A model generated the notes under the pieces. That model did not search any database. It was given only the letters and a program-made list of their open reading frames with translations, and was not told the DNA's origin. Below are positions 1-64,000 of a stretch of 64,000 bases of DNA, piece by piece. A program made the position numbers and the translations under genes. Numbering within the stretch: the first letter of the stretch is position 1; every line of letters begins with the position of its first letter. The DNA is from an uncultured delta proteobacterium (lineage in GTDB: Bacteria; Desulfobacterota; WTBG01; CAIYCZ01): NCBI GenBank assembly GCA_963803975.1, contig CAWDOY010000014.1:64001-128000 (forward strand), read 5' to 3'.

Positions 1-2
1 TA

Positions 3-203
3 ACGCAGGCGACAAAAGTTAAATTCAGAAAATTTGTCCAGCCCGGGGATCAGCTCCTGCTGGAGGTATCCCTGGAAAGTTTTCATCAGCACTCCAGCAC
101 CATCAAGGCCCGGGCCTTGATTCAGGATAAGGTGGCCGCAACACTCTCGGCAGCGTTTCAGCATCTGAGCCGGGATGAATATATAAAAGCTTATCTTGCA
201 TAA
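3..203 (+). CDS. FabZ/FabA-like hotdog dehydratase, C-terminal fragment (5' truncated)
   Basis: Frame 3 reads KVKFRKFVQPGDQLLLEV...YIKAYLA*, matching the FabZ KFRxPVxPGDxL motif. Confidence 0.7.
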   Translation, partial: TQATKVKFRKFVQPGDQLLLEVSLESFHQHSSTIKARALIQDKVAATLSAAFQHLSRDEYIKAYLA

Positions 204-242
204 TACGGCAGCGGCAGTGTATAAGCCGAAGGATTTTCATGA

Positions 243-836
243 ATGACTGAGAAAAACGGCGCCTACCTGATTATCGACACCGAGACGACCGGACTGCATC
301 CGGCAAAACATGGACTGATAGAGCTGGCAGCAGCAGCTCTGGATCAAAAGCTGGACGTGATAGAAACCTTTCAGGCGGATGTGTGCCCGCCGGCAGGCTG
401 TGAAATCGATCCCGAAGCGATGCAGGTGAACGGCTTTACCCGGGAACGAATCAATCGGGGCATCAGCTACGCGGTGGTGTGTGAGCGGTTTCGTGAATTT
501 ATCATGAAGCATTTTTCCGCAGAGCCGGTGGTCATTGGCCAGTTTTATCCGTTTGATTACGCCTTTCTCGATCAGGTCTTCAGCGCCAGCGGCTATGGTG
601 ACGGGTTTGCGGCTGTTGTCAAGGGAAATGATTTTATTGACACTAAAGCCCTGGCCAACAGCTTGAATCTGCGGGCCCTTCTCAAGGGTCAGCCCAAGCC
701 GTTTCCGTCGACCAGCCTCTCCAGGCCCGGGGGTTTAAAGGACCGGTTTGGCGCTAGGGGACATCAGGCACACACCGCGCTGGGTGATGTGCTTGCTACC
801 CGAGAGGTTCTGATAAAACTGCTGGAAACATTGTAA
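243..836 (+). CDS. DEDDh 3'-5' exonuclease (DnaQ-like)
   Basis: IIDTETTGL (ExoI), FDYAF (ExoII), HTALGDV (ExoIII). Confidence 0.85.
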   Translation: MTEKNGAYLIIDTETTGLHPAKHGLIELAAAALDQKLDVIETFQADVCPPAGCEIDPEAMQVNGFTRERINRGISYAVVCERFREFIMKHFSAEPVVIGQFYPFDYAFLDQVFSASGYGDGFAAVVKGNDFIDTKALANSLNLRALLKGQPKPFPSTSLSRPGGLKDRFGARGHQAHTALGDVLATREVLIKLLETL

Positions 837-868
837 AGAATCACGCGTTCTGATATCATGTATAAATT

Positions 869-1624
869 ATGAACACTGCCACCAAGGGACCGGTACGACT
901 GATGGAGAATAACAGCTACTTTGCTCACGATACCCATAAATACATGTATTGTACTGATGGGGTCTTTTCAGATTTTATTTTCTCTCTGATCACGGAAACG
1001 ATTCCTGTTGATCTTAAGAATTACCAGCATGCCTTTGAGATGGGAGCAGGCATGGGTCGCTTCTCCTTTGCGCTGGTGAGTCATTTCCCGAAGGTTTCTC
1101 TCATTGAGCCCTCGGCATCCTATACCGCTGTACTGAAAAAACTTTTTGATCAGGAGCAGGTTGCCATCGTGACTTCGACGCTTGAGGATTTCTTCGAGAA
1201 AAACACGATCCCTGCGCAGTCCATCTTTTTTAATTTCCATCTCCTCCATCATTTAACCTTTGAACAGCGCCGGGAGTATTTCACCTGTTTACGCAAAGCC
1301 AACGCACCGGCACTGTTTATTGAGCCGAACCCCTGGAATCCATTAATTGTATTACAGCTTCTGCTCTATCCTGATATGAGAATGAAAGATGAGTGGCAGT
1401 ATCTCTCCCTCACCAGAAAGCGGCTCACCCGGGAGTTTAATGCCTGCGGCCTGGAGGTGGCAGCGCACAAAACGCTCTGTTTCTTGCCGCCGCCGCTTAC
1501 CAAGCTCGTCTTAAAACAGTCCTTCTTCAAAAAGCCGCTCCTCGCGCTGGATGCTATCAGCGCGGTGCTGCCGTTTCTCAGCTCGTATCACCTGTTCTAT
1601 TGCAAAAGCGCTTCTGCTGTTTAG
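869..1624 (+). CDS. Class I SAM-dependent methyltransferase
   Basis: EMGAGMGRF motif I; LLHHL and EPN motifs. Confidence 0.75.
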   Translation: MNTATKGPVRLMENNSYFAHDTHKYMYCTDGVFSDFIFSLITETIPVDLKNYQHAFEMGAGMGRFSFALVSHFPKVSLIEPSASYTAVLKKLFDQEQVAIVTSTLEDFFEKNTIPAQSIFFNFHLLHHLTFEQRREYFTCLRKANAPALFIEPNPWNPLIVLQLLLYPDMRMKDEWQYLSLTRKRLTREFNACGLEVAAHKTLCFLPPPLTKLVLKQSFFKKPLLALDAISAVLPFLSSYHLFYCKSASAV

Positions 1625-1691
1625 CCGGGGCCGCCGTGACTGCCGGCAGCGGTATTTCTGCATCAGCATGCGCTCACTAAGGGATCGTTCT

Positions 1692-3315
1692 ATGACTTCA
1701 TCCAGCCGCCGCAGTAACAATCCGGCAGCCCTGGTGCTTGCCAGGGTCCCGGTTTTTATTTTACTCGCAGTCTTTCTGGGCTTTTTTTTATATTGCCTTG
1801 CCCAGCGCCTGCCCTATCCGTTTGAGCTTGAATGGATTGAAAACGAGATGGTTAGCCATGGCATGGTGCTGGCACAACAGCACCGGATTTACCCCGCGCC
1901 ATCTACTGATTTTATCGCCGAGCTCTATCCGCCGGTCTACTACCTGTTCATTGCCCTTTTTTTTAAGCTCTTTGATACCGTCAATTTTCTCATCCCGCGT
2001 CTTATCTCGGTAGCAGCTCTTGCGGTAATCCTTGTCCTGCTGTACCGCATCATCATAAAAGAAGGGGGGACGAAAAGCATCGGCCTGCTGGTGAGCGGAT
2101 TTTTTTTAAGCTTCTACGAGATCCATGGCACCTGGTATGACCTTGCCCGGGCTGATATGCTCCTGTACGCGCTGCTGCTGCTGGGGTTATATGTGCTTGC
2201 CTATGGGCGTAGCCGTGTTCCTGCGGCGCTGTGCGGCGCCCTGCTCCTGGCCGGCGCCTGCTATACCAAGCAGACCGGGCTCTATTTTGTCCCCTTTGCC
2301 GGCCTCTATCTGCTGCTGAAAGATAAAAAACAGTGCTTCATCTTTTGCGCTGCCTGCGGCGGGCTGCTGGTGTCTCTTTTTTTCTTCCTGCAGTACACTT
2401 CTGACGGATGGTTTGGAACCTATGCGCTGTTCAACCCGCTGCGCCATAATCAGGTGATGTTCAAGCCGCTGTCTGAGCTTCAGTTCCAGATGCTCTTTGA
2501 AATGCGCGATAAACTGATCCCGGAAATGCGCTATGAAATTTTTTATAAGCTGCCGGTCTTTTTCACCATGGTTCTTGCCTTTATGCTGTACCGGATTATT
2601 TCGATAACCAGGGCCGCGACGTTTTCCGTCTGGGAATGCACTGCCCTGGCAGTGCCGCTTGCCTACTTCAGCATCCGGCCGCACCCGGGCTCTGAGCGGA
2701 ATGATTTTCTCTGTATGACGGTCTGGGGCTGTATCCTGCTGGGGCTTTTTCTTATCCGGCTCACTGCCGCTGCCAGACAGGACAACAGCAACCGTATACA
2801 AATAACCGTCTACCTCCTGCTTACCCTGCAGCTGTGTCTTCAGCTCTACAATCCAAAACCACTGGTTCCTACGCCCGAGGATGAAAAAAAGGGCGCTGAG
2901 TTCATCTCGATGGTGAAAAACATGCCCGGAGAGGTTTATATCCCCTACCATACCCTGTATGGCTACATGGCCGGGAAAAAACTGATCTTTAACGGCGGGG
3001 CGTACTGGGCCTATCAGATGCTGGCAAAGGAACCGTTCCGGCCGGCTGGATTTGATTGAAAAAATAAAAAACAAGTACTTCAGCGCCATAATTATTGATG
3101 ACAAGGGCTATCTGAACGCAAAAGGGGAGCGGGTCGTGGTCGATAATGTTAAAATGCTCTTAACCGCAAATGATGAACTGTCAACCGTGGTCGCAGAAAA
3201 CTATACCCTGGCAAGGCGTATCCCCTACAGCTCTGATAGCGAGTTCCGCACGGTTACCGGCTTTCAGACACGGCCCGAACTCATCCTGGAGCCAAAAAAG
3301 GGGGCACACCGTTAA
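1692..3315 (+). CDS. Polytopic GT-C/ArnT-like membrane protein; apparent frameshift near 3050 joins ORFs 1551-3059 and 3052-3315
   Basis: ELEWIE, YPPVYY, ARADML and YTKQT motifs with many TM segments; a frame change restores EPFRPA-DLIEKIKNK. Confidence 0.6.
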
Positions 3316-3402
3316 GGAAAGCTACCCTCCGTGCCGATTATAGAGAGGAAAATGCCCCTGAAACAGTACGCCGGCAGGAAGCGCGTACGTTCTTTGCGGG
3401 TA

Positions 3403-3430
3403 TTGACTTTATCTGCCGGGAATTTATAAT
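3403..3430 (+). promoter_or_regulatory. Sigma70-type promoter
   Basis: TTGACT-16 nt-TATAAT upstream of the 3481 ORF. Confidence 0.55.
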
Positions 3431-3480
3431 TGATTAACTGACAGATAGGATCGAGGAAAACCAAACCGTTCTTATGCGCC

Positions 3481-4353
3481 ATGAATATAAATAAACCGGT
3501 TGACCATAAATCGCTCGAAGAGCTGATTGATTTTTACGAGCTGATCGCCGTCAGGGCGGTTGAGCGGGCGGGCACGATTCTGAAGGACGGGTTCTACGCA
3601 AAAAAAGAGCGGATGATTAAATCAAAATATGAAATTGTGACCGATATGGACCTGCGGTCGCAGAAGATCATCGTCAACACGCTGAAGAAGTTCGTCCCTG
3701 ATCATAACATTCTCTCGGAAGAGGATCTTGAAATCGACAAGGAATCCGACTTCACCTGGGTTATAGATCCGCTCGACGGCACACACAATTACATGGACTC
3801 CCGCTACAGCTTCGGGATTAATATCGGCCTGCTGCGGGAAAATGAGCTGCAGTTTGCGCTCTCCTACCTGCCGTTCGGCAACCGGCTTGAAGGCGGCCGG
3901 GAACTCTATATTTCAAAAAAGGGGCGGGGGGTTTTTATGAATGATAAGCATGTCCGGGTCTCTGACAAGACCGGGCTCAATGACATGACCCTGCTGCTGA
4001 ATTCCAGTATTTCCCGGGACCCGGAGAGCACCTCATCGCTGTTCACCGTTCTGGTGCGGCGCTTTAATCGCGTCCGTATCCCCGGGTCTGCGGCAGTTGA
4101 GCTGTGCTACATTGCATCGGGCAGGGCTGACGTGATGGTGGCTCAGTATTTAAAGCCCTATGATCTGGTGGGCTGTCTTCATGTTGAGGAGGCGGGCGGA
4201 AAAGTGACTGATTTCTTCGGCAACCCGGTAACCGTCAAGACCCACAGTATCGTGGCCTCCAACGGTGCCTGTCATGACCAGGTTATTGAGATACTGCAGA
4301 ATGAATTTTTTGCCCAGGGTGACAAGCGCGTCTCGCGGCTTATAAAAAACTGA
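3481..4353 (+). CDS. Inositol monophosphatase family (SuhB-like)
   Basis: SEE, WVIDPLDGTHNY, GSAAVELCYIASG. Confidence 0.9.
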   Translation: MNINKPVDHKSLEELIDFYELIAVRAVERAGTILKDGFYAKKERMIKSKYEIVTDMDLRSQKIIVNTLKKFVPDHNILSEEDLEIDKESDFTWVIDPLDGTHNYMDSRYSFGINIGLLRENELQFALSYLPFGNRLEGGRELYISKKGRGVFMNDKHVRVSDKTGLNDMTLLLNSSISRDPESTSSLFTVLVRRFNRVRIPGSAAVELCYIASGRADVMVAQYLKPYDLVGCLHVEEAGGKVTDFFGNPVTVKTHSIVASNGACHDQVIEILQNEFFAQGDKRVSRLIKN

Positions 4354-4366
4354 CCTGCGGCAGCTC

Positions 4367-5791
4367 CTATTCCTCCCGCACAACCTTCAGCTTCATTCCC
4401 ACCCGGATTTTACTCTTTTCAGAAAGACCATTTAATGCTCTCACCCTGGGTACCGTCGTACCATACTTGCCGGCAATAGAAGCAAGCGACTCTCCTTTGG
4501 CAACAATATGGAGCCGGGGAGAAGGGCGTTTTTTGTTCGCTTCCGGCGCTGAAGATTTTTTAGCCTGCGCCTCGCTGGTTGCGGGTAAGGGCATTGCGGC
4601 AAAATACCTGGTGACCGCTGCTGCAATTGCTGTGGCAAGGTTGTTTTGAAATTGCTCGCTCTTGAGCTTTTGCTCCCTTCGCGGGTTGCTCAGAAAGTCT
4701 GTCTCGATGAGCATGGCGGTAATATCCGGGTCTTTGAGTACTTTAAAGCAGGCCTGCTGGGGCTGGTCGGTGCGCAGCCGGTTAAATCTGGCTATCTCCT
4801 GAATCATAATTCCGGCACATTTAAGGCTTGCATTGAGGGTGTTGGTCTGCACCAGGTCAATAAGTATTGCATTGAGGTCATCGTTATGATGCTCAAGCGG
4901 TACCCCGCCCACCGAGTCAGAGTCATTCTCTTTCTGGGCAAGCATCTGGGCTGCTGCACTTGAAGCGCCCTTGAGCGAGAGGCAATAGATGGAGCTGCCC
5001 TGAACTTTGCTGCTGAAGCTGGAATCGGCATGAATGCTGATGAACAGGTCTGCCCCGTGCTCCTGAGCCATGTTCATGCGCGTGCTTAAGGGGATAAAAT
5101 AATCACCCTTTCTGGTAAGATAGGCCTTTATGGCTGGCTCGCGGTTGAGCAGCTGCACGGTTTTGCGCGCAATGGCGAACACGACGTCTTTCTCCATGGT
5201 TTTGCCGGGACCTATTGCGCCCGGGTCTTCACCGCCATGGCCCGGGTCGATAACCACAATGCGGACCTGTTTCTGTTTGAGCTTGCGCGTCTGCTGACGC
5301 TGTACTTTATCTGCCTGCTCAAGGTCCGGGCGGACAATATCTATAGCCAGCCGCGGCGGCTTGTCCATGAATTTTTCCAGCGGGAAAATTTTGTGAGAGG
5401 CGGGCTTTTCAAGCTCTATGGTGATGCGCATGGTGTTGCGGTCAATGCGTGCGGCCGTGACCGTTTTTACAATGCCGTCATTGATGGGGAGCGTGCTTAC
5501 CGGAACAACCCCGGTAACGTCCGTGATATCCAGCTCCAGTTTCTCGGGGGCTGTCTGCTGTGCTGTTTTGTATGTTGCGCGCTGCTTGAAATCAAGCACA
5601 ATGCGCGTTGACGTGGGAGAGGACCAGTGGCGGATGGCAGAAAGTTCATTGGCAGACGCAGAAACACCGAGAAACATGAAAAGCGTCACGGCTGCTGTCA
5701 TCAACAGGCCCGGTGCCGCAAGCGGTGTGTGCGAATGCTCTCTCATGCGCGCCATTTCATGCAAGTGATGGTTTGGTGAGATGCCAGTCAC
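4367..5791 (-). CDS. N-acetylmuramoyl-L-alanine amidase (AMIN + Amidase_3 + LysM); true start probably further downstream
   Basis: [31 protein letters not shown]-terminal Lys[14 protein letters not shown]. Confidence 0.9.
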
Positions 5792-7226
5792 TGTTCTGCT
5801 CCAGGCAGTATGCGCCGTGGATTATTTTTTCTTCCTCAAACAGGTTGCCGATAATCTGCAGCCCGATAGGAAGCCCCCGGGAGCTAAGACCACAGGGAAT
5901 TGATATGCCGGGAAGGCCGGCAAGATTTGCGGGAATGGTGAAAATATCTGATAGATACATCTGCAGCGGATTGTTGAGCTTTTCTCCCAGCCTGAACGGC
6001 GGCGTGGGCGCGGTCGGGGTCACAATGAGATCACAGGCCTTGAACGCCTCCTCAAAGTCCTGGCGGATGAGGGTTCGCACCTGTGATGCCTTCCGGTAAT
6101 AGGCATCATAATAACCGGCAGACAACGCATAGGTGCCCAGCATGATGCGCCGCTTCACCTCCGCACCAAATCCTTCTGCGCGGGTGATTTCATACATGTC
6201 CCGCAAATCAGTCTCTCCCGGGTGGCGGTAGCCGTATTTTACTCCATCATAGCGGGCAAGGTTTGAGCTCGCCTCTGCCGGTGCTATCAGGTAATATGCG
6301 GCGACCGCGTATTCTGTGTGGGGGAGCGTTATCTCGGTGAGTGTTGCTCCCTGCCGCTCAAGTATGCGCAGCGCTTCCCATACCGCCTTCTCCACTTCCG
6401 GGTCTATGCCGCTTGCTCCAAAATACTCTCTGGGCACTCCGAGTCTCAGGCCTTTTGCCTCTGGAATCAGAGCGCGGGTGTAGTCAGGAACTTCCCGGTT
6501 GACCGCGGTCGAGTCCCGCGGGTCATGGCCGCTTATATAATTCATGAGCAGCGCCGTGTCCGTTACATCCTTGGTCATGGGGCCGATCTGGTCAAGGGAG
6601 GAGGCAAAGGCAATCAGCCCGAACCGGGAAACCCGGCCGTAGGTGGGCTTCATGCCCACAATCCCGCAGCAGGCAGCGGGCTGGCGTATGGAGCCCCCGG
6701 TATCGGTTCCCAGCGCTGCAATACATTCATCTGCTGCAACCGCGGCTGCTGAACCGCCGCTGGAGCCTCCGGGCACACGCTCCAGATCCCAGGGATTGGC
6801 GGTCGGGCCAAAACATGAGGTCTCGGTGGAGGAGCCCATGGCAAATTCATCCATGTTGGTTTTTCCCACGAGAACCGCGTGCTGCTCTTTAAGCCGGCGG
6901 ACCACCGTAGCGTCATACGGGGGAATGAACTGTTCAAGAATTTTTGAGCCGCAGGTAGTCCGGATGCCTGCCGTGCAGAGTAAATCTTTTATGGCCAGGG
7001 GAATGCCGGTCAGCGGCGGTATCGTGCCCTGTTTTGTCTTTTCATCAGCAGCCGCTGCCTGCTTCAGCGCTGCCTCCCGGGTGAGGGTAATGTAGGCATG
7101 CACCCGGGGTTCAACCGCGTCAATCCGCTGGTACACCGCCTGCGTGATCTCAAGGGCGCTTACGGCCTTTTTTTTCAGCAGCTCATGCAGCTCATGAATG
7201 GTCATCTGATAGAGCGCTTTTGTCAC
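5757..7226 (-). CDS. gatA: Glu/Asp-tRNA amidotransferase subunit A
   Basis: [54 protein letters not shown]. Confidence 0.97.
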
Positions 7227-7231
7227 GAATA

Positions 7232-7522
7232 TTATCCTTCTATTATTCTGGGGACTTTAAAGCAGCTGCGCTCGTGAGCCGGTGCGTTTTTCAGCGCTTC
7301 CTCCCCGGCAAGAGACGGCCTGACCTGGTCGTCCCTGAATGCGTTAGAGAGGTTAACCGCATGGGTTGATGGCTCAACCCCCGTCGTGTCAAGCTGCTGC
7401 AGTTTATCAAAATCGGTGAGAATGGTGTTCAGCTGGTCGGTAAACAGATCAAGCTGGTCTTCAGAAAACCTGAGCCGTGCCAGCCGTGCCACATGTTCTA
7501 CATCGTGCCTGGTAATTTTCAT
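7232..7522 (-). CDS. gatC: Glu/Asp-tRNA amidotransferase subunit C
   Basis: [17 protein letters not shown]...FKVPRII, directly upstream of gatA. Confidence 0.95.
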
Positions 7523-7614
7523 CGCCTGTTCCTCCGGCATCAGTGTTCTTTGTTCATCACGCAGGCCCCTGCGGTTCATTGTGCCGCAACAGCCGGCGCT
7601 GGGACGTGACAGCT

Positions 7615-8772
7615 TTAAAAGCCGGTTTCCCTTGTGTTGGGATTTATGAACTTCTTGTACATACTCAGTATATAGACGAGCAGGGAGAGCATCAGGGGCC
7701 CAAGAATAATCCCGAGAAATCCGAAATAGGAAAGGCCCCCCATGACGCTGAAAAAAATGAGCAGCGGGTGGATGTTGGTGTCACCTTTCAGCAGCTGCGG
7801 CCGCAGCAGATTGTCGGCAAGACCGATTACCAGAATCCCCCATAAAACAATAAACCCGGCCGCCCCAGGATGCCCGGTAAGCGCCTGAACAATTGCTGCC
7901 GGGCCCCAGATGAGCGCTGTTCCCACAACCGGAATCAACGACGCAAGCACCATCACCGCCCCCCACAGGGCCCAGGAATCAATGCCGCACAGCAAGAATA
8001 CGCTTGCTCCCAGCACGCCCTGTATTGCGGCGATAACCAGGCTCCCCCTGAAAGTCAGCTTGATGGTTTTGAACAGCTCGTCAATTATCTCCTGGCTGTA
8101 TCTTCGGTCAAGGGGGCTCAGCTGTTTGACCTCTTCCAGAAAAGACCTTCCGTCAATAAACAGGTAAAAGGTTATGAACATGATAAAAACGAATCCTACC
8201 ATAATGGAGGAAACGCCGGTTACAATAGACTTGGCGTTGGTGTAAATAAACTGGCTTACGGTGCCCAGATATTTGCCGATTATATCGCCTGCGTTAAAGT
8301 CATAATTGCCCACCGCCGGTATGTACTTTACTATCTTCAGGACCAGCGGGCTGTCTTTAAAATTGAGGACCTGCTGCACGGTCCCGCTTTTAAATGACTC
8401 ATCAAGGTGCTGATAAAAATTATAGGCGCTGGTTGCCAGCACGCCGGTGAAAATCAGGAAGGGGAGGAAAATGATAATAATTATTAAGAGGCAGGTTATG
8501 ATGGAACTGATTGTTTTGCGCCCCCGCAGCCGCCGCGCTATAAAATCATACACCGGGCTGAACAGCACAAAAAGGACAAACGCAAGAAAGATATAGGTTA
8601 AAAAGGGCTTCATTAACAGCAGAAAAATCGCCAGAATAAAAACCGCAAAGGCTGCAAAAAAATAGCGGGCAATGGGCGTGGTAAACCCGGATGAGGAGCC
8701 TGCGGGCAGAACCGTAGTGTCCGGGCGTCCTGCGTTCACTGGCGACTGTTTAATGTCAGATTCTTCTTTCAT
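7615..8772 (-). CDS. AI-2E family (PerM/YdiK-like) transporter
   Basis: IPVVGT, DNLLRPQL, HPLLIFFSVMGGL..FG..G.ILGP. Confidence 0.9.
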   Translation of the reverse strand: MKEESDIKQSPVNAGRPDTTVLPAGSSSGFTTPIARYFFAAFAVFILAIFLLLMKPFLTYIFLAFVLFVLFSPVYDFIARRLRGRKTISSIITCLLIIIIIFLPFLIFTGVLATSAYNFYQHLDESFKSGTVQQVLNFKDSPLVLKIVKYIPAVGNYDFNAGDIIGKYLGTVSQFIYTNAKSIVTGVSSIMVGFVFIMFITFYLFIDGRSFLEEVKQLSPLDRRYSQEIIDELFKTIKLTFRGSLVIAAIQGVLGASVFLLCGIDSWALWGAVMVLASLIPVVGTALIWGPAAIVQALTGHPGAAGFIVLWGILVIGLADNLLRPQLLKGDTNIHPLLIFFSVMGGLSYFGFLGIILGPLMLSLLVYILSMYKKFINPNTRETGF

Positions 8773-8877
8773 TGCGCACTCTTTTTTTTCTGCTACCGGA
8801 GTTGGTTGCTCTTGGAATATTTTCCTGCTGTTGTTATTGCAGCTTATATCTAAAATTAAAAATAAGTCAACCCTCTG

Positions 8878-9025
8878 GGTTGTTGAAAAAGCGGTTTTCT
8901 CCCCGGCTGGTCAAAAACATCCGGATGCAAGGCGCGCTAAATCAAGAGTAATGAGGCGTACGTTACCGTACGTCGCAATGACGAAGGATGAGCGCAACGA
9001 AGCAGATGGGAGTTTTTCAACAGCC
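8878..9025 (-). repeat. ~145 bp structured MITE-like repeat, copy A
   Basis: Termini GGTTGTTGAAAAA / TTTTTCAACAGCC; similar to copies B-E. Confidence 0.85.
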
Positions 9026-9070
9026 GGTTAAAAACAAAGAGGAAGGTTAACCTCCTTCCTCTTTAAACTA

Positions 9071-9144
9071 TGGCTCGGGGAGGAGGATTCGAACCTCCAT
9101 AGCGGGATCCAAAGTCCCGAGTCCTGCCATTGGACGATCCCCGA
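9071..9144 (-). tRNA. tRNA-Gln(UUG)
   Basis: Acceptor TCGGGGA/TCCCCGA, anticodon arm CGGGA-CTTTGGA-TCCCG, T-loop GGTTCGAATCC, encoded CCA. Confidence 0.95.
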
Positions 9145-9262
9145 ACAGCTTCCCTGGTTGCGGAATAATAGTTATTATTACTATTACTGCCTGCTTTGTT
9201 CAATGAATTTCTTTGGTGCGGCCGGGAGCTGTCAGCCACCAGCTTTCAGCAATACCATTAGA

Positions 9263-9412
9263 AGATTCTTGAAAAAGTAGTTTTTTTTCCGGCTGGTCAA
9301 AAACATCCAGATGCAAGGCGCGCGAAATCCTGAGGAATGAGTCGTACTTTCGCAGTACGTCGCAATGACGAAGGATGAGCGCAACGAAGCAGATGGGTGT
9401 TTTTCAACAGCC
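9263..9412 (-). repeat. MITE-like repeat, copy B
   Basis: Same body as copy A; begins 2 nt after the dedA stop. Confidence 0.85.
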
Positions 9413-9414
9413 GG

Positions 9415-10023
9415 TTAATGTGTCCGGCTTTTTTTTATAAACCACCGCACAACAACTACGGCAAGCACAGCAATAATTATAAACAGCACTATCTGATTGT
9501 ACTGTTTTAATAATGCGGTGAGCGTCTCCCAGTTTTTACCCGCCTTATACCCGGCGTAGATGAGCATGCCGTTCCACAACAGACAGCTGATCAGGCAGTA
9601 AAGAGCAACTTTCCCGGTCTTTAATTCAGAAATGCCGGCAAAGATGGAAATGACCGAGCGCGCGCCGGAGAAGAAGCGGTTAAAAAGAATTATCATGTAG
9701 CCGAATTTTTGAAACCAGATCTCGGCCTTAAGCAGGTTTTCTTTCGGGAAATAGCGAAAGTTCCGGTTGAGAAAAAACTCTTTCTCCAGAAATCTCCCCA
9801 GGAAAAACAACAGCATGAACCCGGCAAAGTTTCCCAGCGCGGTAGCGGCAAACACCCCGGAAAACGAGAGCTGCCCGATGCCCACCAGATAGGCGCCGAA
9901 CAGGGTCACCGTGTCGCCGGGAATGGGCGGAATGATGTTTTCAAGGACCGCCGAGATGAACAGGGCAGGGTACAGATAGGCCCCGTCAATGCCTTTGATA
10001 AACTGAAGAAACGAGTCGGCCAT
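9415..10023 (-). CDS. DedA family membrane protein
   Basis: ENIIPPIPGD, NRFFSGARSVISIFAG. Confidence 0.9.
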   Translation of the reverse strand: MADSFLQFIKGIDGAYLYPALFISAVLENIIPPIPGDTVTLFGAYLVGIGQLSFSGVFAATALGNFAGFMLLFFLGRFLEKEFFLNRNFRYFPKENLLKAEIWFQKFGYMIILFNRFFSGARSVISIFAGISELKTGKVALYCLISCLLWNGMLIYAGYKAGKNWETLTALLKQYNQIVLFIIIAVLAVVVVRWFIKKSRTH

Positions 10024-10044
10024 TAGTATTTAACTTGAACCTAT

Positions 10045-10425
10045 TTAATACCGGGCTTTTTTAAGTACCAGATCCTTGTACGGATACTGTTTGGGGTTGT
10101 GCGTAATTAAGACCGCCTGATGAATTAGTGCTGTTGCGGCAATAAAACAATCGTCCAGCTCCAGTTGCTGTTGTTTTGTTTTTCTTTTCAGGTCACCGGC
10201 TATCTGGGCAACTTTTTTATCGATGGACAGAATATCAAAACTTTCAAGGAACGCCATGGTTGCCGGTTCTTCTTCGTCTCTCATGCCTTCCCTGATTTCT
10301 GCAACTGTTACGGCAGAACAACAGGGCATATCTTCGTCTCTAACAGAGGACATGATTCTTTTTGCTCCTTCTTTTCCCCTGAGAAAATCAATAATAACGT
10401 CGGTATCAAAAAGCAGCTTTGCCAT
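10045..10425 (-). CDS. vapC: VapC PIN-domain toxin
   Basis: FDTDVIIDFL, TVAEI, DCFIAATA, LITHN. Confidence 0.88.
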   Translation of the reverse strand: MAKLLFDTDVIIDFLRGKEGAKRIMSSVRDEDMPCCSAVTVAEIREGMRDEEEPATMAFLESFDILSIDKKVAQIAGDLKRKTKQQQLELDDCFIAATALIHQAVLITHNPKQYPYKDLVLKKARY

Positions 10426-10682
10426 TAGCCTGGGGTCCGTTTAGATCTTGTGGATATTCTCTGCCGCCTGATAAAAGCTTCTGTGCCGCTCTTTAGTTCA
10501 GGGTGCTCCGCCTTTTTCCATGCCCCGAAAGAATGCTCCAGCGCCTTTTTGTAGTGTATTCTGCGGAGTTCGTTTTTCAATGCATGGGCTACAACCTGGC
10601 TCTGCTTCCCCTTGGGAACTAACGCTCTCAGGGTGGCAAGCACTTCTTCGGGAATGAGAAAATTTGCCTGTACCGTTGGCAT
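10425..10682 (-). CDS. Putative RHH-type antitoxin of VapC
   Basis: Small basic ORF overlapping the toxin start; SFGAWK motif; palindrome TTATAG-N8-CTATAA upstream. Confidence 0.7.
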   Translation of the reverse strand: MPTVQANFLIPEEVLATLRALVPKGKQSQVVAHALKNELRRIHYKKALEHSFGAWKKAEHPELKSGTEAFIRRQRISTRSKRTPG

Positions 10683-10934
10683 AAAACCCTCCTATACTAT
10701 ATTATAGGTTTTAATCTATAACAAAACATAGACCTTTTCAAGCAAAAAACAACAAATTATATTTATTGCCTGTCCTCAGTTAAGTTTTTCGATGTTCATT
10801 GATTTTTAAAAAATGGTTGCTGCAGAAGAGCTATTATCGAGAGGTTTAGAATGAAGCCTTGCGTGAAGGCCGAATTTTTAACTGTTGGTGAGAGGTAAAA
10901 AATAGAAAAAATTTAGAGTTTCTGAGTTCCAGAT

Positions 10935-11409
10935 TCAATTCTTTTTCATCAGCACTACGGCATAGGCGCTCATTCCTTCCCCGCTTCCTTCAAAGCCCAG
11001 GCCTTCAGTAGTTTTAGCTTTAATGTTAACCGCTTCTTTATCAATCTTCAGGCAGCGGGAAATCTTTTCTGCCATGGCCTCTGCATAGCGGGGACAGCTT
11101 CGGCTCCTGGGCAACAATGGTGGCGTCAATATTAGCACAGGAAAAGCCTTTCTGCTCTGCCATGGCCTGAATCTGCTCAAGCAGGTTCAGGCTTGATATG
11201 TCTTTGTAGCGGGGATCCGTGTCCGGGAAATGCCGGCCCAGATCTCCCAGGCCAAGAGCGCCAAGGATTGCATCGCCAATTGCATGCAGCAGCACATCCG
11301 CGTCCGAGTGGCCGAGCAGCCCCTTCTCAAAAGGAATTTCAACGCCGCCCAGGATGAGCTTCCTGCCCGCTACCAGCCGGTGCACATCATAGCCAATACC
11401 AACTCTCAT
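10935..11409 (-). CDS. ispF: MEcPP synthase IspF (apparent frameshift near 11090)
   Basis: [21 protein letters not shown]; second frame [14 protein letters not shown]. Confidence 0.93.
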
Positions 11410-11441
11410 CAAACACTCCATTAAATTCACGCAAAAGACCC

Positions 11442-11516
11442 GTTGAGGAGTTCAGGCGTTAAGAGTTAAAGAGTTCAAACTGCCTCAACTCTTTGACTCC
11501 ACAACTCAAAAACTTT
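11442..11516. repeat. Inverted octamer-repeat hairpin (GAGTTnnn x4 / AACTCnnn x4)
   Basis: Units at 11448, 11456, 11463, 11471 and complements at 11487, 11495, 11503, 11511. Confidence 0.7.
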
Positions 11517-11537
11517 TATCTTTGCGCTCTCGGCGGT

Positions 11538-12230
11538 TCAAGCTGTTCTTTTTTTCAAAAGTGCTTCTGCAATTATTAAGTCTTCTGGCGTAGTCACTTT
11601 TATATTATCATACGCTCCCATGATAATTTTCACCGGCCTGCCCAGCCGCGTAACCAGCGAACCTTCATCGGTTCCGATAAACCCGTCTTGAAGGGCCTTC
11701 TGATGCGCTTCCCGGATAAGCTGCAGCTCAAAGGTCTGCGGTGTCTGAATAGACCAGAGCAGGTTTCGCGGCAGGGTCTCTTGCACAAAGCCGGCCTCAT
11801 CCGTGGCCTGTATCGTATCCTTGACCGGAACTGCCGCGACCGTTGCCTGCCACTTTTTTGTCTCCGCAAGCGCACGCTCTATCAAATCAACGGTTATCAG
11901 GGGCCGCGCGCCGTCGTGTATGAGAACCAGGGAGGTATCTTGCGGCACCTGTTCCAGCAGGCGTCTGACCGACTCCTGCCGCACTTCACCTCCGGCTATT
12001 ATGGTGATCTTTTTTTTAAACAGAAATTTTCGCACCACTTCCGCCTCGCAGCCGGCCTCTTCGCCGGGCGCGACCGCAATAATGATCCGGTCTATAGAGG
12101 GTGCTCTGTCAAAGGCTGCCAGGGTATGGTAGAGCACCGGGCGGTTAGCGAGCAGCAGGTAGGGTTTCTTGACAGTGCTTCCCATGCGGCTGCCGCTGCC
12201 GGCTGCGGGGATCAGGGCGATATTCTTCAT
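11538..12230 (-). CDS. ispD: MEP cytidylyltransferase IspD
   Basis: PAAGSGSRM, LIHDGARP, IQTPQ, NIKVTTPED. Confidence 0.95.
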   Translation of the reverse strand: MKNIALIPAAGSGSRMGSTVKKPYLLLANRPVLYHTLAAFDRAPSIDRIIIAVAPGEEAGCEAEVVRKFLFKKKITIIAGGEVRQESVRRLLEQVPQDTSLVLIHDGARPLITVDLIERALAETKKWQATVAAVPVKDTIQATDEAGFVQETLPRNLLWSIQTPQTFELQLIREAHQKALQDGFIGTDEGSLVTRLGRPVKIIMGAYDNIKVTTPEDLIIAEALLKKRTA

Positions 12231-12298
12231 GAGACTAATTTAATCTGAGTTCCTAAGCTGTCAGAATTCATCCTGCAGTATCCAGACGCAAATGGTCA

Positions 12299-13330
12299 TT
12301 ACAATTTCTGCGGCGGGAAAATGTTTCCCGGGTTCTCACCCTTTACCGCGGTAAAAATCATCCGTCCGGCAGTGGTCTGGAGCACGCTCGTTACCGAAAC
12401 ATCAATCTCTTTGCCCTGATAGCGCTTCCCGTTCTCAACCACAACCATGGTGCCGTCATCAAGATACGCTACTCCCTGGCCCTGCTCTTTTCCTTCCCGC
12501 TGGATATAGACCTTCATGATTTCCCCGGGCAAAACCAGCGGCTTCACCGAAGAGGCCAGCTGATTGATGTTCAGCACGGCAACGCCCTGAATCTCTGCAA
12601 CTTTGTTCAGGTTAAAATCATTGGTCATAACCTTGGCGTTCATCTGTTTTGCCAGCGCCACCAGCTTGCCATCCACTTCCCTGATCTTGGGAAAATCCTG
12701 GTCAATAATCCTGACTTCGATGCTGGTCTGTTTCTGAAGTTTTTTAAGAACGTCCAGGCCGCGCCTGCCGCGGTTGCGCTTCAGCGAATCTGCTGAGTCT
12801 GCGATACTGGTCAGCTCCCGCAGGATAAACTGGGGAATGATAAGGGTGCCTTCAACAAGCCCGGTTTCACAGATATCGGCGATGCGGCCGTCAATAATCA
12901 CGCTCGTATCAAGAATCTTAAGGCTCTGCCCGCCGGCTTCCGTGCGCCCGAGAACCGGCCATCCGGACACATCCAGCTCTGCTCCCTTGGTGCCGCCGAC
13001 AGCCATCCCCAGATAGCCGCATACGGCATTTATAATCAGGCAAAAAAGAAGCGTTTGAAGGCCGCGGTCATCGCGAAATGATACCAGGGAATAGGTAAAA
13101 AGATTAGCTATGACAAGTCCAATAATAGTACCGAGGGCACCGGATATGATAATCTTCACCGGCGTCCCGCGCAGGCGCTGCCCCCACACCATGGCCCCTA
13201 TAGAGCACATTGCTCCTGCTGCAGCGCAGGCGGCGGCAGCCGGCATGGTGCTGAAAACGGATATGCCTAAAAACCACCCGCTGCAACTGCAAACCAGCAG
13301 TAACAGCACGCGTACAACAACGGTATGCAT
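12299..13330 (-). CDS. PIN/TRAM membrane protein (YacL-like)
   Basis: LDTSVIIDGRI, RGRRGLD, GVAYLDDGTMVVVE, QTTAGRMIF; lies between carD and ispD. Confidence 0.92.
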   Translation of the reverse strand: MHTVVVRVLLLLVCSCSGWFLGISVFSTMPAAAACAAAGAMCSIGAMVWGQRLRGTPVKIIISGALGTIIGLVIANLFTYSLVSFRDDRGLQTLLFCLIINAVCGYLGMAVGGTKGAELDVSGWPVLGRTEAGGQSLKILDTSVIIDGRIADICETGLVEGTLIIPQFILRELTSIADSADSLKRNRGRRGLDVLKKLQKQTSIEVRIIDQDFPKIREVDGKLVALAKQMNAKVMTNDFNLNKVAEIQGVAVLNINQLASSVKPLVLPGEIMKVYIQREGKEQGQGVAYLDDGTMVVVENGKRYQGKEIDVSVTSVLQTTAGRMIFTAVKGENPGNIFPPQKL

Positions 13331-13575
13331 AGGCTGTTCACCTTCTTTCCTTCTATCGTTCCCCGCCGGTTTTTTGTGTGCGGTACCGGCGTTCGATTTG
13401 GTTACCGGCCATAAATAATAGGGCACTGTCAGCGCTGCGGTGCAATATAAAACAGTACTGTTGGAGGATAGTTCGCTGCTGAATCTGTGTGCAGGGGTAT
13501 GGTTAAAAATAGGTTTACTGGTATCCGCGGGAAAAAAGCTTTCAGGGGAATGATGTGAAACGGGATAGGTCAGGC

Positions 13576-14067
13576 TCAGCAGCTCCTCTGTTCAAAAAGC
13601 GCCTCAATATGTTTTTCTACGCGTTCTTCCGTGCTCTTCTGCGCCACCGACAGCTCTTTCACCAGGAGCCCCTTGGCCATGTCGAGCATGCGCCGCTCAC
13701 CAAAAGAGAGGTCCTTGCCCACCCGCAGCAATAAAAGATCCCGCAGCACCGATGCTACCTCAAATACCGAGCCGGTCCTGATTTTCTCCATATATTCCCG
13801 GTACCGTCTATTCCAGGTTTGTGAGTCAGAGGGCAGGGCCTTTTCCTTGAGTATTTTATAAACCCGGGTCACCTCTTTATCCGAAGCGATGCCGCGCAGC
13901 CCTACCTGGATGGCATTATCAGTGGGAATCAGAATGGTCATGCCATTGCTGAACAGGCGCAGAATATAGAACGATTGCTCTTTACCGGAAAAGGTTTTCG
14001 TCTCGATTGCATCAATGACACCAACGCCGTGTGCCGGGTAAACGGCCCTATCTCCTACTTTAAACAT
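13576..14067 (-). CDS. carD: CarD family transcriptional regulator
   Basis: MFKVGDRAVYPAHGVG, TWNRRYREY, LSFGERRML. Confidence 0.93.
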   Translation of the reverse strand: MFKVGDRAVYPAHGVGVIDAIETKTFSGKEQSFYILRLFSNGMTILIPTDNAIQVGLRGIASDKEVTRVYKILKEKALPSDSQTWNRRYREYMEKIRTGSVFEVASVLRDLLLLRVGKDLSFGERRMLDMAKGLLVKELSVAQKSTEERVEKHIEALFEQRSC

Positions 14068-14399
14068 GGGACCCCTCCTTTGTTCCGCAATCATGCAGTT
14101 ATCTGGTGCTTCTTTTTTTGCTGTATTACACTGCTCTCTTTTCTGCATAGAAAGGCTCAATTCTAGATTACGAAGTCATGCACTATCAAATATATACACA
14201 GAATGTTGAGTGAAGTGGAAGCGCTGCTGGTGGTGTATCCTGAGCTCGTGCCGGGTAGAATCTGTCGGTTTCTCTCAGGATGGCCCCTGTCGTTTTTTAT
14301 ACGAATACTACCTATATCAAATTTTCCGGAAAAACACAACCGTTTTCTTTCGGAAAATTCATGGCCAAATCGCGGCAGGTGCTGCGCGGTCTGTTCGCA

Positions 14400-14547
14400 G
14401 GTTGTTGAAAAAGCTGTTTTTTCCCGGCTGGTCAAAAACATCCGGATGCACGGCGCACGAAATCAAGAGGAATGAGTCGTGCGTTACCGTACGTCGCAAT
14501 GACGAGGGATGAGCGCAACGCAGCCAGATGGGTGTTTTTCAACAGCC
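14400..14547 (-). repeat. MITE-like repeat, copy C
   Basis: Begins 2 nt after the nuoN stop. Confidence 0.85.
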
Positions 14548-14549
14548 GG

Positions 14550-16022
14550 TTAGAGAAACATTTTAATGGAGTCTTGCGCTAACTGCAGGTAGGATGAAGG
14601 GAAAAGGCCCATCTGCACGGTGAAAAAAATAGCGATAAGCAATACGCCGGCGAGTGCCGGGTACAGGAAAACAGCTGCCTCTTCAGCCCCGGATTCAGGC
14701 TCCTGCATAAACATCATCACGGTTACGCGCAGATAATAATAGACACTCACCAGGCTGTTGAGGACCGCAATTATGGTTAACCCGATATATCCCTCTTTGA
14801 CCGCGGCACTGAAAATATAAAATTTTCCCATAAACCCGCTGAACGGCGGAATTCCCGCCAGAGAAAACATGAAGACTGCCATGGCTGCACCCAGCGCCAG
14901 ATGCCTCGAACCAAGGCCTGCATACGCACTAAGATTAAGATTCTTTTCGCCTTTCTGCTCGATGGCGATGACCACCGCAAATGCGCCGATGTTCATGAGC
15001 GTGTAGACCAGCAGATAGTAGAGCACCGCTCCGGTGCCCGCCGCGCCCCCGGCCACAACGCCGATCAGGATATAGCCGGCATGGGCTATTGAAGAATAGG
15101 CGAGCATCCGCTTGATATTGGTCTGCCGGAGCGCCGCCACATTGCCGATGGTCATGGTCAGCACACTGCCAATCCATAAAAGCTCTTTCCAGTGTGGGCT
15201 AAGGGCTGCCAGACTCCCCGCAAATACCCGCAGCAGCGCGGCAAATGCAGCTGCTTTTACGCCCACGGACATAAATCCGGTAATGGGGGTGGGGGCTCCC
15301 TCATATACATCCGGCGCCCACATGTGAAAAGGCGCCATGGCGATTTTAAAGCCAAAACCGGTGAGCAGGAGTCCCATTCCTGCCAGAAGCATCGGCTCCC
15401 GCAGTATCTGCTTCTGGGCCAGCACGCTGCCGATGTCGGCAAGACGGGTGCTGCCGCACGCGCCGTAAAGCAGCGCTATGCCATAGAGCAGAAATCCCGT
15501 GGAAAAAGCCCCCAGCATAAAATATTTCAGCGAACTCTCCGCGCTCCGGGTGCTGTCCTGCGCCATGCCTGCCAGTACGTACAGGGAAACGCTTAACACC
15601 TCAAGGCCCAGAAAGAGCATGATCAGGTCTGTGCTCTGCGCCATAAGCACCATCCCGGTGGTGGCAAAAAGCGTCAGGGTATAATATTCACCGGCGGCGA
15701 TCCCCTGAGCGCGCACATAGCCGCTGCTCATAAGAAGCGTCAGTCCTCCGGCAATTAAAAACAGGGTGGTAAAAAACGTAGAAAAGTTATCCGCCACCAC
15801 CATGCCATAAAAACCGTACGCAGCCTCCTTGCCCCAGAAAGAGGCGCTCACCGCCAGCGCCCCGAGCATGCCGACAAACCCGATCCACATAAGAAACGGC
15901 TGTTCCGAATCGCTTTTGACAAACAAATCGGTCATCATGATTCCCAGTGCTGCCAACACCAGCACCACTTCAGGCCCGATAATACTTAACATGGCGGTAC
16001 TGATCTCAATTCCCATCTGCAC
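14550..16022 (-). CDS. nuoN: Complex I subunit N
   Basis: ESSLKYF, FKIAMAPFHMWAPDVYEGAP, KRMLAYSSIAHAGY. Confidence 0.95.
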   Translation of the reverse strand: MQMGIEISTAMLSIIGPEVVLVLAALGIMMTDLFVKSDSEQPFLMWIGFVGMLGALAVSASFWGKEAAYGFYGMVVADNFSTFFTTLFLIAGGLTLLMSSGYVRAQGIAAGEYYTLTLFATTGMVLMAQSTDLIMLFLGLEVLSVSLYVLAGMAQDSTRSAESSLKYFMLGAFSTGFLLYGIALLYGACGSTRLADIGSVLAQKQILREPMLLAGMGLLLTGFGFKIAMAPFHMWAPDVYEGAPTPITGFMSVGVKAAAFAALLRVFAGSLAALSPHWKELLWIGSVLTMTIGNVAALRQTNIKRMLAYSSIAHAGYILIGVVAGGAAGTGAVLYYLLVYTLMNIGAFAVVIAIEQKGEKNLNLSAYAGLGSRHLALGAAMAVFMFSLAGIPPFSGFMGKFYIFSAAVKEGYIGLTIIAVLNSLVSVYYYLRVTVMMFMQEPESGAEEAAVFLYPALAGVLLIAIFFTVQMGLFPSSYLQLAQDSIKMFL

Positions 16023-16037
16023 ACTCTCCCTTTAGCA

Positions 16038-16184
16038 GGTTGTTGAAAAAGTTGTTTTCCCCGGGCTATTTAAAAATGCCCAGATGCAAGGCCCCCGAAA
16101 TCCTGAGAAGTGAGGCGTACTTCAGGGTACGCCGCAACGACGAAGGACGAGGGAAACGCCGCAGATGGGCGTTTTTCAACAGCC
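16038..16184 (-). repeat. MITE-like repeat, copy D (most divergent)
   Basis: Between nuoM and nuoN, 2 nt after the nuoM stop. Confidence 0.8.
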
Positions 16185-16186
16185 CG

Positions 16187-17759
16187 TTAGTTATGGTGCT
16201 GGGTTGTAGGATTCTGCGGCGCTGTTGCCGCAGCGGGCTTCCCGGCAATCGGCACTGCTGCCGGCCTCAGCGCGGTCGTGCGCTCTTCAACCCGCTTGAG
16301 CACCAGCTTCAGCGACGGCTCGATCCGGTCAATGTAGGGTTTCGGATACACCCCGAACTGGATAATGAAAAAAACCATTACCAGCAGCAGTGCTGCCTCC
16401 CGGAGGTTCAGATCCTTGAGCCCCCGGTTTTCTTCCTTGTCAACTTCACCAAACATGACCCGCTGAAACATCCACAGCATGTACACTGCCGCCAGTATCA
16501 CACCCAGTCCGGCCACCACTGCCCACAGCGGTTCCGCCTGGAATGCACCCAGCAGCACCAGAAATTCTCCGACAAATCCGTTCAGTCCCGGTAGTCCTAT
16601 GGAGCTTAAGGCAACTATCAGAAAGAAGGTGGCAAATACCGGCATCACCGTGCTCAGGCCGCCGAAATCTGCAATCATGCGCGTGTGGCGGCGCTCATAA
16701 ATCATGCCGACGATTAAAAAGAGCGCTCCGGTTGAGAACCCGTGGTTGAGCATCTGCAGCATCGCGCCGGTCATGCCTTCAACATTCAGAGCAAAGATCC
16801 CGAGCACCACAAACCCCATGTGGCTCACCGAGCTGAAAGCCACCAGCCGCTTGACGTCAACCTGCACCATGGCAACCAGGGCGCCGTAAATAATGCCCAC
16901 CAGAGAAAGCCCTGCCAGAAGCGGCACAAACATGACGGTTGCCTCTGGAAACAGGGGCAGGTTAAAGCGCAAAAACCCGTAGGTCCCCATTTTAAGCAGC
17001 ACCGCTGCCAGCAGCACGCTGCCCACGGTCGGCGCCTCGGTATGGGCATCCGGCAGCCAGGTATGAAAGGGAAACATGGGCACTTTAATCGCAAAGGCCA
17101 GGCCAAAGGCGAGAAACAGCCAGATCTGCATCGAGAGCGGCAGCTTCAGGTTATACCAGGACATGAGATCAAACGTGTACATGCCGGTGGTTTTGCCGTG
17201 ATAGAAATAGATCACCAGAATCGCAACCAGCATCAGCAGGCTGCCAAACATGGTGAAAAGAAAGAACTTGACTGCGGCATAGATGCGGCGCGCCGGGATT
17301 TCCCCAGATGCCGATGAGCAGATACATGGGGATAAGCATGACTTCCCAGAAAACATAAAACAGGAACAGATCCAGGGCAACAAATACGCCGATCATGCCG
17401 GTTTCAAGAAAGAGCAGGCAGATCATGAATTCCTTGACCCGCACCTTTATGTCGCTCCAGCTCGCAGCCATTGCCACCACTGACAGCAGCGTGCTCAGCA
17501 GCACCAGAAACAGGCTGATCCCGTCTATGCCGACCCGGTAGGTTATCCCCAGCCCCGGCACCCAGGGAAGCGTCTCCACCAGCTGAAAGCCGCCTTCTCC
17601 TGCCACAAACCGGGTAAACAGCCCCAGGGATAAAAGAAAGGTTACCACGCTGGTGGTGAGAGCGATGCCCCTCAAGAGCCCTGGTTTTTCCCGCGGCCCC
17701 AGCGCAATCAGGACAGCGCCCGCAAGCGGTAAAAAGATAAGTAAGCTGATTAATCCCAT
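16187..17759 (-). CDS. nuoM: Complex I subunit M (apparent frameshift near 17300)
   Basis: GIDGISL, FYVFWE; second frame KVPMFPFHTWLPDAHTEAPT. Confidence 0.93.
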
Positions 17760-17798
17760 GTGTTCCTGCCTCTCATAACTGCCGCTGAAAGGGTATCC

Positions 17799-19712
17799 TT
17801 AGGTTAAGAAAAAGATGATATAAAAGATTGCCACCACGCCCCCGACGATCCCCAGGGCATACTCCTGAACCTGGCCGGTCTGCAGCCTGCGCAGCGCCCC
17901 GCTGGCACCCTGCACCAGCGCTGCTGTTCCATTCACCGCGCCATCTATTACCTTTTCATCAAACCGCCGCCAGAGCCATAGTGAGCTGTTTTTGATCGGC
18001 TGAATAAACAGGGCATCGTATGCTTCATCCACAAAGTACTTGTTGTAGACCAGCCGGTAGAGCGAGCTGAAGAGCGCAGAGAGCTTTTCCGGTAAAAGAG
18101 GATTCTTTATATACATGACCCACGCAAGCCCGATGCCGGAGATCGCTATTCCCAGGGACACGATCATCATGGTGATTTCGAGTCCGACCTCATGCACAGC
18201 ATGCGCTGCCGGAGCAGCATGTCCGGCAGCGCTGAACAGCGGCTGGAGAAATTCTTTCAGCTGGTTTCCCCCCGCTATAAGCGGGAGCCCGATCCAGCCG
18301 CCCGCAACAGACAAGACCGCCAAAGCGCACAGCGGCAGGATCATGCTGCCCGGGCTTTCATGAACATGCACATGGCTTTCGATGCGGCTCTCGCCGTGAA
18401 AGGTCATGAACACGGCCCGGAACATATAAAATGCGGTCATGAAGGCACCGATTGCTCCGCCCAGCCACAGCACCGGGCTTTTCTGCAGCGCTGCCCAGAG
18501 GATTTCGTCTTTACTGAAGAACCCGGCAAAGGGGAAAATGCCTGCCAGGGCCAGGGTGCCGATAAGAAACGTCCCGTAGGTCCAGGGCATCTTCGTCTTC
18601 AGGCCCCCCATCTTGCGCATGTCAAGCTCGCCGGACATGCCGTGCATCACGCTTCCGGCCCCCAGAAAGAGCAGGGCTTTAAAAAACGCATGGGTGACGA
18701 GATGAAAAATTCCGGCCGTGAACACGCCCACCCCGCAGGCCAGAAACATGTACCCGAGCTGGCTGATGGTGGAATAGGCCAGCACCCGCTTGATGTCGTT
18801 CTGCAACAGCCCGATGCTGGCGGCAAAGAGCGCGGTCAGGCAGCCGATAATAGCCACGACCTCCATGCTGATGGGCGCCATGCTATAGAGCGTTGCGCAG
18901 CGCGCGACCATATACACACCGGCAGTGACCATGGTTGCCGCGTGGATGAGGGCCGAGACCGGCGTCGGGCCTTCCATGGCATCAGGCAGCCACACATACA
19001 GGGGAATCTGCGCTGACTTGCCGCACGCCCCCACAAAGAGCAGCAGCGTCATGAGCGTCACCGCCAGCCCCCCTTTTTCCAGCACCTGGGGCGCGGCGGC
19101 AAACACTTTGTTGAAATCAAGGGTGTTAAAGGTGACAAAGATGAGCAGCATGGCCAGCAGAAACCCATAGTCTCCCACCCGGTTCACCACAAAGGCTTTT
19201 TTGCCGGCATCAGCCGGTGCCTGGCGCTGATACCAGAACCCGATCAGCAGATAGGAGCACAGTCCCACGCCTTCCCAGCCCACAAACATGAGCAGGAAGC
19301 TGTTGGCGGAAACCAGAATCAGCATGAAGAAGACAAACAGGTTGAGATAGGTAAAGTAGCGCCTGAAACCCTCATCTTCCGCCATATAGCCGGTGGAATA
19401 GACATGAATGATAAAGGACACCCCTGATACCGTGAGCATCATCACCAGGGACAGGGGATCGACCAGAAAGCCCGCATTCACCTGCAGGCTGCCGCACCCT
19501 ATCCAGGTAAACAGCACCACCTCGGAAATCCGATCTGCGCTGCCGCGGCCGGCCACTTCCACAAATATCAGGCAGGCGGTTATAAATGATCCCAGAATTG
19601 CCAGGCTGCCGATGGCGCCGATCACTTTTCGCGGAAGCTTGATTCCTGCCAGGCCGTTTATCACAACCCCCAGCAGGGGAAACAGTACCACCAGCCAAAT
19701 TTTATCTATCAT
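17799..19712 (-). CDS. nuoL: Complex I subunit L
   Basis: GKSAQIPLYVWLPDAMEGPTPVSALIHAATMV, HAFFKALLF. Confidence 0.96.
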   Translation of the reverse strand: MIDKIWLVVLFPLLGVVINGLAGIKLPRKVIGAIGSLAILGSFITACLIFVEVAGRGSADRISEVVLFTWIGCGSLQVNAGFLVDPLSLVMMLTVSGVSFIIHVYSTGYMAEDEGFRRYFTYLNLFVFFMLILVSANSFLLMFVGWEGVGLCSYLLIGFWYQRQAPADAGKKAFVVNRVGDYGFLLAMLLIFVTFNTLDFNKVFAAAPQVLEKGGLAVTLMTLLLFVGACGKSAQIPLYVWLPDAMEGPTPVSALIHAATMVTAGVYMVARCATLYSMAPISMEVVAIIGCLTALFAASIGLLQNDIKRVLAYSTISQLGYMFLACGVGVFTAGIFHLVTHAFFKALLFLGAGSVMHGMSGELDMRKMGGLKTKMPWTYGTFLIGTLALAGIFPFAGFFSKDEILWAALQKSPVLWLGGAIGAFMTAFYMFRAVFMTFHGESRIESHVHVHESPGSMILPLCALAVLSVAGGWIGLPLIAGGNQLKEFLQPLFSAAGHAAPAAHAVHEVGLEITMMIVSLGIAISGIGLAWVMYIKNPLLPEKLSALFSSLYRLVYNKYFVDEAYDALFIQPIKNSSLWLWRRFDEKVIDGAVNGTAALVQGASGALRRLQTGQVQEYALGIVGGVVAIFYIIFFLT

Positions 19713-19746
19713 GGTGTCTCCCGACCCTGTATGGTTTTGCCCGCGT

Positions 19747-20050
19747 TTACCATTTTAATAAATCAATTTCATCCACATTAATCGTCTGCCGCCGCCGGTA
19801 CAGGCTCAAGATGATTGCCAGGCCCACCGCTGCTTCAGCCGCGGCCACGGTCATGATAAAAAACACAAACACCTGGCCGTCAATGCTGCCCTGGCTGCGG
19901 CTCAAGAGCGATGAAGGTCAGATTAACGGCGTTGAGCATGAGCTCGATGCACATAAATACGACGATGGCATTGCGCCGGATAAATACTCCCGCCACGCCA
20001 ATGCTGAAGAGCACTGCTCCGAGTGCTAAATACTGGGTTGTCCCAACCAT
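19747..20050 (-). CDS. nuoK: Complex I subunit K (apparent frameshift near 19905; absent from ORF track)
   Basis: [20 protein letters not shown] then [23 protein letters not shown]...LKW*. Confidence 0.9.
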
Positions 20051-20062
20051 AACGACTCCTTG

Positions 20063-20566
20063 TTAGTCCCGCTTTCCGGCAAGCACCAGTGCGCCCACAA
20101 TAGCCGCGAGCAGCAGTATTGATGTTACCTCAAAGGGCAGCAGGTATTTGGTGAACAGTAGTTCCGCTACTGCCTGGGTATTGCCCGGCACGCCGGATAC
20201 CTGCTCCGGCGCCATTGCGCGCAGCGCCTTCACTGCCCCGCCGCCCAGAAGCAGCAGGAGCAGCAGCCCGGTGCCGACCAGGCTGCAGGCTTTGAATGCC
20301 ACCCGGGACAAGCCCTGGCTGCGCACTTCCGCATCAAGGTTTAACAGCATGATGACAAATAAAAACAGCACCATGATGGCACCGGCGTACACAATCACCT
20401 GAACTGCTGCTAAAAACTCCGCTCCGAGCAGCACATAGAGCAGGGCCAGGCTCACAAACACCACCACCAGACAGAGCGCGCTGTGCACCGGATTGCGCTT
20501 GAGTATCATCATGACCGCAAAGATGACGGCAATGCCTCCCCATAACCAAAACAGCAGCTGCTCCAT
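20063..20566 (-). CDS. nuoJ: Complex I subunit J
   Basis: NPVHSAL, QVIVYAGAIMVLFLFVIML, YLLPFE. Confidence 0.93.
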   Translation of the reverse strand: MEQLLFWLWGGIAVIFAVMMILKRNPVHSALCLVVVFVSLALLYVLLGAEFLAAVQVIVYAGAIMVLFLFVIMLLNLDAEVRSQGLSRVAFKACSLVGTGLLLLLLLGGGAVKALRAMAPEQVSGVPGNTQAVAELLFTKYLLPFEVTSILLLAAIVGALVLAGKRD

Positions 20567-20582
20567 AGGTTTCTCCTGTTGC

Positions 20583-21050
20583 CTATTTCCCGGAGAGCCG
20601 GCTCTCCAGGCTGAACGTTGTCGACCGCTCGGCACCTTTCGGGAGCTGCGGCTCCTGCAAGAGCGCCTCTTTGCCATAGATACTGCCGTCCCGCGTGTAC
20701 TCGGCGAGCTCATAGGCACCGGTCATAATAATCGCGGACACCGGGCAGGCCTCCACACAAAAGCCGCAGAAGATGCAGCGGTTTAAGTCAATTTCATATA
20801 CTGCGGGATATTTCTCGTGGCGCTCATTCTCCGCCCCTTCCACGCGGATGCACTGGGCCGGACATACGGTGGCGCACAGACAGCAGGCCACACACTTTTC
20901 CCGCCCCTTTTCCTCATCCCACAGCAGCTGCTGCCGCCCGCGCCAGCGCGGCCCTGCCTCCCAGCGCTCTTCCGGGTACTTCATGGTTACGGGCCGGGTA
21001 AAAAAGTATTTTAAGGTAACCGACAGTCCCTTCAGTAAAGGCCACAGCAT
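20583..21050 (-). CDS. nuoI: Complex I subunit I
   Basis: CVACCLCATVCP and CIFCGFCVEACP. Confidence 0.95.
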   Translation of the reverse strand: MLWPLLKGLSVTLKYFFTRPVTMKYPEERWEAGPRWRGRQQLLWDEEKGREKCVACCLCATVCPAQCIRVEGAENERHEKYPAVYEIDLNRCIFCGFCVEACPVSAIIMTGAYELAEYTRDGSIYGKEALLQEPQLPKGAERSTTFSLESRLSGK

Positions 21051-21072
21051 CTGGTTTCTCCTTCTATTCTTC

Positions 21073-22059
21073 TTATCCCCATATCACCATGCCAATGCCC
21101 GTCACCACGATGTTCAGCAGCGCCACCGGGAAGAGCACTTTCCAGCCGAACTTCATGAGCTGGTCATAGCGAAAGCGGGGAAAGGTTGCACGCACCCAAA
21201 TGAAGCAAAACATCATGGCAAACACCTTCAGCATAAACCACACAATGCCCGGCAGCACCGGGCCGCGCCACCCGCCCAGAAAGAGCGTTGCTGCCAGAGC
21301 GCTCACCACAATCATGTGCGCATATTCTGCCATAAAGAAGAGCGCAAATTTCATGCTCGAATATTCCACATGAAAGCCGGCCACCAGCTCGTTTTCTGCT
21401 TCCGGCAGATCAAACGGGTTGCGGTTACATTCCGCAAAGGCGCAGATTACAAAGATGAGAAAGCCGATGGGCTGTTTCACGATGTACCAGATATCCTGCC
21501 CGGCCACGATATCGGTGGGCCGCAGGCTTCCCGCGTGCATCAGCACGCCGATAATAGAGAGCCCGGTGGCGAGCTCATAGCTGATCATCTGAGCGGAAGC
21601 CCGGAGCCCCCCCAGCAGCGCATATTTGCTGTTTGACGACCAGCCGGCAAGGGTTATGCCGTAGACGCTGAGCGAGCTTAAGGCAAAGATATAGAGAACC
21701 CCGATGTCCACATCAGCCACCCGCAGGTATATTTTCTCCCCAAACACGTCTATATAATCGCCAAACGGCACCACGGCAATTGAAGCGCAGGCAGCAATCA
21801 TGACGATCATGGGCGACAGTATATAGAGGAATTTATTGGCGCTGCTCACCACAATATCTTCTTTAAAAAAAAGCTTAATGCCGTCAGCGATCGGCTGCAG
21901 CAGCCCGTGCCAGCCAACGCGCAGGGGGCCGCAGCGCACCTGCATGTGCCCCAGAACCTTGCGCTCCAGCCAGGTCGAATAGGCGACACAGAGGAGCAGG
22001 CAGACAAACACGATCACTACTTTTGCCAGCGCTATCCCTATTGCAAGTAAGCTCATCAC
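21073..22059 (-). CDS. nuoH: Complex I subunit H
   Basis: ERKVLG, QPIADGIKL, PFDLPEAENELVAG. Confidence 0.96.
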   Translation of the reverse strand: MMSLLAIGIALAKVVIVFVCLLLCVAYSTWLERKVLGHMQVRCGPLRVGWHGLLQPIADGIKLFFKEDIVVSSANKFLYILSPMIVMIAACASIAVVPFGDYIDVFGEKIYLRVADVDIGVLYIFALSSLSVYGITLAGWSSNSKYALLGGLRASAQMISYELATGLSIIGVLMHAGSLRPTDIVAGQDIWYIVKQPIGFLIFVICAFAECNRNPFDLPEAENELVAGFHVEYSSMKFALFFMAEYAHMIVVSALAATLFLGGWRGPVLPGIVWFMLKVFAMMFCFIWVRATFPRFRYDQLMKFGWKVLFPVALLNIVVTGIGMVIWG

Positions 22060-22067
22060 GTGAATCC

Positions 22068-24734
22068 TTAAAGACTGGTTTCAGTTCTTTTTTCTATTTT
22101 CACCCGGGTCTGCAGCTGCGCTGCGCTCGCGAGTTCCTGGGCCGCAGGGCTTAAAAAGTGATACGGTATAAAGACGGCTCCCGGGCTCTGCCGGGCAATG
22201 ATTTTGGCTGTTATGGTCATGGCGCCCGTGGCTGATGAAACCTGAACCGTATCATTGTCTCTGATATCAAGCGCCCGTGCGTCCCCGGGGTTTATCTCAA
22301 GCCGTGCCTGCGGGTATACCGAACAGATTGCGGCTGACCTGGTGCTTACGGTTCCGCAGTGAAACAGTGTTGAGCCGATGAGAAGCGTAAACGGAAACTC
22401 TGCTGACGGTGCCTCCGGGGCGATAAAGTCAACCGGCCGGAGAGAGAAGCGGGCCGCGCCGTCAGCTCCCGGTGCCTCCCGGTCGGCCGCTTCTGAGAGC
22501 AGGTGACCCTTGACCGTGAGCGTCTCGTAGCTGACCGCATGATAGCGGGGGGCAAGGGATGCTATTTCTGCCATTACCGCAGCCGGGTTCCAGGACCCCA
22601 GGTCTTTGCCCAGGGCCTTTGCCACGCTGCAGAATATCTCCGCGTCGGTTTTTGTTTCACCGCAGGGCGGCAGGGCCTGGTTTAATCGCTGCACCCGGCC
22701 TTCGGCGTTGGTGTAGGTCCCGTCTTTCTCCGCAAAGCTTGCTGCGGGCAGGACCACATGGGCCATCTGTGCTGTGGGAGTCAAAAAAAGCTCCTGCACC
22801 ACCAGAAACTGCAGCTTACCGAAGGCGGTTTTTATTTTTTTCGTGTCAGGATAGGCCTGCACAGGGTTTTCGCCTGCGCAGTAGAGGGCCTTAATTGAGC
22901 CCTGCTCTGCTCCCGCGATAATCTGCTCGCAGGTAAGCCCCGGTTGTGCTGCAATAGCTGCGCCCCAGGCTTTGGCAAAGGCCTGCCGCACCGCCTCATC
23001 TGCCAGCTCCTGCGGGCCCGGCAAAAGATCCGGCACGGCACCCATATCAACGCTGCCGTGGGAGTTGCTCTTCTCGCCCAGGAACAGAACGCCGGCCCCG
23101 GGTTTGCCCGCATTTCCCGTAATCAGGGCCAGGTTTGCCGCGCTGCGGGCAAGCGCTGCATCATCTCCGCAAAAACCCATCCCGGCCGAGATGATGATAG
23201 CGGCCCTCGTGCCGGAAGCAAACCTCCGGGCCGCTTCCACTAAATCCTTCCCGACGATGCCGGTTGCCTGCTCAACAAAGGACGGGGTAAATTGGGCGAG
23301 CGATTTTTTCAGCTCCTCAATGCCGGAAGTTTCAGCAGCCACAAACTCCCGGTTTTCAAGGCCCTCTGTTAAAATAGTGTGGGCAAGGCCATTTAACAGG
23401 GCAATCTCGGTGCCCGGTTTATGTGCGAGATACGTCTGGGCAAAGCGTGCAAGTTTTATGCGGCGCGGGTCGGCAACGATAAGCTGCGCTCCCTTTTGTT
23501 TCACCGCAACATTCACCTGATACCCGACCACCGGGTGGGTTTCAGAGACATTGCTTCTGATGACCAGAAACCGGTCGCTGTTTTGCAGATCTTTGAACTC
23601 AAGGGGCGGCAGGCTCAGCCCCGAAGAATAGCCCCGGTGCGCATAGCCGCCGGAGTTGTCCACGTTATTGGTCCCGATGACCGCTCGCAGCAGCTTCTGA
23701 AAGAGGTATGCCTCTTCATTGGTGAGGCGCGCGGAGCAGAGTCCGGCAATGGCCTCGGGGCCTGCCTGCTCTTTGACCGCTTTCAGCCCCTCAGCAACGG
23801 CCTGCAGTGCTTCCTCCCAGGTTGCCGGGGTGAGCGTGCCGTTTTTTCGCACCAGCGGGCGGCTGATGCGCTCCCCGCTCATGACGTATTCATAGCCAAA
23901 GCGCCCTTTTATGCACAGGCTCCCCTGGTTGGCCGCGCCTTCCTCCTCGCCCAGGGCCCGCACAATACGGCCGTCTTTAAGCGAAAGTTTTATCGCGCAG
24001 CCGGTGCTGCAGAAGGAACAGACGGTTGAAACGTTCTCTACTTCCCAGGCGCGCGCTTTAAACTTAAACATGCGGTTGGTCAGGGCGCCGACCGGGCAGA
24101 TGTTTTCACACTCGCCGCAGAATTCGCAGTTGAGCGGCCGGTCAAAATCAGTGGCAATCCTGGTGCTGATGCCGCGGTTCACCATGCTCCACTCGCTGGC
24201 GCCCACCACTTCATCACAGACCCGCACACACATGCCGCACAGAACACAGCGGTTGGTATTGCGCTCCACCAGCGGGGACAGGTAATCAACGGGGTGATCG
24301 CTTTTTTTATCTTTAAAGCGGTTCCGGCTCACGCCGTACTCATACGTCAGATTCTGCAGCTGGCACTCCCCGCCCTTGTCACACCACGGGCAGTCAAGGG
24401 GATGCTGGATGAGAAGGAGCTCAAGCACGGTTTTGCGCGCTTTTATAATCTGCTCGGAGCTGGTGCGCACCACCATGCCTTCGGTTACCGGGGTAGAACA
24501 GGAGGGTGTGAGCCGCCCTTTCATCTGCTCGACCTCGACAACGCAGATGCGGCAGGCGCCAAAGGGCTGCAGCTTTTCATGATAACAGAGGGTGGGGATG
24601 CGTATCCCGGCCCGGGCTGCAGCTTCTAAAATTGTTGCTCCGTCTTCTGCCACGACCTCCTGATTGTCAATTGTTAACCGGATCATGTGCCGTATCCCTT
24701 TTTTATGCAATAGCTCTAAACGGGCAGGTTGCAA
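22068..24734 (-). CDS. nuoG: NuoG-like subunit with FdhA-type architecture, lacking the Mo/W ligand
   Basis: [2Fe-2S] C..GACRIC; HPLDCPWC; CVLCGMC and CEFCGEC; CSFCSTGC; NNVDNSGGY where Fdh has NNxDxCxRx(C/U)H. Confidence 0.85.
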   Translation of the reverse strand: MQPARLELLHKKGIRHMIRLTIDNQEVVAEDGATILEAAARAGIRIPTLCYHEKLQPFGACRICVVEVEQMKGRLTPSCSTPVTEGMVVRTSSEQIIKARKTVLELLLIQHPLDCPWCDKGGECQLQNLTYEYGVSRNRFKDKKSDHPVDYLSPLVERNTNRCVLCGMCVRVCDEVVGASEWSMVNRGISTRIATDFDRPLNCEFCGECENICPVGALTNRMFKFKARAWEVENVSTVCSFCSTGCAIKLSLKDGRIVRALGEEEGAANQGSLCIKGRFGYEYVMSGERISRPLVRKNGTLTPATWEEALQAVAEGLKAVKEQAGPEAIAGLCSARLTNEEAYLFQKLLRAVIGTNNVDNSGGYAHRGYSSGLSLPPLEFKDLQNSDRFLVIRSNVSETHPVVGYQVNVAVKQKGAQLIVADPRRIKLARFAQTYLAHKPGTEIALLNGLAHTILTEGLENREFVAAETSGIEELKKSLAQFTPSFVEQATGIVGKDLVEAARRFASGTRAAIIISAGMGFCGDDAALARSAANLALITGNAGKPGAGVLFLGEKSNSHGSVDMGAVPDLLPGPQELADEAVRQAFAKAWGAAIAAQPGLTCEQIIAGAEQGSIKALYCAGENPVQAYPDTKKIKTAFGKLQFLVVQELFLTPTAQMAHVVLPAASFAEKDGTYTNAEGRVQRLNQALPPCGETKTDAEIFCSVAKALGKDLGSWNPAAVMAEIASLAPRYHAVSYETLTVKGHLLSEAADREAPGADGAARFSLRPVDFIAPEAPSAEFPFTLLIGSTLFHCGTVSTRSAAICSVYPQARLEINPGDARALDIRDNDTVQVSSATGAMTITAKIIARQSPGAVFIPYHFLSPAAQELASAAQLQTRVKIEKRTETSL

Positions 24735-26490
24735 TACAGGTCTTGCATTTGGTACATATCGCTTTATCGATGAATGCTACGTGACCCTTCTCCCACGTAA
24801 TCGCCAGCACCGGACATGCCTTGGCGCATTTTCCACACTTCTTACACAGATCAGAAACCACTTCAAACTTGATCAGGTCAGTGCAGGAAACAGCCGGGCA
24901 GATCTTATCTTTAATATGCGCATCGTATTCGTCCCGGAAATAGCGGATGGTGGTGAGCACCGGGTTGGGCGCAGTCTGCCCCAGCCCGCAGAGAGAGGCA
25001 TTCTTGATGGTCACCGACAGGTCTTCCAGCGTCTCCACATCGCCTTCAGCGCCCTTGCCCGCGCAGATATTTTCCAGGATGTCGAGCATTACTTTGGTGC
25101 CGATTCTGCACGGGGTGCACTTGCCGCAGGATTCGTCCTGGGTAAATTCAAGGAAGAACTTGGCAAGGTTAACCATGCAGGAGGTCTCATCAATAACCAC
25201 CATGCCGCCGGAGCCCATAATGGCGCCGGTCTTGGTAATCGATTCGAAATCTACCGGGGTATCAACCAGGCTTTCCGGGACACACCCCCCGGAGGGCCCG
25301 CCCAGCTGCACTGCCTTCAGCTTTCTGCGGTTGGGTATGCCGCCGCCGATGTCATAGATGATGGTGCGCAGCGGGGTGCCCATGGGAACCTCTACCAGCC
25401 CGATATTATTTATTGCGCCGGTTACGGCAAACACCTTGGTTCCTTTGCTGCCCTCGGTTCCGAGGCGGTTAAACCACTGCGCGCTGTTGAGAATGATCGG
25501 CGGGACATTGGCGTAGGTTTCAACGTTATTGAGAATGGTGGGCTTTTTCCACAGCCCCTGATAGGCGGGAAACGGCGGCCGCGGCCGCGGCATGCCGCGC
25601 TTGCCCTCGATTGAGGTCATGAGCGCGGTCTCCTCGCCGCAGACAAAGGCGCCGGCCCCCTGATAGATCTCCACATCAAAATCAAAGCCCGAGCCTAAAA
25701 TGTTTTTTCCCAGCAGCCCGTATTCCCGGGCCTGGTTTATGGCGATCCTGAGCCTGCTCACCGCAAGGGGATACTCGGCCCGCACATAGATATACCCCTC
25801 ATGGGCGCCGATGGCTTTTGCCGCAATGGTCATGCCTTCCAGCACCACGTGCGGGTCGGCTTCCAGAATGCTGCGGTCCATAAACGCCCCCGGATCGCCC
25901 TCATCGCCGTTGCACAGCGCGTATTTTATGTCTCCCCGAGCTTTCGCGGCGAACTCCCATTTCATGCCGGTGGAAAACCCTGCTCCGCCCCGCCCGCGCA
26001 GGCCTGACTCCTTTATTTCGCTGATGATCTGCTCGGCAGACATCTCCATTAACGCGCGGGCAACAGCAAAGTAGCCGTTGCGCGCAATGTAATCATCGAT
26101 CTTTTCCGCATCGATAATACCCCGGTTGCGCAGCGCCCGCAATTCCTGCAGGCCGAAAAAGGAAATGTCGTGCATGCGCGGTATGGTCTTTTTCTTGGCC
26201 GGATCAGTAAACATGAGCCGTTCCACCGGCCGGCCCTGCAGCAGGTGCTCTTCCACCAGCTGGGCCATGTCCTCGGGCTTCAGCCGCTGATAAAAGATGC
26301 CTTCCGGATAGACCACCATTACCGGTCCGGCAGCGCAGAAACCATTGCACCCGGTAGCCACAACCAGGACCTCGTCTTCCAGGTTGCGTTTAACGAGCTC
26401 CTCCTCCAGGGCCTTCTTCACTGCCAGTGATTTGCTTGCAACACAGCCGGTTCCTGCGCAGACGAGCATATGACTCCTGTAATACTTCAC
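24703..26490 (-). CDS. nuoF: NuoF/HydB-like flavoprotein, long form
   Basis: RGRGGAGF, NGDEGDPGAFMDR, GAFVCGEETAL, GGPSGG, SCGKCTPCR; N-terminal thioredoxin-like [2Fe-2S]; C-terminal 2x[4Fe-4S]. Confidence 0.92.
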   Translation of the reverse strand: MKYYRSHMLVCAGTGCVASKSLAVKKALEEELVKRNLEDEVLVVATGCNGFCAAGPVMVVYPEGIFYQRLKPEDMAQLVEEHLLQGRPVERLMFTDPAKKKTIPRMHDISFFGLQELRALRNRGIIDAEKIDDYIARNGYFAVARALMEMSAEQIISEIKESGLRGRGGAGFSTGMKWEFAAKARGDIKYALCNGDEGDPGAFMDRSILEADPHVVLEGMTIAAKAIGAHEGYIYVRAEYPLAVSRLRIAINQAREYGLLGKNILGSGFDFDVEIYQGAGAFVCGEETALMTSIEGKRGMPRPRPPFPAYQGLWKKPTILNNVETYANVPPIILNSAQWFNRLGTEGSKGTKVFAVTGAINNIGLVEVPMGTPLRTIIYDIGGGIPNRRKLKAVQLGGPSGGCVPESLVDTPVDFESITKTGAIMGSGGMVVIDETSCMVNLAKFFLEFTQDESCGKCTPCRIGTKVMLDILENICAGKGAEGDVETLEDLSVTIKNASLCGLGQTAPNPVLTTIRYFRDEYDAHIKDKICPAVSCTDLIKFEVVSDLCKKCGKCAKACPVLAITWEKGHVAFIDKAICTKCKTCIATCPFRAIA

Positions 26491-26864
26491 CGCTCCGCCC
26501 CTTCCTCTGCTCTATAGTGTTCCAGAACCTTCCCGCCCATAACATGCTGGGAAAAAATTTCCTTTGCTGTTTCCTCGCTCACTTTGCCGTAAACCACCGG
26601 CTGCTCTGCTCCGCAGTGTATTGTTACCACGGGTTCCTGGCTGCAGCGGCCGGCACAGTCAGAAATCGTGACGATAACATCGCTTGCGTCCCGCGCCTCA
26701 AGCTCTTTTATAAACGCCTTGAGCACCGGCCGCGCGCCGGCGGCAATGCCGCACGGCCCCATATGAACAATAACCGTGACCCGGGCAGTGCCCTCCCGCA
26801 CCGTGACAAGAGATTTAAACCGCTGTTTAATTTTTTCCAGTTCTTCTCTGTTCATCTTAGACAT
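26487..26864 (-). CDS. Thioredoxin-like [2Fe-2S] ferredoxin (HndB/HydD-like)
   Basis: VHMGPCGIAAGA, CAGRCSQEP, YGKV. Confidence 0.85.
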   Translation of the reverse strand: MSKMNREELEKIKQRFKSLVTVREGTARVTVIVHMGPCGIAAGARPVLKAFIKELEARDASDVIVTISDCAGRCSQEPVVTIHCGAEQPVVYGKVSEETAKEIFSQHVMGGKVLEHYRAEEGAER

Positions 26865-26943
26865 GGACGGTCATCCTGCATCGCTCTGCGCTGTTAGTCT
26901 CTTAAGACTACTTTTCTTGCAAAAATGGAAAGAAAAATTAAAA

Positions 26944-27071
26944 ATCTGGAACTCAAGAAATCAGAAAATTTTGTTTTTACCTTTGTGAGTTCCTGAGTTC
27001 CAAATTCAAATCTTCTTTGTTTCTTTTTTAGTCTTTGCGGTTACCTTTGGTTCCGGCTGGTCCGGGTTAGG
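26944..27071. repeat. Inverted 9-mer repeat element plus TGGTTCCGGCTGGTCCGGGTTAGG end motif
   Basis: ATCTGGAACTCAAGAAATCAGAAA pairs with TTTGTGAGTTCCTGAGTTCCAAAT; relative at 10913-10935. Confidence 0.55.
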
Positions 27072-27073
27072 TA

Positions 27074-27520
27074 TTAATAGTTTTTTAAAATCTCTGCGGC
27101 GGTTACCGGGTCCAGCAATCCATAGGTATCTTCTCCGACCACGGCAACCGGGGCGAGCCCGCAGGCGCCAAGACAGCGCACGCCTTCCATGGAAAATTTG
27201 CGGTCCGGCGTCACTTCACCCAGGTCGATATGCAGCGCAGTACTCAGCTTCTGCACTATTTCCTCTGCGCGCTTCACATAACAGGCCGTCCCCAGGCACA
27301 CCCTGATGACATGCCTGCCGCGCGGCTTCATGGTGAAAAAGGAATAGAAGGATACCACGCCGTATACCATGCTCGGCGATATTTCAAGGCCCTCGGCCAT
27401 GCGGCGCTGAATATCTGCCGGAAGATAGCCGCAGATTTCCTGAGCCCGCTGCAGCGCGGGGATGAGTGCGCCGGGTTTACCCTTATGCTCGGCAATCACC
27501 TGGTCCAGCGCGGCGAGCAT
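27074..27520 (-). CDS. nuoE: NuoE/HydC-like [2Fe-2S] subunit (start may lie ~60 nt upstream)
   Basis: VCLGTACYV, CLGACGLAPV. Confidence 0.92.
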   Translation of the reverse strand: MLAALDQVIAEHKGKPGALIPALQRAQEICGYLPADIQRRMAEGLEISPSMVYGVVSFYSFFTMKPRGRHVIRVCLGTACYVKRAEEIVQKLSTALHIDLGEVTPDRKFSMEGVRCLGACGLAPVAVVGEDTYGLLDPVTAAEILKNY

Positions 27521-27615
27521 CTCCTGCGTGATAAAAGAAAGGGGGTTCCCTTCGGCGGTTTCATTGTTCAGCTGTCTGCATATTCATCCCCGTCAATCAG
27601 CTTTTCAAAAACCTG

Positions 27616-28812
27616 TTAGCGGTCAACTTCTCCCAGAACAATATCAATGCTGCCGATAATGGCGACCATGTCTGCTATCATCTGTCCCTTTGCCATGGTG
27701 CACAGCGACTCAAGATTGGCAAAGCTGGGGGTGCGTACCTTCAGGCGGTACGGCTTTGGACCGCCGTCGCTTCTGATATAAAAACCCAGCTCGCCGCGCG
27801 GTGACTCAACCGCGGCATACACTTCCCCTGCAGGGACGCTATACCCTTCCATCATGATTTTGAAATGATGAATCAGGCCTTCAATCGTCGTTAAAACGCG
27901 CTCTTTCTCCGGGGGCACCACCCGGGGCGCTGCTGCCAGCACCGGCCCTCCGGGAAGGCCCTCAAGCGCCTGCACGCAGATCCGGGTGGCCTGGCGCATC
28001 TCTGCAATGCGCACCAGGTATCGGTCATAGACATCCCCGCGCGTTCCCCGCGGCACCTCAAACTCGTAGCGATCGTAGCCGCTGTAGGGCAGGTGTTTTC
28101 TTAAGTCCCAGTCAATGCCGCTGGCCCGCAGGCCCGGGCCGCTTAAGCCCAGCGCAATGGCATCGTCCCCGCTGATGATGCCCACGCCCTGGGTGCGGCG
28201 CTTCCAAATGGGGTTTTCGGTGAGCAGGGCTTCATACATATCAACCTTTTCATAAAACCCTGACAAAAATTTCCGGGCCCGCACTAAAAAGCTTTTCGGC
28301 ACATCCGCTGCTACGCCGCCTACCCGGAAATAGGCCAGGTGCATGCGCGCGCCCCAGACCTCTTCATACATGTCAAGTATTTCTTCGCGCTCGCGAAACA
28401 TATAGAGCAGCGGGCTCATGGCCCCGATGTCCAGCGCATGGGTCCCCAGCCAGATTAAATGGCTCTGGATTCTGGTCAATTCACTGAGTAAAACGCGCAG
28501 CGCCACCGCGCGTTCAGGTATCTCGATACCCAGCAGTTTTTCTACCGCCAGCACATACCCGAGATTGTTGATGAGCGGTGAACAGTAGTCCAGGCGGTCC
28601 ATCAGGGGAATCACCTGGTTGTAGGTCATGTGCTCAGCCAGTTTTTCCACGCCGCGGTGCAGGTGGCCGATAACCGGCTCCGCGTTTACAATCACCTCGC
28701 CATCCAGCTCCAGGATTACCCGCAGAACCCCATGGGTTGAGGGGTGCTGAGGTCCCATATTCAATATGAGATGCTCGCTGCCTGCCGTTTCTGCTGCAAT
28801 CGGTGCCGCCAT
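27616..28812 (-). CDS. nuoD: Complex I subunit D
   Basis: NMGPQHPSTHGVLR, DRLDY, GSIDIVLGEVDR; no NiFe CxxC motifs. Confidence 0.96.
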   Translation of the reverse strand: MAAPIAAETAGSEHLILNMGPQHPSTHGVLRVILELDGEVIVNAEPVIGHLHRGVEKLAEHMTYNQVIPLMDRLDYCSPLINNLGYVLAVEKLLGIEIPERAVALRVLLSELTRIQSHLIWLGTHALDIGAMSPLLYMFREREEILDMYEEVWGARMHLAYFRVGGVAADVPKSFLVRARKFLSGFYEKVDMYEALLTENPIWKRRTQGVGIISGDDAIALGLSGPGLRASGIDWDLRKHLPYSGYDRYEFEVPRGTRGDVYDRYLVRIAEMRQATRICVQALEGLPGGPVLAAAPRVVPPEKERVLTTIEGLIHHFKIMMEGYSVPAGEVYAAVESPRGELGFYIRSDGGPKPYRLKVRTPSFANLESLCTMAKGQMIADMVAIIGSIDIVLGEVDR

Positions 28813-28814
28813 AG

Positions 28815-29312
28815 TTACTTCTCTCCTCTGAGCGGATATTCCTTGCGCAGGGGATGTCCGCTGAATCCATCCGGCGTAAGGATTCTTTTTAAATCCGGGT
28901 GCCCCGCAAAGGTTATGCCCAGCAGGTCATATGCTTCTCGCTCATACCAGTTCGCCGCCGGCCAGATGCCGGTCACCGAGGGCAGTTCAGTGCCCCGGTC
29001 TATGCGCACCTTGATGCGCACGCGGCTCCGGTGCTTCATGCTCAACAGATGATACACAACTTCAAAGGCCCCGGCAGCACAATCAACGCCGGTCAGATCT
29101 GATAAAAAGGTGAAGGCAAAGGCTTCCTGGTCCCGCAGCTGCCGGGCAACGGCAAGCAGCTGTTCCGGCAGCACGGTTATGGTCAGCTCGCCGCAGGCTT
29201 CCGTTACTGCAGTCAGCCGGTCTCCCAGATGCGTGGTCAGTTCCTCTTTCATAGCGTCGTGCCCCGAATGGTTTCGCGCTCTATCTTTTCCTGCAGCTTT
29301 ATAATCCCCCAC
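28815..29312 (-). CDS. nuoC: Complex I subunit C (start probably 29252)
   Basis: [26 protein letters not shown]. Confidence 0.94.
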
Positions 29313-29731
29313 AGCAGGGCCTCTGGCCGCGGCGGACAGCCGGGAATATAGACATCAACCGGAAACAGCTCATCAACCCCCTGCACTACGGCGTAGCTTT
29401 TAAACATGCCGCCGCTTGCGGCACAGGCTCCCATGGCGATTACCCATTTGGGATTGGGCATCTGGTCGTAGATGAGTTTCACGATCGGGGCCATTTTCTG
29501 GGTGACGGTTCCGGCTACAATCAAGAGGTCCGCCTGCCGCGGTGATGCTCTGAATACTTCTGACCCGAACCGGGCGATATCATACCGTGAGGCCGCAGTA
29601 GCCATCATCTCGATGGCGCAGCAAGCCAGGCCGAAGGTGGCCGGCCAGATGCTGCTCTTGCGTGCCCAGTTGACCACCTTGTCCACGGTGGTGGTCAGGA
29701 AGGTATCTCCTAAATATTCCTCGATCCCCAT
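29249..29731 (-). CDS. nuoB: Complex I subunit B
   Basis: [22 protein letters not shown]. Confidence 0.96.
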
Positions 29732-30078
29732 TCCAAGGCCCCTTTCTTCCAGATGTAGATAAAGCCTATTAACAGGATCCCGATAAACAGCACCATCTCA
29801 ATCAGGCCGAATAATTTAAGGCTTTTATAGATAACTGCCCAGGGATATAGAAACATTGCTTCAATATCAAAAACAATGAACAGCATGGCAATGATATAAA
29901 ATTTTATGGGAAACCGCTGCCGGGCATTGCCGGTGGGAATGTTGCCGCACTCATAGGCCATAAGCTTTTCGCTGGAGTCCTGGCGTTTGCCCACCAGCCG
30001 GGACAGGACAACGACCACCACGCAGAATGCCGTTGCTATCGCAAGCATAAAAAGTATTGGGATATATCCTTCGTTCAT
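29710..30078 (-). CDS. nuoA: Complex I subunit A
   Basis: YECG, FIVFDIE, KKGALEW. Confidence 0.95.
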
Positions 30079-30131
30079 AGTAACGCCCCTGCTGATAAAA
30101 GAAACGCCGTTTGCCGGTAAACAGATAGTAA

Positions 30132-30443
30132 TTATGTTCTTGGGTGATTTATATTACCGGGTTGTCCTAAGGGAAGTTTGCATTTTTTGCACGCGCTGGC
30201 TAACGAGTTATTAATCTGTAAACATGACGGGCAAACCAAAACTTTTTCTATAGTTCTTGATGTGAGCCCTGAGGAGAAAATGGCAATTCCCGCAATAGCG
30301 ATTCCTACCCCCGCAAAATACAGGCTTTCGCGGTATATGGGGTTAAGCTGAACAATATAATTCAGCTTGGTGAGAAGAACGCCGACGACACAAAAAAGAC
30401 TGCCGAGACCTTTTTTATTAAAGCAACTGAACCTTGGTAACAT
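30132..30443 (-). CDS. Small 2-TM protein with C-terminal zinc ribbon
   Basis: Two hydrophobic stretches followed by CPSC-x10-CKKC. Confidence 0.55.
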
Positions 30444-31641
30444 AGATGGCGGTCAGTATTGCAGTGGTTATAACGCCGGCAATATTGGGACCCATGGCAT
30501 AGGGCAGAATAAACGCTTCTTCGTTCACTTCGTTAGCACACTTATGGGCGACCTTTGCTGTCGAGGGAACACAGGAGACCCCGGCAATGCCTATTAATGG
30601 ATTGATCTTTCCCTTGCTTAACCAGCAGGCAAGATAACCACCCAAAAGCCCGCCTATACCCGAAAGAAACAGGGCCACAAAACCCAGGATGATTAATTTA
30701 AACATTTGTGGATTTACCACGATGTCCGCGCTGAGCAGGCAGCCCAGCAAAAACCCCAGAAAAAGGGTTGCCCCGGTTAAAATAACTTCATCAGCGAAAC
30801 GAACATATCTGGTTACGTTTGATTCTTTAATAATAACCCCGAGAAAAAAACTTACAAAAAGGGGCGCTGCTACGGGAAAAAGAAGGCTGAGAACTGTTCC
30901 GGTTACGATGCTAAACGATATCTTTTCTCCGGAAGATACTTTTATTATCTTCATTTCCTTCATCGGTATCCCGCGCAGTTTTTTAGGAACCAGGGCTTTA
31001 ATAAGGTATGGATAGCCGGAATAAACAATGCTTAGATAAATATAGGAAATTATAGAGATAGGAACAAAAAGATTTTTTGCCAGTTGCAGGGACGCAAAAA
31101 GCACCATGGGGCCGTCTGCTCCACCGATTACCGCAATTGCCGCAGATTCTTTTGGTGTAAAACCCATGGCGATTGCTATCGGAAAGGTTAAAAATGTTCC
31201 GAGTTCCGCAGGAATTGCAAGCATCAAACTCAGTTTTGGATTACCGATGAAAAAGTCAAGCTCGGTAATGGCCCCGATGCCGAGAAAAACCATGCAGGCA
31301 ATGAGTCCGTTTGAAAATGTGAGCGCATATATGGGCTGGAGAAAGTATACCTGCAGCGCATTAATATGATCTGTCGGAGTGTTTACCATTGAGTCCAGAA
31401 ACATGGTTCCGAGTTTTTGTTTTGCGGGATCTGCCAAATCAGGCATCATAAGGATGCCCGCATTTACCAGACAGATGCCGACTCCCATCGGAACCATTAT
31501 TAACGGTTCCAGAATATCCTTGCAGCCCAGATAAAGAATTAAAAAGCCCAGTCCAATTAAAAAAATCCGTGCGATTGCCATTTCCGTCGGCATTTGAAAA
31601 AAAGACATAATGCCCGGAAAAATATTAAAAAAATTATCCAT
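30418..31641 (-). CDS. Na+-translocating decarboxylase beta subunit (OadB/GcdB/MmdB family)
   Basis: EPLIMVPMG, IAVIGGADGP, IGIAGVSCVP, AMGPNIAGVI. Confidence 0.92.
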   Translation of the reverse strand: MDNFFNIFPGIMSFFQMPTEMAIARIFLIGLGFLILYLGCKDILEPLIMVPMGVGICLVNAGILMMPDLADPAKQKLGTMFLDSMVNTPTDHINALQVYFLQPIYALTFSNGLIACMVFLGIGAITELDFFIGNPKLSLMLAIPAELGTFLTFPIAIAMGFTPKESAAIAVIGGADGPMVLFASLQLAKNLFVPISIISYIYLSIVYSGYPYLIKALVPKKLRGIPMKEMKIIKVSSGEKISFSIVTGTVLSLLFPVAAPLFVSFFLGVIIKESNVTRYVRFADEVILTGATLFLGFLLGCLLSADIVVNPQMFKLIILGFVALFLSGIGGLLGGYLACWLSKGKINPLIGIAGVSCVPSTAKVAHKCANEVNEEAFILPYAMGPNIAGVITTAILTAIYVTKVQLL

Positions 31642-31647
31642 ATCCCG

Positions 31648-31764
31648 TTATCCTTTTTTCGTAAACCGGCTCACAGCAACGATCAGTAACCACATGACAA
31701 AGGTTATAACTGTTCCCATAAGATAAACATTTAACGCAAATTTAAAAGCATCCCAGACGCTCAT
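31648..31764 (-). CDS. 38-aa single-TM protein (below ORF-track cutoff)
   Basis: MSVWDAFKFALNVYLMGTVITFVMWLLIVAVSRFTKKG*; AAGGA RBS; fills the gap between biotin carrier and beta subunit. Confidence 0.6.
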   Translation of the reverse strand: MSVWDAFKFALNVYLMGTVITFVMWLLIVAVSRFTKKG

Positions 31765-31775
31765 TGACTTTTCCT

Positions 31776-32150
31776 TTAACTTATTACTATTAACTCTTCA
31801 TCTTTTTGCACGGCTGTTCCCGCTGTTACTTTTATTTCTGAAACGGTTCCGTCAACCTTTGCTTTTATTTCCTGTTCCATTTTCATCGCTTCTAAAATAA
31901 TTAAAACATCCCCCTTTTTTACGGTCTGTCCCTGACTGCATTTAACGGCTATGATTTTACCCGGCATCGGGGATGTTACTGATTTTCCTCCACCAGCAAA
32001 AGCCGGCTTGCTCGGCGCTGCGCTTGTCGTTACCGGGTTTTGTGTTTCTCTTCTATTTTCAACTGCCGCGGGTGATCCTTCGGTCAGCTCTTCAACCTCT
32101 GCCTCAAATAATTTGCCATCTATCTTTATTTTAAATTTCCGTACCGACAT
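31776..32150 (-). CDS. Biotin carboxyl carrier subunit
   Basis: SPMPGKI and EAMKM biotinylation motif. Confidence 0.93.
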   Translation of the reverse strand: MSVRKFKIKIDGKLFEAEVEELTEGSPAAVENRRETQNPVTTSAAPSKPAFAGGGKSVTSPMPGKIIAVKCSQGQTVKKGDVLIILEAMKMEQEIKAKVDGTVSEIKVTAGTAVQKDEELIVIS

Positions 32151-32164
32151 GACCCGACTCCTTT

Positions 32165-32467
32165 CTATTCATGCATGTTCATTCTTCTTCTCATTATTTC
32201 CTGTCTTCCAAAAAATCTCCAGGAAGAAACTTTTTCTTGTTTTCCAGACAAAACTATTTTCTTTATTCTAAAGGGTTTTTCCTCCATCATCATGGCTATC
32301 GCTGCAACAAGTGCCGGCTTTTCATAATCATCACTTTCTCGTGTTGACTGCTGAGGAGGCAGCTCCTTTTTTTCTTCTTTTCTATAATTAAAAAAACTAT
32401 AAACTAATGTTATTATTATTAAAATAACGGCAAGGTAACTTAAGGGTTCAATTGTTATTGGCTGCAT
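32165..32467 (-). CDS. OadG/GcdD-like membrane anchor subunit
   Basis: N-terminal TM, LVAAI, C-terminal SWRxxGRQ. Confidence 0.65.
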   Translation of the reverse strand: MQPITIEPLSYLAVILIIITLVYSFFNYRKEEKKELPPQQSTRESDDYEKPALVAAIAMMMEEKPFRIKKIVLSGKQEKVSSWRFFGRQEIMRRRMNMHE

Positions 32468-32469
32468 GA

Positions 32470-33597
32470 CTACTCCGAAAGCATCGGCATTATAATATAG
32501 GTTGAATTGGGCTTGGTGAGTGGATGAAAAATAAGCGGTTTGTTTTTATCTGAATCATTAATCTCCATCATTACATCATCATCTACCGCATTCAATATGT
32601 CTAAAAAATATTTTCCGTTAATACTGAAGGAAATGCTCTTCTTAACTGCTTCTTCAATTTCCACTTTTTCCTGAACGCTTCCCACCTCATTGTCTTCAGT
32701 AGATAATTCTAAAATATTCTCTTTAAAATTGAAGGAGACCGGCCGCTTATTCTCACTTGCTATAATTGACATGCGGCGCAGCGCTGATTTTATTTTTTCT
32801 TTTTGTGCTACTATCTTTAGTTCGTTTTCTCCAGCCGGCGGGATTATATATTTATATTCAGGGAATTTTTTTTCTATCAGGCGTATAAAAAGCTCTATTT
32901 CTCCTATTTTTATACTGAGGCTGTTTTTTATTACCTTTACCAAAATATTTTTTTCTTCTTTTTTGTCTGCTAAAACTTTTCTCAGTTCAATAATTCCTTT
33001 ATATGAAACAAGTATTCCCTCGGTTAGAGATATCTGTTCACCTATTTCTTCGTCTATCATTGACAGCCGGTAACCATCGGTTGTTACCATTCTCAGTTTA
33101 TTGTCTTCCAGCCGTTCAATAAAAGCTCCTGCTATATTTATTCTGGTTTCATCTCCAGACATTGAAAAAGCTGTATAGTCAATCATTATTTTAATTTTTT
33201 CCGTATCCCACTGACTATAAGCCGTTGTATCCTGCTGAAAAAAAAGAGGAAAATCCTCCGGCGGTAATCCTATAATATTAAAGCGCACCTTGCTGCTGGT
33301 AATTTCTATATGATAATTATCTTTTTCATCAATAGTAATTTCTTCTTCAGGTAATTCCCTTATTATTTCAAAAAATTTGCGTGCATTTACGGACAGTGTT
33401 CCCTCCTTTTTAATGATAACTTCATTATAGTGAGCTATCATGCCTATTTCCAGATTGGTGGCACTAACGGTTAATATGTTTTCCTTCGCCGTTATAAGAG
33501 CATTTGCCGTAATGGGCATGATACTGCTCTTCTCAACAACACTCTGAATTCTCGAGAGAGCAAGGAGAAGAACGTTTTTATTGATAATTATTTTCAT
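32470..33597 (-). CDS. dnaN: DNA polymerase III beta clamp
   Basis: ATNLE, TTDGYRL, FPEY, YIIMPM. Confidence 0.95.
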   Translation of the reverse strand: MKIIINKNVLLLALSRIQSVVEKSSIMPITANALITAKENILTVSATNLEIGMIAHYNEVIIKKEGTLSVNARKFFEIIRELPEEEITIDEKDNYHIEITSSKVRFNIIGLPPEDFPLFFQQDTTAYSQWDTEKIKIMIDYTAFSMSGDETRINIAGAFIERLEDNKLRMVTTDGYRLSMIDEEIGEQISLTEGILVSYKGIIELRKVLADKKEEKNILVKVIKNSLSIKIGEIELFIRLIEKKFPEYKYIIPPAGENELKIVAQKEKIKSALRRMSIIASENKRPVSFNFKENILELSTEDNEVGSVQEKVEIEEAVKKSISFSINGKYFLDILNAVDDDVMMEINDSDKNKPLIFHPLTKPNSTYIIMPMLSE

Positions 33598-33856
33598 AAA
33601 TAGTTCCGTTTCTAATATTAAATAAGAAGTAAATAAATATAATAAGCAGTAGTTATACCGTCACGTATCTGTTTAAAAGATATCTAACCCTTAGATATCA
33701 GAGATTATTTATACTGTATTCCCTGTTGATTGTTCTTTTAAAAGAGACTCATAAAAAAAATAAAAAATTAATACAGCAAAATTACACGAAGTTTTACAGA
33801 AGTCAAAAGAAATATTTTTATGGTAGTGCACAGCAAAAAAACAGTTAAAATAAAAA
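33598..33856. other. Candidate oriC (dnaA-dnaN spacer)
   Basis: AT-rich; NAN trio-like run TATAATAAGCAGTAG; 1-mismatch DnaA box TGTTTAAAA at 33670-33678; IHF-like palindrome at 33679-33699. Confidence 0.6.
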
Positions 33857-35152
33857 TTAAAAATTTTGTATGATGGAGTCAATAATATTTTTTATTTTAT
33901 AGTCGCGCGTTATCTGTAACTCTATTTTTTTTATTGAATGAATTACCGTTGAATGATCCTTTCCACCAAAAATCTGTCCAATTTCCGGATAAGAAAGAGT
34001 GGTTAGTTTTCTCATCGCATACATGGCAACCTGCCTTGGCAAGACCACCGCACTGTTTTTTCTTTTGGTTTTTAAATCAGAAACCTTGGCATTAAAAAGT
34101 TTACAAACTAATTTTAAAATATCTTCCGGGGTGGTTTCTTTTTTTACTGCAATAACTTCTTTAAGAACCTCTTTTGTAAAATCCAGAGAGATATCCGTGC
34201 CGTAGAGGGAAGAATAGGCAATGAGACGGTTTAAAAAACCCTCCAGTTCTCTAATATTAGAACGGACATTACTGGCAAGAAAAAAAGCAACGTCGTTAGG
34301 TAGGTTAATGTTTTCTAAAACAGCCTTTTTTTTAAGAATGGCAACCTTGGTTTCTGTATCCGGAGATTGAATATCAGCAATCAGTCCCCATTCAAAACGG
34401 GAGCGCAGACGGTCTTCCAAACCCGGTATTTCCCGGGGGGTTTTATCGCTGGTGACAACCAGCTGTTTTTTTAATTCAAACAGCGCATTGAACGTATGAA
34501 AAAACTCCTCCTGGGTTCGTTCTTTTCCGGCTATAAATTGTATATCATCCAGGAGCATCATATCCATGTTTCTATATTTATTTCTAAAGGCCGTCATTTT
34601 TTCAAAACGTATGGAGTTAATCATCTCATTGGTAAAATTTTCCGCGGTAGTATAACAAATTTTTAACCGGCTGTTGTTACTGAGACACTGCTGAACAATA
34701 GCATGGAGCAGATGGGTTTTTCCCAGCCCGACACCACCATACATAAAAAGGGGATTATAGGTTCTTCCCGGGTGATTTGCCACAGCCATACAGGCAGCAT
34801 GGGCAAACTGATTACTGGAACCAACCACAAAATTATTAAAGACATATCTGGAATTTATGTTTTTAGGTATAAGTGCTGCTTGATCAGTATTGTCTGCCGG
34901 CAGTTCCGGGGTGTTTTTAATGGTAAAACATATTTCTGGCCGGGTGCCGGTTAAGGTAAACAAAACCCCTTTTATAATATCCAGATAGTTTTCTTTTAAC
35001 CAATCTGAAAAGAATTGGCTGGGGACCTCAATAGAGATAGTAGAAGCAGACAGGCTTTTAAGCTGAAGGGGCTTAAACCACGATTCATATATCTGCGCGG
35101 AGGTCTTTTCTTTTATGCTGTTTAAAAAATTTTCCCAGAAGGTTTTCAACAA
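33857..35152 (-). CDS. dnaA: Replication initiator DnaA (TTG start)
   Basis: YNPLFMYGGVGLGKTHL, DDIQF, RLRSRFEWG, GGKDHSTVIH. Confidence 0.97.
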   Translation of the reverse strand: MLKTFWENFLNSIKEKTSAQIYESWFKPLQLKSLSASTISIEVPSQFFSDWLKENYLDIIKGVLFTLTGTRPEICFTIKNTPELPADNTDQAALIPKNINSRYVFNNFVVGSSNQFAHAACMAVANHPGRTYNPLFMYGGVGLGKTHLLHAIVQQCLSNNSRLKICYTTAENFTNEMINSIRFEKMTAFRNKYRNMDMMLLDDIQFIAGKERTQEEFFHTFNALFELKKQLVVTSDKTPREIPGLEDRLRSRFEWGLIADIQSPDTETKVAILKKKAVLENINLPNDVAFFLASNVRSNIRELEGFLNRLIAYSSLYGTDISLDFTKEVLKEVIAVKKETTPEDILKLVCKLFNAKVSDLKTKRKNSAVVLPRQVAMYAMRKLTTLSYPEIGQIFGGKDHSTVIHSIKKIELQITRDYKIKNIIDSIIQNF

Positions 35153-35308
35153 TAGATCCTTTATGACCGGAGAACGGGAACGGGTTCACGCCTCGTTGCC
35201 CGCGCCAGCAGAAAACTTTGACAGGTCCGTAGAAACTTGAAACAGAAAAGCACTTTATAATTACTGACAAAAAATTTCAAGGGGTTTCCCCTCTCGCGGG
35301 GCGCGAAA

Positions 35309-36428
35309 TTATCTTTGATATTTAAATTTGCGCATACCAACATTTAATAATAGACCAACAGCAAACAGGCTTGATAACATCGAAGAACCGCCATAGCTGA
35401 AAAAGGGCAGCGGAACACCCACAACCGGAAATAAACCGATGGTCATGCCCAGATTGATTATTATTTGCCAGAAAAGGATAAAAACAATACAGATGGCCAG
35501 AAGAGACCCGGAAACATTTTTTGCATTAAAGGCAATGCCCAGGCCGCGATATAAAATAATAAAAAACAGCAGCAGCAGAACCGCGCAGCCGACGAACCCC
35601 CACTCTTCCCCCCAAACAGAAAAAGCAAAATCCGTATGCTGCTCAGGAAGAAACCGCAGCTGACTCTGCGTTCCCAGGGTAAAGCCCTTTCCCCAAAAAC
35701 TGCCAGAGCCAATGGCAATCTTCGATTGAATAATCTGATACCCTGAGTGCAGCGGGTCCAGCTCGGGATTTAAAAAAGTGAGGACCCGTTTTTTCTGATA
35801 ATCTTTTAAAAAAAACCACAGCAGCGGCAGGAACAGACTCGCTGATATACCACAGGCAATAAAAGATTTTTTATCAACACGCACGAAAAAAAGCAGAGAA
35901 CAGAAGACCAGGACAATAATGCCGCCCGTTCCCAGGTCAGGCTGAATGTAAATAAGGAAAAACGTCAGAACCAGAAAGGAAAAGGGGAATAACAGATCGA
36001 GCAGGCGAAAGGGTTTCGCTGAGCTGTTTTCAAAATAAAACTTGCACAGGGCGAGGACAAAAGTAATTTTTGCCAGTTCCGATGGCTGGATGGTAATGGG
36101 CCCCAGGGACAACCAGCGCTGGGACCCCAGCTTTGTTTTCCCGAGGAATATGACCACCAAGAGAAGCAGCAGGGTAAATGGCATGGAGATAATAGGAGTA
36201 GCGGATAATCGTAATATAGTTGACCGGGATGACACAAAAAATAACTACCAACCCCAGCGCAACCCAGTACAGCTGCCGGTAGAAATAGATGGAAGAGGCT
36301 TCCCAGGAAGAAGAGCAAATACTGTACAGATTTAAAAGCCCCAGTGCGGTGACCAGAAAAACCGCAATAAACAGCCCGCCATCAAAATTTACTAATAACC
36401 GTCGGTCAAACATAAGGCCCTTAGTCAA
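35309..36428 (-). CDS. rodA: RodA SEDS protein (apparent frameshift near 36180)
   Basis: QPSELAK, QPDLGT, GYQIIQS, LPEQHTDF, PFFSYGGSS. Confidence 0.93.
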
Positions 36429-38274
36429 GCACCTCCGGCAGCGCCGGAGGGATATCAGTGCTTACTGAAGAAAGATGCAAAAAACTTTTTATAACTTCCT
36501 TTGCCACGGGAGCAGCTGCGCTTCCTCCGTGGCCGCCATTCTCAATGAATACGGCAACGACAATACGGGGGTTTTCAACCGGCGCCATGGCCACAAACCA
36601 CGCATGGTCATTAGTAGTAGACGGCGCTGAACCGGGAGAAGGGCTGCTCTGGAGGCTGATAACCTGAGCAGTTCCGGTTTTACCCGCGACGGTTATGCCA
36701 TCAATGCGTGCCCGGCCACCGGTTCCCCGCGGATCATTGACCACCCCCGCGATAGCATCTTTTATAAATGAAACCGTCTGGGGAGTAATGGTCAACAGGG
36801 TTTTTTTTGCGGGCGGAAAAGAGATGGTTTCCGTGCCCTCTTTTACTTTCAGCACCAGCCGCGGCTTGGGTATAAAGGAGCCATTGGCGATGCCGCAGAA
36901 GGCAGCAGCAATCTGCAGGGGCGTGGTAAGCACAGAGCCCTGCCCGATAGCAGTATTAATGGTTTCTCCGCGCTGCCATTTGGTACCGTAGCGTTTTAGT
37001 TTCCATTCCGGCGTTGGCAGCAGACCGCTTTTTTCTTCGTCAAGCTCGATGCCGGTTTTTGTCCCCAGCCCGAGCAGGGCCGCATATTTTGCGATGTTCT
37101 GTATGCCGATGGCATTTCCCAGCTGATAAAAATAGACATCACAGGATTCCACAATGGCCCGGTGCAGATTCACCGCACCGTGTCCTTCTTTTCTCCAGCA
37201 ATGGAACACATGGCTGCCCATATCAAAATATCCCGGGCAGGCAAATTCTTTCTGTGGATCAATCAGCCCCTCTTCGAGCGCGGCAAGGGCAACGATTATT
37301 TTAAATACCGACCCGGGCGGCTGCTGGCTCTGCAGCGCCCGGTTCATGAGCGGATTATTGGGGCTTCTGAGCAGGTTTTGCCACTCCTCTGCATCTATGC
37401 TGCGCGAGAACAGATTTGGATCAAATCCGGGAGAGCTGACCATAACCAGCACATCACCCTGCCAGGGATCCAGCGCCACCACCGCACCCTTTTTATCTTT
37501 CAGCAGCGCCTCCGCTGTCAGTTGTGCTTCGCGGTCAATAGAAAGAAACAGGTCACTGCCCGAGACCGGGTCGATTTGTGCCAGGATGTTTTTTTTATGG
37601 CCCAGAGCATCAACTTCTGTTTGATATCCGCCCGGCTCTCCCCGCAAATAAAGTTCCCCCCATTTTTCTATCCCGCATTTGCCGATCAGATCCCCGTGGG
37701 CATAATCGCTGTAAAAGTCTTTTTTTAGTTCCTGGCGGCCAATCTCTCCTAAATAGCCTAACAGATGTGAGGACCCGGTGCCGAGATGATATCTTCGCTG
37801 GGGTACGACTTCAATAGTAACACCATTAAGGTCTATTCTGTTGGAAGTAATGGCAGCCATCTGCGTCCAGGACAGGTTTTGTTTCAGCACGATGGGCTCA
37901 AAGGGCGGCCGGCCCTTGCCTTGAGCAAGCTTTTTGGTCAGGACGTCTATTGGTTCCCGGAGCAACCGGGAGAGATTCTGTAGAACCCCCGTCTTATCCG
38001 GCGCATCCTGTGGCGTGAGGGTCAGGTCAAAGGAAGGGATATTTTCCACCAGCGCAGCCCCCGTGCGATCAAAGATGAACCCGCGCGGCGCCGTTATGCT
38101 GGTAATCCGGATCCTGTTATTTGTTGACAGATCGCAATATACCGCGCCCTTTAAAATTTGCAGATACCACAGCCGGAAAAAAACAAAAAAACCACAGATG
38201 AGCACAAAGGTAACCGCCAGGGGGATTTTTTTGTTCAGATCTTTTTCAAGCGCTGGATTGGACTGTATATACAT
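36421..38274 (-). CDS. mrdA: Penicillin-binding protein 2
   Basis: APRG, SVFK, SCD and KTG motifs. Confidence 0.95.
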   Translation of the reverse strand: MYIQSNPALEKDLNKKIPLAVTFVLICGFFVFFRLWYLQILKGAVYCDLSTNNRIRITSITAPRGFIFDRTGAALVENIPSFDLTLTPQDAPDKTGVLQNLSRLLREPIDVLTKKLAQGKGRPPFEPIVLKQNLSWTQMAAITSNRIDLNGVTIEVVPQRRYHLGTGSSHLLGYLGEIGRQELKKDFYSDYAHGDLIGKCGIEKWGELYLRGEPGGYQTEVDALGHKKNILAQIDPVSGSDLFLSIDREAQLTAEALLKDKKGAVVALDPWQGDVLVMVSSPGFDPNLFSRSIDAEEWQNLLRSPNNPLMNRALQSQQPPGSVFKIIVALAALEEGLIDPQKEFACPGYFDMGSHVFHCWRKEGHGAVNLHRAIVESCDVYFYQLGNAIGIQNIAKYAALLGLGTKTGIELDEEKSGLLPTPEWKLKRYGTKWQRGETINTAIGQGSVLTTPLQIAAAFCGIANGSFIPKPRLVLKVKEGTETISFPPAKKTLLTITPQTVSFIKDAIAGVVNDPRGTGGRARIDGITVAGKTGTAQVISLQSSPSPGSAPSTTNDHAWFVAMAPVENPRIVVAVFIENGGHGGSAAAPVAKEVIKSFLHLSSVSTDIPPALPEVLD

Positions 38275-38277
38275 ATT

Positions 38278-38835
38278 CTATGAAGCAGCTGTTTTAGCAG
38301 ACGAAGGTTGGAAAAAACCCCTGAAAAGATTAATTGCATTATTCTGCGACACGCTGTTTATTACATAATCGAGAAACAGCAGGACCACGGGAGCTACTGC
38401 GACCGTGAATGCCAGCTGTTTGGGAAGAATGTTTTTTAAGCTCGCGAGCAGGTGCGGATTCTTGTGAAATAACCAGCATAACATAAAGACCAGCCCCCCC
38501 TCAAGGATGCTGCCAAAAACAACCAGCAGTATCTGGAGATAAATGGAGCGAAGATCAAAAGCGTTTTTTAGCAGGTCGATGGAGACGAAGAAGAACAGAT
38601 ACACGAAAGCATACAGGCCAAAAGGGCCGCCGGAAAACACGGCACAGAAATAACCCAGCAGCGACACCAGGACTGCGCCCGCGCCCAGTTCCAGCTCCGG
38701 CCGGGTTCCCAGGTAAAGCACCAGAATCAAAACCAGATCCGGGCGAATGCCCTGCTGTGTAAAGGGCAGGAGCGGGTGTGCTTGAATACCTAAAAGAGCC
38801 ACACCGAGCAGAACATACAGGAGATATAAACGCAT
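38278..38835 (-). CDS. mreD: Rod shape protein MreD
   Basis: Hydrophobic; PDLVLIL; between mreC and mrdA. Confidence 0.85.
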   Translation of the reverse strand: MRLYLLYVLLGVALLGIQAHPLLPFTQQGIRPDLVLILVLYLGTRPELELGAGAVLVSLLGYFCAVFSGGPFGLYAFVYLFFFVSIDLLKNAFDLRSIYLQILLVVFGSILEGGLVFMLCWLFHKNPHLLASLKNILPKQLAFTVAVAPVVLLFLDYVINSVSQNNAINLFRGFFQPSSAKTAAS

Positions 38836-38874
38836 CTCATCCTCACCTTGTGTGCGTTGAGAAAAAAACATCGG

Positions 38875-39687
38875 TTACGGTATCACCACGAACACCTCTT
38901 CCAGCTTAGAAAAATCAACAGCAGGCTTTATCTCGACCAGCTGAAAAAACCCCGGGCTGTTTCTTACCACATTCACCACGGCACCGACCACGATCCCCTT
39001 GGGAATTATCTCATCTAACCCGGAGGTTACAATAATATCTCCGTTTTGGAGGTCTTCGTTTTTTGAGACGAAGCGCAGCTCACAGCGCTCTTCAGTGCGT
39101 CCCTCTATGATACCCTTGGCACGGGAGCGCTGCACCAGGATATCAAGAGCACTATTACGGTCAATGATTAAGAGAACTTTTGCTGTCGTCTTCTGCGCTT
39201 CGAGAATTTTCCCCACAATCCCGCGCGCCGTCATCACCGCGGCTCCGCGCCGTATGCCGCTGTCTGTTCCCTTATCAATCATCAGGGTGCGAAACCAGCT
39301 CGAGGGGTCCCGGCCAATAATTTCCGCGGGAATAAAGTGGTACGGGAGTTTTTTTTTGAAACCGAGGAGCTCGCGCAGGCGGCTGTTTTCAAGGGCTGTT
39401 TCCTGCAGCAGCTGATTTTCACGCTGCAGGTCTGCGACCGCTTTTTGCAGCAGAACATTTTCGCTGCGCACGCTAACGAGATTGAAATAGCCCAGCCAGA
39501 GGCGATAGGCTTTGTTGAAGGCTATGGTAGAAAGCTTTAACGGCGGGGAAAGAACGGGTATGATTATGGCATCAAAAAGTCCCCCTCCTTCTCTTTTCTC
39601 GATATCCCGGGCCAGCAGCGTTAACGAGACCAGAAAAAGCACGGCAATAAGAATAACCCTTTTTCTTTTCAGAAGAAACTGCAGCAT
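38875..39687 (-). CDS. mreC: Rod shape protein MreC
   Basis: ENSRLRELL, IDKG, VTSGL..PKG. Confidence 0.93.
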   Translation of the reverse strand: MLQFLLKRKRVILIAVLFLVSLTLLARDIEKREGGGLFDAIIIPVLSPPLKLSTIAFNKAYRLWLGYFNLVSVRSENVLLQKAVADLQRENQLLQETALENSRLRELLGFKKKLPYHFIPAEIIGRDPSSWFRTLMIDKGTDSGIRRGAAVMTARGIVGKILEAQKTTAKVLLIIDRNSALDILVQRSRAKGIIEGRTEERCELRFVSKNEDLQNGDIIVTSGLDEIIPKGIVVGAVVNVVRNSPGFFQLVEIKPAVDFSKLEEVFVVIP

Positions 39688-39706
39688 TGCTGACCCTGCC
39701 CCAGCC

Positions 39707-40825
<1,119 letters not shown>

Positions 40826-41020
40826 TTATATTAAAAGGAACTGATGTATATGAAAATCAATTATATGTTTTCGACTAATAGCAGACACGGTACAGAAGTG
40901 CAAGAAAATAATAAAATGCCTTGAAAAACTTAGCAGTTTTTACTAACATTGAAAGACTAACCGTTAACAGATTAATTAAAACAGTTTTGTATAGTGGTAT
41001 AACCGCGCGGAGGCACGAGC

Positions 41021-42934
41021 ATGTTAAGCTTTATGAGGAAAAATGCAAAGTCGTGGATTGTTAAAATCCTGTTCGTCATTATCATTCTGGTTTTTGTTTT
41101 CTTTTACGGATATTCTGACATGCGCCAGGGAAAAGAAACCGCACTTGCTTCAGTGGGAAAGAAAAAAATAACCATTGGCGAATACCAGGAGGCATATAAG
41201 AACATGCTCCAGTTTTACCGCAATATCTACCAGGGCCAGCTTACGGAAGAGATGATCCGGCAAATGGGGCTGAAGCAGAAAGCGCTGGAAAACCTGATTG
41301 AGCGCGAGATCCTCCTCCAGGAAGCCGGCAGGATGAAAATGCAGGCAACCGCTGAAGAGGTGCGAACGAACATTATGAAGACCCCGGCATTCCAGGAGAA
41401 TGGCAGCTTCAGCCAGCAGAATTATGAACGGACACTGCGCTATTATAACCTATCGACAGCTGATTTTGAAATGAACCAGGAGAAAGAGATAATCATAAAA
41501 AAGCTCGAAGACCTGGTAAAAAGCGCTGCCCGGTATTCTGACCAGGAACTGCGCAACCAGTTTCTCCTGGAAAACGAAAAGGCGACCATAGAGTACCTGG
41601 CGTTTAGTCCTGAGGCGATCAAGGAAAACCCTGCGGTGAGCCCCCAGGAGATAGAGAATTATTATAAGAAACATGCCGAGGAGTTTCGCCTGCCGGCAAT
41701 GGTTAAGGCGCAGTATATACTGTTTTCCCCCGAGAACTATGAAAACAAGGTGACGGTTGCGCCGGCAGAATTAAAAGAATATTATCAAATGGATACGGAG
41801 AGGTTTTCAGAACCAAAGAAGGTGAAGGCCCGGCACATACTTTTAAAAACCGGCAAAACCGACACCCCGGAAAAGGTAGCGGCAGTGAAAAAGCGGGCAG
41901 AGGAGCTTCTGCAGAAAATAAAAAAGGGTGAAGATTTTGCAAAGCTGGCAGAGAAGAATTCCGAGGACACCGGCTCTGCAGCAAAGGGCGGAGACCTGGG
42001 ATATTTCAAGAAGGGCGACATGGTAAAGCCGTTTGAAGAGGCGGCCTTTAGCCAGAAACCCGGCGAGGTGAGCAGCCCGGTTCAATCTACCTTCGGGTTT
42101 CATATCATCCGGGTTGATGACGTGAAAGAGGCGTATACCAAAACCTTTGATGAAGTTAAGGGGGTTATAGAAAAAGAGCTCAAGCAGGAGGCAGCTAAAA
42201 AGCTTGCCCGGGAAGAAGCACACCGGGCGTACAACCGGCTCTTTAAAAGTAAAGATATTGCCGGCTATGCAAAACAGAACGGGCTTAAAATAGAAGAGAC
42301 CGATTATTTCACCTCCGGCAGCGGCCCGGAAGACGCGACAGAAAAGAACGCTTTTTCTGAGGCAGCGTTTTCCATCAACGCCGGGGAGATAGCGCCGATT
42401 TTTGCGTTAGGCCCAAAATATGTTTTGCTAAAGCTGGAAGGGAAAAAAGCATCCCGCATTCCGCCGGTACAGGAAGTAACGGACGCGGTTAAAAAAATCC
42501 TGGAAAAGGAAAAGAAGACCGCGCTGGCAAAAGAGCAGGCAGAGAAACTGCTTGCCGGCCTGAAAAGCGGTAAAGAAGAGTGGGCAGCAGCCGCTAAAGC
42601 GAACAAACTGGAAATAAAAACGACTAAAGAGTTTACCCGCAGGGGTGATTTTATTCCGGAGATAGGGCCGGCGCGGCTGCTGAAAGAAGCGGCATTTACC
42701 TTGAGCGAGAAGAACCCGTATCCAGACAAAGTTTTTGAAACAGATAAGGGTCAGCTGCTTATCCGGTTAAAGGCGCGCCAGAAGCCGGGCGAGGAAGAAT
42801 TTCTGAAACAAAAAGAGCGGCTGCAAAAACAGCTGGTACAGATGAAGAAAGAGGAACTGTTTAATCAGTTTCTGGAAGGGCTGAAGACAAAGGCAGAAAT
42901 AAAGGTGGATAAGAAGCTGCTGGCTTCAGACTGA
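41021..42934 (+). CDS. PpiD/SurA-like parvulin PPIase
   Basis: N-terminal TM, ARHILL, GGDLGYF, FGFHII. Confidence 0.9.
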   Translation: MLSFMRKNAKSWIVKILFVIIILVFVFFYGYSDMRQGKETALASVGKKKITIGEYQEAYKNMLQFYRNIYQGQLTEEMIRQMGLKQKALENLIEREILLQEAGRMKMQATAEEVRTNIMKTPAFQENGSFSQQNYERTLRYYNLSTADFEMNQEKEIIIKKLEDLVKSAARYSDQELRNQFLLENEKATIEYLAFSPEAIKENPAVSPQEIENYYKKHAEEFRLPAMVKAQYILFSPENYENKVTVAPAELKEYYQMDTERFSEPKKVKARHILLKTGKTDTPEKVAAVKKRAEELLQKIKKGEDFAKLAEKNSEDTGSAAKGGDLGYFKKGDMVKPFEEAAFSQKPGEVSSPVQSTFGFHIIRVDDVKEAYTKTFDEVKGVIEKELKQEAAKKLAREEAHRAYNRLFKSKDIAGYAKQNGLKIEETDYFTSGSGPEDATEKNAFSEAAFSINAGEIAPIFALGPKYVLLKLEGKKASRIPPVQEVTDAVKKILEKEKKTALAKEQAEKLLAGLKSGKEEWAAAAKANKLEIKTTKEFTRRGDFIPEIGPARLLKEAAFTLSEKNPYPDKVFETDKGQLLIRLKARQKPGEEEFLKQKERLQKQLVQMKKEELFNQFLEGLKTKAEIKVDKKLLASD

Positions 42935-42936
42935 CA

Positions 42937-43078
42937 GGCTGTTGAAAAACACCCATCTGCTGCGTTGCGCTTATCCCTCGTCATTGCAGCGTACCGCGCA
43001 GTACGCCTCATTCCTCGTGATTGCGCGCGCCTTGCATCTGAATGTTTTTGACCAGCCCGAAACATTTTTTCAATAACC
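42937..43078 (+). repeat. MITE-like repeat, copy E
   Basis: Reverse complement of A-D; starts 2 nt after the TGA of the PPIase gene. Confidence 0.85.
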
Positions 43079-43126
43079 TGCTAATACAGCAGCTACAGTT
43101 CGCAGAGTCCGGAGAATGGCTGAATA

Positions 43127-43579
43127 ATGGCTGGTGGAGAGAACCCGGAGTTGGTTATCGATAAGGAAGGGACCTGGCTTTATAACGGACAGCCGATTGT
43201 AAACAAGGCTATTTATCTCTTCTTTAATCAGAACCTGGAATATAGCCCGGCGGGCGGATACCAGGTCCGGGTCGGCGCAGAAGTCTCCCCGGTTGCGGTG
43301 GAAGATACACCGTTTGTGGTTACGGACGTGGTTTTGGTTGAGCAGGGGGAGAGCTTTTTTAAAATTCATCTCAATGACGAAACAGAAGAGCCGCTTGATC
43401 TGGAATCGCTCTCGGTGGGAAAAGATAATGTGCTCTACTGCGCGGTAAAGAGCGGAAAGTTCAGTGCCCGCTTTCTACGGCCCAGCTATTACCGCCTGAC
43501 CGAGCACATGCAGCAGGAGGGAGAAGACCGGTTCTATATTCCCCTGAACGGGAGGAAGTATTATATAAACAGTGACTAG
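43127..43579 (+). CDS. DUF1285-like protein
   Basis: IDKEGTWLYNG, VEDTPFVV, ARFLRPSYY. Confidence 0.7.
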   Translation: MAGGENPELVIDKEGTWLYNGQPIVNKAIYLFFNQNLEYSPAGGYQVRVGAEVSPVAVEDTPFVVTDVVLVEQGESFFKIHLNDETEEPLDLESLSVGKDNVLYCAVKSGKFSARFLRPSYYRLTEHMQQEGEDRFYIPLNGRKYYINSD

Positions 43580-43597
43580 TGCGTGCAGCGACAGGCA

Positions 43598-43727
43598 GTG
43601 GAAAGTGGAAGGTGAAAAGTGAAATTTCCCATTCACCTATTCACCGACTCACCCATTCACCGCAATCCCCTCGCCCCCTGAACCCTTTTATATTCCTGTG
43701 TGCCTATTGCCTGCTGCCTGTTGCCTT
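43598..43727. repeat. Composite 7/8-mer tandem-repeat patch
   Basis: GTGRAAR x4, CCnATTCA-like x4, nnCCCCT-like x3, TGCCTnn x4. Confidence 0.65.
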
Positions 43728-43729
43728 TT

Positions 43730-44547
43730 TTATTTCCCCAGCTCCCTTGACCTCTGCGTTGCCGCCTCCACCGCATCCATGACCAGCCCCTTAAAGCCCG
43801 CCTTTTTCAAGAACATGCAGGCCGCTTATGGTGGTGCCGCCCGGCGAGGTGACCTGCTCTTTCAGCTTTGTCGCTGATTCCTGTGTTTCCTTTACCAGCG
43901 TTGCCGCGCCATAGATTGTCTGGGCCGCAAGCTCTGCGGCAACAGCTCTTGTCAGCCCCACTTTCACCCCGGCATCAATTAATGCTTCGAGAAAGAGAAA
44001 GACATAGGCCGGGCCGCTGCCGCTAAGGCCCGTCACCGCATCCATGAGCTTTTCATCAACGAGCACGGTTTTTCCCAGCGCGGCAAATATTTTCTCCGCT
44101 GCAGCCAGGTCCTGGCTGGTTGCGCCGGGGCCGGAGCAGAGAGCGGTTGCGCTTTCAAGAACCCGCGCTGCAGTGTTCGGCATGGCACGTATTACGCGGC
44201 AGTTGCCGGAGAGAAGCCCTGCAATAGCATCGGTCTTAACGCCGGCTGCGATGGAAAGGAAGAGTTTTGTTTTGTCTGAAGCCGCCGCGCATTCTTTCAT
44301 GACCGCGGGCAGAACCTGCGGCTTTACCGCGATGATGATGACGGAAGAATCAGCGACCAGCTTTTTGTTGTCAGAGCAGGTCTTTATTTTGTAGGAGTCC
44401 TTAAGAAATTTCAGCCGCTGCGCGGTGACGTCAGAGACGGTAATCTGCTGACGGAGAAAAGACTTTTGCCTTGATAATGCCGCGGATGATGGCCTCACCC
44501 ATGGCCCCGCCGCCAAGAATGCCAAGCTTTACTTTCTTTAAATCCAT
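43730..44547 (-). CDS. proC: Pyrroline-5-carboxylate reductase (apparent frameshifts near 44450 and 43795)
   Basis: GILGGGAMG, AVKPQ, RAMPNT, SGSGPAY, SPGGTT, AVEAATQRSREL. Confidence 0.93.
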
Positions 44548-44565
44548 AACCACTCCCTCCTTTTA

Positions 44566-44653
44566 TGTCATTGCGAGTCCACCTTGAGTGGACGAAGCAA
44601 TCTCCTGTTATGATAAAGCCATTCACATTTTAGTGTGAGTTTATGGAATGACA
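44566..44653. repeat. REP/REPIN-like remnant at the left island edge
   Basis: TGTCATTGCGAG..CGAAGCAATCTC and distal GGAATGACA; internal GTCCAC-N5-GTGGAC hairpin. Confidence 0.5.
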
Positions 44654-44820
44654 AGGTCATTGTCAACTGGTTTGACAGGCTCCCACAAGCGAAATCCCCG
44701 TATTAAGCTAAAAATCTTGACAGCTTAGCCATTTACTTTATATTGAGAGAACAATATAAAGAAGAAGCATAAAAAACAATGTTATGACGCTCAACCAGCG
44801 CCAGGGAGATAGGAATCCAA

Positions 44821-47363
44821 GTGTCCGACAAGGAAGCCACAGCCCGTATCAAGATCAATAAGCTGCTCGAAGCGGCAGGCTGGCGTTTCTTTCCGCAGAG
44901 GAAGCGCGCCCGCCAACATCCGCCTTGAGCCCAGCGTGACGATCAAGTCATCCGATCTGGAAGCACTTGGCGAGAACTTCGAAAAGACGAGCAAGGGCTT
45001 CATCGACTTCCTGCTTTTAGACACCAAAGGCTTCCCGCTCATCGTCCTTGAGGCCAAGTCCGAGGACAAGAACCCGCTCGTGGGCAAGGAGCAGGCCCGC
45101 AAATACGCCAAGTCCCAGAACTGCCGCTTCGTCATCCTCTCCAACGGCAACCTGCACTACTTCTGGGATCTGGAGCGCGGCAACCCCTACCTCATTACGT
45201 CCTTCCCTACGCCGGACTCGGTGATCGGCTACCAGCAGGTCACGCCCAACCCGCAACGCCTCGTCGAGGACCAGGTCAACGACGACTACATCGTGCTGAC
45301 CCAGCGCCCGAACTACCAATCCGAAGCAGCGTGGAAGAGCGAGGCCGAGCGTCCCGGCTACATCCAGGCCAATAAACTGCGTTTCTTGCGGCCCTATCAG
45401 TTGAAGGCCATTCACGCCCTGCAACGGGCCGTGAAGGACGGCAAAGACCGCTTCCTGTTCGAGATGGCCACCGGCACCGGCAAGACTCTCACTGCCGCCG
45501 CCGTCATCAAGCTCTTCCTCCGTTCCGGCAATGCCCGGCGCGTGCTGTTTCTGGTGGATCGCCTCGAACTGGAGGATCAGGCCAGGAAGGCCTTCAAGGC
45601 GCTGCTGTCTGCGGACTTTCAGACGGTGATCTACAAGGAGAACCGTGACGACTGGCGGCGGGCGGAAATCGTTGTCACCACGGTGCAGTCGCTGCTCTTC
45701 AACAACAAGTACCAGCGGCTCTTCTCGCCGACTGATTTCGACCTGGTAATTTCCGACGAAGCCCACCGCTCCATCGGCGGCAACGCCCGCGCCGTCTTCG
45801 ACTACTTCATCGGCTACAAGCTCGGCCTCACCGCCACGCCCCGCGACTATCTCAGGCGGTTTGACAACACCAACCCTTCTACCCGCGACCCGCGCGAAGC
45901 CGAGCGCCGACTGCTGCTGGATACCTACCGCACCTTCGGCTGCGAGAACAGCCAGCCCACCTACCGCTATTCGCTGCTCGACGGCGTGAAGGAAGGCTTT
46001 CTGATCAACCCCACCGTGGTGGATGCCCGCACCGAGATCACCACCGAACTGCTTTCCGAAGAGGGCTTCGTCGTCTCGTTCACCGACGATACCGGCGAGG
46101 ATCAGCAGGAGGCCTTCAAGCAGCGGGAGTTCGAGAAGCGATTCTTTGCCAAGGCCACCAATGAGCTCTTCTGCAAGACCTTTCTGGAAAACGCCCTGCG
46201 CGATCCGGTCAGCGGGGAGATCGGCAAGTCCATCATCTTCGCGGTCAGCCAGAACCACGCCGCCAAGCTGGCGCAGATCCTCAACCAGATGGCCGACCGC
46301 ATGTTCCCCGGCAAGTACCAGTCCGACTTCGCCGTGCAGGTCACATCAACGATTCCCGACGCCCAGCAGTTCACCATCAACTTCACCAACAACAACCTGC
46401 TCGGTTCGGCCAACTTCCTGCCCGCTTACAAGACCAGCAAGGCGCGTGTCTGCGTTACGGTTGGCATGATGACCACAGGCTACGATTGCACCGACATTCT
46501 CAATCTCGGCATGTTCCGCCCGATTTTCTCGCCGACCGACTTCATCCAGATCAAGGGGCGCGGCACCCGCAAGCACAATTTCCTCGAACAGCTTTTCGAC
46601 GACAGCATCAAGGAAGGCGTGACGCAGCCGCAGAAGTCCGCATTCAAGCTCTTCGACTTCTTCGCCAACTGCGAGTACTTCGAGGAGGAGTTCAACTACG
46701 ACGAGGTGCTGAAGCTCCCCCGGCCTTCAAGCAAGGGTGCTGGCACAGGCGGAGGCATAGGCCCGGTGGTATTTGGCGGCACCTACGAGCACCTCGGCGC
46801 GGATATCCTCTCCTCGATCAAGGTGGCAGAGATCGGTAGCGAAGGCATGAAGATTGACCGCATGTTCTTCGAGAAATTCGAGGACACCGTGCGCGAGAAC
46901 GAGACGATCGCCGCCGCCGTCGAGTCAGGACAATGGGATCGCGTCATCGACTACGTGAACCGCGAGGTCTTCGACAAACCCGAGGAGTACTACACCCTCG
47001 ACAAGCTGCGCAAAGCCGCTGCCGTGGATCGCCGCCTGACCCTGCGGGAAATCCTGGAGAAGATCTTCGGCCTCATCCCGCGCTTCAAGTCCAAGGACGA
47101 ACTGCTGGAAGAGGAGTTCGCCAAGTTCGTCGCCGACGCCAAGCCCGACGAGGCTGGGGCCATCCCGGCTATCAAGAACTATTTCAAGGCGTACCTCACC
47201 AGCGATCAGGTGCGCCACATCATCGAGAGCCGCCACTTCACCGACCTGGCCACCAACCCGGTCTTTTCCACCCGCGACTTTCAGCGCCGTGCCGCAGAAG
47301 TACCGGACGCTGATCCCTGAATACGTCAAGGACTACGTCTCCTTGAACCAGTTCGCCGCATGA
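44821..47363 (+). CDS. hsdR: Type I restriction subunit R (frameshifts near 44900 and 47285)
   Basis: IDFLL..LEAK nuclease motif, LRPYQ, MATGTGKT, DEAH, TAT, TGYD, QIKGRGTR. Confidence 0.92.
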
Positions 47364-47376
47364 GAGAACGAATGGT

Positions 47377-48030
47377 ATGACCGCCAACGAACCGTTGATC
47401 ACCGAAGCATGGTGGCTACCGAAAGCTCAAGAGCTTTCAGGTGGCGCAGCTGATGTATGATGTGACGGTCCGTTTTTGCGACCGCTACATCGACAAGCGC
47501 AGCCGTACCCACGACCAGATGGTGCAGGCGGCGCGGTCGGGTGTGCAGAACATCGCCGAAGGGAGTCAGGCCTCGGGAACCTCGAAAAAGACCGAACTCA
47601 AACTCACCAACGTGGCGCGGGCCAGCCTGGAAGAGCTGCGGCTCGACTACGAGGATTTCCTGCGCCAGCGCGGCCTGCCGATCTGGGAGCGTGACGATCC
47701 TCGCCGGCAAGAATCTGATTGACCGCCGGTGCGCCACTGCCGATGAAGTGGCGCGTGGGTGCGGGAAGAGCATGATCGTGGACGGGGTGGACAAAGTGGA
47801 CCCAGTGGACAGAAAAGTCATCGTCCACAGTCCACCAGTCCACCTTCCCCGAGCTTGCCGCCAACGCCGCACTGGTGCTGCTGGCGGTCGCCTGCAGCCT
47901 GCTCGACCGCCAGCTCGCCGCCCAGGCAAAAGCGTTTGAAACCGAGGGCGGCTTCACCGAACGCCTCTACCGCGTTCGTTCGAAAAGCGCGTTCGCCCCG
48001 TCCACTTCGTCCACCAAGTCCACTAGCACT
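47377..48030 (+). CDS. Four-helix-bundle protein with suffix domain (Avd/IVP-like); frameshifted, 3' end uncertain
   Basis: KHGGYRKLKSFQ, DQMVQAARSGVQNIAEG, ARASLEELRLDYEDFL, GGFTERLY. Confidence 0.85.
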
Positions 48031-48040
48031 GAGGTTTCTC

Positions 48041-50625
48041 ATGCTCGACACCGACACCAAACGCCGCATCGACACCGCCCGCGACATCCTCGTGGGCAAG
48101 GTGCCCGACCCCAAGAGCCAGGTCGAGCAGATCACCATCGCCCTGATCTACAAGTTCATGGACGACATGGACGCCGAGAGCGAGGAGTTCGGCGGCAAGC
48201 GCAAGTTCTTCGCCAAGGAGTTCGCCCGCTACGGCTGGGCCAAACTCATGCGCTCCGGCCTGGGCGGCCACGAGACCCTGAACCTCTACGCCGAGGCCAT
48301 TACCAAGATGCCGGAGAACCCCGGCATTCCGCCGCTCTTCCGCGACATCTTCAAGAACGCCTATCTGCCCTACCGCGACCCCGAAACGCTCAAGATGTTC
48401 CTCAAGGTCATTGACGAGTTCACCTACGACCACAGCGAACGCCTCGGCGACGCCTTCGAGTATCTGCTCTCCGTGCTCGGCTCCCAGGGCGACGCCGGGC
48501 AGTTCCGCACCCCGCGCCACATCATTGATTTCATGGTCGAGATCATCGACCCGAAGAAGACCGAGACCGTGCTCGATCCGGCCTGCGGCACCGCCGGATT
48601 CCTGATCTCGTCCTACAAGCACATCCTGCGAGCCAACAGCTTCAAGACATGACGTCCACATGGTAGCCAGTCCAATCCACCCTGTCCACCTGCAAACCCT
48701 TACCCCCGACGAGCGCGGCGAGGCTCGCTGCACAACTTCAAGGGCTACGACATCTCGCCCGACATGGTGCGCCTCTCGCTTGGTGAACCTGTATCTGCAC
48801 GGCTTCGCCGACCCGCATATCTACGAATACGATACCCTTGCCAGCCAGGACCGCTGGAACGATTACGCCGATGTCATCCTTGCCAATCCGCCCTTCATGT
48901 CGCCGAAGGGGGGTATCATGCCCCACAAACGCTTCTCGGTGCAGTCCAAGCGCAGCGAAGTGCTCTTTGTGGACTATATGGCCGAGCACCTCACACCCAA
49001 CGGCCGCGCCGGCATCATCGTGCCCGAAGGCATCATCTTCCAGAGCCAGACCGCCTACAAACAACTGCGCAAGATGCTGGTGGAGGAGTACCTCGTCGCC
49101 GTCGTCTCGCTGCCGGCGGGTGTGTTCAATCCCTATTCCGGCGTCAAGACCTCGATCCTGATCCTCGACAAGTCGCTGGCGAAGAAGACCAACACCATCG
49201 CCTTCTTCAAGGTCGAGAACGACGGCTTCGGCCTCGGCGCCCAGCGGCGCGAGATTGACAAGAACGACCTGCCCGCCGCTTTAGCCGGCAATTAAGAAGT
49301 ACTGAATTAGGACATTATGAATGGCGAGGATGTCCTGGCTCCTGACTTCACAATTCATCCTTCGGCCTGCATCATTGTGCCAAAGGAGAAGATCGCCGCG
49401 AACGGCGACTACAACCTGAGCGGGGAGCGGTATCGGGAGGGGGCGATGCAGCCATCTCGTTTCCGCTGTGTCTCCTTGGCGACATCGCAGACTATTCCGA
49501 GTCGAAAGCGGTGGAACTCCGAAGTCCGACGTAGAAGAGTACTGGAACGGCGGCATTCCCATGGGCGACGCTGGTCGATCTTCCGCAACAGATTTCATCA
49601 CTGAAATCACGTCGACGCAAGCGAACGTATCTCCGAGCGAGGTCTGCGCGAATCTTCAGCGAAGATGATCCCAGCGAACTCGGTCGATCGTCTCGACACG
49701 TGCAACTATTGGACGCATTGCCATCAATCGCGTTCCGATTGCTACGAATCAAGGATTCAAGAACGTCGTGATCGAAGACGTCGACACGGGCACTTCCTGA
49801 GTATGTCGCGCTTGCTACTGCACAGAGCTTGTGCCGACGATGGATGCATGGGCGACTGGCGGGCACATTCAACGAGATTTCAAAGTCGAAGTTCTGCGAA
49901 CTCCAAATCCCCCTGCCGCCGCTGGAGGTGCAGAAGGAGATCGTGGCGGAGATCGAGGGCTACCAGAAAGTCATCGACGGCGCCCGCGCCGTCCTCGACA
50001 ACTACCGCCCCCACATCCCCATCCACCCCGACTGGCCGATGGTGGAGTTGGCGAAGATCTGCACGAATCACTCAAGGCAAGCTCACGCCGCTCGAAGGCG
50101 ATCCGATTACGTGGAAGGCTACGATCCGTTCTATGGGTGAGACATTCGTCGATTACAGACGTCAATGGATCAGCCTTGAATCTGACGTCATCGCAAGAAG
50201 GTCGAACGAGTATGCCGACTGGCTCGGCAAAAGCGAGCATTGCTAATCATTGCTCGTCAGTGGTGCATCGGCAGGCTATCTGCGATTGTGGCAATCGACG
50301 CGCGCATTCAACGGTTTACTGACGGCATTCAGACTATAATGAGATCGATCAATCTGACGATTCTTGATTCCTACTTCTTCAAATGCTCGATTCGACGAAT
50401 TGATCGGAGAATAAGTCGAGTGCGAGCAGCCATGCAAGCTACTCAGCAATCGATCATGAAGGAAGTCTCGAAATCCCCCTTCCACCCCTCGCCACCCAGC
50501 AAGCCATCGTCGCCGAGATCGAAGCCGAGCAGGCGCTGGTCGCCGCCAACCGCGAACTGATCGCCCGCTTCGAGAAGAAGATCCAGGCCACCCTCGCCCG
50601 CGTCTGGGGGGAGGATGAAGGATGA
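48041..50625 (+). CDS. N6-adenine methyltransferase fused to two-TRD specificity module (HsdM-HsdS); multiple frameshifts
   Basis: GQFRTPRH, DPACGTAGF, NPPF; HsdS repeats IPLPPLEVQKEIV and IPLPPLATQQAIV. Confidence 0.85.
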
Positions 50626-50691
50626 GGGATGAATTATGAATGATGAATAAAGAATAAAAAAGGAAGAAGGATGAATTGTGAATGATGAAAG
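50615..50691 (+). repeat. Heptamer array, 11 x ATGAAnn-like in exact 7-bp register
   Basis: ATGAAGG ATGAGGG ATGAATT ATGAATG ATGAATA AAGAATA AAAAAGG AAGAAGG ATGAATT GTGAATG ATGAAAG. Confidence 0.85.
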
Positions 50692-51055
50692 GAAGAACCA
50701 GGAGCCGAAGGATTTGCAGATTCGGACGAAGGAATTTGCGTTACGGGTGATTCGGATGTATTCCGCATTACCAAAGTCAACCGAAGCGCAGGTGTTGGGC
50801 AAACAGGTCCTACGTTCCGGCACATCCGTTGGCGCCAATTACCGCGAGGCCAATCGGGCGCGTTCAAAACCGGAGTTCATCGCCAAGATCGGGGACTGCC
50901 TCAAGGAACTCGACGAAACCGCCTATTGGTTTGAGCTGCTGGCCGAGTCGTCGATTGTACCCAATGCGAGACTTGCCGATCTGCGTGATGAATGCGATCA
51001 ACTCTTGGCAATCTTCACCACCATCTCAAAGAAGACGAAGGCCAATGCTTCATAA
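50678..51055 (+). CDS. Four-helix-bundle protein (Avd/IVP-like)
   Basis: RTKEFALRVI, QVLRSGTSVGANYREA, KELDETAYWFELL. Confidence 0.9.
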   Translation: MNDERKNQEPKDLQIRTKEFALRVIRMYSALPKSTEAQVLGKQVLRSGTSVGANYREANRARSKPEFIAKIGDCLKELDETAYWFELLAESSIVPNARLADLRDECDQLLAIFTTISKKTKANAS

Positions 51056-51076
51056 TTCAACCTTCATCATTCATGC
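51049..51076 (-). repeat. Inverted heptamer array closing the four-helix-bundle gene
   Basis: TTCATAA TTCAACC TTCATCA TTCATGC. Confidence 0.75.
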
Positions 51077-51110
51077 TTTCCCCCTGGAGGCGTGAGCCCG
51101 CAACCATTAA

Positions 51111-51608
51111 TTGGAAAAAGATAAAATGACACTGCTTGAACCAGCACGTGCAAATGCTTTCCTTGCCCAATACAAACGTCTCCTGTGCACCATTGCAGCC
51201 AAACCGCTGAAGATCATAAATGACTACAGCGAGGTTCGCAAAGTGCTTTATAAGGATGGCTTCAACAAATCCTTTGTCTTTGACTCGTCATACGAGGAAT
51301 CGTTTGTCAATGCCGTAAGAAACGCGACATACGGCATGTTTGTCTATGCCAAGAAATACAGGAGTGGCTATGCACTCAAGGTCTCGGACGACACCTGGTT
51401 TTGCGTTAAGGCGCTGACAACTCCTCTGGAAGAGTTGATCCCGGAGTGGTGCGTCATTGACACGGCGGTGCTACCCTATTGCGGGCTTATCATTTGTGAC
51501 GGGCTCATTGTGGACCGGCACGTATCCATTGGCCCGAACATGATCGCATCCATGACGCAGGAGCTGAAAACAGAAAGAAAAAAGTGGTCAGCCACGAAGG
51601 CAATTTAG
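51111..51608 (+). CDS. Hypothetical protein
   Basis: 165-aa ORF; TAVLPY.G.IICDGL segment; no family recognised. Confidence 0.55.
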   Translation: MEKDKMTLLEPARANAFLAQYKRLLCTIAAKPLKIINDYSEVRKVLYKDGFNKSFVFDSSYEESFVNAVRNATYGMFVYAKKYRSGYALKVSDDTWFCVKALTTPLEELIPEWCVIDTAVLPYCGLIICDGLIVDRHVSIGPNMIASMTQELKTERKKWSATKAI

Positions 51609-51680
51609 GAGAGGCTTGGAGGGTCGGTCACTCGCCATGTCAAAGGTAGACCCCATAACATACTGGGGGGCGAAGAAGTT

Positions 51681-52067
51681 GTGTGGGGAATAAACTATCG
51701 TAGTCTGCCTAAGCGCCCATCTTTATCGCTCACCGAAGAAAGACGCCTCATAGCTAAAGCGAAGAGAGGATATAAAGCAGAAACCGAAGAGCTCGTCCTG
51801 CGCTATGTTGGCTTTATAATCTTTCGCATCCACAAGAAGGCCTTTCCATCCTATGCAGCCCGCTTTGGTGAAGAGATTCTTGCCCAAGCGGTGTTTATTT
51901 TGTACGACAAAATTAAGACCTATAACCTTCGCTACAGGGATAAGAATGGCGATTTAAAGCCGGTCAGGTTTTCCTCATATATCTGGAAGAGGATCGATGG
52001 GTTCATTCTGGATTCTTTGAAAGAAGAACTGGCAAGGGAAAGGCGTCAAGTAAGCCTTGACTGGTGA
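51681..52067 (+). CDS. Sigma70 region-2-like protein without region 4
   Basis: LSLTEERRLIAKAKRG...EELV and RFSSYIWKRIDGFILDSL. Confidence 0.5.
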   Translation: MWGINYRSLPKRPSLSLTEERRLIAKAKRGYKAETEELVLRYVGFIIFRIHKKAFPSYAARFGEEILAQAVFILYDKIKTYNLRYRDKNGDLKPVRFSSYIWKRIDGFILDSLKEELARERRQVSLDW

Positions 52068-52109
52068 AGTTATGAGCATCCACCGGACCCAACAATATAT
52101 AAATAATAC

Positions 52110-52138
52110 TTGACCGCTTCACCCAGGATGGCTATACT
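52110..52138 (+). promoter_or_regulatory. mazEF promoter
   Basis: TTGACC-17-TATACT, GGAGG RBS downstream. Confidence 0.6.
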
Positions 52139-52164
52139 TTGGATATACATTAGGAGGTGGTCAC

Positions 52165-52413
52165 ATGCTTGCAAAAATTCAAAAATGGGGAAATAGCCAG
52201 GGACTTCGTCTTGCGAAGAATCTGCTCGCAGATTCACACCTCGGTGTCGGGGATGAAGTGGATATTAGCGTAAAAGACGGCACGATCATCGTTGCCCCGG
52301 CAAAAAGGATGCGCGGGCGGCATAATCTTAAGGATCTTGTGGCGGGTATTCCTAAAAACCACCAAACAGGCGAATTTGAATGGGGGGAACCTGTCGGCAA
52401 GGAGGTTTGGTAG
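52165..52413 (+). CDS. mazE: AbrB/MazE antitoxin
   Basis: KIQKWGNSQGLRL, WGEPVGKEVW. Confidence 0.92.
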   Translation: MLAKIQKWGNSQGLRLAKNLLADSHLGVGDEVDISVKDGTIIVAPAKRMRGRHNLKDLVAGIPKNHQTGEFEWGEPVGKEVW

Positions 52414-52749
52414 ATGGCCGCATATATTCCCGGGCAAGGGGATATCATCGCAATCACCTTTGATCCACAGTCTGGTCATGAACAGAAAGGACGGCGCCCT
52501 GCTTTTGTTGTCAGCAAGGACCTGTTCAACAGAAGCACCGGTTTGGCTATGGTGTGCCCAATTACAAAAACAGATCGGGGGTTTCCCTTTCACGTACCTA
52601 TCCCGGAAGGCAGTAAACTGACGGGCTTCATTATGGTAGAGCAAGTTAAATCGGTCGATTTCCGTGCTCGTCAGGCTAAGCGCATTGAACACGGCAACGA
52701 TGAGTTGCTATCAGAGGTGCTCGCCATATTAGACGCCTGTATCTACTAA
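52414..52749 (+). CDS. mazF: MazF/PemK toxin
   Basis: FDPQSGHEQKGRRPA, CPIT, EQVKSVD. Confidence 0.93.
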   Translation: MAAYIPGQGDIIAITFDPQSGHEQKGRRPAFVVSKDLFNRSTGLAMVCPITKTDRGFPFHVPIPEGSKLTGFIMVEQVKSVDFRARQAKRIEHGNDELLSEVLAILDACIY

Positions 52750-52836
52750 CCAGCCAACCTGTCGCTTCATGGGAAATCCGGAAACACCTTACTGGTTTTA
52801 ATTGACAAGGCTGTTCTGTTGTATAAACAAAACACC

Positions 52837-52941
52837 TTCAACCCTCTCCCCCGCCAGATCATAGGTAAGCCCGCTGGTAATTTTCACCTTCACAAATGAC
52901 CCGGCCGCAGCGCACCCCTTTTTAATATACAGAACCCCGTT
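52837..52941 (-). repeat. Displaced copy 1 of the rimO 3' end
   Basis: Encodes NGVLYIKKGCAAAGSFVKVKITSGLTYDLAGERVE; 37-bp core identical to rimO 54765-54801. Confidence 0.92.
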
Positions 52942-52981
52942 AAGATCAGAGACCTGGAATCATCCAAAGAAATAACTTCTC

Positions 52982-53010
52982 TTGACGCCCGTGCGTCATT
53001 GGCGTATAGT
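52982..53010 (+). promoter_or_regulatory. Promoter/operator of the toxin-first TA pair
   Basis: TTGACG-17-TATAGT with palindrome TGCGTCATTGGCGTA; ATG 7 nt after -10 (leaderless). Confidence 0.6.
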
Positions 53011-53016
53011 TTAAAT

Positions 53017-53331
53017 ATGTTGTTTATTGAAACCCCCGTATTCACTAAAGAAATCCAGAGGCTGATTACAGATGATGAATACAAGAAGCTGCAACAGGAT
53101 CTAATGCTGCGGCCCGCAGCCGGGAGAATTATAAAAGGAAGCAGGGGTTTGCGAAAAATTCGCTGGCAGCTTCCTGGAGAAGGCAAAAGAGGCGGATTGC
53201 GCGTAATTTATTATTGGGATCCCCCAGAGATTATATATATGCTGTTTCCATATAAAAAAACCGAGCAGGAGGATTTGACACCTGCTCAAGTGAAGATACT
53301 AAAAAAAATGGTCAAGGAGTGTTTGTCATGA
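53017..53331 (+). CDS. RelE/HigB-family toxin
   Basis: MLFIETPVF, GLRKIRW, GKRGGLRVIYY, YKKTEQEDL. Confidence 0.9.
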   Translation: MLFIETPVFTKEIQRLITDDEYKKLQQDLMLRPAAGRIIKGSRGLRKIRWQLPGEGKRGGLRVIYYWDPPEIIYMLFPYKKTEQEDLTPAQVKILKKMVKECLS

Positions 53332-53618
53332 AAGAGAAGGCGTTTACAAAACTGTTAGCAAGTATTAAAGAGGCCGGGCAGATTAGGGCGGGCCGTAAAC
53401 AGCCAGGCAGAATTTTTAGAATAGACCCTCCGAGCATTAAAGCTGTGCGAAGGAAGCTGCATCTTTCACAAAGTGAATTTGCTCTTATGATTGGTGTCAG
53501 CACCAGCACCTTGCAGAACTGGGAACAGGGCCGGCGAGAGCCGGATGGTCCGGCGAAGGCTTTATTAAAAGTTGCCTCTCAAAACCCCGAAGCTGTTATG
53601 GAAGCACTGCATTCCTAA
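53328..53618 (+). CDS. HigA/NadS-like XRE HTH antitoxin
   Basis: LSQSEFALMIGVSTSTLQNWEQGRREP. Confidence 0.9.
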   Translation: MKEKAFTKLLASIKEAGQIRAGRKQPGRIFRIDPPSIKAVRRKLHLSQSEFALMIGVSTSTLQNWEQGRREPDGPAKALLKVASQNPEAVMEALHS

Positions 53619-53625
53619 TAAAACA

Positions 53626-53671
53626 TACGCAGGTCAGGAAAAGAAGAGGTAGCGTTATATGAAGGCGAGTG
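53626..53671 (+). pseudogene. 3' remnant of a BrnT-like toxin
   Basis: RRSGKEEVALYEGE* overlapping the start of the next antitoxin. Confidence 0.55.
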
Positions 53672-53883
53672 AATTTGACAAAAAGTTCAATGAGGGCCGG
53701 GATATTTCCAAACACCTGGACATTGCAAAAGCGAAACGGCAAGGACGTGAACAAAAAAGAGTCAATGTGGATTTTCCTCTGTGGATGATTCAGTTATTGG
53801 ATAAAGAAGCAAGGCGTTTGGGTGTTCCGCGACAGTCCATCATAAAGGTGTGGGTAGCCGAGCGTCTTGAAAAAGCCTCTTAA
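53659..53883 (+). CDS. BrnA/CopG-like antitoxin (orphan)
   Basis: MKASEFDKKF, KRVNVDFPLWM, LGVPRQSIIKVW. Confidence 0.85.
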   Translation: MKASEFDKKFNEGRDISKHLDIAKAKRQGREQKRVNVDFPLWMIQLLDKEARRLGVPRQSIIKVWVAERLEKAS

Positions 53884-53903
53884 TTTTAAAACAAAACTTC
53901 TCT

Positions 53904-53977
53904 TCAGATAATCTCTCCCGCCAGGTCATAGGTAAGTCCACTGGTAATTTTCACCTTCACAAATGACCCGGCCGCAG
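53904..53977 (-). repeat. Displaced copy 2 of the rimO 3' end
   Basis: Encodes AAGSFVKVKITSGLTYDLAGEII*; same 37-bp core at 53941-53977. Confidence 0.92.
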
Positions 53978-54072
53978 AGCTTCATATAGCTGAAAAGCCT
54001 TGCTTCACAAGCAAGATGACAATATAATAGAAAAAAACGAATTCAAACTTCAGGAGCACCTCGCATAGAGAT

Positions 54073-54270
54073 ATGCCCCGTCTGGATAAAACGCAACTTA
54101 CTATATCTTCCCTTGATGAATTTACGGAAGAGAAACAATATTGGCTATCCCGGGAGCAAGGCTGACCGCTTGAATGCAATCGAGATTAACCGCAGGATGA
54201 TTTATGGCACAGATCGAACTGCAGCCAGACTTCAAAGAATTCTTGAAACTGCTGAACTCTCATTGCGTTG
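54073..54270 (+). CDS. Small partner of the nucleotidyltransferase (frameshifted)
   Basis: MPRLDKT..KQYWLSR / DRLNAIEINRRMIYG..RLQRILE. Confidence 0.5.
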
Positions 54271-54663
54271 AAGTATCTTGTCGTTGGCGGATATGCTGTG
54301 GGGTATTATGGCTATCCGCGGGCCACTGGCGACATGGATATTTGGATCGCAGTAAGTGAAGTAAATGCCGAAAAGACCGCGCAGGCTACTTGCGTGAGTT
54401 TGGCATGCCGGAGAAAGCAGGCGAACTTAAAGATTTATTCACTCGAAACAGGACAAGATAATTCGAATGGGTGTTCCCCCTGTCCGGATCGAAGTAATAA
54501 CCAGGAGCCTCTGGTGTAAACTTTGAAGAATGCTATTCGCGACGAGAGGTAATAGACATAGACGACATACCGGTGAATTTCATTTCGCTCGAGGATCTAA
54601 GAGCCAACAAGCAGACCTGCGGCAGGTATAAGGATCTGGAGGATTTAAAACATCTCGCCATAA
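54204..54663 (+). CDS. Nucleotidyltransferase-like protein (several frameshifts)
   Basis: DFKEFLKLLN, YLVVGGYAV..G.PRATGDMD, MGVPPVRIE, ISLEDL..NK..GRYKDLEDL. Confidence 0.75.
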
Positions 54664-54724
54664 CAATCGAGTCAACCCGGGCCGGCAATTCCGCTGCAAA
54701 AAAAGATTTACTTTTAAGCTATTC

Positions 54725-56083
54725 TCATTCAACAATCTCTCCCACCAGATCATAGGTAAGTCCGCTGGTAATTTTCACCTTCACAAATGACCCGGCCGCA
54801 GCACGACCTTCTTTTATATAGACCATCCCATCCACCTCCGGCGCCTGGAACACTGCCCTGCCCTGCAGCGCAAAGCCCTTTTTCTGCGACGGGCCTTCAA
54901 CCAGCACTTCTATTTGTTGTCCTGTCCGTGCGCGGTTTTTCTTGCGCGAGATTTTTGCCTGCAGGCTCATGATGGCGTGATAGCGCTCTTCTTTAATTTT
55001 CTCCGGAACCTTGGGCAAGAGTTTTGACGCAGGGGTTCCTTCCTCGTCCCGGTAGCGAAAAACCCCCAGGTGCTCAAATTCAAATTCAGCAACAAATTTT
55101 AAGAGGGATGAGAAGTCCCGCTTTGTCTCCCCGGGGAACCCGACCATAAAGGTGGTGCGCAGGGAAATGTCCGGCACCTTCTCCCGCAGGGCGTAGAGAA
55201 GCTTTTCAATGCGCTGCCCGGTTATCCTCCGGCCCATGCGCTTCAGAACCGGGTCGCTTATGTGCTGCAGGGGAAGATCGAGATAGCTGCAGATTTTCTG
55301 TTCTGCGGCAAGCAGGGAAATTAATGCATCAGTGATTGTCAGGGGATGGCAGTACAGAAGGCGCAGCCAGGTTATATCGGGAATGCGCACGAGCTTTTTT
55401 AACAGCGCGGCCAAATCGTCTTTTTGCCCGCGCTCCAGACCATACCGGGTTGTGTCCTGGGCAATGAGATTGATTTCCTTTACGCCCATTGCCGCAAGGT
55501 TTTTAACTTCCGCGACGATTGAGCGGGGCGTGCGGCTTACATACGGCCCGCGGATTTTGGGAATAGTGCAGTAGGTGCAGCAATGAGAGCAGCCCTCGGC
55601 AATTTTTACATACGCGGTGTAGCGGGGCGTTGCAAGAATGCGGGGCGTAGCAGGGTTTAAAAGATACGTTGCATGATCAGTAAAAATTTTTGCTTTTTGT
55701 TGTCCAGCTTCCAGTTTTTTTATGTAGCGGGCAATGTGCTGAAATTCTCCAGTGCCGATAAAAAGATCAACTTCCGGCAGCTCCTGCACAAGGCTCTCTT
55801 TATATCTCTGGGGCAGGCAGCCGCACACAACGAGATATTGGCAGGCGCCTCGTTTCTTCTCCTCGGCCAGAGATAGAATGGTTTCTATGGCCTCCCTGGT
55901 TGCCTCTTCAATAAAAGCGCAGGTGTTTACTATAATAATGTCTGCAGCTTTTCTGTCCGGAGTCAGCACATGGCCGGCCTGTACCAGAACTCCCTGGATG
56001 ACTTCGCTGTCGACCAGGTTTTTCGCGCATCCCAGGCTCACCAGATAAACGGAGCGGCTCGCGAGAGCAGGGTTTAATTCCAC
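54725..56083 (-). CDS. rimO: Ribosomal protein S12 methylthiotransferase
   Basis: SLGCAKNLVDSE, NTCAFI, KIAEGCSHCCTYC, APEVDG, C-terminal TRAM YDLVG. Confidence 0.95.
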   Translation of the reverse strand: MELNPALASRSVYLVSLGCAKNLVDSEVIQGVLVQAGHVLTPDRKAADIIIVNTCAFIEEATREAIETILSLAEEKKRGACQYLVVCGCLPQRYKESLVQELPEVDLFIGTGEFQHIARYIKKLEAGQQKAKIFTDHATYLLNPATPRILATPRYTAYVKIAEGCSHCCTYCTIPKIRGPYVSRTPRSIVAEVKNLAAMGVKEINLIAQDTTRYGLERGQKDDLAALLKKLVRIPDITWLRLLYCHPLTITDALISLLAAEQKICSYLDLPLQHISDPVLKRMGRRITGQRIEKLLYALREKVPDISLRTTFMVGFPGETKRDFSSLLKFVAEFEFEHLGVFRYRDEEGTPASKLLPKVPEKIKEERYHAIMSLQAKISRKKNRARTGQQIEVLVEGPSQKKGFALQGRAVFQAPEVDGMVYIKEGRAAAGSFVKVKITSGLTYDLVGEIVE

Positions 56084-57048
56084 GAATCTCCTTTTTCAAA
56101 GTCCGGCAGAAACTCGCCGTTTATCTCTTCGTATTCCTGCAGCCAGCCGTTCTCAAAACCCAGTGCTGTCAAGGTTTCGATGGCGCGCTCATATTCCTCA
56201 GGGGAGGTTCTTTTGCTTATCTCTTTATGCTGGTGAGCTTTATGCGCGGGCAGATACTGGCACATAAGGCTGATATGCACATCAGCGCCAAGATGAGATT
56301 TAATTCTCTCCAGCACCTCTTGCGTGCCGGCGATATTTTCCGGAAGCACCAGGTGCCGGATGATAAGCCCGCGCACGGCAATGCCGTGTTCATCTAACAC
56401 CAGGGGGCCGACCTGGGCATACATTTCCTTGAGCGCCGCCAGGTTAATTTGAGAGTAATCTTTTGCCTGCGAATATTTTTTAGCCAGGGCATCATTAGCA
56501 TATTTTGCGTCAGGAAGATATATATCAACGACTCCCGAGAGCAGCTTCAGGGTTTCAAGTGATTCATAGCCGTTTGAATTATAGACCAGAGGAAGCGATA
56601 GCCCTTCAGCGGCTGCAATGCAGAGGGCCTCTACGATGTGCGGCAGGAAGTGCGTCGGCGAGACGAGGCTGATATTGTGGCACCCCGCTTTCTGCAGGGA
56701 AAGCATCTTCTGCGCAAGCGCTTCAACGGTGAGCTTTTCACCGAGACCTTCCTGGCTGATCTGATAATTCTGACAGAAGCAGCACGTGAGATGGCAGTGG
56801 CTGAAAAAAATGGTGCCCGCGCCCCGGGTACCCGACAGAACCGGCTCTTCACCAAAATGAGCAAGTGCTTTAGCGACCTTCAATTCACCGGGTGCCTGAC
56901 ACTTTCCGCGCTGACCGCTGGTGCGGTCAGCGCCGCATTGCCAGGGGCAGAGCCGGCATGAGGAAAACAGCTGCCATAACAGCTCAGCACGCTTGCGCAG
57001 GATTCCCGCGTCATGAAGTTGTTTATAGCCGGGTAATGTGGTATACAT
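56074..57048 (-). CDS. PflX-like radical SAM protein
   Basis: CRLCPWQC, HFGEEP, CHLTCCFCQN, RHLVLP. Confidence 0.85.
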   Translation of the reverse strand: MYTTLPGYKQLHDAGILRKRAELLWQLFSSCRLCPWQCGADRTSGQRGKCQAPGELKVAKALAHFGEEPVLSGTRGAGTIFFSHCHLTCCFCQNYQISQEGLGEKLTVEALAQKMLSLQKAGCHNISLVSPTHFLPHIVEALCIAAAEGLSLPLVYNSNGYESLETLKLLSGVVDIYLPDAKYANDALAKKYSQAKDYSQINLAALKEMYAQVGPLVLDEHGIAVRGLIIRHLVLPENIAGTQEVLERIKSHLGADVHISLMCQYLPAHKAHQHKEISKRTSPEEYERAIETLTALGFENGWLQEYEEINGEFLPDFEKGDSWN

Positions 57049-57176
57049 AAAAAAATTATAGGTGCCAGAGCACCTGATGTCAATTCTGAAAACAGCAATA
57101 CCGTGCCGACGGGCTTTTTCGCTTCCAAATAACGGCGCGTAAGCACAGCACCCAACCGCCCCTTAATTGTTTCTTT

Positions 57177-58034
57177 ATGAGCTATCGGATTATAGTATTA
57201 GTAAAGCAGGTGCCGGATACCAAAGCAATTTCTTCTAAGGCGATGAATCCGGACGGTACCCTCAATAGAAGCGCACTCCCGGCCATCTTTAATCCGGAAG
57301 ATTTGCATGCCCTGGAAGCAGGATTACAGCTCAGGGAGCGCTACGGGGGAATAGTTACCGTCATCACCATGGGGCCTCCGTCAGCAGCAGAGGTGCTCAG
57401 AGAGTCTCTCTACCGGGGAGCAGACGAAGTAATTCTCTTAACCGACCGTCAGTTTGCCGGCTCTGATACCCTTGCCACCTCTTATATATTAAGCCGGGCC
57501 ATCAGCAAGACCGGGCACTATGATATTATTTTATGCGGTCGGCAGGCAATAGATGGGAATACTGCACAGGTGGGTCCCCAGGTTGCGGAAAAGCTCGGGC
57601 TGCCGCAGATAACCTCTGTTGAAGAAATAGTACAAATTGACAGCGGAAAAATCTCGGCCTGGAAAGTGGTAGAACGGGGTAAGGAGCTTTTAGAAGTTCC
57701 CCTGCCTGCGGTTCTCACCGTTGTTGACACTGCCGGCAAACCCCGGCCTCCGTCAGCAAAAAAAATCATGCGCTTTAAAAAAGTAAAAGCATTCGGAGAG
57801 GCAACGCCCGAAGAGGCGCAGGCATTAAAAGAACGGGGACTGCTTATTCGAGAATGGAATGCAGAGCAGATAGGCGCCGATCTTTCCCGGTGCGGGATTC
57901 AAGGCTCACCAACGAAAGTACAGAAGATTAAAAAAGTAGTACTGAAGGCAAAAGACATTAAACAGTATGCGGCAACAGATGAGAGCCTCTCGCAGTTGTT
58001 GCAGGAGCTGATACAGGAGCATACGTTTGATTGA
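57177..58034 (+). CDS. etfB: Electron transfer flavoprotein beta subunit
   Basis: KQVPDT, NPED, MGPP, GSDTLATS, GRQAIDG, GSPT. Confidence 0.93.
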   Translation: MSYRIIVLVKQVPDTKAISSKAMNPDGTLNRSALPAIFNPEDLHALEAGLQLRERYGGIVTVITMGPPSAAEVLRESLYRGADEVILLTDRQFAGSDTLATSYILSRAISKTGHYDIILCGRQAIDGNTAQVGPQVAEKLGLPQITSVEEIVQIDSGKISAWKVVERGKELLEVPLPAVLTVVDTAGKPRPPSAKKIMRFKKVKAFGEATPEEAQALKERGLLIREWNAEQIGADLSRCGIQGSPTKVQKIKKVVLKAKDIKQYAATDESLSQLLQELIQEHTFD

Positions 58035-58124
58035 TTGGGGAAGCAGACAGGTGTTGGCGAGAAGGTTATAGAAGCAGCGACTATCTGCGCAGATCAGCGT
58101 CCAAATAAAATTATTTTAAAAAGC

Positions 58125-59147
58125 ATGAAAACAGACGGCGAAGTCTGGGTATATATCCAGCGGCAGGGCCAAGAGATAGCAGAAGCATCACTGGAAATTT
58201 TCAGCAAGGGAAAAGACCTGGCCAAACAGTTGGCGGTCCCGGTTGCAGCGGTGGTTCTGGGAGCTGAAGCGCAGCAGGTTGCTGAAACCATGTCACGCTA
58301 CGGAGCGCACAAGGTCTATCTCCTGCAGGCCCCGCAGTTTGAACAGTATACCACACTCCCGCAGGCACGGGCTATTACCCGACTGGTTAAACAGTACCAG
58401 CCCGCTATTTTTCTGCTTGCTGCAACACCCCAGGGCCGGGACCTTGCTCCACGGCTTGCCTCAGCCCTTGGCGTCGGGCTGACCGCAGACTGCACTGACC
58501 TCAGGATCGGCACTTATGCTGACCCCAAAACGAAACAGAAGCATGCCAATCTGCTGCTGCAGATCAGGCCGGCCTGGGGCGGGAACCTCATCGCCACTAT
58601 CGTCAATCCGGAAACACGGCCGCAGATGGCAACGGTTCGCGAGGGCATTATGCGGCTTCCCGAACAGCAGAACAGCGGCACAGCTGAAATTATTACTATC
58701 CCGTCCAATGTCAGCAGCGAAGACCTCCTCCCCCGGATTATAGGCCAGCAGATAACTGAGCGGAGAGTTAATTTAAAACAGGCTAAAATAATAGTTTCCG
58801 GAGGAGCCGGCGTCGGGACCAAAGAGAAATTTCACCTCATTCACCAGCTGGCCCAGGTGCTGGGAGCGGAAGTTGGCGCAACCCGGGCAGCAGTAGATGC
58901 CGGTTTCATAGACCACGACCATCAGGTCGGGCAGACCGGAACCACGGTACGACCAAAGCTCTATATTGCCTGCGGCATCTCTGGAACGATACAGCATTTG
59001 GCCGGCATGGAAGAATCCGGGAAAATACTGGCCATTAACACCGATGCCGAAGCCCCGATTTTCAGCGTTGCGCACTATGGCATAGTGGGTGACCTGCAAG
59101 ACGTTATTCCGGCATTGATACGATTATATAAAGCCCAGCGACCGTAG
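58125..59147 (+). CDS. etfA: Electron transfer flavoprotein alpha subunit
   Basis: GLTADC, RPQMATVR, QVGQTG, GISGTIQH. Confidence 0.93.
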   Translation: MKTDGEVWVYIQRQGQEIAEASLEIFSKGKDLAKQLAVPVAAVVLGAEAQQVAETMSRYGAHKVYLLQAPQFEQYTTLPQARAITRLVKQYQPAIFLLAATPQGRDLAPRLASALGVGLTADCTDLRIGTYADPKTKQKHANLLLQIRPAWGGNLIATIVNPETRPQMATVREGIMRLPEQQNSGTAEIITIPSNVSSEDLLPRIIGQQITERRVNLKQAKIIVSGGAGVGTKEKFHLIHQLAQVLGAEVGATRAAVDAGFIDHDHQVGQTGTTVRPKLYIACGISGTIQHLAGMEESGKILAINTDAEAPIFSVAHYGIVGDLQDVIPALIRLYKAQRP

Positions 59148-59153
59148 GGAGCC

Positions 59154-60884
59154 ATGAACTATTTTACTGATAATGAGGACCTGCAATTTATATTGGACAC
59201 CAGCGATCTTGCCGGAATAATAGAGATGCAGGAGCGCGGCTTTAGGGAAAAAGAGACGTATGATTATGCCCCGGCAGATATTGAGGATGCGCTTGACAGC
59301 TACAGAAAAATTCTGACCATCGCCGGCGATATTGCGGCCAATACCATCGCACCGCTCGGCGAGCGGATAGACCGGGAACCGAATAGTTTAGCGCAGGGCA
59401 AAGTCACCTATTCCCAGCCCATTAAAGACTGCCTGCGCGCACTCTCGCAGGCAGAGCTTATGGGCTGCGTCATCTCGCGGCAATACGGCGGACTGAACCT
59501 GCCCAATTTCATATTCACCATGCTGGTCGAGATCATATCCTGTGGTGATGCCAGCATCCAGAACATCTTTGGCCTGCAGGGCATTGCTGCTATTATTGAA
59601 ACATTTGGCGATGAAGGCACAAAGGCCCGTTATCTGCCCCTGCTTACGTCGGGCGCAGCCACCGGCGCTATGGCGCTTACTGAAGCAGAGGCAGGAAGCG
59701 ACCTGCAGAACATTAAAGCAAAAGCAGAGCAGGCAGCTGACGGCACGTGGAGGATCTCCGGCGTTAAGCGTTTTATAACCAACGGGAACGCAGACATTAT
59801 TCTGGTTCTTGCCCGCTCTGAGCCGGGCACTATTGATGGCCTGGGATTAAGCCTTTTTCTGTGTGAAGGCGATGATACCGTAGTTGTACGCCGGCTTGAG
59901 GATAAGCTCGGCATTCATGGATCCCCTACCTGTGAGCTGCAATTCACCGGCACCAGGGCCATTCTCATCGGTGAGCGGCAACGGGGTCTTGTTACCTATG
60001 TGCTGGCTCTTCTCAATGGTGCGCGGGTAGCAACGGCAGCCCAGGCAGTAGGCATTGCCCAGGCAGCATTTACTGCAGCTCGCAGCTTTGCCCACAGCAG
60101 AAAACAGTATGGACGAAGAATCGAAACTCTGCCGCCGGTAGCAGAGATGCTCACCAGCATGAAGATTGCAATTGAAGCCTCCCGGGCGCTTACCGGTGAA
60201 ACGGCCCGGATCCTTGATCTTTCGCAACTGACCGCGCAGCGGCTTGCAGCAGAAGACCTTGATAACAATACCAAAAAAGAGCTGCGCAAGGAGGCAAAGC
60301 AGCTTGAAAGGCTTACCATGCTGCTTACCTCTCTGGCCAAGTACTATACTTCCGAGATGAGTGTCTGGGTAACACGGGATGCACTGCAGGTGCTGGGCGG
60401 AAGCGGCTATATGAGAGATTACCCGGTTGAGCGGTATTACCGCGACGCCCGCATCACCACTATCTATGAGGGAACGTCGCAGCTGCAGGTTCAGGGCGCT
60501 TTCAGGGGCATACTCAGCGGCACCCTGGAAAAATATTTTGCAGACCTGAGCGTGCAGGGATTTCCTCGCCCTCAGGCCAGCCTGGTAAAAAAGCTGGAGC
60601 GCTGGAGAAAAACCCTTGCCCGTTCTGTTGAGCAGCTCAACCGCAAAAAAGACGCGCAGCTGCTTGAGTTGTATGCGCGGCCGGTAGTGGATATGGGTGT
60701 TGAAATTCTCATGGGATACCTGTTGTTAAGACAAGCGCAGGCGTCTTCCCGCAAATTGAAGATAACAAAAATGTATCTTAACGAACGAGCACCCTTGATA
60801 GGGATGCGGGCTGACATTATCAGGCACGGCAGCAAGCACTGCATAAAAGACTATGAACTTATCGTCGGAGCGGCAGTTATATAG
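59154..60884 (+). CDS. Acyl-CoA dehydrogenase
   Basis: ALTEAEAGSDL, KLGIHGSPT, GGSGY, IYEGTSQLQ. Confidence 0.93.
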   Translation: MNYFTDNEDLQFILDTSDLAGIIEMQERGFREKETYDYAPADIEDALDSYRKILTIAGDIAANTIAPLGERIDREPNSLAQGKVTYSQPIKDCLRALSQAELMGCVISRQYGGLNLPNFIFTMLVEIISCGDASIQNIFGLQGIAAIIETFGDEGTKARYLPLLTSGAATGAMALTEAEAGSDLQNIKAKAEQAADGTWRISGVKRFITNGNADIILVLARSEPGTIDGLGLSLFLCEGDDTVVVRRLEDKLGIHGSPTCELQFTGTRAILIGERQRGLVTYVLALLNGARVATAAQAVGIAQAAFTAARSFAHSRKQYGRRIETLPPVAEMLTSMKIAIEASRALTGETARILDLSQLTAQRLAAEDLDNNTKKELRKEAKQLERLTMLLTSLAKYYTSEMSVWVTRDALQVLGGSGYMRDYPVERYYRDARITTIYEGTSQLQVQGAFRGILSGTLEKYFADLSVQGFPRPQASLVKKLERWRKTLARSVEQLNRKKDAQLLELYARPVVDMGVEILMGYLLLRQAQASSRKLKITKMYLNERAPLIGMRADIIRHGSKHCIKDYELIVGAAVI

Positions 60885-61116
60885 CTTCTCTGATTAGCAC
60901 GGCAGGCCTCTTTAACAAGGCTGCGGCGCGGGAAGCGGCGTTAAGGCCGGGCTTTTGTCGCAGGCGGGATATTGACAGAGCGGGTTTTTTTAGTTAACAA
61001 ATTAAGAGTGAGCGCGCGCAGGAGCGTGTAATGGTTAGCCGTAACAGGACCGGCAGGCGCTAAGGCGGCACGGCACCATGGTCAGCAATGCAGTACGGCA
61101 GTGGTAAGGATACAGA

Positions 61117-61497
61117 ATGAATTTAATGACTTTTGAAGAGATGAAAAAAAGGTATGGAGGCGGAGAGGATTCTCTGGAACTTACCATCGAAAAATGGGCC
61201 CGCATCAAGCAGTTTTCAAACAAAGCTTTTCTCATCAGCCACTATCAGGATATACTGCGGGCAGCAGTAGTGCCCATTTTTCTTTGCACGGAATACGTTA
61301 ATCAATGCACCCTGTGTCCAATTTATGAAGTATGTCAACAGGGCCGATCAGATGAATGGATAACCGTAATGAGGGTAATCCAGGCGTATGCTATCGCGGG
61401 AGATCTTCTGCCCAAAGAGCCGTTCACGGGACACATCGAACAATTTCTGGGGAAAATTAATACGTGTCGAGAAGAAGCTGTGGTAAAGGCACATTAG
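61117..61497 (+). CDS. Hypothetical Cys-motif protein
   Basis: CTEYVNQCTLCPIYEVC; AAGGA RBS. Confidence 0.6.
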   Translation: MNLMTFEEMKKRYGGGEDSLELTIEKWARIKQFSNKAFLISHYQDILRAAVVPIFLCTEYVNQCTLCPIYEVCQQGRSDEWITVMRVIQAYAIAGDLLPKEPFTGHIEQFLGKINTCREEAVVKAH

Positions 61498-61597
61498 GAG
61501 CCGCTGGCATACGTTCTGCTCGGGCTGATGAACACAGGCAGCAGGTACCCAACGCGGTTGACCAACAACGCACCAACACGGTTTCTTGAAATAATCA

Positions 61598-61822
61598 ATG
61601 AGCGGGAAAACAGAATTAGCTAAACTGAAGAAACAACGCAAAGCAGATGAACTGGAGAACCTCTTTGACCAGTTTGATGAACAGCTGCATGCATTTGAAG
61701 AAAAAATTACCACGATTAAAAAAAGCATGGAACAGTTTGAAGCAAAAAAGATACTGGATGAAAATAATGTAGAAGAAGAAAAAATAGAAGCCCTTCACGA
61801 AGACGTAATAAGCCCCGGCTGA
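61598..61822 (+). CDS. Small acidic coiled-coil protein
   Basis: 74-aa E/K-rich ORF. Confidence 0.55.
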   Translation: MSGKTELAKLKKQRKADELENLFDQFDEQLHAFEEKITTIKKSMEQFEAKKILDENNVEEEKIEALHEDVISPG

Positions 61823-61923
61823 TTTTAACGCAGCAAAAGCCAATAATAAACCACCCACAACGACTCTCCCCCGGTTCCCTGGCAACCGTCGTCATCCTCC
61901 AAAACCATGATCAACAATTAAAT

Positions 61924-61971
61924 TTACAACATATGGTATTTTTTATTGACAAACCATACTATATTTAGTAA
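61924..61971 (+). promoter_or_regulatory. Tandem NrdR boxes bracketing a -35 TTGACA
   Basis: TTACAACATATGGTAT (61924) and ATACTATATTTAGTAA (61956), 32 bp apart; TTGACA at 61946. Confidence 0.7.
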
Positions 61972-62075
61972 ACAGCAAAATAACCGCAGGGTTAAAAAGA
62001 CAAAAAACAGTTAGGCAGGGGATTTTATTAAATCAGGAAAAATTAATTTAATTAAATGAAAAGGAGGGAAAAAGT

Positions 62076-62282
62076 ATGCCCGAGATACTGACCCCAAAAG
62101 AAGTCGCACATTATCTTAAAATGTCTGTGTTAACCGTTTACAAGCATGCAAAGGAAGGGGTTATTCCAGGCTTTAGAGTGGGGAATTCCTGGCGCTTTGA
62201 TAAAACCAAAATAGATGACCTGTTGATTGGTTCTCAAGGAAAAGAGGAATTAGCAGGACTGAGAAGCGCAACCATGAGATAG
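62076..62282 (+). CDS. Excisionase-like (HTH_17) DNA-binding protein
   Basis: ILTPKEVAHYLK..TVYK..G.IPGFRVGNSWRF; AAGGAGG RBS. Confidence 0.88.
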   Translation: MPEILTPKEVAHYLKMSVLTVYKHAKEGVIPGFRVGNSWRFDKTKIDDLLIGSQGKEELAGLRSATMR

Positions 62283-62537
62283 CGGTAAAAACCGCCTCTG
62301 CCGGGCAAGAAACCAGCACCTGCAAGCGGACCCGGTTTCTACCGGGGGAAGTCGTATCCCCTGAAGCGTTACCATGTACAGGGCACAGACTTGGTCCTCA
62401 GCGGGAAACCCGGAACACAGCGTCAAGAAGCTGCCGTTATATGAGACGGTATCTGCAACGCAGATGATTAATGTATCTCTATATAAGAGAGCCTTGCCCG
62501 ACAACGGACAAAAACAGGATTCAAAGGAAGGATAGAA

Positions 62538-62729
62538 ATGGCTCAGCTACGTAAAACAGCACCAATAAGCGATGAAGCAATAAGAGAGGATATCTGCAGC
62601 ACGCTGAGAATGTGGGATCAGTTTAATAAAATGGAAAAAGAAAAACAGGAGAGCCTGGTTGAATACTTGTTTGAATCATATGGGCATCTGTATCGTGCAG
62701 ATAATATAAGGATTGAAAAGACCCAATAA
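62538..62729 (+). CDS. Small hypothetical protein
   Basis: 63 aa; AAGGA RBS. Confidence 0.5.
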   Translation: MAQLRKTAPISDEAIREDICSTLRMWDQFNKMEKEKQESLVEYLFESYGHLYRADNIRIEKTQ

Positions 62730-62978
62730 GGGCTGCAGGCAACAGCAGCGCAGGGGTGCACAATTTAAATTAAACATATGCGGACGGTCTTTTACAGTAA
62801 TACCCCGCATCGGGCAGCATTGTTAATCAAGGGCAGGTTAAAGATAACGGGCAGAGGCCAACACAGGCTTTTGCCTTTTTTTGTGCAAGAAGGATGCGCA
62901 AAAAACTGGTATTAATAGAGTACCCATAGTATACAGCATATAGCAGCCAACGCACCGAGAATTTCAACAAAACAGACA

Positions 62979-63677
62979 ATGACAGGAAAAGGACTGCAGT
63001 ATTTGTCACCTCAGGGAGAGTGGCATTCCCTGCTTAAAACAGGAGCCACAGCCATCAATGTCTCCCTGTCTGAAGAGCAGGTGGAGCTTTTTTTTCTGTA
63101 TTGGAGAGAACTCCAGGAGTGGAACAGCTACACTAATATTACTGCTATTAGCAGCCTCAGGGACACTATCATTAAACATTTTTTAGATTCTTTAAGCGCT
63201 ATAGGGAGCATTCCCGGTTCCGGACGCCTGGCTGACATTGGTTCTGGAGGCGGGTTTCCCGGAATCCCGATAGCGATAGTACAGCCAGCTCTCAAGGTGG
63301 TCCTTATTGAGGCTGCGCGTAAAAAGGCAAATTTTTTGCGTCAGGCGGTGCGCGTTCTCGGCCTGAAGACGGCCGAGGTTTATCATGGGCGTGCTGAAAC
63401 ACTGAGCTTTAGCGAACGATTTGAGTGTATTGTGAGCAGAGCATTCTCAAGCATAGAGACGTTTTTAAAGATAAGCACGCCATTGCTTGCCGATGATGGG
63501 ATTATTATTGCCATGAAGGGAAAAGACATAGAACAGGAATTAAAGGAGGCAGAACAGGAAATAAAAAAGGCGCAGCTCATAATAGCAGAAGAAAGACATT
63601 TTGTGCTGCCCTTTCGCGGCGGCACACGCACCATTATAGTATTTAAGAGAAATGTTTCACGTGAAACATTGGCATAA
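62979..63677 (+). CDS. rsmG: 16S rRNA m7G527 methyltransferase
   Basis: NITAI, KHFLDSL, DIGSGGGFPGIP, SRAF, MKG. Confidence 0.95.
   Translation: MTGKGLQYLSPQGEWHSLLKTGATAINVSLSEEQVELFFLYWRELQEWNSYTNITAISSLRDTIIKHFLDSLSAIGSIPGSGRLADIGSGGGFPGIPIAIVQPALKVVLIEAARKKANFLRQAVRVLGLKTAEVYHGRAETLSFSERFECIVSRAFSSIETFLKISTPLLADDGIIIAMKGKDIEQELKEAEQEIKKAQLIIAEERHFVLPFRGGTRTIIVFKRNVSRETLA
63653..63668. promoter_or_regulatory. parS site
   Basis: Perfect TGTTTCACGTGAAACA. Confidence 0.92.
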
Positions 63678-63803
63678 AAATGCAGTGTTTTTATTTTGCA
63701 AAGACAGCGCTTTTATGATATGGTAACTCGAGTTTTGAGCACTATTAACCTTCTATTTTAGCTTATTTTTTTAAAGTCATTTACAGGAAAATCCCCAAAA
63801 ACC

Positions 63804-64000
63804 ATGAGCGGCAAAGTAATCTGTGTAGCAAACCAAAAAGGAGGGGTGGGAAAGACCACAACAGCCATAAATCTGGGCACCTCTCTGGCGCTAAAGGGCA
63901 AACACATTCTCCTCCTTGATATTGATCCCCAGGGCAATGCGGGCAGCGGCATAGGTTGCGGCAAAGAACAGATGCGGGAAAACATCTACCATGTCCTGGT
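63804..64000 (+). CDS. parA: ParA/Soj ATPase (3' truncated)
   Basis: [24 protein letters not shown]. Confidence 0.93.

What the first reader, a model, noticed from the sequence alone, without database searches (positions are those of the whole stretch)
52837..54832. Integrase-free TA cassette array delimited by repeated copies of the rimO 3' end
Seen: the last ~70-105 bp of rimO occur three times in direct orientation (52837, 53904, native 54725). They share an identical 37-bp core, CTGGTAATTTTCACCTTCACAAATGACCCGGCCGCAG, with spacings of 1067 and 824 bp. The intervals hold small modules: HigB/HigA with its own promoter plus an orphan BrnA, and a nucleotidyltransferase pair. Copies stay in frame with RimO and many differences are third-position synonymous (AGC/AGT, GGA/GGG, GAT/GAC, ATA/ATT). 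Established: elements that integrate into gene 3' ends restore the gene and leave the displaced end downstream. Inference: ~1 kb cassettes have been added one after another at rimO, each bringing its own allele of the RimO C-terminus, with recombinase supplied in trans or by host recombination. No integrase is present in the window.
Basis: partly seen in the sequence, partly recalled or inferred. Interest (0 to 1): 0.8.

Follow-up and report, generated by a model that had tools for sequence, protein, structure and literature searches.

The report
Toxin-antitoxin cassettes between gene-end copies
Small toxin-antitoxin and nucleotidyltransferase gene modules have piled up behind the housekeeping gene rimO, most of them separated by a copy of that gene's last codons; the copies are real and are reshuffled between species, but they look like scars of general homology-driven DNA uptake seen at many genes of this genome, not the sites of a dedicated integrase.

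Summary
Observation confirmed: three direct copies of the rimO 3' end (37-bp core at 52874, 53941, 54765) separate two small modules. Not an assembly artefact and not fixed: another species of the genus has three copies with the modules reordered, and another genus has two short copies. But the 37-bp core is no att site: copies start at five different points (-114 to about 0), share only 19 bp, and two carry foreign rimO alleles. The genome has only XerC/D-like recombinases, but has ComEC, DprA and RecA, and the same layout recurs at several unrelated gene ends with no shared motif. Best reading: 'insertion with long target duplication' by homology-anchored uptake of a relative's DNA, then exchange within the copies. 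Circles were not seen. The scan reported this pattern before in other genomes. New variant of a known, mechanistically unsettled footprint; interest moderate.

The parts
54725..56083 (-). rimO, intact, 452 aa; its present 3' end (GEIVE*) is the allele linked to the nucleotidyltransferase module
   Evidence: TIGR01125 above cut-off; allele linkage
54725..54850 (-). native rimO 3' segment that is copied (37-bp core 54765-54801; 19-bp minimal shared motif 54736-54754)
53978..54721 (+). module A: promoter region, small 67-aa gene (about 54074-54271) and DUF6036/DUF2204-like nucleotidyltransferase (about 54204-54660), both frameshifted here
   Evidence: promoter plus small gene 279/294 identical to G001; single extra bases against relatives' contigs (table 4)
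53904..53977 (-). copy 2 of the rimO end (starts 47 bp before the TAT of TYDL; ends GEII*, the Brn-linked allele)
   Evidence: same left junction as the outer G001 copy
53659..53883 (+). BrnA antitoxin without its toxin; only the last ~35 bp of the upstream (BrnT-like) gene remain
   Evidence: NF047399; comparison with L052 and L061
53626..53635 (+). fusion point of two parent modules (HigBA plus unknown gene; BrnT-like plus BrnA) at an 8-of-10 microhomology
52999..53618 (+). RelE/HigB-like toxin (52999-53331) and HTH antitoxin (53319-53618)
   Evidence: PF06296, PF01381, NF041265
52982..53010 (+). sigma-70-like promoter of the HigBA pair; 35/38 identical in G002
52912..52959 (-). foreign arm of copy 1: 16 rimO-like codons, 29/48 identical to the host gene, from a lineage not sampled
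   Evidence: 11 third-position, 7 first, 1 second-position differences; random-mutation control P=0.002
52837..52911 (-). host-like part of copy 1 (63/66 identical over -48..+18), ending in the outermost RVEG allele
52165..52749 (+). MazE/MazF pair beyond the last copy, same orientation, own promoter at 52110-52138
   Evidence: PF04014, PF02452
44936..52067 (+). rest of the variable region: type I restriction-modification genes (59% GC, frameshifted), four-helix-bundle genes, two unknown ORFs; no further rimO copies
43791..44546 (-). proC-like gene (named by eye, not scanned): the conserved far flank of the variable region, also in G002 and G003

Best explanation
This is the rimO-proximal part of a variable gene region between rimO and a proC-like gene, built without an integrase. 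Step 1 (inferred): a piece of DNA from a relative enters the cell carrying the end of its rimO gene, the small module behind it and a cut flank. Step 2 (inferred; experimental precedent in E. coli): the rimO piece recombines by homology, while the far end is joined illegitimately, either by end-joining into a circle that integrates by one crossover, or directly inside the resident rimO end. Result: rimO restored with the donor's last codons, the module, a one-off junction, then a displaced rimO end of arbitrary length in front of the older cargo. Step 3 (shown by comparison, mechanism inferred): once a module has a rimO arm on its far side it is bracketed by homology and can be inserted, deleted or reordered by crossovers inside the copies; microhomology deletions fuse or orphan genes (BrnA). 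Toxin-antitoxin pairs probably persist because their loss is counter-selected (established for TA systems in general, not tested here).
For: Left ends of copies lie at -114 (G001 middle), -96 (copy 1), -47 (copy 2 and G001 outer), about -12 and about 0 (G002) relative to the TAT of TYDL; in L062 two modules abut with no copy. Two arms are foreign rimO alleles with a coding signature (P=0.002 and 5e-5 against random mutation) that match none of six native alleles better than 31/48 or 90/114; copy 1 is a foreign/host mosaic, as a single crossover predicts. One left junction (-47) is followed by different 3' alleles in G000 and G001, and Brn-linked SNPs are present in L061 and copy 2 but not in G001, so crossovers fall at different places. 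Same layout at unrelated CDS ends, terminators and tRNAs of G000, with no motif shared above shuffles among 18 repeats tested. At a hydrolase gene G001 has the same TA-like pair without a copy, and G000 joins the same flank abruptly into the hydrolase 68 bp before its stop with 1-2 bp shared. ComEC, DprA and RecA present; only two XerC/D-like tyrosine recombinases plus a fragment, no serine recombinase match. In E. coli, trimmed, recircularised donor DNA integrating by one crossover gave 109-950 bp duplications (PMC3240628).
Against: No event was observed; only four genomes of the family, two metagenome contigs and four runs of contigs are available. Homology of 20-70 bp is short for RecA. All rimO copies do keep one 19-bp motif with a weak inverted repeat, which a recombinase could use. 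G001-G003 hold 2-3 extra tyrosine recombinases each on other contigs, and rimO is a reported island site in Acidithiobacillus (PMC10322971). Competence genes do not prove competence. Classical HFIR usually gives deletions, not duplications (PMC3240628 introduction). The hydrolase comparison could also be read as a later replacement in G001.
Confidence: 0.65

Rival explanations
1. Site-specific integration: the modules are non-autonomous islets or eroded islands that used a rimO-specific integrase, supplied in trans or since lost, with the crossover in the 19-bp TYDL-GE motif (not the 37-bp core).
For: All 10 rimO ends and copies in the four family genomes keep the motif; it contains a weak inverted repeat around 8 bp (seen by eye); rimO is an island site in Acidithiobacillus (PMC10322971 passages; its table lists no integrase for that island); extra integrases exist in G001-G003.
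Against: The 8-bp centre of the motif comes in four variants; the motif is simply the last conserved codons, which any 3'-end copy must include; arms upstream of it are rimO-derived and of five lengths; no recombinase on any contig with a copy; no hit in viral contigs; one integrase cannot explain the other loci.
Confidence: 0.15
2. Dedicated parasitic mini-islands: modules excise and integrate as small circles through RecA-independent host recombination between long imperfect repeats, like the E. coli microcin H47 island.
For: H47 has no recombinase, long imperfect repeats and crossovers in four identity blocks (PMC3191183 abstract and section 7; PMC5426353 abstract); here too crossovers vary and the same arm-module unit occurs in two species.
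Against: No go-back joint among the 9 joints listed from four runs (contigs drop rare forms, so weak); does not explain how the foreign arms or the copy-free form at the hydrolase locus arose.
Confidence: 0.12
3. Local tandem duplication of the rimO end followed by decay, with genes later inserted between the copies.
For: Parts of the copies are 93-95% identical to the host gene; the outer G001 copy shows decay-like changes (G to W).
Against: Foreign arms keep the protein sequence far better than random decay; 3' alleles travel with their modules between species.
Confidence: 0.05
4. Assembly artefact: strain haplotypes concatenated at the repeat.
For: Module A has about 10 extra single bases against relatives' contigs, suggesting thin read support (table 4); no listed contig spans the whole stretch.
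Against: An independent genome has three copies in one 2.2-kb contig, with a left junction identical to copy 2; G002 has two copies in one contig; copies begin with abrupt non-rimO junctions, which concatenation would not make. The exact order in this assembly is unverified.
Confidence: 0.03

Closest known systems
Insertion with long target duplication (Nobusato 2000, seen only as a reference; Furuta, Abe and Kobayashi 2010, PMC2853133, passages and Discussion read)
   Same: Small selfish-gene insert, no mobility genes, long and variable direct duplications unique in the genome, some overlapping gene 3' ends, mostly in competent species; mechanism unsettled.
   Different: Described for restriction-modification genes as single inserts with near-identical repeats; here the cargo is TA and nucleotidyltransferase modules, stacked serially, with mosaic and foreign-allele copies, some under 30 bp.
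Homology-facilitated illegitimate recombination and trimmed-circle single-crossover integration (PMC3240628, passages and Discussion read)
   Same: One homologous anchor plus an illegitimate join; the circle route gave variable partial gene duplications of 109-950 bp in most clones of that class.
   Different: Laboratory conjugation in E. coli at about 4e-9; classical HFIR gives deletions; no natural serial arrays shown there.
C-terminal displacement arrays of T6SS effector-immunity and Rhs loci (Kirchberger 2017, PMC5361080, passages read)
   Same: Sequential insertion at an anchor gene pushes older modules downstream; no integrase; later exchange of whole arrays by homologous recombination.
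   Different: There the displaced part is the functional toxin tip; here the anchor is a housekeeping enzyme whose last 3-8 residues are merely swapped, and the cargo is independent, on the opposite strand.
Microcin H47 island of E. coli (PMC3191183 abstract and section 7; PMC5426353 abstract)
   Same: No recombinase gene, long imperfect direct repeats, several crossover positions.
   Different: One 13-kb island with shown RecA-independent excision; not an array; mobility untested here.
Minimal mobile elements and MGE-free hotspots (PMC1797815 passages; PMC5635113 search listing and start of abstract only)
   Same: Different gene sets between the same two conserved genes (rimO and a proC-like gene) in G000, G002, G003.
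   Different: Those are swapped by recombination in the flanks and need no internal copies of the flank gene.
Integron arrays and CALINs (from own knowledge)
   Same: Co-oriented small TA-rich cassettes added next to one site.
   Different: No IntI, no attC-like sites at gene ends; modules carry their own promoters and point towards, not away from, the insertion site.

Membership tests
Insertion with long target duplication (Furuta 2010 criteria) | Insert under 20 kb with no mobility gene | tested here: met
   Modules of 0.74 and 0.94 kb; no recombinase or transposase family among their ORFs
Insertion with long target duplication (Furuta 2010 criteria) | Direct duplication longer than 30 bp, variable in length | tested here: met
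   74 and 123 bp here; about 140 and 70 bp in G001; about 36 and 22 bp in G002, the last below the threshold
Insertion with long target duplication (Furuta 2010 criteria) | Insert holds both R and M genes | tested here: not met
   Cargo between the copies is TA and nucleotidyltransferase genes; works like it, but is not an R-M case
Insertion with long target duplication (Furuta 2010 criteria) | A relative has one copy of the target and no insert | tested here: inconclusive
   G003 has a single rimO end but other cargo; run X6 joint 52819 to 54735 fits an empty site but has only 39 letters on the short side
Site-specifically integrated island (attL/attR) | Tyrosine or serine integrase in or next to the element | tested here: not met
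   G000: two XerC/D-like genes and one fragment, none on this contig; no PF00239 or PF07508 match
Site-specifically integrated island (attL/attR) | One invariant crossover core in all att sites | tested here: not met
   37-bp core diverged or absent in 4 of 6 non-native copies; 19-bp motif varies at three positions
Site-specifically integrated island (attL/attR) | Excision as a circle with attP | tested here: inconclusive
   No go-back joint among 9 joints from four runs of contigs, which drop rare forms
Integron / CALIN | attC sites (RYYYAAC...GTTRRRY hairpins) after cassette genes | tested here: not met
   One pattern match in 52000-54800, inside mazF, weak fold (simple pattern recalled from memory, not a covariance model)
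Integron / CALIN | Integron integrase in the genome | tested here: not met
   Only the xerC-like gene before hslV/hslU, a xerD-like gene and a fragment
Xer-exploiting modules (dif/pdif) | dif-like 28-bp sites at module ends | tested here: not met
   No match on this contig with up to 5 mismatches to a recalled dif consensus; the genome's own dif was not identified
HFIR / trimmed-circle integration | Host DNA uptake and RecA machinery | tested here: met
   ComEC, DprA, RecA above cut-off; competence itself not testable
HFIR / trimmed-circle integration | Illegitimate far junction with little or no homology, at variable places | tested here: met
   Five start points at rimO; 1-2 bp join at the hydrolase locus; donor side of the rimO junctions not available
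HFIR / trimmed-circle integration | RecA dependence | not testable with these tools
   Needs genetics

The most novel reading that the evidence does not exclude
TA modules in this family have become self-targeting 'gene-end docking' units: each carries the last codons of a conserved gene on one side and a rimO-derived arm on the other, circulates between species and genera as a non-replicating mini-circle, and docks with host enzymes alone, giving integron-like arrays with neither integrase nor attC. The same route would seed cargo behind many other genes of the genome.
Probability: 0.25. Interest if true: 0.7.

Novelty: new variant of a known kind. Interest (0 to 1): 0.42.

Why it matters
How small TA and defence modules move when no mobile element is nearby, and how 'long target duplications' arise, are open questions. 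This locus, with the hydrolase locus, gives sequence-level clues rarely seen together: variable junctions, foreign/host mosaic copies, the same module with and without its copy, and reordering between species. These favour a general homology route over the restriction-break model and give a small construct that can be tested in a laboratory strain. It also warns island-prediction work that a duplicated gene end is not proof of an integrase. It is not a new enzyme system, and this scan has noted the pattern in other genomes.

Tried and rejected
37-bp core as att core: rejected. Recombinase beside another core copy: none; the core occurs only three times in G000. Viral contigs: no match to the 20-bp motif and no relative of the RimO C-terminus. 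Genome collection scan with a 25-bp pattern gave only the G001-type contig. Repeated rimO ends outside the family: none in 20 loci with 0.4-15 kb downstream, 18 of them outside the family, and none among 33 of 42 class genomes with a match, except G000 and G001 (this query misses copies as short as those of G002). Rfam: no match in 43000-57500; no tRNA there. dif-like and attC-like sites: not found. Folding of the copies: one of six z-scores below -2, not consistent. Common motif among 18 repeats picked by hand from the 56 rows: none above shuffles. Sequencing runs: best share of words 0.46, all contigs; no piece spans the array, and the informative joints have short sides (24, 39 and 46 letters), so they are hints only. 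Literature: 8 searches showed no paper on TA arrays between copies of a rimO or other CDS end; one search returned none; the library lacks most subscription papers, and the original HFIR and Nobusato papers were not available. No supplements were read.
Full report
Observation. The 37-bp core sits at 52874, 53941 and 54765, 1067 and 824 bp apart, and only these three copies exist in the genome. The native copy is the end of an intact RimO (TIGR01125 above cut-off). Copy 2 covers 53904-53977; copy 1 covers 52837-52959. Between native and copy 2 lie a small gene and a DUF6036/DUF2204-like nucleotidyltransferase, frameshifted here and identified through the intact homologue in L057. Between copy 2 and copy 1 lie a promoter, a RelE/HigB-like toxin, an HTH antitoxin and BrnA. 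Beyond copy 1 follow MazEF, two unknown ORFs and type I restriction-modification genes up to a proC-like gene (named by eye); all cargo is on the strand opposite to rimO. The copies are codon-aligned to RimO but not in open frames.

Real and variable. G001 (same genus) has three rimO ends in one 2.2-kb contig: rimO, a BrnT-like gene (label by position; no NCBIfam hit) with BrnA, a copy, the small partner gene alone, a copy, then a calcium/sodium antiporter-like gene. G002 (another genus) has rimO followed by a 175-aa-type unknown gene and the HigA homologue, and on another contig two short copies flanking a Cache-like sensor fragment next to the proC-like gene. G003 has one rimO end and unrelated cargo. 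Two metagenome contigs have rimO joined directly to Brn (L061) or to the small partner gene, the unknown gene and HigA with no copy between them (L062). Of 42 class genomes, 33 matched the RimO C-terminus and only G000 and G001 had three matches; the pattern search adds G002. So the trait is confined to 3 of 4 family genomes among those searched. Laid contigs of four runs gave hints only: a contig from copy 2 through the small gene to a rimO end (24 letters on the short side), a joint skipping both modules (39 letters), and no go-back joint among 9 listed; no piece spans the array. About ten extra single bases in module A against relatives suggest consensus errors or a pseudogene.

What the copies show. 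The last codons follow the module, not the host: GEII* precedes Brn in G000 copy 2, G001 native and L061 native; GE(I/L)VE* precedes the nucleotidyltransferase partner in G000 native, G001 middle and L062 native; GE(R/M)VEG is outermost in both species. But the left ends differ: -114, -96, -47 (twice, the same junction), about -12 and about 0 relative to the TAT of TYDL. The 37-bp core is changed in both G001 copies and absent from both G002 copies; only TATGAYCTGGYGGGRGAGA is common. The first 16 codons of copy 1 are 29/48 identical to the host, with 11 third-position, 7 first and 1 second-position differences, and keep the protein better than random mutation (P=0.002); the G001 middle copy does the same (P=5e-5); neither is close to any of six native alleles. 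They are pieces of foreign rimO genes. Copy 1 is foreign on the left and 63/66 host-like on the right, the mosaic expected from one crossover between an incoming arm and the resident gene. Brn-linked SNPs are present in L061 and copy 2 but not in G001, so crossovers did not all fall at one place, though later gene conversion could mimic this. The orphan BrnA is explained: the HigA-unknown gene module of L062 and the BrnT-BrnA module of G001 share 8 of 10 bases at 53626-53635, where the window switches from one to the other.

Enzymes. G000 has two full tyrosine recombinases, one before hslV/hslU and one xerD-like (context read by eye), plus a fragment, none on this contig; no resolvase or large serine recombinase match (genome 98% complete, 57 contigs). 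G001-G003 have 4-5 tyrosine recombinases, none on a contig with a rimO end, but those of G001 and G002 are short. ComEC, DprA and RecA are present. No attC-like, dif-like, Rfam or tRNA feature marks the junctions.

The pattern is genome-wide. A self-comparison gave 56 low-copy direct repeat pairs of 25-300 bp, 0.25-10 kb apart, after dropping pairs wholly inside ORFs; many are paralogues. Among 18 picked by hand, gene-end copies bracket cargo at a hydrolase (AbrB/VapC-like pair), an etfA-like gene, a 5-formyl-THF cyclo-ligase-like gene, a 1313-aa gene (efflux cassette), a GGDEF gene, a terminator (ParD/ParE-like pair) and two tRNAs (cargo and gene names by eye). They share no 6-8-mer above shuffles. 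At the hydrolase, G002 and G003 lack the pair, G001 has the pair with no copy, and G000 has the same flank joined abruptly, with 1-2 shared bases, into a diverged hydrolase end 68 bp before the stop. There the copy is a by-product of one join, not a standing part of the module. At the cyclo-ligase-like gene the displaced copy resembles the G001 allele upstream more than the present G000 gene does (by eye).

Mechanism. Most likely (0.65): incoming DNA of a relative is anchored by the gene end and joined illegitimately at its far end, by a trimmed circle or directly, leaving a displaced end of arbitrary length; later crossovers inside the copies move, delete and reorder modules. Shown: variable junctions, allele linkage, foreign arms, reordering, absence of an integrase, recurrence at other genes. 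Inferred: uptake route, RecA, circles, selection for TA retention. Precedent: in E. coli, partly degraded, recircularised donor DNA integrating by one crossover gave 109-950 bp duplications in 14 sequenced clones, 56 of 60 clones of that class giving the diagnostic product (PMC3240628; passages and Discussion). Rivals: integrase in trans or lost (0.15), H47-like RecA-independent mini-islands (0.12), local duplication and decay (0.05), misassembly (0.03).

Known systems. The footprint matches 'insertion with long target duplication' (PMC2853133; passages and Discussion), a lead taken from earlier findings of this scan and checked against the paper; its R-M cargo criterion is not met. The serial layout parallels displacement arrays of T6SS loci (PMC5361080; passages). 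rimO is a reported island site in Acidithiobacillus (PMC10322971; passages). H47 is the closest recombinase-free island (PMC3191183 abstract and section 7; PMC5426353 abstract). PMC3457768 (passages) and PMC1797815 (passages) were read for context. Eight searches showed no paper on TA arrays between CDS-end copies; the library is incomplete.

Verdict. Real, dynamic and well illustrated, but a variant of a known footprint that this scan has met in other genomes, not a new recombination system. Interest 0.42; 0.7 if circles and host-only docking were shown (probability 0.25).

Noticed in passing
L074 (G000:C3:32451-33386) and L079, L080, L081: Second locus of the same build: hydrolase end, AbrB/VapC-like pair, 68-bp diverged copy, nucleotidyltransferase genes; G001 has the pair without the copy, G002 and G003 lack the pair.
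   Followed up: yes
G000:C47:57010-63755: A 6.4-kb TetR/outer-membrane/fusion/RND efflux cassette between 159-bp copies of the end and terminator of a 1313-aa gene, directly before the xerC-like gene and hslV/hslU.
   Followed up: partly
G000:C47:214451-218916 and G000:C45:17029-23937: Integrase-free cargo between copies of parts of tRNA-Arg(ACG) and tRNA-Leu(TAA) (48 and 55 bp).
   Followed up: partly
L076 (G000:C54:94753-95506): ParD/ParE-like pair between two copies of a terminator after a carboxylase-like gene; absent at that place in G001.
   Followed up: partly
G000:C5:66666-67402 and G000:C31:23098-25374: Here the promoter and 5' start of a REP-associated-transposase-like gene (named by eye) are duplicated around cargo, the mirror image of the 3'-end pattern.
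   Followed up: no
window 44936-51055: Type I restriction-modification block at 59% GC with many frameshifts and two four-helix-bundle (23S rRNA IVP family) genes between purine-rich inverted repeats (50606-50640 / 51049-51083).
   Followed up: no
window 54074-54660: About ten extra single bases against relatives' contigs, clustered in module A, while rimO is clean: thin read support for a minority allele, or a decaying gene.
   Followed up: partly
window 51681-52067: 128-aa ORF with no Pfam or NCBIfam hit that looks by eye like a sigma-factor region 2 fragment; well covered in all four runs, and in run X2 joined straight to the module A promoter without a rimO copy.
   Followed up: no
window 32470-34789: dnaN-like and dnaA-like genes with an AT-rich stretch and a change in GC skew nearby: the variable region lies about 10-20 kb from the probable origin.
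   Followed up: no
L057:1432-2295: In G003 the small partner plus nucleotidyltransferase pair sits at another locus, followed by a second partner-like small gene; the small partner has no Pfam or NCBIfam family.
   Followed up: no
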